Shown here one piece after another: positions 1 to 64,000 of a stretch of 64,000 nt of DNA. Source of the stretch: Trichodelitschia bisporula. Taxonomy: Eukaryota. A program made the translations under genes and the position numbers. The stretch spans positions 62,001 to 126,000 of the forward strand of contig ML996711.1 of the NCBI GenBank assembly GCA_010356995.1, read 5' to 3'. The notes under the pieces are model-generated. The model did not search any database and had not been told where the DNA came from. It worked only from the letters and a program-made list of their open reading frames with translations. The stretch's first letter is position 1. Each line of letters starts with the position of its first letter.

Positions 1-3000
1 CTTACCTCGCAACAAAAGAACTGTCCGGCCTCTTAAGGTCTGTTTGAGCTCGGTATGAGGAAGGGCAACGGGGCCGAATACTTTCCTCTGCGTTAGCTAA
101 CAAGTTTACAGGGCATTGAATGCACACAAGCTGTCCAGCGGCCCAACTCGCTAGCCTCGCTGCATTGATGCCAGCTCAGGCGCCAAATGATGATAGTCGA
201 TGTACGAGGCTGAGCCTTCGGGCCGAATTCCAAGGCTTCATTACCTTCCAACGACGTGGCCGAAGGGTATGTGGTTCAGTCCGCTGCCTTTGACACGTTT
301 CTGCGCATCAAGCAGTCTTGTGACTCCAAATGCATATGGACATGCCATGGCTCCTGCATCTTCTCAGTCGATGAGGGTTGTTGCGAGTGCCATCCATAGG
401 CTCAGCCAGGCATCGTGCAAGGCATCAACTCTGCCCAATGAGAGGAAGTCGTGGTGAGGTGCCGCTCCCAAGTTCGCCCGGAACAGAATACTTCTGGAAT
501 GACCAAAACCAATTGGTCTACTCGCTCGGTTTATGTCGACTAGCTGCGGCTGTTTTCTCCAAAATAGGATTTGGGTTGCTTTCTCTTCCGCGATGCGATG
601 CCTCGGCGTGGGGATGGGGAACCGGGTAGCATTCCGAAGACGAAGCCAAAGGCCAATCAGTCCACAGGAGCCCTCAGCACGGTGTCTGGCATACTGTTGG
701 ACCAAGGACATGGACAAAAGTGAGAAGGTGTCAAAAGTGAAAAGGAGCTATGGGACGGGGCCACTCCTTTTATGGCCGTCCGCCTCGCTGGCGCCCTGTC
801 CGGGGTATAGCTTCAAATCTGCGCTGTCGGCACCTCGATCGAACCGAACAACATTCATGCAACTAGATCAGGACGCGGCAGGCGGAATATAATGCGACAC
901 CCTTGTCGAGAACGGCTTATGTCACCTGGCAAGCAACAAGTGTACAAGTTTGCCCCGTGGGTCGCTTCTCTGGGCCTCATATTTAGACGGGCGTGTTTGA
1001 TGATGTGGCAATCACATCGAGGTGGTCGTCATCGTATGGAAAGCGCTCTCTGGAATGTGAAGAGAGTCCGTGGAGCTGGAACCTGGAAGTCTCGTTCTTC
1101 GGGCTTGGATTGGAAGAGTGGAAATCCAAGGGGATATGGTGCTGAAATTGGGCAGCATGCACGGTATAAAGGTTCGTGAGCGTATGTACCATAGGAGGTG
1201 CATGATGGCGATATGATGGCGATATGATGAAGGAGATGTGGACGGCGTCGTCGGTCAAAAGGTCCGCAGGTGAGTTCCTTCGTTCTTATTGACTGGCCCC
1301 ACAAAAGCCAAAAGCACCTTCCCGCCGTGTGGAACTGTGGTCCGTTCATCTGCTAGCCGAATCAGGAAACGTCTATCGTGAGGCATTAGACCGCGAGATG
1401 CGCAAAACGGGCACTCTCTCTTCCTTTGCATTCAATTTTGCTTCCTGGGACTCAAAGAACCGAAAGGATGTCGCCATGAAGATTTATCACTACGGATGTA
1501 CCTCCGTACACCCAGGTCTCAAGGAGTTGCCCCATCAACACACACAGGCCGAGAATTCGCTCTCGAATCTGTGCGAGGCCCGACCGGTGAGATGAGGATG
1601 TGGTGGCAGGTACTCGTAAATGCCGCCACCACGGCTCGATGCTTTTTGCGGAAGCCTCATATTTATCCGGCCCGCCTTACTTTCCTAATGGCGTCCAACA
1701 TCGCCCCAGCTTCCCCTGGACAAGCTCACCAACGGAATCATGGGCAATTGGATTCGCTTGTAAGACTTGAAAGTCTTCCGTCAGTGATGGCATCCTTCAC
1801 CGGGTCTGAGGACGGGATGGCCCGGCTGGAGCACTCAGAGACCCGATGAATGTCTGTGTCAAGATATCACGAACAGCCAGAAACAGGCTTTGAGAATGAA
1901 CTATCCACGATCTGGATATGAAAACTTTGAGACTACAGGCATTCGAAGCATCTTGGGTGGTGAAGTGGTCCAAAGATTGATGCGAAAGGCTCTGACAAGC
2001 AAACAGTAGTGTGATTTTCTGGCCGACTGGGCCCATTTCCTAATGGGGCTAACTAAGCCTATGTCATTCCACATCGGTTATCCGGGCAAGCTCCAACTTT
2101 CGCAATGTGAATCCATCCAAGGCTTCGTTTTGGGCGGACGGGGAAGAAGTTTTGTTGAAGCTTTGTCCGTGCTGATATCTCTTGAATACGGGAAGGGGGG
2201 GGGGGGGCTAGTCCAGGGCAGTTTTGACAGTCGGAGGAAGTATCGGATGCGGATGAAACATGCACCAGGTTTCGGCCAGATGTGAGCAGTCTCGGGGGAA
2301 CGGGCCGCGATTAGGTAGAACCTAGCCACTCGACTGTCCGGACCGATCCGAAGCGGCAGCGGGAAATTGATTTTTTGCATTCGGGGATGAAAGGTAGATG
2401 GCGAATTTGGGAGCCGTTGATGTCGTCTCGGGCCTTCTTGGCCACGGCGGCCCCATTATGTACGTACGCTAGTATTGTACGTAGTACGGTATGCATAGCA
2501 CAATGGCAATGCAGCTTTACCGTGGTAGCCAGTGTTCAACCTTCACACGACGTATAATCCGTACCCTGGGTCGAGCAAGGAAGTGTGAGGGTGGCTGACT
2601 ATCGAACCTTTTGCCTCTTCCAGGGCTGGCGGCTAGTGCGTGAGGGCAAGGCCATTGAAGTCTGGACTTATGCTATGCCGTCACGGCCGGCCAGCCTTCC
2701 AGCCCCTCCCCTCCAAACAGCCTCACCTCAGCCAGCCTGGCATAAATGAAGCTTGTCGCGCCAGCCACAGCACCAAGCAAATACCGGTACGCTTCGTACG
2801 CGTCAAGCTTCGCCTAGATGTTTTCATCTCCGCAACCCAAGCCCCTAGTCTCGTCCTCCAGTCTCCACATTTCTTTTACCCCACGCGGAAGCTAAGCGTC
2901 CTTGGTCCAAGTCAACACACCCTAAACCAAAGTGAAAGTAAAGTGACGATGGGGCTGGGAGAAGGCAAGATGGCAAGATGGAGAGGAAGCAACACATGGG

Positions 3001-3406
3001 ACAAAACTCACTCTGTCACACCCAACACGTTTGTATCAAGTGAATTAACTAACGTCTTCACTCCACGATTGTCCAACCCACCCCTTCCAACTTGCCAACA
3101 TCCAACAACCCCACGCCCAGTTGGTAAACTTCCACTGTGCGTCCGCGCGCTCTTGGCCTTTCCTTGGTTGTTGATCTTCTCCTCCGCCCATTTGCCAGCG
3201 ACAACACAGCTGAACTGCAAGAAAACCGAGGAAACCTCTCACCTCCGCATTCGACTGCTCTTGCCCTCAACCTCTTCCCTGCCTACGTCGCTGCTGCTAA
3301 ACCTGCGAGCCAAGCGGCCTCTCTCGCCCCACGCCCGGCGCCTACCGACTGCACCCGTCGTTCCCACCTCCTCCGGCCTCCTCCCCCCCCCAAATAGACG
3401 ACGCAA

Positions 3407-4971
3407 ATGACTTCACGCCCCAAACCGCACAGCTCTCACGGCCAGCGTGACAATTTCGCCATGTCCACCGAACCCAAGGGTCCCGCTGAAACTGCCTACC
3501 CGCCGCATCGTCACTCGCTGCCTCTCCACCATGGCAAGAAGGTCACCAAGGGCGTTCGTGCCGATGGCGAAAGTGGTCGGCGTGGCATACACCCGATAAA
3601 GTTCCTGAGGATCTGCTTCCGGAGCAGTTGTACGCTGTCCAAATGGGTCAATGTGCTCTGGCCGTTTGTAATCGCTTCGTTCGCCTTGGTATGCTTCCTT
3701 CTGGTTTACATTGTCAATTGAGCTGCTTCTGGGACAAGTTCGCTGACGGGCCCGCGCAGAGGTACGCTCGCCCTCATCAAGATCTCTGGATCTTCATCCT
3801 CAGCTACATTGCCATGGTGCCAGCCGCGAACCTCCTCGGCTTCTCAGGCCAGGAATTTGCTCGTAAACTCCCCCACGTCGTCGGTGTCTTGCTGGAAACT
3901 ACCTTCGGCTCGCTCGTCGAGATCATCCTGTTCATGGTCTTGATCAAGAAGGGCGAGACAGCAGTCCCCATCATCAAGGCCGCGATTCTGGGATCCATTC
4001 TGGCCAATCTGCTGCTGTGCCTTGGGCTTTGTTTCTTCGCTGGTGGACTACGGAGGGATGAGCAAGTGTTCCATGACGCTATCAGCGAGGTCGGAGGCAA
4101 CCTGATGCTCGTCGCCGGCAGTACGTCCTCTTACCTCGATAACGCCCGCACTAACATCTCGCAGTGGGTCTCATCGTCCCCGCCGTCTTCAGCACCGCCC
4201 TGACAACCGACGTGCAAGACGTCACGAATAAGACGCTGAAGATTAGCCGCGCATCGAGCATCATCCTACTGGTCGCCTACCTGGTCTACGTCTTCTTCCA
4301 AATGCGTTCGCATCACTCCCTCTACGACGAAGTCCTTCGCAGTGACGAAGCCAAGGACACCGACCGCGATCGCGATATGTGGAAGGCCAAGCTCACCCTG
4401 ACGGAGAGCATCCTCGCCGTGGCCATTTCGCTGACGTGCGTCGCCTTCATGGCCGTCTTCATGGTCGATCGTATCGAGTACCTAGTAGAGCACCGGAACA
4501 TCAAAGACGCGTAAGCCGCCCCTTCCACCCGACCCGTATTGAGCACTAACACCCGACAGCTTCGTCGGCCTCATCCTCATCCCGCTAGTTGAAAAAGCAG
4601 CAGAGCACATCACCGCCGTCGACGAAGCCTGGGACAACCAGATGAACTTCGCCCTGGCTCACATCCTCGGCTCCTCGATTCAGACCGCGCTTCTCAACAC
4701 ACCCCTCGTTGTAATGGTCGGTTGGGGCCTCGGTGTCGGCATGGACCTCAATTTCGAGATCTTCGACGCCGTGGTGCTTATCCTGGCTATCATCGTGGTC
4801 GGCAACTTTCTCCGCGATAATAAGAGCAACTACCTCGAGGGCGTGCTTTGTGTCCTGGTTTACGTTATCATTGCCATCAGCGCGTTTTATTATCCGAATC
4901 CAGTGAAGCCCGGCGGGGAGGCGTCGGGAGCTGAAGGGGAGGCGAGCGGCGCCGCGCATAGGCGGTTTTGA
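3407..4971 (+). CDS. VCX1: Ca2+/H+ antiporter (CaCA family, VCX1-like), 4 exons
   Basis: Exons 3407-3688, 3760-4120, 4165-4510, 4560-4971 with GT..AG introns and CTGAC/CTAAC branch points. Motifs TFGSLVEII, AAILGSILANLLL, FVGLILIPLVEKAAEH, GSSIQTALL, NYLEG match CaCA alpha repeats. The start could instead be 3461. Confidence 0.9.
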
Positions 4972-5719
4972 TGGAAGGGTTGAAGTGATGTCTTAGGAGG
5001 TGGAAAGTAGCGAAGGTGTGTTGTTGCTGTTTACATTCCGCACATGGTAGTTTAGCAACGGAGTTTAGGACCGGGGTGCCACATTAGGGAGATACGGGGG
5101 GTTCAAGCGCTGTAGCTCTACGTTACCATGTCCTCATAGAGTATCCACATGGAATATCCACATGGGTGCCATGGAACCGATGTGAAAGTCACAGGTAATA
5201 CCGCAATCAAATGTAATCGTTCAGCACGCTGGGTATTCAGGCCCGGTCCTCTTGATCCGGCCACGGCTATAGCGTAACGCCATCCCCAACTGTGTAACAA
5301 GCCGCGTGCTCTACGCCGGCATCGCGGGTAGCGGTAGCAGTACCACACCAAGAAAAAGGCAGTCGCGTAGTAGCGAGGCCCGTAGGCCCGCCAAACAAAT
5401 TCACCGATTCGCCGTAGCCGACCCCGTGCCCAACCCAGCTAGTCCATTCCATCCGAACAACCAAAGAAGCCCTCAGCCGAAGACGAGAATATTCCCCCAC
5501 CGACCCGCAACGCGCGTGCTTGATTATCGTACAGCTTTCGAAAATTCCGCAAACCTGAACCGCAAAATAAATACTAACAATGGTGGTATCTCGTAAAATA
5601 GTCATTGACCGAACCGCCCAACCCGCCTGAAGTACCGAATTCCGAAACCCCATTCATAAAAAGCCCTCAAACAAAAAGAGTTCAGTGCTGCCGCCCATCC
5701 GAAAAATGCCGTGCGTGAA

Positions 5720-8700
5720 TCAGCTGGTGCTCCCCATGACCACATCACGCCCCTCTGCTGGCTCGCGCTTCATGCGATCCTCTGACTTGGCCTCGCTCGA
5801 GTTGTCGTTGACCACGGCTGGCGTAACCGCAACTTCCGGTTTCTTCTCGTCCGTTGGACTCGCCGTGCTCCCGTTCGTCGCCGCTTGCGCTTGCACCATC
5901 GCGTCCTGCTTCTTGCGCCGGCTGGTGTAGTCGCTTAGACTGAGCTTCTTCTTCGCGGCTACAGGGGTCAAGATGCTTGTGAGAGAGGGTGAGACGAGTG
6001 GCGCTTGGGTGGTGGAGAAAGTTGGTGAGGGTAGGGTTGTGGATATCGAGAGTGGCGGGACGGAGGGCTGAGTGGCGATCGCTGGTGGAGCACTGGGAGT
6101 GGCGACGGCCGGAGGTGGAGGGCGGTCGATATTCGACGCAGGAGTGGCCGGGACGGGGAATGGTGTAGAAGGGGGCGGAGGCGAATGTTCGGCCTGGGGC
6201 TTGGGAGCAGGAGGTGGGGTGGTCTCCTTCGCGGGTGGAGGGGCAGCAGCCGGCTGGTCATGCACAAGGGGTACAGAAACGTCCTTTTTGGTCCTAAGCA
6301 ACGGCTGTGGCTCGACCGGTGCCGATGGACTCGGGAGCTTGAGATTAAAGGGTGATTTTGGCGGATCCTCTGCAACCGTGGGCGGCTTTACTGGCTCGGG
6401 TGATGCCGTGATTTCTGCCCTTAATGGCTGAGCTGGCGGCTCAGAGCCAGAGGTATCCATGGCATCCGGCACAGGAGACGGTTCCGGGTGGGACAGAACA
6501 GTCGGTGCGTCTGTCAAGACGACATCACCGTCTCCATCCACACCGGATTGAACCGGCTCAGATTCCTCGTTGGTCGCAGAGGCATTGGGAGCTTGGTCGA
6601 CGACGTGAGCAGGAAGTGGGGGAGGCGGCATGCTCGAACTAGCGTCTGGCGGTGCGGAAGCGGTTGAGACAGCGGGGGCCTCTTCGACGTTTTGCTCCGG
6701 AGTTTCAGATGCCTTAACAGCTGCGGCTGCAGCTTCTTCAGCCAAGCGCTGGCGGAACTTCTGCAGACGGCGCATCTTCTGGGACCAACGATTGCCATCG
6801 TCTCGGAAGACGTATGAACCCGGGACGTCTGGTGGAGTGTCTGTCTGAGTAGAGACATCAAGGAAAAGTTTGGCAGGGGCTCGAGGCTTAGAGATGCCTG
6901 CACGCTTGACGTGTTCGGGCAAAGTCACGTGTCCCTTATTGCTGTGGACAGTGGGCGTAGGAGAAGGGGCTTGCCCATCGGCTCCACCGAGTTGCCGCTG
7001 AGCGGACTTAGTATATGGAAAATTGGGAAGCTTCATCGAAGGACTTACGGAGCTTTGAGCGCTGGGCGTATTCAGTGCAGAACCCGCACTGTGCCTCTTC
7101 TTCTTGTTCCCATGCTGCTCGTCAAGCTCCATCTTCTCGAACAGTCGCTCCTGCTGTAGAAGCTTCCTCTTTTCCCGATCAGAGAGTTCAACTCCTCCGA
7201 GCCCAAGTCCGGTCTCGGTATGCGCCAGTGGGGTGATATCTCGACTAGAGGGCTTGCTCCGTGAGGATGCTGACACAGAGCGGCTCTCTGCGTAGTCGTC
7301 CTCGACGTCACCTGGAATGACGGCCTCGCTTCCGGCACGACTGTTTGTGGCGCGACCTGTGCTCAACGGCGATATTTGTGTTCCTTTTTTGGACCTGCGC
7401 GACTTGGTGGGCTTCAAAATCTGTTGCGGCTCTGGAGGTGGAATCCGGTGTCGCAGGTCAAACCCAGAGAACAAACAAGCGCCCTGTCCTTGGCGCCCAC
7501 AGGCGCAGCCTCCAAAGTTACACAGTAGAGTAGTCACCCAGTTTGACAGGAAGGCATCATCCTCAGGCTGAAGAGTCACGTGGTTGAATTTCCAGTCGCG
7601 AAGGATATTCATGCATTTTCCGTTGTGCCACGCGATGGTCAACTCTTCGCCCTCCTCTATTTCTCTGGACGATACGAGGCAGAAGCGATAGTCCGTACCA
7701 AGGATGATAACTTGGATCTCGGCGTTCGGGTTGCAGCTTCTGCGCACGTAGCGCATCTGTGTACCCTCCTCGCGGGAGTCGATGTAAATGGGAAGTTTGT
7801 CGTAGAAGAACACGAAGGGCTCGGGGTGCTCGAGCTCCTTCCACCGGTTCTTTGGGTCATCCATGTAGTCGCGTGTGTGTCCAATGGTCCCTCTCATCTC
7901 TCCAAGGTAGGCGTTCGGTCCGGCATCCTTGTTAACAGTGAGCCATTGTTGAATCGGATGTTGACCGTGAACAGTGATTGCCATGACTTCCTCACGGTGG
8001 AGAGTCGCGCCAGGCGATGTCTCTTCCAACTTCTCCATAGGCCGGTCCCAGCGCTGGAAGACTTCGCGTGGTGTCAGACCCATGGTGACCTCCTGCAGTG
8101 ATTCCACATCGTTGAGCCACGACGCGAAGCTGTCGGTGACAGATATGCTCGAGAAGATGTTGCTCTTCGCGTGCGCAAATGCGCGCCGATGGAGCAACAT
8201 AAACTCCTGGCTATAATACTCTCCAGTATATCCGGCTTTGGGTGCCCAAGAGGCCTTGACAGGCGTGGAAGCGACAGTGTTCGATCCCGCACGTTTGCGC
8301 TGACTTCCAGCAGCTATGTTATGAGCTACACCGCTTGTTGAGGACGTGTTGCGATGATTGGTTTTCGGGCGCTTCGTCGGTGGGGGTTGATCTCGTGGAC
8401 TGCTCGCCGCGCGGTCTGCGTTGTTCGACTGCTCCGGATGGGCCCAGCCATTTGTGGTAACAGGTTCTTTGGCTCGTTTTTTCTGGCTTTTGGCGGGAGC
8501 CCGCTTCCCTTTACGATCACCCGAAGCGGCTGCAATGCGCGACTGGCGCTGCCGCTCTGCCGCGCTTCTGGCATCGTAAGGGCGCGGGCGACACTGGACA
8601 CACTCATGAACCTCGGGAACCTGACTGCCAGGGTAGTAGCACTTGATATGCTGCCAGGTGCGGCAAACCTCGCAGTATACCGTGTTGCCGTCATCGTCGC

Positions 8701-8884
8701 TGTAGCCGCAAAAACATTTTATTGTTGATTCGTCGTCCTCCACTGCGCTCCCTAGGGTTGGCGAGTATCCGTTGGCGAAAGACCCGTTGGTGACAGGCGG
8801 TAGAGCAACGGGCGCATACGCAGCGGTGCCCAAAACGTGCTGAGGCTCAGCATGCGTTTGCAAAAGAGTGGGATCAGTCATCAT
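5720..8884 (-). CDS. SET3: PHD finger + SET domain protein (Set3/Set4-like) with long P/S-rich C-terminus
   Basis: PHD finger IKCFCGYSDDDGNTVYCEVCRTWQHIKC..CVQC. The SET domain has the Set3-type RRSCNPN in place of the canonical NHSC. KKKLSLSDY near the C-terminus. Likely intron 6998-7048 (GTAAGT..CAG). Confidence 0.85.
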   Translation of the reverse strand: MMTDPTLLQTHAEPQHVLGTAAYAPVALPPVTNGSFANGYSPTLGSAVEDDESTIKCFCGYSDDDGNTVYCEVCRTWQHIKCYYPGSQVPEVHECVQCRPRPYDARSAAERQRQSRIAAASGDRKGKRAPAKSQKKRAKEPVTTNGWAHPEQSNNADRAASSPRDQPPPTKRPKTNHRNTSSTSGVAHNIAAGSQRKRAGSNTVASTPVKASWAPKAGYTGEYYSQEFMLLHRRAFAHAKSNIFSSISVTDSFASWLNDVESLQEVTMGLTPREVFQRWDRPMEKLEETSPGATLHREEVMAITVHGQHPIQQWLTVNKDAGPNAYLGEMRGTIGHTRDYMDDPKNRWKELEHPEPFVFFYDKLPIYIDSREEGTQMRYVRRSCNPNAEIQVIILGTDYRFCLVSSREIEEGEELTIAWHNGKCMNILRDWKFNHVTLQPEDDAFLSNWVTTLLCNFGGCACGRQGQGACLFSGFDLRHRIPPPEPQQILKPTKSRRSKKGTQISPLSTGRATNSRAGSEAVIPGDVEDDYAESRSVSASSRSKPSSRDITPLAHTETGLGLGGVELSDREKRKLLQQERLFEKMELDEQHGNKKKRHSAGSALNTPSAQSSVSPSMKLPNFPYTKSAQRQLGGADGQAPSPTPTVHSNKGHVTLPEHVKRAGISKPRAPAKLFLDVSTQTDTPPDVPGSYVFRDDGNRWSQKMRRLQKFRQRLAEEAAAAAVKASETPEQNVEEAPAVSTASAPPDASSSMPPPPLPAHVVDQAPNASATNEESEPVQSGVDGDGDVVLTDAPTVLSHPEPSPVPDAMDTSGSEPPAQPLRAEITASPEPVKPPTVAEDPPKSPFNLKLPSPSAPVEPQPLLRTKKDVSVPLVHDQPAAAPPPAKETTPPPAPKPQAEHSPPPPSTPFPVPATPASNIDRPPPPAVATPSAPPAIATQPSVPPLSISTTLPSPTFSTTQAPLVSPSLTSILTPVAAKKKLSLSDYTSRRKKQDAMVQAQAATNGSTASPTDEKKPEVAVTPAVVNDNSSEAKSEDRMKREPAEGRDVVMGSTS

Positions 8885-11800
8885 CCGTTGCAAGTCCCGA
8901 GAACGGTGATGAAAGGTGTTCGAAAAAGAGATTCAGTCTATCCGATGCCGTGATCGCATGACGACGACCGCGTCTTAGGAGCTTGGTGGATCTGACGAAC
9001 GACAACCGGATGAAGAGCGATGCAGAGAGCAGAACGTCGCCCTCAACGAGTCTTTTGGATGGACCTGCTGATGCGAAATCTCTGTCTCAGCTTTCACCCG
9101 CAGCTCACCAAGCGCACCGACGACGAGGAGAAGACGGCCGTCCAGACGGCAGAAAGGCCACGTTTCGACGCAGCAGTATGACGAGTCGTCACCGGCAGCT
9201 GCTCCCGAAATGGATCTTGGGTATGACGCCTTCGAGGCGAGTTCGAGAAGACGGAAGGGTGGTTGAGAGTGTGGTTCTTAGGAGGCGGAGAACACGGTGG
9301 AGCGCGAGGGGAACAATGGCGCTTATCGGGGCGATGAGGACAATCGCGGGTGGAGCTGGAGAAGGATGAGGTGGAGAAATGTCGTGCGACTAGTGAAGGT
9401 TTGTGGAGGGAAGGGAGATTGTTTCTGGTGCTTCGGATGGGAGAGATGGGGGGGGGGGCTGCGGGTTGGGAGGCAAGCGTGAGGAACTGAGTTGCGAATC
9501 GAGTGCGTGTGAGAGAGAAAGACGGTTTGGCCAGTGGACCTTTTGCGCTAGACTCACATTGGACAGAAGCGGCTTGGCTTTCCATGGTTTGGGAGGGGGG
9601 GCTTGGCATACGGTGTTCGTTAGGCGTGATTGTGGATGCCTGGGGACACGAGATTTTCATGTCGCGTTCCGAAAACTCAAGTGGAGCAAATCACGAAGTT
9701 GCCTGAAGAGAGACATGAGAAACTTTAGAGCCGAGTATTCTGTGGTGAAACTCCCCTCTGTCCTCTCTTCTCTTTCCTGTTCTCTTCTCCATTCCTTCAT
9801 TCCTCATACCTTCACTTCTGCAACCCCGGCTGGGACTACTCTGCTGCGCCTGCTTCAATGCAGCGTCAAGGACAACTCAAAAGAGGCCAGAGTGATGGGA
9901 GAAGGAAGGGAATGGAGGGGAAAGAGAGACTGGGATGGCCCTTACGGTAACACTCCAGATGCCAGGTCCAGTATCCGTTGCAAATGCAAGCTCGCCCTGC
10001 GCTCCCCCACCCCCTCATCTGCAGTCTCGTCAACTTTCAACTCTCTGGCCTCTCCTTCTGTTACTGCTCGTCCTCCCGTCGCGCACATCATTCACCACCA
10101 GGGTTACCTCACTTGTTCGTGTCGAAGCGTATTCAAGTACCGAGGGCCAAACCCATTCCTCGTCTCTTGTTCGCCCGCCAGTTCGCCCATGATCCTATCC
10201 CGCCTTCCTCCCCTGACGCCTCCGAGTCCTGGACGCCAGGTTACAGAGTTGGGACGGCGCACGAATCAAGAGTCGTGATTGTGGAGGAGGTGAGCGCTCA
10301 GCCGTTGCGCTTCGGGATAGTAGGATGCGCGTTGGCGGCGGGGCGCGCTTCTCGAAATTGGTGGCCGATGTTCTGCACTATCTCTCTACTTAAACTAGAA
10401 ATGTCCCCCTTCGAACGGGCGTCGTCTTTTGTTGCCTTTTTCGACAGGCATATTGTGTCTATGTTTATGACGATGGCGACTTTAGCTGCATCCAAGAGGT
10501 CAACTCGATCCCGCACGCCGCAGCCCTAGCCTGCAAGAAATGAGCGCAACATGACGAACGAGGACGCGACGCCTCGCAAAGCATGCAGCAGCTTCTGCCA
10601 GATGAATTCTTGGTTAAAAATAAAAATGGGAGTTGGCGACGCGATGGCGAACAAAAGCTTGGTGCGGGCGCCGTTCCGCCAAAAAAGAGGGGGTGTGAGG
10701 GATGGAGTAGGAGGAGGGGCACGTTCGGGTCGCCCGGCTTGAGTGGGCCGGTCTCTCTTTGGCGTTTCGGCCAATCTATTCGCTCGCGCCTTGTTTCGAT
10801 TTTCAACCAACGACGGAACCTCTGCGTTGATTGCATCGCTTCATGAACGAAGATGACGGGGTTTGAGATACAGTAGCGTCCGTTGATGGACCTCACGGCA
10901 GATGCCTTAAGTTGGGATCCGGACCCAGGGCAAACTTCATCTTTCTTTGCGAGCGACAAACAGGCCCTGTCAACCCCATCGCACCGCATCCTTCTGCATC
11001 CCTCTCCAGCCCCTCTTAACCCACATGCTATCGTCCTATATCAACTCGCTACCCAAGGCTGCCATTTAGCCCCAATCCGCTCCTCCTCGTAGACTTCTCA
11101 TGGCCGATTGTCGCAATCGAGCGCCGCACGTTGGCCTCCAGTGGATCTCCCGGAGAAATCTTACCGCCCCACAAAGAGCTGGATGTCGGACCAAAGACTT
11201 CAGAGAGTGGTACGACTTGCGAACAATGAAGTCAATGGAGGGGAGACCTGGAAATAAAAATCTTAAGATCCACCCCTCACTCGGATATACGAGCTTCGCC
11301 AAAATCCCCTTCAGAGCGTTATCTCCGCCGCTACCCGTACCCTTCACAACGCTTCCGCCGCCCGAAACCGATACCCGGTTGAAGCCATCGTCCAGATATC
11401 TTCCTTCCGACATTTGGGCCGAATAGCGCCCGAACTTAAAAGGAGCCACTTAGAGCGGTGCCACGGATGACATAACTAGCAGCTAAAGATGGCTCACAGG
11501 TAGGTATGACGGCCGTCCATGAACAATTTTAACCCGCACCTATCCTTTGCGAGACCCTGCCATTACCTCACCATGTCTCGAAGGAAAACTACCGGCCCTT
11601 GATTCCAGTTCCGACATCTGCGACGATATCATGCCTCTTCACCGCGCTTTGCGTACTCAGTGGGCTGATTGGCATACCGGGCAAACATGTAGCAGTACAT
11701 GGAGATATGTATTCGACCTGAAAGCCAACCTCTCTGAGTTGAAACAAGCGGTCCATGGTCAATTGGTCTTGACGGCAATCCTAATTCTTGGTCCCAGTCG

Positions 11801-12235
11801 CTAACTTCGTCCTATTCGTCGGGGTTGGCTGCGCCTGCAGGTAGCATGCAGCACAGCCGCATCTTGCTCCATATCGAATACCAGCGGCCCATACGACTCG
11901 GGAGTCGGTCGTGAACCACTGGATTGAATGTGAAAAGCCGGCCGGATCCGCAGCCGAAAACATGCGCTTCTCCAACCTGTTTGCGGCATCACCCTTAGCG
12001 TCTTGTACGCACGTAGTGATATGACCTTTGAGGTATGCCGTTCACCCTTATAGCAAGTAAGGGGCTTCAGTGGCTGCGAATGCGCCGATTCAAGTGATCA
12101 ACATCTTGCGTATCTAGGGTAGCTCCAAGCTCTTTGTCAATCAACAGCTAGCAGTTCTGCTTTCAGGGTTTCGCTGCACACCACAGCAGTCTCGTGCAAT
12201 CCGCTCCCACGACATGATGCCAGATCTGAGCCGAA

Positions 12236-12931
12236 TCAATCCGTGGCCTTGTATTTCTTCTGGTACTCATCCAGCCGCTTCAACTCGTCCTCAGAGCCGG
12301 AGCCCCTGAAGAACTCCAAAATGTCGTCGAGGGTCAAGATGGACAGCACGGGAATACCGTACTCCTTCCTGACCGCTCCAATTGTGCTACCCCGCGGCGC
12401 ATCCTCATCCTCGCCCTCCTTAGCGGGCGTCTTCTCCTGACGATCGAACGAGACCACGATGCCCACCAACTCGCCACCCTCCCTCTTTATAATATCGATG
12501 GCGCCGCGAATCGCTGTGCCAGCCGTCATGACGTCGTCGATGATAACGACACGCTTGCCCTTGAGCGGCGCACCAACGATGCTGCCACCTTCGCCGTGAT
12601 TCTTGACTTCCTTGCGATCGAAGCTGTAGCTCACGTTGCCGAAGCGCGCGGGGTCCATTTCGGCTAGCTTATCGAGCGTGGCGGCGGCGAGCGGGATACC
12701 TTTGTAGGCCGGGCCGAAGAGCACATCAAATTCGAGGGCGGGAGTGTGCGAGGCGATGGCGTGGGCGTAGGCGCGGGAGATGGAGCGCAGGTGGGCGGCG
12801 CGGTGGAAGAGTCCCGCGTTGAAGAAATAGGGTGATATGCGGCCGGACTTGAGGGTGAAGGTGCCGAATGAGAGGGCGTTGGCATCGATGCTGTCCTTGA
12901 TGAACTGCATCTTGTATTTTGTGAGAGACAT
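12236..12931 (-). CDS. URA5: Orotate phosphoribosyltransferase, intronless, 231 aa
   Basis: [41 protein letters not shown] and the PRPP motif [12 protein letters not shown]. Start placed at MSLTKYK (ATG 12931). Confidence 0.97.
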
Positions 12932-13391
12932 GATGGCGGCTGCAGTAGAGGCTTTGGGGGAGGGTGAGGGATGTATTTTCAAAAGATTGTCGCGATGCTT
13001 AGGAGGGGCTATCGACATGGTGGGGCATTTTTTTCGAACCCTGGTGCAATCTGGCGCAGTTGGTTTACAAGTCTACGTGCTCAAAAGACCTTCTCTTGCG
13101 ATATTCGGCAGTGGCAGCTGATCGGAAAGAAGACTAGCTATCGTCTAATCCAGCCCTTCCACTGCTGTACTCACTGTGGTAAAATGCACACTCCGATGCT
13201 CAAATGCGAGGCGTGAGTGATGGATGAGGGGCGGGTCAACAATTCTTGACCAACCAGTGGGTGCTCCGTAGCAAATCGATAAGCGATGCCAAGACTTCAA
13301 CTTTTTTTCGCCTCCAACCTCCGCTTCCCCATCTCAATAGCACATCATCGCTGAGTGCTTTACCCCCCTAAACTTCCCACTCTCCGCAAAG

Positions 13392-15499
13392 ATGAAGACG
13401 ACGTGGAAGGATATTGCCCCGGTGCCCAACTCGACCGAGTTCCTCGACATCGTCCTCAGCCGGACGCAGCGCCGCTTGCCCACACAAATCCGTGCCGGTT
13501 TCAAAATCAGCAGAATTCGTGCGGTACGGCTTCTGAACGACGGCGCACTGGCGAAGCTAATGGTGCGCAGTTCTACACCCGCAAAGTCAAGTACACGTCC
13601 GAAACGTTCTCGGAGAAGATTCAGGCGATCCTCGATGGCTTCCCCAAGCTGCAGGACATCCATCCCTTCCACAGAGATTTGATGAACACGCTCTACGATG
13701 CGGACCACTTCAGAATCGCTCTCGGACAGCTTTCAACCGCTAAGCGGCTGATTGAGACAGTTGGTGGGTGGTACCCCCCGGTTAAAGGATGAGGAACTGA
13801 CTTCGCATAGCGCGCGACTACGTGCGTCTCTTAAAGTATGGTCAATCGCTTTTCCAGTGCAAGCAGCTCAAGCGCGCTGCCCTTGGTCGCATGGCCACGA
13901 TTACGAGGCGCCTCAAGGATCCGCTCGTCTATCTCGAGCAGGTGCGGCAGCATTTGGGGCGTCTTCCTTCGATCGACCCGAACACGCGCACGCTGCTCAT
14001 CTGCGGCTACCCCAACACCGGAAAGTCAAGCTTCTTGAAGAACATCTCGCGTGCGGACGTAGATATCCAGCCATATGCCTTCACCACCAAGTCGCTCTTC
14101 GTAGGTCACTTCGATTACAAAATGCTGCGGTTCCAGGCCATTGATACTCCCGGTATCCTGGACCACCCGCTCGAGGAGATGAACACCATTGAGATGCAGT
14201 CCGTCACGGCCATTGCCCATTTGCGGTCTGCCATTCTCTACTTCATGGATCTTTCGGAGCACTGCGGCTACTCGGTAGACGCTCAGATCCAGCTCTACCA
14301 CAACATCAAGCCCCTCTTCGCCAATAAGCTCACCTTCATCGTCATCAACAAGATCGATCTGCTTCGGCCTGACCAGCTGGACACCATCACTCAGGAGAAG
14401 ATCCAATCGCTTCTTAAAGCAGGCGAGGTGGAGCTGATGGAGATCTCGTGCGCCACAACGGAGAACGTCATGACCGCGCGTAATGCGGCTTGCGACCGCT
14501 TGATCGCCGTTCGCAACGCAGAGAAGCTGAAGGCCGGTACTAACAGTGCAGGCGAGGCAACGGGTCGTCTTGGCGACCTGCTGCGGCGCATTCATGTCGC
14601 CCAGCCTATGGGCGGCGTTGTACGCGAGACATTTATCCCCGAGGCAGCGCTGAACCGCATCCGGACCGACCCCGAGGACCCGAACCGGCCGAAGACGGAG
14701 CGCGACCTGGAGTTGGAGAACGGCGGGCCGGGCGTGTACAACATCAACCTGAAGAAGAACTACCTGCTCGAGAACGATGAGTGGAAGTCAGACAAGATTC
14801 CCGAAATTTTCGACGGCAAGAACGTGTACGACTTCGTCGATCCGGATATCGAAGCCAAGCTCCAGGCCCTCGAAGACGAGGAGGAGAAACTCGCCGCCGA
14901 AGGCTTCTACGACGAGGAGGAGCACATGACCGATGACGAGGAGGCCGAGGTCCGCTACAAGGCCGAGCTCATCCGCGAGAAACGCGTGCTCCTCCGCAAC
15001 GAGGCTAAGATGCGCAAGAGCCTCAAGAACCGCGCTGTCATCCCCCGCTCCATCAAGGCCAAGAAGCTCTCTGAAATAGAACGCCATCTCGAATCCCTTG
15101 GCCACGACGCTGCTCCCATTGCCGCTCGCGCTCGCTCTATGTCTCGCGGTCGCTCCGCTGCGCGCCCCGCGCCTGACGCCGATGCTATGGATATCGATAA
15201 CGATGATCCCCGTGCGCGCTCCGCGGCCCTCCGCGCGAAGAGCCGCGGTCGCAGCCAGAGCAATCGCCGTGATGATGGTGTTACGGACGAGATGGCACGC
15301 AGCAAGGCGGATCGCCTCCAGAAGCTCGGCCAGATGAAGATGAATCGCATGGCGCGGCAGGGCGAGGCCGATCGCCATGTTGGCACGACGATGCCGAAGC
15401 ACTTGGTGAGTTTCTTTTGTCTGGTTACATTGTGGGTGTGGGCTAATCTGTGCATAGTTTGCGGGCAAGCGCTCGCAGGGCAAGACGCAGAGACGGTAG
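13392..15499 (+). CDS. NOG1: Nucleolar GTP-binding protein 1, 4 exons
   Basis: Exons 13392-13523, 13571-13763, 13811-15405, 15458-15499. [14 protein letters not shown]1 [25 protein letters not shown]-terminal [17 protein letters not shown]. Confidence 0.96.
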
Positions 15500-16354
15500 A
15501 TCAAACGTGGGGATCGTGCTTGCTGGGAGGTATCCTGATGAGTGGCGTTGGGAGTCGGGCGGCGGGGTATTTTGGGGGCAAAATGATCAGAAACATGGCA
15601 TTAGCTGCAATTCATATCATGACGGTTCATTACGCGTGTATGCCTGTTCGATGCTTTTGATGCGCCCCGGAGTCTAGTCCTTCCGGTCTATCAGATGCAA
15701 TGTCTTACGTCGCCGTACGCCCTCGCTAAGAAAAAAAAAGGAAAGTAGAGCCAGATAGACGCCAAACACCACTCAGGCAAACAGTACTCCCAGGCCATGC
15801 TACACATTCCTTGAACCTTTCTCCGTCTTCATCCGCTTCCACCGCTTAGTCTCGCGACTCCTCTCAATTGTCCTCCTCCAATCCCTAACCGACTGCCTAG
15901 CGCGTTCCGCCGCCGTAGACACAGGGACACGGATCCCAAAACTAGCCATGATGCCATCGACCTCGGCCTGGCTGACATAGCGGCGGCCGATGAGTTCGCT
16001 GATGCGCATGCGGGAAAGCTCGTCGTAGGTATGGGGGTTTGGCGAGCGCAGCGGGGGAAAAAGGGGGCGTGTTCGATCGGGGGAGGAGGTCGGGTCCGGG
16101 TGTAGAGAAAGGGGGGAACTAGGTATGTTAATGAATGCGGTATTGGGAAGATGCCGTGCGGCTGCTGCTTCGTGTGTCGGAGGCCAAAATAATAACGGAA
16201 GCGGGTGATGGGTGGTGGGTTTAGACCGACTGGAGTTTGCGCTTGGTGGTGACTTTGGGCGGAGTCTTGATGGTCAGGACCTGGCTTTCATCAGCGAGAT
16301 TCACGAGGTATAATGGTGGAGAGGAGGTGTGAAGCCCCGTCTCCACGCTTAGAT

Positions 16355-17513
16355 TCATGCGTCTAGATAAGATAGCTCACGTACCATGTCGAACCATGGC
16401 ACGCCTCCAAACTTCACGTCGCTCTCGCCGACCTTCTTGAAGCCACGACTCTGGTAGAACTTGACGAGCTTCCCCTCGCAGATGAGGGCGATGCGATCTA
16501 CGACATCGTGCGTCTTCATGCGCTTGGCCAGCTCGTTGAGGAGCAGCGACGCAACTCCGAAATCACGCACACCTTCCAAAACGGCAAGCGAATGGATACA
16601 CAGGGTGCGGCCCAAAGGCTTGTTTCCTAGCTCTGGATACTTCGTCTGGTAGCTCGTTGCCGTCTCCCAATCTGGGGGCAGCGCCATGCCGGCGTCATTG
16701 ATCACCTTAGATTCGGACAGCGTGCAGATGACGTGGCCAAGAAGAATGGAAGAACGCGGCTGGAACTTGGAGGGCCTCCTTGTCGTAGTGTCAGCGAACT
16801 TGACGGCAACGGGAAAAGTGGCCATAGTGCGGTACGGCGTGCTGGAATGGTGATTGGGGAAGACGGTGGCCTTGATGCCCAAGCAAAGACCCGAGTTTTC
16901 GCGGAGACGGTAGAGGATCTACAACGGTTAGCTGATATCGCAAAACGCTGCGGCAGTCGAATGTGGAGTCCGTCAAGTATCGGGACGAGCATCCATTTTT
17001 GCGGGGGGGAAGCCCAGGCTAACACACCTTCTCCCTAGTCGCCCTCAAATTCTCCGGAAAGGCTTCATTCTCCAAAAGCACACAAGCTTCGGCATCGTTT
17101 GTAGTCAGGGTTGTGGCGTACATTTGCGGCTTATACAGCAGTTTCTTGGCGGGAGTGTCGCCGTTGGACGGACCAGGTGAGACGCCATCGCGATGATGGA
17201 TGATCTCAAAGCTAGCGCCGGCATGTTCCTCACGAGTGGGGGACTCTTGGCGAGCAGGAGAGGCCGTGATGGACGGCTCAGGCATGGGTGATACATCGGT
17301 CATAGGCACATCCTCATTGCCAGCATTTTCGGCGTTGGTTTCGGAGATTTCCGGCGTATGTTTGACCGGGGAAGCGGTTGTGACTCCGTTGACGGAGGCA
17401 TCGCCGGACTTGCCAGTGTGGGCTTGCGATGGCGTGAGAGTAGGCATGGTGGAAAGTGTGTCGCACGGAGATTCGGGTCCACGCGCAGTGCTCGAGCCAT
17501 CACTGGAAGACAT
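16355..17513 (-). CDS. GNAT N-acetyltransferase (polyamine/arylalkylamine acetyltransferase, Paa1-like) with disordered N-terminus
   Basis: Exons 17028-17513 and 16355-16918 join to give LENEAFPENLRATREK|ILYRL. GRTLCIHSLAV, IALIC, FYQSRGF and WFDMV are GNAT/AANAT-like. Confidence 0.85.
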
Positions 17514-19522
17514 GATGCCTGCCGACTGCCACCGAGGATGACGTGGGAGATGGAGATTTGACGATTCTGTTTATGCTGTGAAAATTATTGACGCTGTACG
17601 TTGTTTGCCAGGGGACACAGCACCAATACGGCGGTGCTACTGTTGAGTAGAGATGTCGGCAGGTGGAGGAGGAAGGGAGAGAGAGAAAGAACGAGCGGTC
17701 GTAGAGTAGTATAGAGCGTTTCTCTCTCACGATGACGCAACTTAGTGGCAGAGATCTCGGAGTAAGCTTGCCAGATGTGGACAAACTAGGACGTTTACTG
17801 GCGTGGATTCGACGACTGTATCGTGTGCACCAGTTTTGACGTCCTAGCTCGGGGTGCCTGGCTACGGAGCAATTCCGTTGTGTCACTAGGCCGGGGAGGA
17901 TTTGGAGTTGACTGGAAGGGGACAACGGAGGCGGCGATCGCAAGAGATCAAACCGTGCTGCAGCTCTGCGATGACCTGCATGTCAAGTCATCACACGGCC
18001 ATCGAAGAGCTGTTGTTGGTCTGCTTTGAACGTACCTCTGGCCTTGGCACGAGGCTTTGTAGAAGGATGCCGCAGCAGACGAACAGCTAGAGAGTATCTA
18101 GATGCGGGAGCGGTGACGGTGAGCAGGCGACCCTGAAGCTTTAGCAGGGCGATAAAGCTTTCGATGAGCTCTCTTCGGGGTGGGTGGTGGGGTTGGAGAG
18201 GCTGGGCGGGGGGGCGGAGTGCTGCAGAGGTGCCTTGGTCCTTCTTACACGTGCTGCATGAAGGACGCAGAGCCCGGAGAGAGAATTATTGATGAAGCTG
18301 TAGGAGTTTGGGATGAAGGAAGTAAGTGATTCGGGGCTGGAAAAGAGGTGAAAGATGAGAGAGTAGTAGAAGAGAAAAGAGGATGTCGTGGCGCAGAAGA
18401 GCGGTACTCCGTACACCAGGCTAACTGTTACCAGTAGGTCAAGCTTTGAGGTTCTGGATCACCAATAGCACCGCCACACCCAAATGGCGGAGAGTGGCTT
18501 TTACTATGAGGTCATTGCACCGTGCACTCCTTCTCTTCTGTCGTTACATCTCGTCATCATTTTCTGTGGATTATCAAAACGGTTATGGTACGGTACAGAC
18601 CAATTCTCACAAGAACGCGTGTTCAGACCAGAACCTCGGCCGTAGACTTTGGACGAAGCTGATCAAACTACACAGTAACAAAAAGGCATTATTAGCTGGT
18701 CTCGAGTGTTGTTAACCGACCCCGCCTTCTTGATGCCTGACTTTACGGGTCACACATTGCACAAGTGGCATAATGCACGGAACGGACTTCCCTAATGCAA
18801 TGCACAAGCACACAAGGCGCAACAAACACAAAGAGGAAGCGCCACCACAGTCTCTCTCCGCCACTCAGAGGTCACAGGGAGCTTGAGGAAGCTGGCGCCT
18901 CTCCAACATCTCTTCCCCCCCCACTACTCTCTTCGCTCCTCTTCCGTACACTGTTTGTCCCGAAGTCTTCTCTTCCTCCATCCTCGAAACAAAGGCCCAG
19001 GCACCCACACCTCAAACCTTCACCGCAATACCACCAAACCCCTCATCCCTCCCCTCCAAGCTACCTAGTAAGCTTTTTAACTGTCCGATCCTTCGATCCC
19101 TTGACCAGGTCTTACGCCCGGTCTTCTGTTTCCAGGTGGCTGCTGCCTTGCGAACCAAGAGAGTGAAAGAGAAAGGAACCCAAAGCTTGCCTCACATCGC
19201 CTTTGCCCGCTTCTACCAACTTCTAGCCGTCTTCGTAATCACAAAGCTTCGGTATCGACGAATACATACCTGTTTCGCTCCGTCCTCTCGAGTCCTTCCA
19301 TAGCAAGACACACGCATCCACATATAGAGCTGTCCCGCCGTTCTTGTGTCCAGTTTCACGCTGCACGAGGTCACATTCGAGAAGCTCTCCCGCCGTCCCT
19401 CTCCCTCAATAACCCCTCCCCCACCCACTGCTCCCGCCGGGTGTGCAACGCTCTTTGAACGGATTCAGAAACACCTGCATATAAGGGCAAGGTAGTCGCC
19501 TCTCCCGCCGCACATCCCCACA

Positions 19523-20988
19523 ATGTGAGTCTAGATGTCCATCCCGTCGCCACGAACTTGTGCAACTGACCCGGCGGTTCCGCTCAAGGCCGCGCATCAC
19601 CATATCAATCAATGCTTCTGGCGAGCCCGTCGACCAGGAGTTTCTCACCATCGATCTCTCCGGCGGTCTCACAATTGCCGATCTCAAAGGCGTCATCGAG
19701 GCCGAGACCAGCTTCCCCCCGGAGTCGCAACTCTTTTACTTCAACGGCCAGGCTTTGCGTTCCGACACCCAGACTCTCGAGCAGGCCGGTATTAAAGATG
19801 GGGAGATGCTCGCCATGATGGTCAACCGCCGCCAGCCAACTTCACCCGCTCAGCAGCGCAACAACGGTCCGTCGCCCCAGGATGAGCGGTCGCGAGAACG
19901 CATAGAGGCCGTGCGTCAACAGATACTCACGCAGCCTACGCAGCGCATGCAGTTGCTTCAGCAAGCTCCGGGACTGTCCAACGTACTGGAGGATCCAGAG
20001 CAGTTTCACCAGCAATGGATACGTATGCTGGACCAGCAGGAACAATTGCGGCAAGACCGCGCGAACGAGATGGCGCTGCTAAATGAAGACCCGTTGAATC
20101 CGGACTCGCAGAAGAAGATTGCCGACATGATTCGCCGGGAACGTATCGAGGCCAACCTCCAATATGCCTACGAGCACAATCCAGCTGGTACGTTCCGTTG
20201 ATATCTATATTCCCTTCACAAGCTGAGAATATCCAGTTTTCGCCCAAGTCACGATGCTCTATATCAACGTCAAGGTAAATTCGCATCCGATTAAAGCCTT
20301 TGTCGACTCTGGCGCACAAACAACGATCATGTCACCCACTTGCGCCGAGGCCTGCGGAATAAGCCACCTGATCGATGAACGCTACGGCGGAATCGCCCGA
20401 GGTGTCGGAACCGCTCGAATCCTAGGCCGCGTGCACCACGCAATGATCCAGATCGGCGACGCCGAGCTCTCATGCGCCTTCACAGTCATGGAAGGCAAAG
20501 ACGTCGACCTCCTCTTCGGCCTCGACATGCTCAAGCGCCACCAAGCCTGCCTCGACCTCCTCAACAACGAACTGCGCTTCCCGCACACCCGCGTCCCCTT
20601 CCTCGGCGAGAGCGAAATCCCCCGCAATTGGGAGGAGAGCCGTGTTGACGAGCCTACGGTCGAGGGACCGGATGGCACGGAGGTGGGTGCGCGGTCGGGT
20701 GCTGTTCGGCCCCGCGGCTCGGCTGCTGTCGCTCGCGAGCACCTCCGCACCGGTGAGGCGAGCGGGAGCACGGGCGCGCAGGCTGGTCCCAGCGGGACGA
20801 GCGGCGCGGCGAGCGCAGGGTCCAGTCGGGCTCAACAGGCACCTGCTCCGCGCCAGCCTACCTCCCGCTATCCGCAGTGCGACGTGGAGCAGCTGGTTGC
20901 GTTGGGATTTTCGCAGCGGGAGGCGGAGGCGGCGCTGGACGCGACGGGTGGGAATGTTGAGCTTGCGGCGGGGTTTTTGTTCCAATAG
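19523..20988 (+). CDS. DDI1: DNA damage-inducible protein 1 (UBL, retroviral-like aspartyl protease, UBA)
   Basis: Exons 19523-19524 (AT), 19589-20187, 20237-20988. N-terminal UBL; MLYINVKVN..KAFVDSGAQTTIMS; LLFGLDMLKRHQ; C-terminal UBA LVALGFSQREAEAALDATGGNVELAA. Confidence 0.95.
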
Positions 20989-21097
20989 TTGAGGACAGGG
21001 AGGTTGTTCGGTGACGGAATGGGCTTGAAACGGATTATGGCGAATAGGCTGGCTGGTTTGTTGAGGATGCGGTTGAGAGCTATTGTGGTGGGTTTGC

Positions 21098-21129
21098 GGT
21101 GCATAGGTGCATAGGTGCATGGGTGCATG
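21098..21129. repeat. 8-bp tandem repeat (GGTGCATR)x4 in the DDI1/ACB1 convergent 3' region
   Basis: ggtgcata ggtgcata ggtgcatg ggtgcatg. Confidence 0.85.
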
Positions 21130-21342
21130 GGACCACGGCTAAGTGTACAAGATATCTCTGCATTGGCACAAAATGGATGACACATGTTTCTTTGTTCGCT
21201 GGGAGTGAGTGAGACCTACAAGGCGGCTGGCGGACCGTTCAGCACAATACGCACTCGGACGGGTCATTATGTTGGGCCAACAAAAGCCAGGTGGTCCTAG
21301 TTACCGTAGTATCAATCCGCCGCCCATCATCTCGGGGACCGT

Positions 21343-21701
21343 CTATTTCAGACCAGGCTCAGCCTTGAGCCGCTCAAATGTCGCCACATACTTCTGGCGC
21401 GCCTGCTCCTTTGTCACGCCCTCGTCGAGTTTCTTCTGCCATGCCCTTTTCTTTGCCTTGCCCTGCGGAGATGTTAGCGACGGAGAATTGGAGCTGGACG
21501 CGGGCCTTACCGCCAAGTCGAACGTGCCCGGATTCGACTTGGAAATGTCCTCGCCATTGCCGATTTTGAAGTAGGAGTACAGCTGAAGGGATGTTAGTGG
21601 TGGGGATAGGAACGGTGGGAGAGGCGTACCTCGAGGAGCTCGTCGTTGGATGCGTGCTTGAGGTTGCGCGCGGAGGCGGCGGCTTCTTCGAAAGTAGGCA
21701 T
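21343..21701 (-). CDS. ACB1: Acyl-CoA-binding protein, 87 aa, 3 exons (fragmented in the ORF track)
   Basis: Exons 21630-21701, 21511-21582, 21343-21462 give MPTFEEAAASARNLKHASNDELLE-LYSYFK..PGTFDLA-GKAKKRAW..EQARQKYV, the ACBP signature. Confidence 0.92.
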
Positions 21702-21780
21702 GGTGGAAGTGGTGAAGATGATTGTGTTGGCGTCTGTTGGGAGGGGTTGAGATTGAGGATAGAACTGAGAGGATAACTGA

Positions 21781-21806
21781 GTCTTGTAGTCTTGTAGTCT
21801 TGTAGT
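21781..21806. repeat. 8-bp tandem repeat (GTCTTGTA)x3 upstream of ACB1
   Basis: gtcttgta gtcttgta gtcttgta gt. Confidence 0.85.
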
Positions 21807-22074
21807 GGGGCCGCGGTTGATTTGCGGGGCTTGTGACGTCGGGATCAGGTGGGGCGGGGTCGGGTTGGCGGGGGTGGTCGTGGCGGGCATGGGGTGCGGC
21901 CGGGATTGAGGAATGACGGAGGGCTGGGTTGGGTGCCTGTTATGTCAAATCACGGGTTTGCATATTATGTGGATCGTTGGGTTGGCTCTTGACGGTAGGC
22001 TTCTACACCTTCCCTCTACAGCCCTCCAGGTCCTCTAAGGCTTAACCGAAGCAGTCTCGTTGCTCCAACCTCCT

Positions 22075-23372
22075 CTACGACGACGGAACATAGGTGATAG
22101 TCATGAACCCCATGTTGCTCTGCGTCTCATTGCCACTGACACGCAGCGGGTGGGCAACGTTATCCCAACCGGCCTCGAGGCGGATCTTATCCCCCTTCTT
22201 CAGCGGAATCGGCTCGGTGCACTCGCTCATCTTCGAAATCGTCTTCCATTCCTTGCCGTTGACGATGAGCTTCGAACCTGCGCTACCATATGTGGCCCTC
22301 GAGTCGCAGACCAGTTTGCCGTTGACGTACGCAGCGACGCCTGTGCCTCCGTCGTGCATGTGAGCGCCTGAGGAGTTAGTCGAGGCCGCATTACCAGTGA
22401 GAAGAGGGGGAGCTTACGCGCGACGATGATCTGTCCGTCCTTGAGTACGGTGAAGTCCTTGCTTACGACTGTGCCCTTATCCTGAGTGTTTGAGAAGGAC
22501 GAATGCGTGAAGTCGCAGCCTACCGGTCAGACTTGCCATCCAGACCCGGGGAAAGCACCTACCATCAACATTCAGCGGCGACTTAACCGCATCCGTGCCC
22601 ACCTTCCCAGGCATATACTCCACATCCAAACGTAGGTAGACGTCCTGCGGCTGGGTGAGATAGTTGATAATCTCCCCAGACATCGTGATCTTCGCCTGCG
22701 GGGGGATATAATATCCGCTGTCCACCTTGCCATCAGGCGTGGTAAACCAATCAGTAAACTCATCCACTGCACCCCCCACAAAGTTAGTGCTGTCCCCACC
22801 CCCCGCCAACAGCGCCGCAAACTGCGCGCTCTGCGCCTCCGAATCCGGGCCGGGACACATGGTCACCCACGGCTCCTGCTTCTTCCCCAGCGTGCTGGTC
22901 ACCACGTGGTGCAGATACACCCCATTAGCAATGTCCGCCCGCGTCCCATTCTGGAACACTACGTCCATCTTTGCTCCTAGCACCGTGCAGTCCGTGCAGT
23001 ACCCGCCGGCCAGCGCAGAGGCAAACGGCGTTCCATTCGGGTCCATCTGCTCTTGTCCGGGTGCCGCCGCGCTCGAGCCATGCGAGTGGCCGCCGGCTGA
23101 CGCGCCGCCATCCTGAGGGTGTTAGCCTGGGTACTGGCGTAGGTAGGGGGGCGGAGGGTGCGTGCCATGGAGGCCGGCAGCTTGATCGGCCCGTACAGGA
23201 TGTATTGCCGCTTAGCGCTGGGGCGGATCCGCGGCTTTACGTCTTCGACTTTGACGGGCGGACTGCTGGCGGTTATGGAGGAGGCATTTGGGACGGGGCT
23301 GTCGCGCGCCTTGAGGACGGCGGCTGAGGTGCCGGAAGCGAGGAGGAGGGAGAGGAGAAGAGTGGGATGCAT
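22075..23372 (-). CDS. Secreted protein, ~383 aa, SURNod19-like / copper monooxygenase-like motifs
   Basis: Signal peptide MHPTLLLSLLLASGTSA. Exons 23166-23372, 22563-23112, 22418-22519, 22075-22367 splice in frame, with the first intron GC-AG. Motifs CTDC, GVYLHHVV, RAHMHDGG, VCDSRATYG, NMG. Confidence 0.75.
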
Positions 23373-24442
23373 GGTGCCGATGGAGAATGAGTGGATTGGG
23401 GCGAGGAATCGTGGTAAACTAGGGGTGGCATTCTGACGGTTACTTGTGCATATATAGGGTCTTCAGGCCAGCCTCGCAAGTAACTCGGGATGGAGCGTCG
23501 CTTCGGCCGCGTTATAGAGTACCTAGCGATCTTGGGCGATCCGGGGGTTGATTCCTTCTCAGGGACAGAAATTCCGCTCCACATTAGGTATAGCAACTTG
23601 GGGCAAGACTATGGAGGACTGCCGACGGGGCCATTTAGAAGAGGTGCTGGTGATATGGCCCTACGTGATCCGGATACAGTGCCGAAGACGCACGCAAAGG
23701 ATTCCTCGGGAAGCACACAACCATCTCCAGATCTTCCCGGTGATACACTGGGTTGTCGCTCCTGGGATGTGTCCATAGGCCGCTGTCACTTGCCGGCACA
23801 TATTGCCTGCACTGGCCATAGTAAACGGCCCGTTTTTGGGGTCAAAATACGTTGGAGGTCTTGTTAAGGGGGGGTCACTTTTGTCTGGTTTAAACGAGGC
23901 TCACGACGTGCCCCGGGTAGCCGTGTGCTCGGGCACAAGCGTTGTTCATAGCGGGAAGGGAAATAGCCGAACGCTCATGACTCTGCTGTCGGCACGGGTT
24001 GGATTATATTTCCGCCCGTTTGAATTGGAGACGTCTACAATACTTCCTCAGGTTGCTGCTATTGGCGTTCAGCCGACCTTCGACGTGCGATGTTGACCCG
24101 ATCTTCGGCCAAGCGAGCACCTGATTGGCGCGGAATACACTCCACAGCAGATGACTGCCAATCCGACATCTGCGTGAATTTTGGACGGCAAACGAATGAG
24201 GCGTGGGCTATCAGTATAGGTACGGAAGGAGGAGGTGAAGCACAACAGGAAGATCGTGTAGTCTTGGACATGTTGTTGAGCTGGTCCTGCCGGTCGTACC
24301 GTACCGTACTGTCCTCACCAAGCGGTGCACCCTAAAATTAGTCATCATTCGTCATCGCACTTGCTAAGACTAACAAAAAAGCAAAAAGCCTTCAAGCAAG
24401 CCATCTTTAATGCAAATCTTTCAACACCCCGCAGTTCCTATC

Positions 24443-26686
24443 ATGTCCGCTTCTCTTCACTCTCATCACTCTCATCAATCCCTTCAATCCACCCCTTCTG
24501 GCTCATACTCGAATCCAAATACGAACACGAACATGGCAACCGGCAAAGACAATCCTGCATCGACCCTGACGGCTCGGATGAACCCACTACAGTCAGACTT
24601 CGAAGAGACGGGCAGTGTCGACTCCGATGAGAGATACTTGGTAAGACGATAAAACGACAATGGGTTGATGAGAGACTCGCCATGACCCTACGACGCGTCT
24701 GAGATAGCAGGTAAGTATGGCCTTGCGTCGAACCACGTCCCATGCTCTCCGGAGCTCGACGTCGACAATTTGACTCATGGCTCGCGGGTGCCCCTCGACT
24801 GCTCCTCTTGCAATTGCAACATGCGAATACGAGAGGGCGGTCGTTGCGGCTGAGATTATACCGCAGAACTTGATCGCTATCATGAGCGCGTAAGAAGTGG
24901 CTATGAGAATCAAATCCCCCCCGTTTCCCTTGATCCGTGGCGGAGTGACTGACAATAGGTCAGCAAGCCTTGGGCTACAAGCAAGTAAGTAGCTTGTTCT
25001 CTGCCTGGGTTTACTACGCGTGCTAATTCTAGAGACGCTGCACCGTTCGTGGAGCTTCTTTGAGAGCTTCTCGGCAAGCTTTGGTAGTTCAACTTCGAAG
25101 ATTGTTTATGGCTCTACCTAACCACATCCAGCGGCCTTGTATTTCATCGGCGGTATCCGAGTCACCTTTTCCATCGGCGTTGGTGCTGGCGGCCCTGCCG
25201 CATACTGGTATGGTGGTCCATGGTATCCGATTCACCTTCTTACACCGCAATAGGTCAAGCTATGTCGTCACCTGCATCTTCGTCTTCATAACGGCTGCCG
25301 TTCTCGCCGAAATCTGCTCAGCCTTGCCCGCTGCTGGATCCATCTACTTGTATGTCCCTATTGCTAGTGCAATTGCAGCCCTAACCCCTCCAGCTGGGCG
25401 GCCGAGGCCGGTGGTCGTCGCTTCGGACGCTTGTTTGGCTTCATCGTAGCCTGGTGGGCTTGCACCGCGTGGACGACCTTCCTCGCCTCCAACAGTCAAG
25501 CGGCGGCCAACTTCCTGCTCTCCGAGATTAGCGTGTTCGGCGTGGACTTTCCCACGGATCCCAGTAACATCAAATTCCGTGCCGTCCAATGGATCCTCTC
25601 CGAGGTCTTCCTCTTCATCTCAATCGGGCTGAACTATCTCGACCCCAAGGTCTACAAGCACATCTTCCGCCTCTCAACCGGCATCATCATCCTCGACTTC
25701 CTGCTGAACCTAATCTGGCTCCCCATCGCTGTGTCCAAGACCTACGGCTTTCAACCCGCCAAATTCGTCTTCACCCAGACGTATAACATGACCGGCGCGC
25801 CTCCCGTCTGGAACTGGATGCTGAGCTACTTCGTCACGGCCGGCATTCTCGTCGGTTACGAAGCAAGCGGTCACATCAGCGAGGAAACGCAAAACGCCAG
25901 CCTGACCGCCGCGCGCGGCATCTTTACCTCTGCCGTCGCCTCCGGCCTGCTCGGCTTCCCCGTCGTCATCCTCTTCCTCTTCTGCTCACCCGACCTGGAC
26001 ACGCTGTACGCGCTCAACGCCCCCCAACCCTTCGTCGGGCTTTACGCCATGACCATGGGCCACGGCGGGCAGGTGGTTATGGTAGTCGTGTGCATCTTGG
26101 GGCTCATCATGGTACTTCCCCCCCCCCCTCCTCACCCGGCCTTACTTAACCCAAAAAGAACACCACCGTCGCCGGCGTCGCCTCCTCGCGTCTAATCTGG
26201 GCCGTAGCCCGCGATGGCGTCCTCCCTTTCAGCGGGTGGATCAGCGCCGTATCCGACAAAAAGGAGCCGCGCAACGCCGTCACCGTGATGCTGGCCGTTG
26301 CTGCCCTGCTTCTGTGCACCATCCTGCCTAGCCCAGTGGCGTTTACCTCGCTGGTGAGCGCCGCCGGCGTGCCGACTATCACGTCGTATGCGCTTGTGTG
26401 CTTCGGCCGCGTGTTCTGCACGCCACACAAGTTTAAGAACGCCCGCTGGAGCCTCGGCCGCTGGTCCCGCCCGCTCACGTTCGTTGCACTGATTTGGAAC
26501 CTGTATTTGGCTGGCGTGCTGTTTAGCCCGTTGTTTTTCCCGGTTACGGCTCAGTCGTTCAATTACTCACCCGTCATCTTTGGTGCGATTACCATTTTTG
26601 GCATCCTGAGTTGGTGGCTTACCCCTGAGGATAAGTGGCTGCCGAATGCTAGGCTTGGGAAGGTACATGAGTATGTCGAGGAGTAG
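24443..26686 (+). CDS. APC-family amino acid/GABA/choline permease, multi-exon
   Basis: Spliced pieces QALGYKQ, TLHRSWSFFESFSASF, GAGGPAAYW, LAEICSALPAAGSIYL, GYEASGHISEET, SRLIWAVARDGVLPFS, FPVTAQSFNYSPV, with many TM segments. The start codon (24410/24443/24533) and the first exons are uncertain. Confidence 0.85.
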
Positions 26687-26938
26687 GCTGAGCTGGAGAC
26701 TGATTGCAGCTCTTGCCAGCTCTGCTTCAGCATACGGAGGATGGATCGAGATATTCCACCACTCTCCTTAACTGTCTCCTTATCTTGCCCCCGCCTCTTC
26801 GGAGGCCTACGTCAACGCCAATAATGTCCCTTCCTTTATTCAAACCACCACAATCCTTCATACATAACAGATAGCATCCGAAATCAAACACATGCTCATT
26901 TCTCATCGTACAATGAGTTTACATCCCGAATACCCCCA

Positions 26939-29325
26939 TCAAACATTGGCATCATCCCCCGTTGCCACGCTCTCATACCGCATACCCCCCCTACTCCTCC
27001 CTCCCCGTCCAACCCGCTCAGGCACATCAAACATAGCCGTATAATCCACCTTCTCCCCGCCCAGCACTGCCTCCCCATTCGTTCTTAGCCCAAACACCGG
27101 CGCCGGATCACACCAAAAGTCATTACAATTCTGGATCCAACCTCTAGAGAACGGGTTCTTCGGCGGTGCGGCCACCGCGCCCGCCGCGCCCCGTCGCCCA
27201 TGCAACGTCGTAGCCAGAAATGTGTCGATACCCAGTGCGCGCTGGAAGTTCGCCCAGCAGCCCCCTCCGCCGCCCTTGCGGTGTGGATGCGCGTGGGCGT
27301 GCGCGGCGCCCGGCGGTGGCTGCTCGGCCGCGGGATCGGGACCGCGGGCGCCAGGGATGAGTTGCGCATCGTCGAGCGAGGTTGCGCCGGACGTGATGAA
27401 AGAGGTGAAAGCCGCATTGGCAGGGGGGAGGTGGTGCGAAGTCATGGCCTCGTAGGTGGTGAGGCCGCGGGTGACTTGCACCAGCTGGACGGTGAGGAGC
27501 ATAGAAACCCAGACGAGTTGGAGGGCGGTCCAGATGGTGAGGACGATGGTGAAGGGGTCGGTGAGGAGGGTGGCGCAGAGATCGGGAGAGAGGAGGGTGC
27601 ATGTTGCATCTTTGGGTTTGGGGAGGGGGGCGAGGTAGGAGAGGGTTAGGAGGAGCCAGAAGACGACGCCGGTTGCCATGGTTAGGACGTAGAGGACGAA
27701 GCGGCGGTGGTTGTTTACGCCGATGCAGTTGTCGACCCAGGGGCAGTGGCTGGTGGGGTGTTAGAAAAGTGTGAGGTGGGGGGGGACTTACTGGTCTTGT
27801 TTGGCGACGCAGCGTTGGCACTTTTTGCAGTGCTTGCTTCGTAGAGGGCGCCGGATCATGCAGGTGACGCAGAAATGGGTCTCGTCGAATAGGCGCTTAT
27901 CCAGCAGCTCTTCGATGATTACCTTCTGCTCGCTCCGACTGCCGGGTTTCGGCACGAAACCGGGGTCTTCGGTCATAGTCCGGAAGTAGAAGTAGGTACA
28001 CAGGCCGAAAAACGCGCCGAAGAGTAGGTTGAGAAACGGGTTCGTGTAGTATGTAGCTGGCCTTCTATTAGCTGCTTCTTAAGGACAATGAGCGAACTTA
28101 CCGGGCAAAACGTGTGTGATCCATCGGACGCCAACCCAGAATAGAGTGCCCGCGAAGACACCGGCCAAAAGAGGCTGCGCAAGTTAGTATGTCGTCGAGG
28201 CTGTGACCCGTGGCTATGAGCACATACCGTCTTATGCAAAGTTTTCATATCGTTGGGCGCCCAGCGCAGGAACCATTGCGATCCCCATTGAAGCCCATAT
28301 ACAACAACAAACGTAAGAGGAACAGCCAGATATACAATAAAGTGGCTCAAAATGTATATGAACCAGAAGCCCACGAAAAAGGGCCAAAGGAAGTATGCAC
28401 GGTGGTAAAATGTTCGTCGGTCCTCGACCAGGAACGCCAGCGGAAACTTCCTCGGGCTGCCGTCTGGGTTGTAGTTGCACTCGGACAGCGATATATGCCA
28501 CTGCCGGGTGGACTTCATCTCCTTTGCCGTGATGGCCGGCGTCTTGCCCTCGTTGTTCTCTGCGAAGCGGTCCGAGCCGTACTCCACCAGCTTGAAGATG
28601 GGGTGCTGCGCGCCCTTGACAAGCGCCCAGTGAAGCGCCGTGAAGCCCTGGTCATCGCGGGCATACACGTTTGCGCCCCACCGCAGCAGCAGGTCCACCA
28701 CCGCGCCATATCCCTTGTAGGCCGCCCACATCAAGCTCGTATGGCCCTGGGCGTCTGCTGTGTCGACGGCTATATCCTGGTGGAGGAGCAGCACAATCTG
28801 GAAGACGTTGCCATCGAGAACGGCCGAATGAAGGAGATTGAAGCCCTGATCGTCGGTGAGGAGCGGGTCCGCTCCATTTTGTAGCAGCAGGTGCACGACG
28901 TAGTAGTGGCACTTCTTCGCCGCCCACAGCACGGGCGTTGCGACCGCCTGGCCGCCCCTCGCATTGACGTCCACACCAGATTTGATCAGGAAGTGACACA
29001 GCGCGTAGTGATTGTTGATCGCAGCCCACTAGAGCGCATTAGCAGCATTCCGGTACAGGCTGGCCAGGCGACGTACATGGAGCGGCGTGATGCCTTCGTC
29101 GTCGGCGTAGCTGACATCGAACTTGCCGGTGTCGAAGAGCTTCTGGATTGCGCCGATCTCGCCCAGACGCGCAAGCTGCATGATGTCTTCCTCCACCGAC
29201 AGTGGCGTCCGAATCGTGTCCAGAGCCTTCATCTCAACTGCCTCTTGTTCCCGCATGCCCTCCTTTCCAACTCTGGGGGCCCCATTCTGGGGAGCGTTCT
29301 CGCCGCGGTCGACGGTGAAGGACAT
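26939..29325 (-). CDS. AKR1: Ankyrin-repeat DHHC palmitoyltransferase
   Basis: N-terminal ankyrin repeats ([39 protein letters not shown]). Cys-rich domain [38 protein letters not shown], with the DHHC motif split by an intron. TTYE and NPFSRG motifs follow. Confidence 0.95.
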
Positions 29326-29843
29326 GATCGCCGGGTGAGTCGCTGTGCGTAAATGATGGCGGCTAGGATGAGTTTAAAGTGTCGGCATGTCGCAGCGATT
29401 CTAGCGCATCGTACATTCGTCCAGGGGAAACTGCTTATGTACGGACAAGTTGAGTAGATTTCCCAGCTGTGGCGCATCGGTCGGGGGTGAAACGCACAGA
29501 CCCGGCAAGGCAGCAATCGCGAATCGCGAGCCGTTCTTGGCCACACGAGACTGGACGATATGATAAGTAAGCACTATTTAGGAAGGGCATTTCAGACACA
29601 GCATTAGAACAGCGGCAAAGAAACAGGCGTCAAGACAGCGAATCAGTCTGTTACATCCGGCCTCCTATCTACAAAGTAGATGCCCTGAAACATCGCTCAG
29701 TCAACTACCCGTACAAGCGATAAAAGTTACGCTCATACACCTGCAGCTCAGGCACAAACCCCGAATTTCGATGCATCCATCCGCCAAACGCCAGCCTTCA
29801 TGAATCTTGCGACCATGACCGTAACCCATCAGAACTAGTACGC

Positions 29844-30812
29844 TTATGTGGTAGGCTTCTTTGCGAACTCGACGCGAAGAATGAGATGGTGGAAGCCGTC
29901 TAGAGGATGTTAGAATCAGGTAGTACGTATGGCAGCAGGAACACTTACAGCCATCCATCTTCTCACATGCCCGCGCAGCATCGGTCCGGTCCGCGTAGCT
30001 GACGAAGGCGAAACCCTTTGCCCTGCCTGTTTCCCGGTCCTTCGCAAGGAAGACACGCGTGACGTGGCCGAACCGCGTGAACATATCCCGCAGGTCCTGC
30101 TCTTCGGCGAACTCGCTGACGTTGGTAACACGGAGGGTGGCAAGGTCGTCGCGCTCTTGCCCAAACTTGCCGCCGCCCATGCGCTCTCCTGTGACGCCGC
30201 TCTTGCCCCGCAGGTGGGGAGGAACGTAGCTGCTGTTGCTCGGACCAAGCCCGGGTGCCGCAGACTCCTCCTCGGCACCTGTACCAGCCCCAGCTCCAGC
30301 GTTCTCCCCCTCTGGCGCCATGGTGTCCTTGAAGGGACACTTGGAAGTCCAATGCTCGCCACTGCAGATACGGCACTTGATCTTCGCGTCCTTGAGGGTC
30401 GCCTTCTGCTTGTCGATCGGGTTCTTCTCCTCCGACTGGTTGGTCTTCCAGTTGGAGCTGGGCCGGAAAACGATGTTCTCCGCAATGCTGGTGGTGTCGG
30501 ACTGCGGGCCGACGGGCTTGCCCTTCTCCTCGCCGAACTTGGACCAGTGTTTGCGCTCTGCAACGCGGGGGTTGACCACCTGCTTCATGACTGTCTTGCG
30601 GATGCGGCGCGTGGTCTTGACCTTCTTGCCGTTCTCATCGATGCGGTAGGACACGATCGTCTCTGTACCATCCTTGTTCTTGGTGATTTGAGGAGGAGGA
30701 AGGGCGAGGGAATCCTCGTCCTCTTCTTCGGCCCAGTCAGTGCGTCTGGGATTTTGGTTAGCTAGTGAGAATAAAATTTGGAGAGAAGTGCATACCCTGC
30801 AACTTTTGACAT
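29844..30812 (-). CDS. TIF35: Translation initiation factor eIF3 subunit g
   Basis: Exons 30796-30812, 29949-30745, 29844-29899. DWAEEED N-terminus, [14 protein letters not shown] zinc knuckle, YVPPHLR, RRM ([17 protein letters not shown]), terminal [14 protein letters not shown]. Confidence 0.96.
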
Positions 30813-31219
30813 TTTGTTCAGCAGTGATGTGATGAGGTGGGTGAGTTGGTGGAGGTTGGAGTACTCCGTAGTTTGCGGGGCAGTAAATTCACGGCGCCGC
30901 GAGTGGGATGTGGCGTGGGCAAATCTTCGGCTGCTGCCTGAGAAACCGGGTCCTAAACTGCTACATAAGCGGCGTTTATTAAGCGCTCTAGCCGCATTTG
31001 AAGTTGTGTGCCACTCATTTCACCTACTGTACTTCCTGTACATCACTTGTAAGACATGTTCATTAAGTTTCATGCATTCACTGTGCCCTGCATTATCTAC
31101 GGAGCTCCATCGAGTGCTAAAAATCATCGTGAATCTTCGAAAATCAACGTCAAATCCATGACAACTATTCATACTTAAAGATGTAAGTGAGGTGAGCCGT
31201 CCCCACCGCGCAGTATCTG

Positions 31220-34200
31220 TTATTGAGTGGTGTAGCCGGCAGCATCGCCGCCCTCGTCTCTTGCCTTCTCCTCCGTCGGTGAATCACCAATAGGGGTTCC
31301 CACTGATTCCGAGCTTGCTCCCTTTTCTTCCAAGTCGGAAGCTCCTGTCTGCCGCCTCGCAACACGACGATAGTACACTCGCTTAGCCCACTTCCAGCTT
31401 TCACACCCCCCAAAGAAGATGATTGTTTCAATGACCACAATCGCCCATTCCCATGTGATGCCTTGGTGCTTGAATACCTTGTGGTTGATCACGGGAATGT
31501 AGAGTATCGGGAAAACAGTTACGAACCCAGCAACGATAGCCCAGAGCAGGAATGGGTTCCGCCGGCTATCTTCGACCCAGTTGGTGAATACATGCCACCA
31601 GCGGTACCCCGGTCCGCGCGGCTGCTGGCGAAAGAAGGAGCGGCGGAAGTTTACCATTTCCCAGGCCAGGAAGAGCGCAAACCATGTGAGGCAGACGAAG
31701 GTTGTCGCTCGAGCGCGGAACACAAGATCGCACTCGGCTGAATAGGCATCGTTGCAGTTGTGGCCTGTTCAAGTTATTAGCGGACAAATGCAATGTCCAT
31801 GTGGATCAACATACCAAGGTTGCCGTCGCCAAAGCCATACATAACAAGAGAAAACGCAGAAAGGCAAAGGGCCGCCATTAAGACTCCATACACCCCCATG
31901 TCGGCAAGCAGTTCAAAGGAAAAGATACCGGTTTTCAGCTGTCAAGCAATCAGTCTCTTTGTGTCTGACACTGACTAGACCAACTCACATCGTGGGGCGG
32001 ACGATCCATGATATCCGGGGCAGCAACTTCCATTCCAAGACCCATATCCGGCAAGCCACCAGTAGCCTATTGATATCAGCGCTGCCGCTATGATTTCGAT
32101 GGTTGGGGGAAACATACCATGATTACCCAAATGATCTCAACCGGAGAAAGGGGATACACCGACATGCCTTCGTCATCTTTGAAAGCTAACCCAACGAGGA
32201 GAGTTATTGCTTGAGCAATATTTTCGGCCAAAACGTGGAGGACGAATCTCTTGATGTTGTCGAAGATCCGACGGCCTTCCTCAATGGCGTTCAAAATGGA
32301 CGCAAAATTATCATCCGTCAAAACAAGATCCGAAACATCCTTGGCCACGTCACTTCCAGCTTGTCCCTGTTGAAGTCGAAATTAGCAGTTGGTCTTCGTG
32401 GAGGCTGGGTGTCCTACCATTGCAATGCCAACATCCGACTTGACAAGCGAAGGCGAATCGTTCACACCATCACCAGTCATGGCAACAAACCGCTTGCGGC
32501 GATGAAGCGCATCAATCATACGAACCTTGGTCTGCGGCGCACAGCGGGCAATTACATACGGCAAAACAGGCAATTCGTCGACTTCCTTGTCGCTCAGCTT
32601 GTCAAACTGGGCAGCTGTCATTACGAGAGCCTCGGCAATATCACCGCGCAGCTTATTCGTATCCTTCGGTAAGATGCCGACCTGCTTCGCAATGGCACTT
32701 GCAGTCGCCGGATGATCGCCCGTCAGCATATGGACAGTGATGCCAGCGCGGCCACAAGCGGCCACAGCACCCTCAGACTCAGGCCGCGGAGGGTCGTACA
32801 ATCCGATGAGGCCAATGAAGGTTAGGTCTTTCTCAACCTCCGCACGCTCTAGGTTGGTGTAGTCTTCGACATTAGTGCGCGTCCATTCCGCACTGGCAAG
32901 ACACAGCACGCGGAGGCCCTGGCTGGCGAGCATATCAACACTTTGGCTGATAGTTTCTGAGATGTCGTCGGAAATTGGCCCTGCACTGTCGCCCCCGCTC
33001 CCTTGGATGCCGGTGCAAAGCGGCAGAACGCGCTCCACGGCACCTTTGGTGAACACCTTTCTCTTGGTGGACCCGTCGATGTGTTGTTCGTAGACCACGG
33101 ACATGCGTTTGACATCGGAATCAAAGGGGAACTCGACGAGAGGGCGCCATTCTCCTGATTTATTGTCGTCATGTTCACCGACAAGGCGCGTCCGGTTCCA
33201 GTTGAACCGCGAGGCGAACACCTGGATGGCAATCTCAGTAGGATCACCCCGAGTCTGCCACTCGCCTTTGGCGTTTTTCAGCACACGAGCGACATTGGCA
33301 AGGGATGCAATGTTCATAAAGCGCTCCGTGCAAGGCTGTTGGCGGACGTGAGCACCGGAGATGACATCGTCGGCCTCCACCACGGATTGGCTTGCAGATT
33401 TGCTATCCACAGGTGCCCCTGGATGAAAGGTGATTTCCCCCTCGGTCGGGTCGATCGGGTTTGAGCTGCTGCCGACGTGGTACGTTCCGTGGCCAGCGAC
33501 CCAGGCTGCTTTGGCCACCATGCGGCCTTGTGTAAGCGTTCCGGTCTTGTCGGAACAGATGTTCGTCACGGCACCAAGTGCCTCCAGGCTGTCCAGCTTC
33601 CGGACGAGGACATTCCGCTTCGCCATCCGCTTCATCCCGACGGACATGGTGATCGTAAGCACGACGATCAGGCTGGCTGGAATCATGCTCACGCCGGTGG
33701 CAACGGCATAGATGACGACCTCCTGGGCGGACGAGAACTTGTTCGCTGCTTCCACAATCACCGCAAAGATGACTGCGACGAAGAACAGAAAGACCGCCAG
33801 CTGCGACAGCTTCCGATGGAGGGGCGTCCCAACGTTGATCCCAAGAAAATTACCAACGAGATCTCCAGCGGTAAGTGTCCATGCTTCCAGATAGCGGTGC
33901 ACACCGGCTTTTCCCTCTGCGTTGCGCTTCACCGGTCGAACTCTCGAGTCACCTCCCTGGAGTGCCGCAGCGATTTTGCCGATCTCGGTTCTCATGCCCT
34001 GTTGATATGAATACTTGCGAGTCAGGCGGATCGAGCATACTTACGATAGCGATGACGACACCTTTGGCACGACCCTTGCTAACCACCGACGACGAGAAAA
34101 CCATATTGAGGCGGTCTCCAGCACCGGTCTCAGGATCAAAGGTAGACTGAGATTCCTTTGCGACAGGCAGCGATTCGCCAGTAAGTAGAGCTTCGTCCGT

Positions 34201-34817
34201 TTCTAAGTTAACAGCTTCAATGAGCCTAAAAACGTTAGACCATTCCCGACAGAAAGGCTATCTTACCTCAGGTCGGCAGGGATGGAGCTTCCGGTAATTA
34301 TCTCAACGATGTCACCGGGCACCAGTTCCCCGGTCGGAATAACTTTAGACTCTCCATCACGAATCACGCGAGCCGTCGGGGATCCCAAGGCGCGAATGCT
34401 GTTCAATGTCTTTTCCGCGGAAAATTCCTGGTAAAATCCGACGACGATATTGAGGCCGATGACGAAGGCGAGGATTCCACCCTCAATCCACGATTTGATA
34501 ATAAAGCTAGCGACCATAGCCATGATCAAAACCTGATGCGGTTAGTACTGGAGTCCGTGGAAGGTCAAAACTAGAAAGCATACCAGAGTCATAGCATTGG
34601 CAACCTGTCGGAGGAGGATCTTGACAGGTTGGACGCCGGGTCCCTCATCCAACTGATTTGGTCCATAGATGCTCTTGCGGGTCTTTACGGCCTCTTCGGT
34701 CAAGCCGGATTCGGGATCAGTTGAAAGAGCTTGCAGGACATCCTCGGACGAAAGCGAATGGGCGGGCTCCTGGAGATCATATTCAAGAGGCTCTGTGCCC
34801 GTTGACTTCTTTCCCAT
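31220..34817 (-). CDS. ENA1: P-type IID Na+/K+ efflux ATPase, multi-exon
   Basis: YGPNQL, QEFSAEKT, LVPGDIV, PADLR, LTGES, phosphorylation site ICSDKTGTLT, GDPTE, KGAVE, YDPPR, MLTGDH, MTGDGVNDSPSL. MIPASL and FLAWEMV are ENA-type. Confidence 0.93.
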
Positions 34818-36802
34818 TGTTGCAATGCAGGTGGGAAGTAGGTACGAGGTGGAAGATACAGTCCTCGGCAGCCACGGGTATTGCGGCACACGGCGGACTT
34901 AAGTATCATTAGGTGAGCTCTCGAAATCCATCGCTAGTTCGCATCATTCTGCATGGCATCCACTGATACGCTCAATCAGACCATTTAGCCAAGCTGTTGT
35001 TCTTGGGTGAAGACATAGCGTCGCCTTCTAAGGTGGGGTAGGGTGAGGGTTCTCAGGGTGGAGGCATGGCATCGCCTCCCGAGTTGAAGACAGAGCCTTG
35101 CCTCCTGGGCTGAAGGGCGACACTCGCACGGCTATTTTCCAATGAGAGTATCTCATGGCGGGTGTTCGGAAGCGGGTCGGAAGCTGTTGCTCTTGGCGAG
35201 ATAGAACTTCAACTCCGATGTTGGAAAAGTCGGTACACCGAGACGGTTGCCAATGTTGCTAGGCGTGAGCGTGGGCTTTAGACGCAGGTTGACTTGACGA
35301 CTGTGGGGATAGCGCCACCTAGTATGGGATGGTGGCAAACCCCAGTGAACCGATATGCGGCCCGCTAACATGGGCAAGGCTGAGGAGCCGCATGGCATTT
35401 GACATCGATCGGTTGCGTGACGAGACGTTCCACTCGATGCACGTCCAATTTTCGCTTAGTTTAGAAGACTCCCGGGCATGTGAATATCAAATCATCCTAA
35501 CTGGTTCATATTGGATGCCATATCCAAAGCCAAGGGGAATCTGAGTCTTGGGCCTTTCCGCGGTGTGCCGCCAAGTCGCTTTTGTCCCTGGGCAAGTATT
35601 GGCATCCAACGATGATGATATCAGGATAGTTTGGCTTGTCACTATCACGCCGCCCCACTTACCTATATAAGGCTCGCGCTATGCTCCGCTCCATGCCGCG
35701 CCTGCCTTCCGTACCTGCGATCTCATGTCTTCGACCAAGGTGGACGTTCAATTGTAGGAGCACGTGGGCAAGAGGTGAGGATCTTTGCAGATGATTTTCA
35801 TCCGCGACCGTACATATCTTCGTCCCCGCGAATTATTGACAGCCCTCACCATGATCCCGTCAGCCACGTAGCATCGCGCCGAAAGCCCAAACTCTAAGCT
35901 CCGTGGCCGCAGAGAAAACGGGCCGCGGACTGACTGATGATTTTCTAGCCGAACGTGCAACTGAAGCATGGCTCTCCAAGTCGGCGGGGCGACTGGGCAG
36001 TCCTTGGGATCAGGAAGAGAGCTCAGGAAAAGTGGGGATCGAGTAATTTTGGTGCCCGCCCGGAGCTGCTCCCGGTAGTAAATACCGTAGTACGTATCGT
36101 GGGGGCCGATATGCCAGTTTCGATGCTGGTTGCTGACTGTCGCCATCGCTGAGTCAATAGCCGACGGCAGATGCGACGTTCGGGTTGTTAATGATGGTGC
36201 GATTTCTTGGGGCCAAGTGTTTATCCGGCCCGAAGTCTGGTCTGACCTCATAGAACAGGGTTGTCCACGATAGCCAAGCGGCGGGGGTTGTAATTCTCCG
36301 ATGCTCCGATGTCAGCCCTGCTGCCTTGCCGGGATAGCTCCAAGGGTCGCTAATACCGTACCGTATGTGTCATGAGCATCTTCCCTTTCGAGAACTTCAC
36401 GGCCTTTGAGTTGAACCGCATCGCAACTGAACCCCGCCAGAGGTGCGAACTAGCCAGTGTTTCAAAGCGACCATTTGCATTTCAAAGCCTGTTTCCCAAC
36501 CCTTCTTTGCAATCGCAAATCAGATCAGATAAGGACAATGTTAATTTGCGGTCAAGGGCTGCACCGCAACGCCCCATGAATCTTTGCTGTGCAGTCGACA
36601 GCTTCCTCGCCTGGGGAGTGGTCCGCCCGCCTACGAGCTGATTACCAATGCACCCCACGACAGGTAGCATAAAAGTACGGAGCCCCTAGGCTTGGAATGA
36701 CTTCATCCCGTCATCGACAACACATAACCTCACGCGACCTCCACCCTACATCATACTGTATTCCTCATCGTATAACACTATATCAATTGCATTCTAGTCA
36801 CT

Positions 36803-37844
36803 ATGTCTAAGGTCGCTCTCATCACCGGCGCCACGGGCAAGCAAGGTGGCGCCGTCGTCTCGGCCTTGCTCGGCGCGAAGGCGCCTGGGTACACCATTCT
36901 CGGCCTCACCCGCAACCCGGAGTCCGCATCGGCGCAGAAGCTTGTGGCGAAAGGCGTTAAACTCGTCAAAGGCGACATGAGCGATTCTGCTGCCATCTTC
37001 GAGGAGGCTAAGAAGGTGGTTTCTGAGCCCATCTGGGGCGTCTTCAGCGTCCAGGTATACCTCACCGCTTGACAAAGCCAATTGGCGCTTTCCCGTATAT
37101 TCAAAGACCAACAATATCTAGATGCCGCCAATGGGAAAAAGCGGAGCTACACAGATCGAGGAGAATCTGGGCAAGGCGCTCATCGACGCGGCGTTAGCGA
37201 ACGGCGTCAAGGTGTTTGTTCAGACCTCCGTCGACCGCCATGGCGAGAAGTCCATAGACAATCCAACCGATGTCCCGCACTTCATCAGCAAGCACAATAT
37301 TGAGAAATATCTCATCGAGAAAGCTGGTGACAAAATGAGCTGGACGATCCTGCGCCCCGTAGCTTTTATGGACGTGAGCATCCCCCCACCCGGTCAGCCC
37401 TTGGTGTCATACTGACAACAGTCTCAGAACAGCACGCCGGACTTTGGTGGCAAAGCCTTCCACACCGCCTGGAGGACACAGGTGAAGGATAAGCCTCTGC
37501 AGCTCGTCGCGGTCAAGGACATTGGCTGGTTCGGCGCACAGGCTCTGCTTCACTCTGATGAAGATGCCTACAAGAACAAGGCTATCAGCCTTGCGGGTGA
37601 TGAGTTGACCTTCGAACAAGCCAACGAAACCTTGAAGAAGTTCACTGGCACAGATCTTCCACAGACTTATGGTTTCGTGACCTCCGCCTTGTCCTGGGCG
37701 ATCAAAGACCTTGGCCTTATGTTCCGATGGTTTTACAATGAGGGCTACGCTGCCAACATCCCAGAGCTGAAGAAGCTGCACCCGGGCCTGTTGAACTTCG
37801 AGCAATTTTTGGAGCAGGAGAGCAAGTATACGGCGAAGCCTTGA
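36803..37844 (+). CDS. NmrA-like NAD(P)-binding (atypical SDR) protein, 3 exons
   Basis: Exons 36803-37054, 37122-37373, 37428-37844. ITGATGKQGGAV Rossmann motif, LTRN, VPHFISK, TILRPVAFMDN. Confidence 0.92.
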
Positions 37845-39196
37845 GCTCTGATTGGTATTTGCATGGCGAAAGGGCAAGGTTGTGCGGTAATGTCTACTAA
37901 ATAGCAACTGCCATGGGTTGGCTTGATTTTCTCGTTCAATGCAGTTATCTCACCTTCTGATTCCGGAACTTCTGCCAGTTTAGCTACCGACCTCAAGAAG
38001 GATCGGTACTCCGCCGCATAGCCCACCGTGAGCAGAAGGGGAACCGGTCGCCGTATAGGATGATGGGCAAGGGCGGCCTTGTGCACTTGCTCAACAGTCT
38101 TCGAGTAGTACTCGGAGGAGCTCATGAGCTTGTCAAACTCGTCCCGACGCTCTTGTCCGAGCAAACTGAGCATAGCAAACACTCTGTCGCGCGGGTCCGT
38201 ACACTTCTGGCGCTTCCAGATCCACATCAACTCGGGCAGGGTCCAGGCGCCATGCTTAGTCTTGTGATTTTGCATGATGAAGAGGCCCTGCATGACGTTG
38301 TAGGCGGGCATCTGGCCGAAATCCCGACCCTGCTGGTACATCTTGCTGACGAGAAAGCTTTTATAGCTGCGCCAGGCCTTCTCGCGCTCGCCGAGGTAGA
38401 GGACCACAGCCTTGGCCATGGACAACTCCTGCACGATCCACAGCCGCTCCCAGTACGTGCACTGCGCCGTCGCGAAGTTGAGCTTCATGTCGTTTTCAAG
38501 CGCCTCATCGTCGCACGGGCCGAGCCACGCCGCCACCAGCCCGGCGTAGTAGTAGACATGGTCCATGAGGTTAACCTGGTGACCGCGTTCCGAGAGGTTG
38601 CTCTGATTAATACAAATCTGATCGATCCAGAACCAGAGGGAGTCTTCGACGACGACGTCCGGCGGCACCGTCGCCGCACCGATTGTGTTCCCGCGCAGCG
38701 CGAGCGCGAGCAGCCGGTGGCTCGTCCGCGGCTTGCAGAAGGCCTTGAAGCAATCGGCGAGGTTCTTGCGGATGAAGAACGGCTTCCCGTTCACGGTGAT
38801 TTCGTGCTCCGCCGGCCCCGGACCCCACTCGTATGACAGCGCGACGTACATCGGTGCGTCTTCGCGCTCGAATACGCTCATCGCACCGCTGATCGCGCCG
38901 GTTTTGGGGTCCTGGTGCAGGCGCACGAGCCGGATGGAGCCTAAGGGATCGGGGAGTGGGAGGCCGGCGTAGACGAGCTTGTTGATGGGCGCGGTTGGGT
39001 CTACGTCTGCCGGGGCGCTGGCATGGTTTTGCTCTGGAGTTTGTTAGCGGAATCCCGGCTTGTGGGAGCTGGCATGCATGCCTTCGGTCCATCTCTTGTG
39101 ATAGTCGATGATGTCGCTCTCCTTGAGCTCGAGAAGGCCCATACTCTCTTTGAGACGGCCGAGCTTGGTGGTCAGTGCCGGGTTTGGAGTCTCCAT
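37745..39196 (-). CDS. Heterokaryon incompatibility (HET) domain protein
   Basis: HET blocks SIRLVRL, YVALSYEWG, FWIDQICINQ, QVNLMDHVY, YWERLWIVQEL and CTDPRDRVFA. Exon 1 39082-39196 joins exon 2 (39033 downward) via a 48-nt GC-AG intron. The 3' end overlaps the NmrA gene and is uncertain. Confidence 0.88.
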
Positions 39197-40797
39197 CGTG
39201 ATGTCAGTTTGGCGGGCAGGCTGATTGTCTGATACTGAAGAAAAGCTATGCGGAGCATAGCACTATCACAAGATTGAGGGGTTGCTCAATGTATGCTCTG
39301 GCGTGGGGGAGCTTGCCGCGGTGGGTATACGAGTGCTATCAACGAAATGCAGACCAAGCCAGCTAAAGATCAGAGAACCGATGTACAAGAAAGGTCAGGG
39401 AAATCCAGGCTTTTAGCCAGTTGACATCAGGTTGCCTTTCGACGTGTTCTGCCTGTGGCACTGCCCTGGCCGTTTCAGCCAACACCAGCTGAGGCCGTGA
39501 TCCCGATTGGGCTTAGCCATCGACGCTTGCATATGCATAGCCGGCGCGTAACGACGACCTGTCATGGGGTTTGTACTATACCGTGCCTTATGCCTCCACG
39601 GCCTCTCACCAAGGCAGATTCCAGAGGCAGTGCTGTTCTTGTAAGGCCAAGCTCAAGAAGATAAGATCAACAGTCTGTGTTGTTCATGCTTGGACTGGAC
39701 GCTAGAACTAGTGCTCGTTGGGTCTAGGCGGTGAACAAGTCGGAGGCCACTCACTTTTGAATGATGGGAGTGCGGGAGTTTGAGACGTGTGTGGCCGAGG
39801 ATCTAGAACTAGAACTAGTTCTAGACCCAAGTAGTCCAGGCGAAGTCGTGCATAGTATCATTCAGATCACAGATCATACGAGGAACGCCGTGTTGGCGTT
39901 CGATCTAGCATCGTGTCGCGGGAACTGAAGGAGGATGTTGTATGGGTATTGGATGGTCGGATCTCTGTTCACCATACTTTTTAGCGAGCAAGCGGGGTCC
40001 ACGATGTCAGACCGTGTGTTTTTGGGGTTAAAGGTGGGGCCCAGGAAACCTTCTCTTAACGTCGCATCGCTCGGGTCCCTTCGATAAATTATGTGCGCGT
40101 CCGTATAATAGCACGCGATGCTACCCACGTACTGGATTCAACAATATATGGAATGTACGACTGCTGGACGATGCAGTTGAGGGTATCACAGAATCGCCAA
40201 TTCTTTGTCCCGACAGGTCGCACCAGCTGCAAGATGGCTGCACTCTTCCGCCTACTCGAGAATAGTAACGGAGTGACGACCGAAAACTCAGAGACCTCCG
40301 AGATGCTTCAAACTCACTTCCCAAGCTCCGAAGGATGGCCGGATTGACTCATCGTCATGCCACAACAGGTACAACGGATCTATGTGAGGCAATGAGTTCT
40401 CCTTGCTGGCTGGACTTTGGCTACGCCTAGAAACTCGCTAAACTTCCATATCTGCAGATGAATCTGGCCGATTACCGGGGTTGCAATCGACTCAGTAAAG
40501 CGTTGCCAGTCTGCCAGTCTAAAGTTCCCTGGCAATGAGGCTGATTCCCCAAATTCGGCCAATATGATGAGGTTCTCGCATCGTAGACGCCAGTGACTAA
40601 GCACAAAGCCGCCGTCAAGCCTAGTCTGGCCCACCTCTTCAGCCGCATGGCCCTGCGCCGATAATAGGCGCAGCCGGGTGGTCAGGGGGCATGCGGGGGG
40701 GTTTCTCATGCCTTGCGCTCCTCTCGAGTTGGCTTTGGCGCGACCTCTCGTCCCTCCCTTCCTACCTCTCCGGGCGATCTAGGAGTTCATCGCAACA

Positions 40798-41225
40798 ATG
40801 GACTCACGTTTCGCTAAAAAGGCTCTCAAGTTGACTAAGGACATCTACGCTGTTGTCCGCGACGGGCCTGAGCAGCAGGGTCCGCACGGCCAGCCAGGTC
40901 AGGGCCAGACACAGCCCGTAAGTGCGCCTGGCCAGACAGCGGGATTTGCTCCGGCGCAGCACCTTTCAACCCAGTACCATACTGCTCCGCCTCAGCACCA
41001 TCAACAATATGGCCAGTTTGGCGGTTATCCAGCGTACCAGGCCTCGCCGGTTTACCAAAGTCCGCCAGCTCAGTCATTTGCGACTCCGAGTGCAGGCCAG
41101 CCCGGATACTTCCCACCCCCTCCTCTTCAGCATCAGCAGCAACAGCAGCAACCGCAGCCTCAGTACCAGCAGTACCAACCTCAGCAACAGCCTCAGCAAC
41201 AGCCTCAGCAACAATACCAACCTCC

Positions 41226-41268
<43 letters not shown>

Positions 41269-44200
41269 TGGGCTCCGCAATATGCTCCCCTACCCTCCGT
41301 GACCCCACAACCCGCAAATCAGCATGCATGGGCCACCAATACGGCCGCGACTCCTGTCCATCAGTATTCTTATCCGAACCCCCATACACCTGCACCCCAG
41401 ACTCCGGCATCCTACAACCAGGCTCAGCAAGCTGTGGACCATCGTCCACCCCCAGCGCATGCGTACTCTTACCCTGGGACACAAGCTAATCAAGGCCAAG
41501 TCCCAGTGCCGACCCCGCAGCCGCATTCTGTCAGTGCGTACGTCTTACCAACGCTTGCTTCAACGCCCCAAGCGGCCCCGCCTTATTCAACTCCCCCGCC
41601 TCAGCCGACTGCCCAGCCGCAGCCACAACCGCAACAATCGACGCCGCTCCCGCCGCGTGCCGAATCGGTGCCTGTTTTCGGAGCGAATTTGACGTCGGTG
41701 TTTGTGGCCGAACTGTCTGCCGAGGAACCGGCCAAGATTGCACAGCAGCAGACATCCAGGGACAGCCCTAATCAGGGCTATTCGAGTCCGGCAAAATCGG
41801 ACACTGTTCCGCACCAGCCTGCTGAGCAGCCGACCGGGAGAGCCGAGCCTTCCCAAATTGCTCCTGCGAACCCTCCCGAGCCGCCTCAGTCGCAGAACTT
41901 GACTCGACCGGCCACTGCTTCTCCCCCTCCCACTCAACAGCCTGCTCAGACGACCGTCCATCAGCCTGCAGCCGCTGCATCTCCCCCTTCGGCTCCTTCG
42001 TATCAGCCGCATGCCGGCATAGCCTCGCCCCAAGCTGCTCAAGCACACCAGTATCAACCGGCGCAGCCGCAACAACCCCATACCGTGTCACCACCGCCGC
42101 AGAATGCAGGGTATCAGAGCCCCCAGCAAAATGTCGCCATATCGCCCCCGCCCAGTTCCCAGCCATATCAGTCACCTCAAAATACCATATCCATGCCGCC
42201 ACCCCCGAGCCAACCCTATGCTCCGCCTCCTGGAAACCCAAGTGCACCACCACAATCGCCCCATGAGCCATACGGACAGCTGGTGCAAATTCAAGCACAG
42301 ATGGGATCCATGACTTTGAGCCCGAGCCCCTTGACTGCCAGACCGTATTCCCCAGCGCCTCCACTGCAACCATACGTACCTGCTCCAGCAAACCCGGTAC
42401 CGGCATATTCTCCCGCACAACAACAACAGCTGTATTCCCCTGCTCCCACGCATCAGCAAGGTGGGCTGTCCTATCCATATTCACCGCTCCAGCAAGCGCC
42501 GCAGCTCTATTCTTCTCCCCCACCGGTCCAGCCGGCACAGTCGTATGCTCCGTCGCCTCAGGTTCACACGCCTGCACCGACTAACCTGCCCTCATGGATG
42601 ACTCCACCCAATCATGCTCAACAGCAGTTGGTAGTATCCCCGCTCGCTCCGCCCGCCGGTTATGCCAGTAGCCTGACACCCATGATCTCAACCATGAGTC
42701 TACCCTCACAGCATACGCTACCACCCCCAACACCAACACCCGCTCCTACCAGTACTCCTCTCAGCATGCCTCGGGAGAAGGTTATGCGTGTCAGCAAAAA
42801 TGGAGAGCCTACGATCCGCAAGATTCTCTCGCTGGATGGTGGTGGTGTGCGCGGACTCTCCACGATCATCATTCTTGAGCACATCATGCGGATGCTGGGC
42901 AAACAGCGTGGCGCGGTTCTGGAACCCTGGCAGGAATTTGATATGATTGCGGGAACCAGTACTGTAAGAAATGGCCTTTCTGCCATTTGTCCGCCTGCTA
43001 ACCATATCAGGGTGGGCTTATCGCCATCATGCTCGGTAGACTACGCATGTCTCTTGCGGAATGCAAAAAGGCGTACCTCAACTTGTCCAAGGCCATTTTC
43101 ACTCCTGTCCGGAACAAAGCCAATGTACCAGGGAAAGTTCTTGACTTCCTCAACGCCAATGGCAAATTCGACTCGCAGCCTCTTGAACATTGTATCAGAG
43201 AGATTCTCAAGGAGCAGAACAAGCCAGAGAACGAGCTGCTTAAGGAAGATGACCCTGACGCTTGCAAAGTCTTTGTCTGCGCTGTCGAAGGCAAGAACGA
43301 CGCCGCTGTTCTGATCCGCTCCTATGAGTCCATGGAGTACGATGGGTTATATGACATTTGCCAGATATGGGAGGCTGCTCGTGCCACGTCGGCTGCATCC
43401 ACCATCTTTGAGCCGATTGAAATCGGTCCGTATAGACAAAAGTTTGTAGATGGAGCTCTGAGACTGAACAATCCCATCGACCGGGTCGATGATGAGTCTC
43501 GAGGTAAGCTGGCCCTCTTCTGATTGCGCTTACTAAAATTGCCAGATCTCTGGCCCGGACAGGATCGGATGATCATTAGTATCGGTACCGGTGCGGCTCC
43601 GGGTCAAGACGTAACGGGCAATCTTTTTGACCTCGCGCGTGCTTTGAAGCGAATCGTCACCGATACGGAGGAGCGAAACGATAACTTCCGGCGCAAGCAC
43701 CCAGAGATGATTCAGAACGGCCGACTGTTCCGCTTCAATGTCCAGCACGGACTAGCAAGCGTTGGTCTTGAGGAGTATCAACACGTCGACTCGATCGCAG
43801 GCCACACAGGGAAGTATCTAACCCAATTCGACACCAGACTGGATGTGGAGCGCTGTACCGCGGCTCTGAAGAATGGTGGCCAGCGGTTGAATTACATTGC
43901 CGGCGCAGGTACGAACTAGATGAATGTGACAGGACGGGGCTAAGGCAGAGTAGAACTGTCATCATATCTCGAAACAATGAGACTGTCAAACGTATGCTGC
44001 GAATTCTGCGAGAGCTGCTTGCGAGGTAGGATTGTGATTCTCACCTTAAACGTCGAGCTAACAACCAAGGAATCGTATATAACAGCACCGCGTTCATCTG
44101 CACAGCCGAAAACTGCGGCATGACCCTCTGCGCCAGGTGCCACTCCTCCCACGACGACAAGCACATCCCCAAGATGCTGCGCTGCGAGATGGTGCAATGG

Positions 44201-45466
44201 ACGCCAAACATGAAAGACGTAGCCAGTGCCGCTTCCTGCCGACACTGCGCCAAGTTCGCAAAGGTGCGTTGGCAGTGCCGCGACTGCAATGTCGCGCTTT
44301 GCCGCGAATGCTTCACCTACCCCGACCGGCGGGCAACGTTCTTCGAGGGCCACCAGAAGGACCGGCCCGACGATCGCGCCTTCGTGTCTCTCTTCCCACC
44401 ATACTGGAAAACAAATGAGCTGCGCAAACACGCACATGGCCGCTGCAGGTGTGTCGATGTCACCCCTGCTGTCATCGGGCACTGCGACCGCTGCTACGAC
44501 TGTAAGTCATCCACCAAGTGTTTACGTGTACTGATGTCTCAGTTCTTCCTGTCGGGACCCGAGAATACTGGTGCCGTACTTGCCGCTTCGAGTATGATTG
44601 CTCTGCCTTGCTGTGCCTTGAATGCTTCAAAACCGAAGACCCAACGCATCTGTCCCAGCACGAGTGGAGCACGATGGACATATTCTTCGAAGACGGCGGG
44701 CCGGACAATTTTGCGAAGGCGTTGGACGTTGCGGTGCGGTGTCCGCAATGCCCAGGGCTGCGTATGTTCCTCCCTACCAGTTCCTTATCGTAAGTGCTTA
44801 TAGGTTGCAGAAATCCCGTACACCGAGCAGTACCTGCATCCGCACCTGAACCTGCAAATGGTTCTCAATCCAATTATTACCGAAGTCGTGCGCTGGGTTC
44901 ACTACACGTCTTGTGACCGTAAACGGCGCAAGCGCGACGGGCAGCAATACCCCGATGCGACGTATATACAGTGCAACTTGTGCAAGATGTGTAAGTGTGC
45001 TTTGAGCCCCTCCCCAGCCGCATGCTAACGGGTTTAGATCTCTCGTATGGCCAGAAGGCTTCTTTCTGCCTCACTGAAAATTGCCTCGTCGCCTTCTGTA
45101 CCTCCTGCCATGCGGCAAAGCGCGAGCGCCACCGGCACAGGTTATACGAGATTGAGCTGAGGCGCCCAGTGGATGTCAACCCGAATATGCGCCAATGCGA
45201 CTCCTGCGGCCTACGTGAGTCCACCCTGCTATCCGCAAACCTGAAGTTTCGAAACTAACCGGCGTGCAGAGTACATGACGCAGAACTTCCGTGGCCTCTG
45301 GTGCGGGACGTGCAATAACTATGACATCTGCTTTGGCTGCTTGACCAAGATATCGGAAGGCACGCTTACTAATCTAGACGTTTCACACAAGGGTCTCTTG
45401 CTGGGCACGTGTAGGGCCTCGCACTGGATTTTCTATGTGGTTACTGTGAAGAAGCCAGACGTGTGA
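40798..45466 (+). CDS. Q/P-rich region + patatin-like phospholipase + tandem ZZ-like zinc fingers, 9 exons, ~1432 aa
   Basis: Exons 40798-42963, 43011-43503, 43546-43908, 43954-44025, 44070-44501, 44543-44761, 44811-44990, 45038-45214, 45270-45466 sum to 4299 nt in one open frame. Patatin motifs LSLDGGGVRG, GTST|GG, ARATSAA, DGAL. C-terminal CxxC..CxxC..CxxC..H..H units. Confidence 0.8.
41227..41265 (+). repeat. (CAG)13 microsatellite encoding part of a Q14 tract
   Basis: 13 perfect CAG followed by CAA in exon 1 of the patatin gene. Confidence 0.97.
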
Positions 45467-45638
45467 GATGGTTTGGGAACGGAGTTTGGAGGCGCTGGGA
45501 GGTTGTGATGATAGGGTGCATAGCATCAGGCATGGGTTTTATGAACGTATATTATGAACCATCATGACTCAGAGAGCTGCTCGTTATTCGGGGGAGCCTT
45601 TCTTCTCCTGCACAAAGCTCTCCACAGCCCGGAGAAGA

Positions 45639-45788
45639 CGTGTGCGTGGAGAATCGTCAGGGTGCTCCACCTCCTGTTCTTCATCCTCGTCAACAGTGGC
45701 ATGTTCTTGCCAGCGTGTGCGCGGAGAATCTTCAGGGTACTCCCACTCGTGTTCTTCGTCCTCGTCATCAGTCGTACGTTCTTGGCAG
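45639..45788. repeat. Two-copy imperfect 75-bp tandem repeat
   Basis: 45639-45713 vs 45714-45788 (cgtgtgcg[t/c]ggagaatc[g/t]tcagggt...gttcttg[c/g]cag). It encodes a 25-aa acidic repeat on the minus strand. Confidence 0.9.
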
Positions 45789-46053
45789 CATTTGTGGCAT
45801 TCGCAGCTATTAAACCAAGTCAGTTCACGTTCCACTAGGCAGGAGTTCAATATTGTCCACGAAATATGATTTTTTTTTGCCTTTTCAACGCCTCGTGCCG
45901 TGCCATCTAGTTCTAATCCCCCGCCCTGAGGGAATCACAAAACGAGAAACCAGTCACCCGTACACCAGCCCTAAAATTAAACGCCATAGCCTGTTACATA
46001 CACATATCTACGGGACCCATATCCGTAGCAGCACTCCGGCGTGCCGACTGAGC

Positions 46054-47319
46054 TCACACAGTACCAGGACCGTCCTTCGTCCACCCCTTGCGCTTCATGG
46101 ACTCCTCAATCGCCGTCCAGATCTGCTCGACGACCTCGCGGTCGCGCCAGCGGCTAGCTGTACCCTGGGTAGGAGACCACTTGTCGACAGAGACAACCTT
46201 GACCGAATGGCCCCAGCTGCGCACTTCAGCTTGGGGCGGCTCGCCCGCCCAGCCGACGTACACGCCAAGCACATGGGCGAACAGGTCCTGCGGCGTAGTC
46301 CACTTGTACGGCTTGAACTGCCAGGTCTGGCCCGTGGTGAAGACGGCGACGACGCGCTGCCAGTAGTCCGGCTTGAAGTGCTCGATGGACTCGACGAGGA
46401 TGAAGCGAAGAGGGCGGTGCGCGTCGAATGAGGGCATCAAGCGCTGCGTGTGCAGGATGCTGGCTCCCGCGCTGGACCCCGCGGCGGCGCTGTTCGGTGG
46501 AACGAACTGGCCGTTTTCGAGGAATAGCTTCGCGTTCGTCATGCGCACGAGCGATGTGGCAGATGGCGAGATCAGGATAATCGGCTGCATGGCACGGGCG
46601 GGCTTCTTCGCGTTCGGGCCTGAAGGGTTCAGTCCGGCGGACGGGGCAGGTTCCGATGGCTTTGCCTTGCTGCGGCCGTAGTACTGATCCGCGATGTCGA
46701 GTACCCAGCTCCAGTCCTAGAGACATTAGTATGATGGTCAAGGGCCGCAAACAAGGTTACATACCTGAGCCTTGCTCCCATGAAGCATGGTGTCATGATC
46801 GAGCATAGTGCGCTCGCCAGCGTAGATGGCCTGAAGACGCTCATCCATGCGACCCGGAGCAAGACCAGACGCAGACGGCATCAGAATGCTCGAATCAGCC
46901 TCAGCGTCACCAGTCGGCGGAACAATGTACTCGGACTCGGTCTGCAGCGCCTGTAGCCACTGCTGTAGATCCTGGCGCTCGGCAAAGACGAGATTCTGCA
47001 CCGAACCACCAGCATTGCCCGGCGCAGCAAGCGCATCATTCAGCTTCTGCGCCTCAGTGATGTAAGCCTGAACTGCGTCGTCCTTGCGCTGCCACGCGAA
47101 GATGATGCTGCGGAGGTTGGCCGCCTGACCCGAGGCGCGGAAGCGGGTCGCCGCATCGAGGGGGACAGAGACAGGGCCCGTCGCAGTGCGGAATATGGCA
47201 AACTTGGCCTTCGCGATGTCGGTGACGGTGTCCTTTGCGTCGTTGCTGGTGGACAGGGCCGGGTCGTTTTGGCCAACGACCGCGGCGCGGAGGAGATCCA
47301 GAGGGTCGGTGCTCACCAT
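46054..47319 (-). CDS. CDC73: Paf1 complex subunit Cdc73 (parafibromin), 2 exons
   Basis: Exons 46765-47319 and 46054-46716. DPLDLLR N-terminus, IYAGER, PIILISPSATSL, RVVAVFTTGQTWQFKPYKW, RWRDREVVEQIW. Confidence 0.95.
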
Positions 47320-47852
47320 TTTGGCGAGGGAGGCGCGTCTGGCAGTCTGGGCTGCCGCGCCCGTTCTGTGATCGGTGGTGGAGGTGGCGCGCCGGTTGGG
47401 AGACAGTGTGCGACAGTGTTGGAGGGTGAGGTTGGGAATGTGATGGTTGTGGCTGAGTTGAAGGTTGAAGGTTGAAGGTCGACCTCAAGTCGTGGAGACG
47501 CGGTGATCAGTGACAGGGATTTGCGGGACGGCTAGCCGCAAGGAGTTAGTAAACTTTGGTGCACGGGTCACTCCAAAAAGCCGTAATCGCCCTGCCTGCC
47601 AATATTTGCGGATGGGGCGGCTATGATCTTTTCGGGTGGTCAATCGTGCCTCATTGCAAGCCTTGGCAGCCTCACGCGCGAATAAGGACATGAACGTGAG
47701 CACGTCTGTAGATACATGTGTCCGTTGGGTGATCAATGCAAAACGGCACTGAGATCACAGCTCCTTTGACAATCAACTGCAATCTCCCTTAGGTAGCCCA
47801 CTAACAATACTATATCAGGTCCCGTCCGGTACCCGCACCTCCTCCTCACCCG

Positions 47853-49433
47853 TCAGGCATTCTTTCGGCCGTGATACACGCAGATGCCCCGGCCTCCGCC
47901 CTTGTGCTTCGGGCTCAGCGGACACAGGGGACTCCCCGGCAAATGCTCTGGCAGGTCCCATTCAATTGACCGGAGCTCGTCGTCCCGCAAACCAAAGTGA
48001 TCAACCTCCTCTTCTTCCACGTCCTCGAACACATTCTCCATCGGAATGCGCCAACAATCGCCATCTTCCGAAAATCGCGAGGATGAACCGCGACTCCAAT
48101 TACGCTCCAGACCACCCGGCTTTGCGTCTGGCGGCTGGGGAAAGGGTGTGTGGAACGTCACCCTCTCGGCATTTCGCGCTCCTTCATCATCAATATGCGG
48201 AACAAAGTATCCCTTTTTGCTGCTTGTCGATGGAGTCTCCGGAACCGCCGCCGGTGTGAAGCATGCACTCTTAGCGCCGGGGGTGGGTGATAAAACCAGG
48301 CCGGCCCTTAGCCCGATCGACGTCAACGGGGTACGGGGGGTTGAAGGAGTTCCTGGTGTATGCGATGACGAGACACTCGTTCCCGAGCTTTGAGACCCAG
48401 ACAAGATACGCTTCCACTTCGGCCGCCAATTCCCAGAAGTACTGACCCGCTCCCCACCCGTGCTTGCCCGTCGGGAAGGAGGAAGGCGCTCCGCGGACGG
48501 AATAGTCATGCTTCCTCGGCGGGTTTCTGGCGCCGGCGAGATTACTGGAGAGAGGGGCCTTATGGCGTTTTCATCCGTCGGAGATACGAATGGAGGCGTA
48601 TCCTGCTCAGCAGCTGGGGAATGGATCCCAGCCACGGGAGTTGGAGGGCCAGTTGACGCAGTATCGGACCAAAAGCTAACACGCCCATTGCGAGCAGACG
48701 GTGTCTCCAGCGGGGCCTCCGACTCAGGAGTACGGGCACCTGAAGCAGAAGAATATTTGCCGTCGCTGTGATCGGAGTGGCGGAGTGAGCGTTGACGGAC
48801 CACGTTGAGGAACCTCGACGACTTCTCTTTGGGGCGATTTGGCTCCGAGAGGGCCGGGCGTGGGAGACTAGGACGGCGTTCGAACTCCGAGACAGTACTA
48901 ATACTTGGTGTTTCGTACAGATCGGTGTCCGTGCCGTCATCCGAACGCCAACTCGACATTTCGGGATCAGGTTCGGATACTCCAGAAGCGCATCGAGAGA
49001 CGGAAGGTTGGCGCTTCTTGGTATACCTCATCAGTCTCATGTCAGGGAGACCGCGAAATAGCTTGCGTGCGCCTTGGAGAGTGGTAGTCCTCCATGCCAG
49101 TGGCGGAACGTCTATAGTCGAATCTACGGTGAAGGAGGTTGGCGACCTGCACGGCTGGGGTGGATCTGGTGGCGCCAGAGCGGTATCTGCGGTAGACTGG
49201 GACCACCGTGGAGAAACGGCTCTCTGGTCAGACATTGCATTGGAGCGCCTGAATTCCCCTCCTCGCAGCGACGGCGATGCATGCAGCGCGGCCCCTGTGT
49301 TTTGTATGTTCTCATCCAACAGAGTGTCTCTCCGCCGGCCGAACCGGTTGGGGTCGGGCGACGGTGGGCTGCTTCGGATGGAGGGCCGCCGTAAGAGAGT
49401 CTCTTGTTTCTTCTCGGACGATGATAGAGTCAT
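47853..49433 (-). CDS. Hypothetical S/P/R-rich protein, 526 aa, with a Cys/His C-terminal motif
   Basis: Long single-exon ORF, mostly low complexity, ending DLPEHLPGSPLCPLSPKHKGGGRGICVYHGR. Confidence 0.75.
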   Translation of the reverse strand: MTLSSSEKKQETLLRRPSIRSSPPSPDPNRFGRRRDTLLDENIQNTGAALHASPSLRGGEFRRSNAMSDQRAVSPRWSQSTADTALAPPDPPQPCRSPTSFTVDSTIDVPPLAWRTTTLQGARKLFRGLPDMRLMRYTKKRQPSVSRCASGVSEPDPEMSSWRSDDGTDTDLYETPSISTVSEFERRPSLPRPALSEPNRPKEKSSRFLNVVRQRSLRHSDHSDGKYSSASGARTPESEAPLETPSARNGRVSFWSDTASTGPPTPVAGIHSPAAEQDTPPFVSPTDENAIRPLSPVISPAPETRRGSMTIPSAERLPPSRRASTGGERVSTSGNWRPKWKRILSGSQSSGTSVSSSHTPGTPSTPRTPLTSIGLRAGLVLSPTPGAKSACFTPAAVPETPSTSSKKGYFVPHIDDEGARNAERVTFHTPFPQPPDAKPGGLERNWSRGSSSRFSEDGDCWRIPMENVFEDVEEEEVDHFGLRDDELRSIEWDLPEHLPGSPLCPLSPKHKGGGRGICVYHGRKNA

Positions 49434-50135
49434 GCAGTCCGATGCTGGTGAAAGGTAGAAGTTATGAGGGTGTGGGACCTGAATGAATTACGGAATAGGA
49501 TCATAGGGGCATAAAAGGTTGAAGGGTACAGGCGATGCGGCTGGCAGTGCGTACATTGGATTGTTCGTTTGACTGAGGCCGAACTGTGAGTTTGCCTCCG
49601 CTTCCGTCGAGACTTCCCTGGTACTAGTGGAAAGGACGTCTGCGGAGGACAGTACTGTCGGACGATACTGCCTCGCCGGCCCCAACCATGGTGATCAAAT
49701 GAACCCATTGATTGAGTACCTGAGAAGGGTCGAGGTCGCTAGGCATTTGGCCTGATACTTACACAATAGTCAGCTGGAAGTTACCTGTATCTGAACATCT
49801 CCGGCCGTATTCCAAATGCAAGAGGCTCTGGTGATGTTGGGATGAGAGAAAATTCTACTCCTGTGTTAACGTGCTTTCCACCAGGTATGTACAGACACTA
49901 CCGAGTAGCAGAACTAAAGGCCTTAAGATGAAGCGCTTGCGCACTATTGCAAGTCATACTTCGCCGCCAGCATCGACAAACCGAGAAGTGAAGTCAGCAT
50001 GTCGTCCCAATTCGAGTGGCAAATAAACGTGACAGGGCGAGCGGGTAAACTGCGCACGGGCCATTGTTTACGCAGGTGTAAACAACCCGCAACTACACAT
50101 CGCGCCGCAAGCAACTCGACATCGCCAACGCCAAA

Positions 50136-53100
50136 ATGCGGATAGTAGAAGTGATAATAGACGTAAGTGCGCTTGGCTTATATTTTTGACGACGCTCACA
50201 TGGGAAAGGGCTTCAAGTCGTACGCCGTACGCACCGTCATCTCCGGATGGTAAGAGCCCCGCACCGCCCACGAAACCGGCTAACGACCAAGGGACGAGAG
50301 TTTCAACTCGATTACGGGCCTCAACGGCAGCGGAAAGTCCAATATCCTTGACTCGATATGCTTCGTTCTCGGCATCACGAACATGAGCACAGTGCGCGCG
50401 CAGAACCTGCAGGACCTGATCTACAAGCGTGGGCAGGCGGGCGTTACCAAAGCTTCAGTCACTATCGTCTTTGACAACCGTGACAAGGCGAAGTCGCCTA
50501 TTGGCTTCGAGGATTATGCGCAAATTTCCGTTACACGCCAGATTGTCCTCGGCGGGACGTCCAAGTACCTCATAAATGGTCACCGCGCGCAGCAGCAGAC
50601 GGTCCAGAACTTGTTCCAGTCGGTCCAGCTCAATATCAACAATCCCAACTTCCTCATCATGCAGGGCCGCATCACGAAGGTACTGAACATGAAACCCGTG
50701 GAGATATTGGCCATGATTGAGGAGGCGGCGGGGACGCGCATGTACGAAGACAGACGAGACAAGGCGATCAAGAGTATGGCCAAGAAGGAGCTCAAGGTCA
50801 AGGAGCTTACGGAGTTGCTGCGCGACGAAATCGACCCTAAGCTAGAGCGCCTGCGGCAGGAGAAACGCGCCTTCCTCGACTTCCAGCAGACGCAGAGCGA
50901 CTTGGAGCGCCTGACGCGGCTCGTTGTTGCACATGACTATGTGCGCGGCAAGGAGAGGCTCCGGGCTGCGACCGAACAACTTGAGGCGAAGAAGCGTCGG
51001 TCCGCTGAACTCGAGGAGTCAGCAACACGGCTGAAGAGCGAGATCGCGCTGTTGCAGGAAGATATCAAGAATATCAAGGCGGCCCGCGAGAAGGAACTCC
51101 GCAAGGGAGGCAAGTTTCAGGCGTTGGAAGATGAGGTCAAGACGCATTCTCACGAAATTGTTCGGCTCACGACGGTCATTGACCTCAAGAAATCGGGCAT
51201 GAACGAGGAGAAGGACAAGCAAAAGAAGCTGCAAAAGACCGTAGAAGAACTTGAGGTGCAGCTCAAGGAAAAGAAGCTTCTGCATGAGAAGCTGCAGGAG
51301 CAGTATGACGCTGCCCGCGCGGATCTCGCGAAGCAGGCCGAAGAGGCGGAGAAGAAAGAAGAACTGCTTCAGAGCCTGCAGACCGGAATCGCATCCAAGG
51401 AAGGCCAGGAGAGCGGCTATCAAGGGCAACTTCAAGACGCGCGGAATCGCGCAAGCGCAGCGGCCACGGAACAGGAGCAAGCCAAGCTTAAAATCACGCA
51501 TCTCGAGAAGCGCATCAAAGAGGAAGAGCCCAAGGCGGAGAAGGCAAAGAAGCTGAATTCTGGTCTCCTTAAAGACCTCGAGGGCCTCCGGACGCAGGCC
51601 CAAAGGCTGGAGGCTGATCTCGCTAAGCTTGGGTTCGAACCCGGCAAGGAGGAGGAAATGTATAAAGAGGAGGCCCAGCTGCAGCAGCGCATCCGCGAGC
51701 TGAGAGAGCAGGCCGATGGACTCAAGCGCAGAGTTGCCAATATCGATTTCAATTACAGCGATCCCTCGCCAGACTTTGACCGGTCGCGGGTCAAGGGTCT
51801 CGTTGCGCAGCTCTTCACTATCGACAAGCAGCACCTCGCTGCCGGGACTGCGCTCGAGATCTGCGCTGGCGGCCGGTTATACAACGTGGTGGTTGACTCT
51901 GCGTCCACGGGTACGGAGTTGCTGAAAAATGGTCGATTGAAGAAGCGTGTCACCATCATCCCGCTTGACAAGATCGCGGCCTTCCGTGCGTCCTCGCAAA
52001 AGGTTGGAGCGGCCCAGAATATTGCCCCTGGCAAAGTCAACCTCGCCCTCTCGCTCATCGGGTATGAGAACGAGGTCAACGCCGCTATGGAATATGTCTT
52101 CGGATCTACGCTTGTCTGCGATGATCCCGTTACGGCCAAAAAGGTCACCTTCGATCCTGCGGTACGGATGAAGAGTGTCACCCTCGAAGGCGACGTCTAC
52201 GATCCGTCGGGAACTCTGTCTGGAGGCAGTGCGCCGCAATCAAGTGGTGTGCTTGTTACGCTTCAGAAGCTTAATGAGATCACCACGGAGCTGAGCAAGC
52301 AGGAGCGGGCGCTGAACTTGCTGCAGTCGACCATGGCGCGGGAGAAGAAGAAACTCGACACGGCGCGCAAGCTGAAGCAAGAGCTCGACCTGAAAGCACA
52401 CGAGATCAGCCTAGCAGAGGAGCAAATCAGCAGCAACTCGTCCTCCTCTATCATTCAGGCCGTCGTGGAAATGAAGACGCAAATCGAGCAACTCAAGCAG
52501 GACATCATGGATGCACAAAGGCGGCACGACGAGGCGGCCAAGGACGTCAAACGGATTGAGCGCGACATGAGCGAGTTCAGCAACAACAAGGACAGCAAGC
52601 TGGCCGAGCTCCAGACGTCGCTCGACAAGCTCAAGAAGACCCTCGCCAAGGGCAATGCGGCTATCAAACCTCTGCAGCAGGAAATGCGCGACGCGATGCT
52701 CGAGTCAGAGCAGTGTGGCGGCGACCTGGCGGCTACACAGGAGACTCTTCGCGACGCGGAGGTCACGGTTGCCACGCAACTGGAAGAGATTAACGGCTTG
52801 CTTGCCGAGCAAACACGTGTTAAGAACGAGCACGACCTCGCGCTTGCAAATCTTCAGGATGAGCAGGCAAAGCTGTCGAGTTTCGATGAGGAGCTTCGTG
52901 CCCTTGACGAGGCCGTGCGGAACAAGACGGCACTAGGCGCGGAGGAAGCCCTTGAGGCGCAGTCGCTGGGGCATGTCCTTGAAAAGCTGGAGAAGGAGAC
53001 GCAGAGTGCCCAACAGATGCTTACCTCGCTTGCGGAGACGCATGACTGGATTCCGGACGAGAAGGAACAGTTTGGTCGTGCGGGAACAGCATACGATTTC

Positions 53101-53811
53101 AAGCGGCAGAACATGTCGGAGTGCAAGGCAACGCTCAAAACGCTGACGGAGCGCTTCCAGGGGATGAAGAAGAAGATCAACCCCAAGGTGATGAACATGA
53201 TTGACAATGTGGAGAAGAAGGAGGCTTCACTAAAGAACATGATGCGCACGGTCATCAAGGACAAGCGGAAAATCGAGGAGACTATTGTCAGTCTGGATGA
53301 GTACAAGAAGGATGCGCTGCACAAGACATGGGAGAAGGTCAGTGCCGATTTTGGCCAGATCTTCAACGAGCTGCTGCCCGGCAGCTTTGCGCGGCTCGAT
53401 CCGCCCGAGGGCAAGACGATATCCGACGGGCTGGAGGTCAAGGTTTCGTTGGGCAAAGTGTGGAAGCAGAGCTTGACGGAGCTCAGCGGTGGTCAACGGT
53501 ACTTTTGTCTACTTCCCTCCTACCATCCACAAGCTAATCTCCGCAGGTCCCTCATTGCCCTCTCCCTTATCATGGCCCTCCTGCAGTTCAAGCCGGCGCC
53601 CATGTATATCTTGGACGAGGTGGACGCCGCGCTCGACCTCTCGCACACGCAGAACATCGGCCGGCTGATTAAGACGCGGTTCAAGGGCGCGCAGTTTATC
53701 GTCGTCAGTCTCAAGGACGGCATGTTCCAAAACGCGAATCGCATCTTTCGCACGCGGTTCAGTGACGGCACGAGTGTGGTACAAGCACTGACTCCGGCGG
53801 ATCTGCGGTAG
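50136..53811 (+). CDS. SMC2: Condensin subunit SMC2
   Basis: Exons 50136-50162, 50209-50249, 50292-53498, 53547-53811. MRIVEVIID|GFKSY, Walker A GLNGSGKS, hinge VTLEGDVYDPSGTLSGG, signature LSGGQR, Walker B YILDEVDAALD, QFIVVSLK (SMC2-type). Confidence 0.97.
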
Positions 53812-54762
53812 GTTCGGACATGTTTTTAAAGTTTGCCGTGAGCGGGAGTTTGGCGTTGGATGGGGAAGGTGGATTGGCTTGGGATGGGAGGGTCATGTTG
53901 GATGAGCAATGGCATATGAAACGCGATCGGGGAGCGATATCGTCACGCAGTAATGAAATGTGTTTGAACACGACGCGTCGCTTTGCGCTCACACACTCTT
54001 CTACGCGCCTAAGCTACATAACGGCCAGTCGCGCTCCTACGTACCCGGAGCAACCATCCCCGAGTGCTTAAGTAAACCTCAGCATTTGGATCGAGATCCA
54101 CCTCCTGAATAGTGCGTACTGCATACAGCCCTGATTCAGCCCGGCGCACCCGGCTAGCAAACCGAGCGCCCTCAGAGACTCACAGGGGAAGGAGAGTGGG
54201 CCTGGGTCTTGCATGCGGGCGCCTCCTTGAGCCTCACATCGCATCCCCTTGGCAAGGCCGACGAATCAGAGCCCGCGGCGCTCAGGGGTAAGCCTGTGGC
54301 GCTGGGTCCAGGGCTGAAGGGGGAAATCTTTGTTTTTGGGGGCCGTGTGCATTCAATATTGTGTAGGACGACGTGGTTCGGTTTTCTTCGCTTCTGATTT
54401 TGAGGATCGAGTTCGGTGGATGAGATGGGGGGAGGGGGGTGTGTTCTACGGATGTATGCTCTCGAATGCACTGGTGGACTACTACTACCTCGTAGCTCAG
54501 CCTGATGGCAGGAGCGAACGAAAAGTCCATAGCGCGCCTCGACCGGAGTCGGATGACGCGGAGGGCGCACCCGCAGGTCACACCGAATATTGGAGGCGCC
54601 CCGGGGTTGGGCCCAATGCGAGGGTTTGGGTATTCCGTGGCGGGTGGCCTTGTGCGTACAAAGGGCTGGGACGCGACGCGTGGGCGAGTGCAGCGCAGAC
54701 TTTCTCTCCTTCCACCAAAATCTTCGCTCCTTACAGTCCTTCAGAGTTCCTAAAGTATCATC

Positions 54763-55550
54763 ATGCACGCATCTATCCTCCTCGCTACGTTCGCCGCGCT
54801 TGCGGCCGCGAAACAGATCCCCATTGTGGTGGGCGATGGTGGTGACACCTTCTCGCCTTCCAGCGTTACGGCGGAGAAGGGTGATGTGGTTGTGTTCAGC
54901 TTCAAGGCGGGCAATCACGGTGTTGCCCAGGGCGACTTCGACAAGCCATGCCAGCCGAGCGCGGGCGGGTTCTGGACTGGGTTCAAGAACGATGGCACGT
55001 TCAGTGTCACGGTCACCGACCCAAGCAAGCCCATGTGGTTCTACTGCCCGCTGAACAAGCATTGCCAGAATGGAGTAAGTTGCTGTTGTCAGTGATTTGA
55101 GATGAGTGCTAACAGAATGATAGATGGTCGGCGTGATCAACCCGTTCGTCTCCCAGTAAAACCTTAACACATGATGAAAGGCAACCAGCTAACCTCAGAA
55201 GCTCCGGCGGCACCCTCGATGCGTACACCGCGGCCTCCAAGAAGGCGTCGAGCAACACTCCGCCTTCGGGCGACCCGACTGTGGACGCTGGCTCCAGCGA
55301 CCCCGGCTCCAGCGATGCGCCGGGCACCTCGAGCGCTGATGGCTCGTCCGCAAGAACCACCGCCGTGGACTCGGCGTCAACGTCGGCGCAGGCAACGAGC
55401 AAGGCGACGGACTCGGCTACGGGCACCAAGGTCGACGGGTCTAGCGCTACCGGCCCGGCTGCCTCGCCGAAGGCGACTGGGTCTGGTGCGGGAGCACTGT
55501 CCGTGCCCGGTGCTATGGCCCTCATTGCAGGGGCGGTGGCTTTGCTCTGA
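54763..55550 (+). CDS. Secreted cupredoxin-domain protein with S/T-rich stalk and probable GPI anchor, 3 exons
   Basis: Exons 54763-55074, 55124-55143, 55199-55550. Signal peptide; TFSPSSVTAEKGDVVVFSF; type-1 Cu-like ligands GNH..YCPLNKHCQNG|MVGVIN; hydrophobic C-terminal tail. Confidence 0.88.
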
Positions 55551-55971
55551 AGGGTGTTCGGTTAGTGGGGATGTCGTGGGACCATACGGGGTGGGGATTG
55601 GGGATGGGTGGTCCCTGGGTGTTGTGCAAGGGACGGAGTTGATATCCTATGATTCCGGCGAGTTTGGTGATGGGGGCGGTAAGCATGCAGGAAGCGTGCT
55701 TTCCGCGGGTATCATTTTGCGTTTAGCGTGGTGGACGAAATAGACAACAAATGCATCTTGTGCAGTGTCTTTCGCCGTGCTGGTTCTTGTTTAATGGATG
55801 GTGACTGGGGGGTTGTTGATGCGGTGCCTAGCGGGTAACGGTAGTGGATGAGGTTCCCTAACAGGTAACGGGTCTGGGTAGTGATGCGACTTCGCTGCCG
55901 TTGTCAATGCGAGTCTTAATATTGTCGTCGTTGGGATTGGTTGATCACAAGTGGCGTGTGGGGTAGCGGGT

Positions 55972-55981
55972 CCGATGTCGG
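55972..55981. promoter_or_regulatory. Candidate Leu3/LeuB binding site (CCG-N4-CGG)
   Basis: CCGATGTCGG about 200 bp upstream of the LEU1 ATG. It matches the everted CGG repeat bound by Leu3-family Zn2Cys6 factors, but the motif is short and could occur by chance. Confidence 0.5.
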
Positions 55982-56179
55982 CTGGCGATGTCGGAGCAGG
56001 TGTTCGTCTGCTCTCGCCCCTAGAAGAGACCCTCTTCATGTCTCCACCTGCCTCCAACATAACTTCCCTTCATCCTCCCATCCCTTTCTACTCCTCACTC
56101 TCTCTCCTCGCTCACTCTTCCACATCTTGATCACCAACACCTTTTTCATTCGCTCTGAGCTGCCGCTGTATCATCAATC

Positions 56180-58654
56180 ATGCCGGGCGCTGTTAGACTC
56201 CCGCAGACCCTCTATGATAAGGTCTTCTGCGACCACATCGTCGACGAAAAGGACGATGGCACCGTTCTCCTCTACATCGGTACGTCGCTCCTGTTGAGCC
56301 TTCTGCCTATTCTGTATCTAACAGCTTCACAGACAGACATCTCGTGCATGAAGTGACGTCTCCGGTATGCATACCCCGCGCTACGTCACCGCAGTCTTAA
56401 GGCTGACTTTTCCACAGCAAGCGTTTGAAGGACTGCGCAATGCGAACCGCAAGGTCCGCCGACCAGACTGCACTCTTGCGACCACAGATCACGTACGTTA
56501 AACCTGCTGTTTGCAAAAGGAAACGCTGACAGATAGCAGAACGTGCCTACCACGTCCCGCCAAAATTTCAAGTCCATTGAGTCGTTTGTTGACGAAGCCG
56601 ATTCCAGGACACAGTGCATGACACTGGAAGATAATGTCAAAGAATTTGGTCTCACATATTTTGGCCTGGGCGACAAGCGGCAAGGCATTGTGCATATCAT
56701 CGGCCCTGAGCAGGGCTTCACCCTGCCGGGCACCACCGTCGTGTGCGGCGATAGCCACACATCAACACACGGCGCGTTTGGTGCGCTCGCCTTTGGCATC
56801 GGCACATCCGAAGTGGAGCATGTGCTCGCAACGCAAACCATCATCACGAACCGCTCAAAGAACATGCGTGTACAGGTTGATGGCGAGCTCGCCCCCGGAG
56901 TGAGCAGTAAGGACATCATCCTGCACGTCATTGGCATCATCGGAACGGCCGGCGGCACGGGCGCCGTCATCGAGTTCTGCGGTTCTGCAATCCGCGGACT
57001 GAGTATGGAAGCACGTATGTCCATCTGCAACATGTCCATTGAGGCCGGTGCCAGAGCCGGCATGATCGCGCCCGATGAGACGACAATTGAGTATCTCAAG
57101 GGCCGCCCTCTGGCCCCTGAGGTCGACAGCGCCGAGTGGAAGAAGGCAACGGCCTACTGGCTCAGCCTGAGGTCTGACGAGGGCGCTAAGTACGATATTG
57201 ACGTCTTCATCGACTCGAAGGACATCATCCCAACGATCACCTGGGGAACTTCTCCGCAGGACGTTGTCCAGATCACAGGCGTCGTTCCCGGACCCGAAGA
57301 CTTCACCGATGAAGACAAGAAGCGCGCCTGCGTTCGCGCACTTGAGTACATGGGCCTCACTGCCGGCACGCCCATGCAGGACATTCCCGTCGACAAGGTC
57401 TTTATCGGCTCGTGCACCAACGCTCGCATTGAAGACCTGCGCCAAGCGGCCCGCGTTGTCAAGGGCAAGAAGAAGGCGCCCAACGTCAAACGCGCCATGA
57501 TCGTGCCCGGCTCCGGCCTGGTCAAAAAGCAGGCTGAGGCCGAGGGTCTCGATCAGATTTTCATCGACGCTGGTTTCGAGTGGCGCGAGGCCGGCTGCTC
57601 CATGTGCCTGGGCATGAACCCCGATATCCTCGCACCGCAGGAGCGCTGCGCCAGCACCTCTAACCGCAACTTCGAGGGCCGCCAGGGCGCCGGCGGCCGC
57701 ACCCACCTCATGTCCCCTGCCATGGCCGCTGCCGCTGCGATCGTAGGAAAGCTAGCCGACGTTCGCAAGGTAACGGGGCCGACCCAGATCTACGAAAAGG
57801 GGTCGCCGAAGGTGTCCGTAGCTCCCGCGCATCAGGCTGACATCGAGTCCGACGAAGACCTGGATAAGCTGCTGGACGACCCGGAGAACTCGCAGGGCAA
57901 TACGGTCCAGTCCGGCGCACCTTCCACAGGCGGCATGCCCAAGTTTACACAGCTGCGGGGCTACGCAGCGCCCATGGACATTGCAAACGTGGACACCGAC
58001 GCCATCATCCCGAAGCAGTTCTTGAAGACGATCAAGCGTTCGGGCCTTGGGAGCGCGCTGTTCCATGCCTGGCGCTACGACCCGGCCACCGGTGATGAGA
58101 AGCCAGACTTTGTGCTCAACAAGGAACCCTACAGGCAGGCCAAGGTCCTCGTCAGCACGGGCCCGAACTTCGGCTGCGGTTCCTCGCGTGAGCACGCCCC
58201 TTGGGCGCTGCTCGACTTCGGCATTTGGTGTGTCATTGCTCCTAGCTTTGGCGACATCTTCTTCAACAACACGTTCAAGAACGGCATGCTCCCGATTGTC
58301 ATGCGTGATGCGGCGGCTCTGGAGCGTATCGCGGCTGAGGCGCGCGCGGGTCGTGAGATCGAGGTCGATCTGCCGGCGCAGGTGATCCGTGATGCCGAGG
58401 GCAAGGAGTTGGCAAAGTTTGACGTCGATGGCTTCCGCAAGGACTGCCTGGTCAACGGGCTCGATGACATTGGCCTCACTATGAAGCTGGACAGCAAGAT
58501 CGCCTCGTTTGAGACGCGGCGTACACGTGACTTCCCCTGGCTTGATGGGAGTGGGTATCTCAAGCGCGACCGGTCGGGGCCGGTGAAGGTGGCGGCGGTG
58601 CCGGTGCCAAAGACAAATCGCGGGCAGGAGATTGGGGAGCCGTTGGAGTGGTAG
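56180..58654 (+). CDS. LEU1: 3-isopropylmalate dehydratase (fused large + small subunit), three short 5' introns
   Basis: [83 protein letters not shown]. Confidence 0.97.
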
Positions 58655-59546
58655 GTGTGCGTTCAGTGCGGTGGCGTTTTCTTTTTTTTTATTCGTGTGC
58701 GGAAGGCAAAAGGGTGCTTCTCCTATCATGTTGCGTTGGTGTGTGATATGGGATTAATCTGGTCCTGCTAGCAGGCTGTGACTAGGCTGTGGCAGCGCTA
58801 CAGCTTTGGTTCTGGAATGTGTTGATATGATGATGAAGTGTCTTGAGATTTGAGATGTGCGTGTTGAGGATCAACTACCGAGTGGAATTTAGTCAAGCTA
58901 ATAGCCGACATCAAATCATGGACAAAGGTGCCTTGAGATTTTGAGATATGTGTCGCGGATGAAGTCTATCGAGGGGAATCTAGTCACGCTAAATGCCGGG
59001 CATCAAAAGTCGAGAAATAGGCTTCTTCATATTCTTTCCCTCACATCGCACTCGGGTAACACACACCACACCATACCCCGATTCACCAGTCTGCCTCGTA
59101 GCCTCGTATCAACAGTTCCGCCGCGATCCTTTCCATGCTCATATCACCCACCCAACCACACCCACCCCATCCACATCCACATCATGAACAGCCATCCTTC
59201 CTTCCATCCTCCATCACACACCAACTCCATGACCAACACCTGAAAAGCCGCAACCCCACCCCACCCAACAAAGCCCATGGTGAGAATCCGCCAGAAAACG
59301 AATAAAAACGGAGAAGAGACAAAACGCCGACCCTAGACCACACCCACACACCCCGCACCAAACCCCATCCTATCCCGAGGAAGTGAAAAAAGAGTAACGA
59401 TCGTTTTTGCTTGTTCCCCCCAGTGCCTGCCTGCTTGCATGTCATGACCGTGAACCCCCATTTCTTCCAAATAAAGAATCCCAGAACGGAAGTGAAGAAA
59501 CGAAAAACCCAACGAGCGTCATCATTCCCCTTTAACCTCTTAGCTC

Positions 59547-61566
59547 TCACCGCGGCTTCACCGACAACGTCAAGCGATTCGTATTCTCCAGCGCTACGCC
59601 CAAGTCATCATCACTCTCCAGCCGCATCACCTGCCCATCATCTCTCTTCCAGAGCACCTCGAGATCCGGATCATCCCCAGGACCGCTGAGCTTCTCAAGC
59701 GCCCTCCGCTCCTTCAGCTTTTTATACAGGTCCGAGTAGCGGAACTGCGCCGGCAGCCGGATGATGACGCAGTTGTCCTGCTCGAAGAACACTTTAATCT
59801 TGAGCCCGGGTGCCGTGCCGCCCCCGGGACGCAGCCCCGCCATCGTCGCCGTCGTCATCTCCGAGGCCGTGCGCGTGTGTCCGCGCGGCGCACCGTAGCC
59901 CGGGTAGGCCTGCTCGGGCTGGAACGCCTGCTGTGTGGAGGGGAGATTGCCGGCGCTGCTTTGCGGGGAAGACACGCCGTCGCTGCGGCCAGCAGGCGAA
60001 TCCTGTGAGCCGGACGAGAGACGGTAGTCGTAGGGTTGGTTAGGATCGTATTCGTAGTCCCCTTGTCGCGGCGCAAAGAAGGCCTTTAACGTATTTCCCC
60101 TGGTGATGTGTTCGCCTAGCTTAAGCAGGCTACGGATGTACTCGTCCAGGTTCGCACGGCGCCCATTGGAGATGTTGTCCGTCACATAAGTCACCGGTCC
60201 CGGCATGTAGGGCAGGGAGCGCTCGTAGCCCTCGACGTTGCCGGCTTCCAAGGGGAATTCTTGGATGAGCTTGATCTGGAGGTCGTAGAAATCCTGGTAG
60301 AGTCTCTGCAGCTCCCAGTGCTTGCCGTCTTCCATCTCCGCTTCAACAATAAACCAGAAAATATCGTCCGAGAAGCAATAGCGGGGGACGGAAGCGCGCA
60401 CGGGAGCCGGCGACGGCTTCTTAGAGTATGGCGCCGAGGTGTATGAGCTTTTTTGAGGTTGCTGGTCGAACGTTAAATCTGCGTGCACACGATAATTGGG
60501 ACACGAGAGAGACTTACCCGAGCGTATCCCATCCCAGAGTCGTATGCCGTTTGGCTCTGATTGCCCACGCTCATGCGCGCCATGCCCTGCTGCATCCCCG
60601 CCATCGCTGACTGCTGTCTGCTAGCAGATTGACCGCCGGACCCACCACCCAGTGTCCCCAGCGGGATGCTTCCGTTCTTATAGTCCGCCGCCATCTTCTT
60701 CCACTCTTCAACCCGCGGAACCCCCGCCGCACGCACTGCCTCGTACGGATCCGGGACAGGCTGTCCTGTCGTCATGTCGCGGATCTCGATGAAGGATACA
60801 GGGATCAGACCAGGTCCTCCGAGGCGTGTGATGGGCTTCGCAACGAACCACTCCGGGTTGGATTGCGCAATCACGATGATTGCCTCGCCTTCCTTGGCGT
60901 CGAGCTCGTCCGGTCGTTCGGCCTTGAAGTCGTACATGACCACGCCATACACCATGCTGCCCTGCCCTGAGCCGCCATTTGCGCCACGGGCAGACGCCCC
61001 CGTCAAGCGACGTCCGGACTTGGTATCGATCGAGCCCCCTGCGCCATTTCCGGGACTTGACATGGTGGTAGAACTGTCGGCATAGCCCGAGTCATGCGGT
61101 GCGCTTGTGTGCGAACCTACAGGATGGTAGGAAGGGTCAGAGCGAGTGGACCCAGCGCTGTTGCGAGCCTGCTTGCCAACAATCTCAAAGTATTTGACGG
61201 GAACGAGGCCGCGTGTGTTTTGGAGCGGGTTGCATGCTTCGTACCAGTCCTGGTCGTTTTCGCGGCCGACAACGTGCAGAAAGTCGCCAGCGGAGAAGGC
61301 GAGGTAGCCGGAGCCGGGAGTCTTGTCGACGGGTTGGTAGTCGTAGATGGCTTTGATGACCTGGACAAGAGGTGTTAGCGCTTCAATGGCAGATGGTGAC
61401 CAGGCGATGCAAACCTTTTTCGGCGGAACTATAGCAATAGCATCCTTCGGCGGGATGGAGTGGTGATGCGGCTTTGTATCACCCTTGTCGCTTTTCATCG
61501 ACATGCGAAACTGCGCCATCAGCGGGGACTCGAGAAATCAGCAGCAACCCTACGCACCTTAACCAT
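59547..61566 (-). CDS. BEM1: Polarity scaffold Bem1/Scd2 (SH3-SH3-PX-PB1), 4 exons
   Basis: Exons 61558-61566 (MVK), 61415-61510, 60518-61360, 59547-60461. SH3 VIKAIYDY..GLVPVKYF; SH3 YDFKAERPDEL..GLIPVSFI; PX LQRLYQDFYDLQ; PB1 LKIKVFF..SDDDL. Confidence 0.96.
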
Positions 61567-63172
61567 TGCGCTGGGGGTTCGAAAAATGCCTCTCCGCAGC
61601 GACGTATGTGAGTATGTGTTATGAGGTGGTAATGGGAATGAAAGAGCGCCGCTCTTGAAGATCTGAGTCCAGCGGCCTTTTTTGCTTCCCTCAGTCTCAG
61701 CTCTTCTCTAGTCCAGGAGATGTGAGGTTGATGCTAAACACAGCGAAGGCGCCCGTGCGTTTGCCAGAATCGCAGGCTAGGGATGATCTGGTAACCGGGC
61801 CGCGCGAAGAATGCAGCGGACGAGTGTTTTTCGGGGGTGTGGATGGATTGACAGCGGAGTGAGTGCGGTGCCAGGCGCAGCAAGGGGTGAGGCAAGAAAA
61901 GCTTGTCGGGGAGGGGTGCGCGCGCAGACGGGCGTGCGGGAGTTCGAGATGATGGATGGGCAGGCGATTGAAACTGTTTCTATGCACCAGTCGTGCGGAG
62001 AAGGAAGCGTCTGAAACGATGATGGACGATGCGATGACGGAGTGCGCGTCTGCGTGTGCGTCTGCGTGTTCGCCGGTGTGTTCGTGAGTTGGGTACGTTG
62101 ATGGAGTCGACACTGACGACGAGAGTTTCGATTGGAGAGAGGAAGGAGAAGAGGTCGCGGGTGGCGAGAGTAGCACAAGTGGTGGTTAGGAGCCGATGCG
62201 CAAGTCCTTTTGTTAGGCTGAGAAGGGCCTGATGGAGAGTTGAAGGGGTGAGAAAGGGGGGGGCGTTCTTTTGGATTGTTACTAGTTGGTACTGTAAGGC
62301 GAACAACGGGAAGACGAGTGGTAAGAGTTGTTAGGGGATGATGGAGATGCGAAAAGAGAAGAGGAGAAGTTGGTAGGGTTTAGATGGTGGTTGAGAGCTG
62401 GAATGGGGAGTTGGAATGGGGAGGATTGGCGATGGGAATGGGATGAGAAGAGAGTTGAGAGGCACTTGGACGACAAGTGGGCTGGGATGTTCGTATGTGT
62501 AGTTTGGAGGGGGTGGGGGAGGATTGGGGGAGGATTGGGGGAGAGAGTGGAGAGACTCTGGCGGGTGGGAGAGGATGGGGGACAATGCGAGAGGAAGATA
62601 CAGAGAGGGAAGAGGCGCGAGAGGGTGAGAGAGACTTGGAGACTCGGGTGTGATCATGGACAACTGCAGGCAAGCACTTCTGCACATTGTTCTGCAGCTT
62701 TTACTGCATCGTCAACCCGAGCACTTTGTTGGGTCAACAGCCAGGCTGTTGGCCTGCTGCTATAGATACTTAGATAAGGTACCTACGGATGTACTGTGTG
62801 TGTAGTTCTAGCTGTTGGTAGACGTTGGTTCGTGATAATACAATGCTTTACTGCCTACTGGAAGCTTTGCGCAGATGAACTTTGTCGAGTCATCGCAATA
62901 GCCCCAAAGCAATCGTCCGCAAACCAGATCTGCGGAGAAGCATGGTTGAAGAATTGCGAGAACTCGGCAACCAGCTTGTCCAACCCTCGCATATCGCCAG
63001 TGGTGATACTTCCATGTACTTTCTTGATGCCCAATATGCTCCGCTCCTGTTGCGCGCTCGACCGTTCGAAAGTCAGCTTGTCACGGAGCATGCGCACTGT
63101 CAGCCAGCGACTCGACCGCCCAGCTACGCCTCAATCCTCTCACTCCACACCAAAAGAACAAGAACCAGCTTG

Positions 63173-63175
<3 letters not shown>

Positions 63176-63207
<32 letters not shown>
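63176..63207. repeat. (CT)16 microsatellite
   Basis: Uninterrupted CT dinucleotide run in intergenic DNA upstream of BEM1. Confidence 0.95.
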
Positions 63208-63212
<5 letters not shown>

Positions 63213-63305
63213 CGCTTCTTCGTTCCTCACAGGAAGCCGAAAGCCTCGTGGCAATAATGAATCGTCGTCGATGTAAAAAGAGCGCGTCACACACACCACC
63301 TCCAC

Positions 63306-63379
63306 TGCACGCACATCACGAACTTCCCACCTCCACCTCCAATGCACGCACATCACGAACTTCCCACCTCCACCTCCAA
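63306..63379. repeat. Perfect 37-bp tandem duplication
   Basis: tgcacgcacatcacgaacttcccacctccacctccaa at 63306-63342 and 63343-63379. Confidence 0.95.
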
Positions 63380-64000
63380 CACCCCACACTATCAAGCTCT
63401 GGCCCCAAGCGGGTCAGCGCCAAAAGACAAGATGCAAGATGCAAAAAAAATCATGTCCATCACGCACACAAATCAATTTGCCAATGCCATTTGGATTTCC
63501 ATTAAACACTGCAGTGCGCAACCGCGAAGATAGGCGCGCAAACTGAAGAGGCACAGCTCGCCGCCGGCAAATCAGCTCGTCTTTCTTCCTCTCTTGCACG
63601 TCATTGGTCAACTGGAAGTGTGGTCGCCGTCGCTCAACGCGTCTCTTCCCACACCCTCCACCATCCGTGAGCGGCAAAAATACAGAGAGAGAAAAAGCCC
63701 GCCGTCGCCCTGGCTGCACACCCCCCACACTCCCCACCATTGCAGAGTGCCGAACATGCCCAGCTTGCCCTCCAAGCACACGCAGCACCCCCAGCCTAGC
63801 AATATCCCATCAGCGCAATTTCGCACAAATTGTCGTCGAACGCCATGAGCTGTTCGCCAAAGCGCCAAAAATCTTGGACACGCAAGCCCCCCTCATCATC
63901 ACGCGCCGCGTAGCCAACCCCGGAGTCCGACCGGAAAAGCCACAAACAAAAGAATGCTGGTGCCCTCCGATCGTCGCCGCGTCCCGCATGCGGCGTGGCG

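Follow-up and report, generated by a model that had tools for sequence, protein, structure and literature searches.

Positions 40798–45466 (+ strand) of the window, a stretch of 64,000 nucleotides of Trichodelitschia bisporula DNA, raise the question of whether a series of open reading frame fragments belongs to one gene and, if so, what a protein that combines a lipase with a row of cysteine-rich units might do. Removal of eight GT..AG introns of 41–55 nt from this interval leaves one 4299-nt frame that encodes 1432 amino acids (aa) and whose sole stop is terminal. The nine exons lie at 40798–42963, 43011–43503, 43546–43908, 43954–44025, 44070–44501, 44543–44761, 44811–44990, 45038–45214 and 45270–45466 (+), and the introns at 42964–43010, 43504–43545, 43909–43953, 44026–44069, 44502–44542, 44762–44810, 44991–45037 and 45215–45269 (+; 47, 42, 45, 44, 41, 49, 47 and 55 nt, respectively). 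The initial annotation had joined the fragments in this way, and RNA contigs agree: in each of the runs X1 and X2 (one sample from one study, library type guessed to be RNA, compared as assembled contigs), all eight junctions are found on a single intron-free contig extending across both the patatin and the zinc-finger regions. These bridging contigs, of 4247 nt (X1) and 4111 nt (X2), reach from about 41275/41352 to 45855/45826 and are identical to the window sequence, with zero differences; because every intron is absent from them, they are of spliced origin. The first 417 nt of the coding sequence are on a separate contig, 40458–41214, and the break coincides with a CAG repeat at 41215–41274, which was skipped in matching. 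Outside the coding region, the 5′ untranslated region (UTR) contains a 74-nt GT..AG intron (40384–40457, +), with its joint 40383/40458 present in one X2 contig and absent from X1. The 3′ UTR (45467–45855, +) is delimited by the ends of the RNA contigs, at 45855 in X1 and 45826 in X2, and includes a tandem duplication (45639–45789, +; 75-nt unit, 2.0 copies, 84% matches).

A different reading of the same interval splits it into a pair of neighbouring genes, one for the patatin with its end near 43919 and another for the zinc fingers, which merely seem to be joined. Retention of intron 3 would indeed bring an in-frame stop at 43917–43919, and several public gene models end at or before that point (P0068, P0078). 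However, single contigs of both runs cross 43908/43954, every later junction included; this junction and 44025/44070 were the two that had been named for an RNA check. Furthermore, P0012, P0067, P0071 and P0191 hold both parts in one model, and an independent metagenome contig (L001) is colinear, with identical part order and gaps at matching places. The two-gene reading is already contradicted by the contigs and is scarcely credible, and it is nearly certain that 40798–45466 represents a single gene of a filamentous ascomycete, expressed and composed of nine exons. The protein has, in the order given by the initial annotation, an N-terminal helix, a disordered Q/P region, a patatin domain and a finger array. 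Because four of the five finger units and an additional knuckle are interrupted by introns, exon-wise or prokaryote-style gene calling misses both the domains and the fusion.

The patatin-like phospholipase domain (PF01734) occupies 42826–43908 (+) and is split by introns 1 and 2. Profile positions 1–36 are matched in exon 1 (E = 0.005) and positions 37–189 in exon 2, which on its own reaches 42 bits (E = 1.5e-10) against a curated threshold of 27.7 bits, a favourable outcome of the Pfam check that had been proposed; the orthologue P0012 scores 83.3 bits. Beyond the end of the Pfam match, at 43484, a C-terminal extension that is conserved continues to 43908. Patatins are recognized by an oxyanion loop G-G-G-x-[KR]-G, a nucleophile G-x-S-x-G and a catalytic D-G-[AG]. 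All three motifs, already noted in the initial annotation, are in place: DGGGVRG at aa 680–686 (42835–42855, +; in 15/15 family sequences that cover the position), GTSTG at aa 719–723 (42952–43013, +; interrupted by intron 1, with the Ser in 14/15 family sequences) and DGA at aa 869–871 (43449–43457, +; DG[AG] in 16/16 family sequences). Judged by its sequence, this is a patatin-type serine–aspartate phospholipase domain with every catalytic motif intact. The relative P0071 has Asn instead of the nucleophile Ser, suggesting that catalysis may not be essential in every family member. By sequence profile, the closest solved relatives of the family patatin are the CBASS phospholipase CapV (E = 1.8e-19) and iPLA2-beta (E = 1.1e-11).

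Upstream of the lipase, a basic amphipathic segment (aa 1–21; 40798–40860, +) is kept at the N-terminus of family members. Its hydrophobic moment is 0.66, compared with a shuffle mean of 0.29, and in 12 of 13 sequences the observed value was reached by ≤3.9% of shuffles (best of eight windows). The segment is followed by a disordered, low-complexity stretch of ~640 aa rich in P, Q, A, S and Y (about aa 22–665; 40861–42792, +); over the 638 aa measured, it contains 23% P, 19% Q, 12% A, 10% S, 5% Y and 3.6% charged residues. A tandem CAG/CAA repeat at 41128–41268 (+) encodes a run of 14 Gln, and relatives also have a low-complexity region, variable in length and sequence. Prion-like domains are Q/N-rich, proline-poor and amyloid-capable. 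The label ‘prion-like’ that the region had been given is a poor fit to this composition, in which Q and N together reach 21.5%, N contributes 2.5% and strong Q-richness is confined to aa 101–157.

The cysteine-rich C-terminal third comprises five predicted ZZ-like double-zinc units and one C2H2-like knuckle, all on the + strand, with the five units lying where the initial annotation placed them. ZZ domains have eight Cys/His ligands in the pattern CxxC ... CxxC ... CxxC ... H..H, which can be read directly in unit 2 (aa 1088–1126; 44237–44353), unit 3 (aa 1170–1215; 44483–44661, split by intron 5) and unit 5 (aa 1362–1407; 45196–45388, split by intron 8). The second knuckle is C-x4-C in unit 1 (aa 1022–1063; 43995–44164, split by intron 4) and in unit 4 (aa 1303–1342; 44972–45138, with intron 7 inside and conserved ligands). 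Directly upstream of the first CxxC of unit 3 is a CxC...H element (aa 1157–1169; 44444–44482) with nearly invariant Cys, Cys and His columns, and between units 3 and 4 lies a CxxC...HxH knuckle that is C2H2-like by pattern (aa 1242–1260; 44740–44845, split by intron 6) and is kept in P0012, P0067, P0191 and P0045. Across five full-length proteins, all Cys/His ligands align.

Profile and model comparisons differentiate the units. Two family profiles of unit 2 both rank the CBP/p300 ZZ first (E = 1.4e-4 and 7.5e-4), with the Ada2 ZZ at 0.0076 and a Pfam B-box score of only 15.8 bits. In the predicted structures, which are those of the orthologue P0012 and not of the window protein, unit 2 has pLDDT >90, units 3 and 5 superpose on the ZZ domains of p62, Nbr1, Ada2 and HERC2, unit 4 is badly modelled (pLDDT <40) and the first knuckle of unit 1 is also poor. 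Sequence matches for unit 4 are weak (C1_2, 19–20 bits; HERC2 ZZ, E = 0.12). B-box profiles (PF00643 and PF22586; thresholds 24.1 and 27 bits) likewise stay below threshold, with 13.8–16.3 bits in the window, P0012, P0045, P0007, P0076 and P0010. The resemblance to ZZ domains, in profile or predicted fold, is found in units 2, 3 and 5, whereas units 1 and 4 look like cross-brace fingers in a generic way only. For the ZZ array of the initial annotation, the eight-ligand pattern and the likeness of units 2, 3 and 5 lend support, units 1 and 4 are less clear, and every unit misses the curated Pfam threshold (PF00569, 21.4 bits): the highest values are 19.3 bits (exon 9 of the window, with introns cutting four of the five window units), 21.0 bits (unit 5 of P0067) and 17.5 bits (P0052), and P0012, P0045, P0071, P0076 and P0069 give no ZZ match at E ≤ 0.1.

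Cysteine-rich arrays of this kind could also be an E3-ligase-like or chromatin-reader module of the RING, B-box or UBR type, with a ubiquitin-related or nuclear role and a Q/P region resembling an activation domain. This is very unlikely, as ZZ domains outrank RING, B-box and UBR for units 2, 3 and 5, and such a role would leave a catalytically intact lipase unexplained.

The protein is a member of a conserved family that is unnamed and unstudied. Full-length or near-full-length colinear relatives occur in Eurotiomycetes, Lichinomycetes and Xylobotryomycetes, and truncated models, which end ahead of the array or soon after its start, occur in Dothideomycetes and Arthoniomycetes. The alignments with P0191, P0067, P0012, P0069 and P0071 are colinear, at 39–50% identity over 593–770 aligned positions; one further relative, P0060, seemingly lacks the patatin domain. 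In public annotation these relatives (for example, from Exophiala bonariae, Cirrosporium and Phylliscum) are hypothetical or PNPLA proteins and nothing else, and their gene models several times end at intron sites. The combination of patatin and ZZ-like fingers has been concealed in public proteomes by ‘hypothetical protein’ labels and truncated models. The architecture had been put forward as one not recognized as described: in the searchable literature we found no published description of a patatin joined to several ZZ units, but such proteins were already present, unnamed, in public protein sets.

Fungal NLRs, bacterial CBASS and the lipid signalling of plants and animals all employ patatin lipases as execution domains. 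A tree of 121 patatin domains comprises 17 rows of this family and 104 others that are mostly NLR-type, with NACHT or other NTPase matches and ANK, TPR or WD40 repeats; in it, the family domains group together as a single clade (SH-aLRT 99) next to the fungal NLR patatin domains. Within this sample, the sequence tree makes the family lipase domain the sister group of the fungal NLR patatin death-effector domains, and the proposed kinship with them is borne out by 40–50% identity to many NLR-type patatins as well as by the adjacent clade. The family also bears on the origin of the NLR patatin domain. Of the NLR anatomy, the protein has the patatin effector type without the nucleotide-binding domain and C-terminal repeats. 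Pfam gives no NACHT or NB-ARC match in any of the nine translated exons (E up to 1) or in P0012, P0067, P0071 and P0069 (E up to 0.1), and no C-terminal TPR, ANK, WD40 or HEAT repeats in the window exons or relatives, in line with the earlier statement that the usual NB-ARC/TPR sensor is missing.

Could the protein nevertheless serve immunity or allorecognition? As a sensor–effector without a NOD, its ZZ array would sense non-self or modified-self proteins, assembly through the Q/P region would replace NOD oligomerization and the lipase would kill the cell. The clade beside NLR patatins points this way, as does CapV, a bacterial immune effector, as the closest solved sequence. The finger array also diverges faster than the lipase (27–52% identity within finger units and 7–41% in linkers, compared with 60–71% in the patatin core), and the finger exon has 66 highly diverse representatives at 50% clustering. 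Among the best 120 patatin matches, named family members come from few lineages, and Fusarium, Alternaria, Podospora and one Aspergillus are present solely through proteins of other, mostly NLR-type, architecture. Upstream of the patatin/finger gene, in head-to-head orientation, is a HET-domain gene, and a TPR_10 open reading frame lies near the homologue in L001. However, genomes of this kind contain many HET genes, so this adjacency may be chance, and the remaining neighbours are housekeeping genes (Cdc73, SMC and aconitase). The protein has no oligomerization domain, and its proline-laden region does not resemble the amyloid or prion signalling motifs that are known. Colinear orthologues in several classes, with a conserved N-terminus and conserved ligands, look more typical of a conserved role in the cell than of an immune gene with fast turnover. 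We consider an immune role on these terms rather unlikely.

The same conservation in several classes, the expression in an ordinary RNA sample and the housekeeping genes on the flanks favour instead a membrane-remodelling or trafficking lipase, for example linked to autophagy or the vacuole, whose ZZ array would bind fixed cellular partners or cargo and from whose ancestor NLR patatins would have been recruited. Fission-yeast Nbr1 ZZ domains, for instance, bind hydrolases. Against this stand the variability of the finger array between relatives, the lack of any family member from model fungi among the best 120 patatin matches, and the Pfam result for the partner domains of autophagy receptors, with no PB1, FW (NBR1) or UBA match in any part. 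A housekeeping role of this sort is also doubtful.

The best overall explanation, to which we assign a probability of about 0.55, joins the one-gene anatomy to a lipase whose targeting or gating would depend on a finger array that binds proteins. In such a protein, the patatin domain is predicted to hydrolyse membrane phospholipids; the N-terminal helix would carry it to membranes and the disordered region would act as a long, flexible, multivalent tether, both suggestions deriving from composition. By analogy with the ZZ domains of p62, Nbr1, p300 and HERC2, the finger array may be a protein-recognition module that, by binding certain partners or protein termini, sets where or when the lipase acts. 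As a specific mechanism, a lipase gated or targeted by a ligand, with no nucleotide-binding switch, is a tentative proposal, possible but short of probable. An improbable extension is that the family represents a hitherto unrecognized, NOD-less class of fungal cell-death or immune effectors, in which a row of ZZ readers takes the place of a NOD-plus-repeat sensor, the helix pre-places an NLR-type patatin on membranes, the P/Q region clusters it and a ligand frees it. That ligand might be, for example, protein N-termini newly generated by foreign proteases, or non-self partners. If this were true, the patatin-less P0060 would mark the helix, disordered region and finger array as a reusable sensor scaffold. 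Control of patatins outside the NOD framework is poorly known, and this family, which pairs an NLR-type patatin with a multi-ZZ array, provides a defined and expressed system, with an obvious catalytic mutant, in which to ask whether ZZ fingers can sense signals for a lipase or direct it to its target.

Among known systems, CapV offers a lipase that is silent until a signal arrives. It differs in being a single-domain bacterial enzyme activated by cyclic dinucleotides; nothing points to a nucleotide ligand in the present protein. With the ZZ readers p62/SQSTM1, Nbr1, p300/CBP, Ada2, HERC2 and KCMF1, the finger array has the eight-ligand cross-brace pattern in common, and Nbr1, with several ZZ domains in fission yeast, is likewise multi-unit. 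In contrast to these readers, the present units all score under the Pfam ZZ threshold, units 1 and 4 depart at the second knuckle, and partner domains of the PB1, FW, UBA, HAT and HECT types are absent. The p62 ZZ domain binds N-terminal arginine via an acidic groove, in the passages of PMC6197226 that treat it.

Also comparable are 17 Sordariales NLRs that carry ZZ-type fingers in the C-terminal, presumed sensor position, a parallel that speaks for a finger-gated lipase and for an immune role alike; as described in the relevant parts of PMC12258605, they retain the NOD and their fingers adjoin canonical repeats, and section 14 of that paper does not name a combination of patatin and ZZ. PLP-1-type fungal NLRs (patatin – NB-ARC – TPR), represented by Neurospora crassa PLP-1, in which cell death requires patatin activity according to the pertinent text of PMC12881547, share the catalytic motifs and a related patatin domain. 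Unlike them, the present protein is without NB-ARC or NACHT and without TPR, ANK or WD40 repeats, and its lipase is not N-terminal but preceded by the helix and the 640-aa disordered region. Both nevertheless have a presumed binding module C-terminal to the lipase, which in the present protein is the zinc-finger array.

The patatin/finger gene lies at 40798–45466 on the forward strand, in eukaryotic DNA with a G+C content of about 53–60% and short introns. Eight canonical GT..AG introns of 41–55 nt each (42964–43010, 43504–43545, 43909–43953, 44026–44069, 44502–44542, 44762–44810, 44991–45037 and 45215–45269, all +) can be removed from this interval, and splicing reproduces exactly the frame computed in the initial annotation: 4299 nt with a lone stop at its end, encoding 1432 aa (hereafter, the ‘window protein’). 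Two public sequencing runs, X1 and X2, from one sample of one study, are available as assembled contigs whose library type (RNA) is a guess, and they match the window without difference. X1 contains one 4247-nt contig running from 41275 to 45855 and X2 one 4111-nt contig running from 41352 to 45826; both begin in the low-complexity region and omit exactly the eight intron intervals. Because every intron is absent though the genomic copy has them, these contigs must derive from spliced RNA. They span all eight splices, including the junctions 43908/43954 and 44025/44070 that had been singled out for checking, and the patatin and zinc-finger parts therefore share one transcript, bearing out the single-gene claim. 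The converse scenario, a transcript ending near 43919, is contradicted by both contigs reading through. This splicing evidence comes from one sample, and the contigs carry no measure of expression level.

The coding sequence begins on a separate contig (40458–41214), which holds its first 417 nt, since both the tool and the assembly break at a CAG repeat (41215–41274). Further upstream, X2 reveals a 74-nt intron in the 5′ UTR (40384–40457, +). A 75-nt tandem duplication (45639–45789; 2.0 copies, 84% matches) sits within the 3′ UTR, and no second copy of the gene was found inside the window. The interval 40798–45466 is one transcript with an intact patatin catalytic set and a conserved multi-zinc C-terminal array.

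The patatin domain, delimited by Pfam PF01734 and its motifs, occupies approximately aa 677–1007. Its profile is cut by intron 1, with positions 1–36 in exon 1 and 37–189 in exon 2, where the match reaches 42 bits (E = 1.5e-10, Pfam). The window protein has all three motifs, DGGGVRG, GTSTG and DGA, and among the family sequences covering each site the nucleophile is conserved in 14/15, the oxyanion loop in 15/15 and the Asp in 16/16. In P0071, an 821-aa protein that is otherwise a full family member, the nucleophile motif reads GTNTG, with Asn replacing the catalytic Ser; this may mean that the lineage is catalytically dead, or it may be a sequencing error. Its close relative P0076, truncated N-terminally, does not reach this position.

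By sequence profile, the closest solved structure to the family patatin is the cGAMP-activated CBASS phospholipase CapV (E = 1.8e-19), with related CBASS lipases, human iPLA2-beta (1.1e-11) and potato patatin (7e-8) as further relatives. In a maximum-likelihood tree of the window's patatin domain and its 120 best matches (121 rows, none dropped), the family forms a single clade of 17 rows (SH-aLRT 99): six sequences have the finger array, ten are truncated, and one is the long-branched P0078. The tree has no outgroup, and its midpoint root is for drawing only. Most of the other 104 rows are NLR-type proteins that match NACHT or other NTPase domains and contain ankyrin, TPR or WD40 repeats; some carry PF01734 alone. 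Judged from sequence, the lipase domain is akin to the effector domains of NLRs. One such NLR, Neurospora PLP-1, requires both patatin activity and the NB-ARC P-loop for cell death (PMC12881547).

The cysteine-rich C-terminal third (aa 1008–1432) is organized as five units with eight Cys/His ligands apiece. Two further elements are present: a CxxC...HxH knuckle that separates units 3 and 4 and, just upstream of the first CxxC knuckle of unit 3, a conserved CxC...H element. The second knuckle is C-x4-C in units 1 and 4 and C-x2-C in units 2, 3 and 5. Every ligand aligns across five full-length proteins, for which identity to the window protein is 60–71% in the patatin core, 27–52% in the units and 7–41% in the linkers. 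Introns 4–8 are all phase 1 and each falls two or three residues past a CxxC knuckle, so that exon-by-exon translation hides the finger domains. This pattern of phase and position is consistent with an array that expanded as a unit containing an intron was duplicated.

The units had been called ZZ-like, a claim that holds in part. No finger unit reaches the curated Pfam thresholds: the best ZZ scores are 19.3 bits (window exon 9) and 21.0 bits (unit 5 of the relative P0067) against a cut-off of 21.4, and other finger families score 13.8–16.3 (B-box), 15.2 (zf-UBR) and 17–20 bits (C1_2). For unit 2, family profiles searched against PDB sequences rank the CBP/p300 ZZ first, both with a profile of 70 sequences (E = 1.4e-4) and in a repeat with 11 other rows (E = 7.5e-4), followed by Ada2 ZZ, TRIM B-boxes, PRT1 and KCMF1. 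In a whole-family profile, unit 3 touches the UBR box of UBR1/UBR2 (E = 0.005–0.014) and units 4–5 touch the fission-yeast Nbr1 ZZ (E = 0.0067). With P0010 as the query, phmmer found nothing among PDB sequences even at E values as high as 10.

Fold comparisons use models of the orthologue P0012, not of the window protein. Foldseek against the PDB returned nothing at E ≤ 0.001 with either of the two models. The aligned ranges in the large chains are taken to be ZZ domains, as the entry titles state for p62, HERC2, BIG, ZZZ3 and CBP. Units 1–2 form a tightly modelled block for which no structural match covers the whole block, which is no proof of novelty. Matches in an ESM Atlas feature search all fall below 0.9 and mix unnamed, B-box, AN1 and ZZ clusters, and serve as leads only. 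An RBR/IBR-type E3 module was considered and rejected, with no IBR in Pfam or among the best 50 matches per fold search.

At the other end of the protein, a basic segment (aa 1–21) is amphipathic, with a hydrophobic moment of 0.66 versus 0.29 in shuffles; similar values are seen in 12 of the 13 family N-termini tested, in a test that is somewhat flattering because it takes the best of eight windows. The low-complexity region that follows (aa 22–665) contains 23% P, 19% Q, 12% A, 10% S, 5% Y, 2.5% N and 3.6% charged residues. It includes a 14-Gln run, but with so much proline, and strong Gln-richness confined to aa 101–157, the label ‘prion-like’ originally given to it is a poor fit. The disordered region has no PPxY or LPxY ligase-binding motifs, and that idea was dropped.

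Relatives were sought with the 143-aa exon 5 in an exhaustive HMMER search of 1.84 billion representatives, which yielded 66 at E ≤ 0.001, of which 27 reach E ≤ 1e-10. Almost all of the 66 are ORFs about the size of an exon (112–280 aa) from unannotated environmental assemblies, and they are bounded at positions where the window gene has introns, indicating that the introns are widely conserved. A word-indexed search with exon 5 at the ‘longer’ lengths gave no match, and exon 5 alone found no relative among metagenome contigs. P0012, a 1059-aa protein named as from a Cirrosporium novae-zelandiae MAG, is colinear with the window protein all the way from the low-complexity region to its C-terminal end. 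A search with its patatin region and one cluster look-up added further members; a second look-up yielded no additional named ones. Full or nearly full length are P0067 (Phylliscum demangeonii, 1020 aa), P0071 and P0191 (Exophiala bonariae, 1364 aa), and P0076 (696 aa) is cut N-terminally and otherwise nearly complete. Over 593–770 aligned positions the window protein is 39–50% identical to P0191, P0067, P0012, P0069 and P0071. Eight exon-1-type ORFs carry the helix, low-complexity region and patatin domain up to the intron-2 site.

Named members span five Pezizomycotina classes (Eurotiomycetes, Lichinomycetes, Xylobotryomycetes, Arthoniomycetes and Dothideomycetes), those from the last two being models without most or all of the array. 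Models that end at intron sites are P0069 (Knufia peltigerae), P0068 (Peltula) and P0078 (Myriangium duriaei), and P0070 (Chrysothrix) diverges from the family shortly past the first knuckle. These four public models and P0191 stop or stray at the sites of introns 3, 6 or 8 or skip the 72-nt exon 4, so that the fused architecture is under-annotated in databases. Precomputed annotation of family proteins gives PF01734 only, under hypothetical or PNPLA-domain names; public databases already contain the proteins, without a name of their own.

The metagenome contig L001, an independent source located with the protein query P0115, encodes these parts in unchanged order and is interrupted at corresponding places. 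About 2.2 kb past the last tblastn match of this homologue lies an ORF (6526–6960, −) whose TPR_10/TPR_12 repeats (E = 5e-15) are of a kind found in many of the NLR-type patatin matches; the remaining 4.4 kb (7000–11414) is almost without ORFs of 75 aa or more. A 413-aa metagenome ORF, P0060, has a similar basic N-terminus, a Pro-rich region and units 1–3, apparently without a patatin domain between, and aligns to P0067 residues 583–777 (E = 3e-12). Where the family has its conserved intron 4, this ORF contains an in-frame insertion. Its sequence suggests that the helix, disordered region and finger array may exist without the lipase.

ZZ domains are readers of proteins and peptides. On the favoured but tentative reading, the window protein is a phospholipase whose action is directed by the finger array: protein recognition through the array would set the place or time of catalysis, the N-terminal helix would keep the enzyme at membranes, and a tether or multivalent linker would be provided by the long proline-rich region. 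Published accounts offer parallels. In p62, the ZZ domain has an acidic groove (D129, N132, D147, D149) that binds N-terminal arginine (PMC6197226), fission-yeast Nbr1 engages cargo through its ZZ domains, and 17 Sordariales NLRs have ZZ fingers, the zinc fingers there being mostly C-terminal (PMC12258605).

Such a directed lipase may act in defence and cell death, as its kinship with NLR patatins and CapV, the faster evolution of the array, the diversity of environmental fragments and the derivation of named members, among the best matches, from few lineages would suggest. A HET-domain ORF (PF06985, E = 4.9e-18; 37745–39043, −) head-to-head upstream, about 1.3 kb from the start of the gene's transcript contig, points the same way, although HET genes are numerous in such fungi and the adjacency may be chance. 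Alternatively, the protein may serve ordinary membrane traffic, a housekeeping role consistent with orthologues that are colinear across classes, with the conservation of the ligands and N-terminus, and with the housekeeping genes around it, namely eIF3g, a P-type cation ATPase, an SMC protein and aconitase (29701–30888, 32382–34040, 50284–53811 and 56537–58654). A convergent gene with a Cdc73 C-terminal domain (PF05179, E = 4e-52; 45860–46716, −) has an RNA contig reaching 45860, so that its transcript nearly abuts the patatin contig, which ends at 45855. Two large ORFs nearby (47853–49487 and 54172–55188, both −) have no Pfam match. On the boldest reading, which is unlikely, the family constitutes a class of NOD-less sensor-effectors.

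The architecture had not been recognized as described, and full-text searches, with subscription journals and supplements outside their coverage, yielded among the papers listed none describing a patatin joined to ZZ or B-box fingers; the two texts pairing ‘patatin-like phospholipase’ with ‘ZZ domain’ are both reviews on p62 or lipophagy. Having neither a NOD nor repeats, the window protein is not an NLR; nor, without PB1, FW and UBA domains, is it an Nbr1/p62-type receptor, and the Pfam rule does not certify it as a ZZ protein. It would work much as a patatin effector does, with a recognition module attached.
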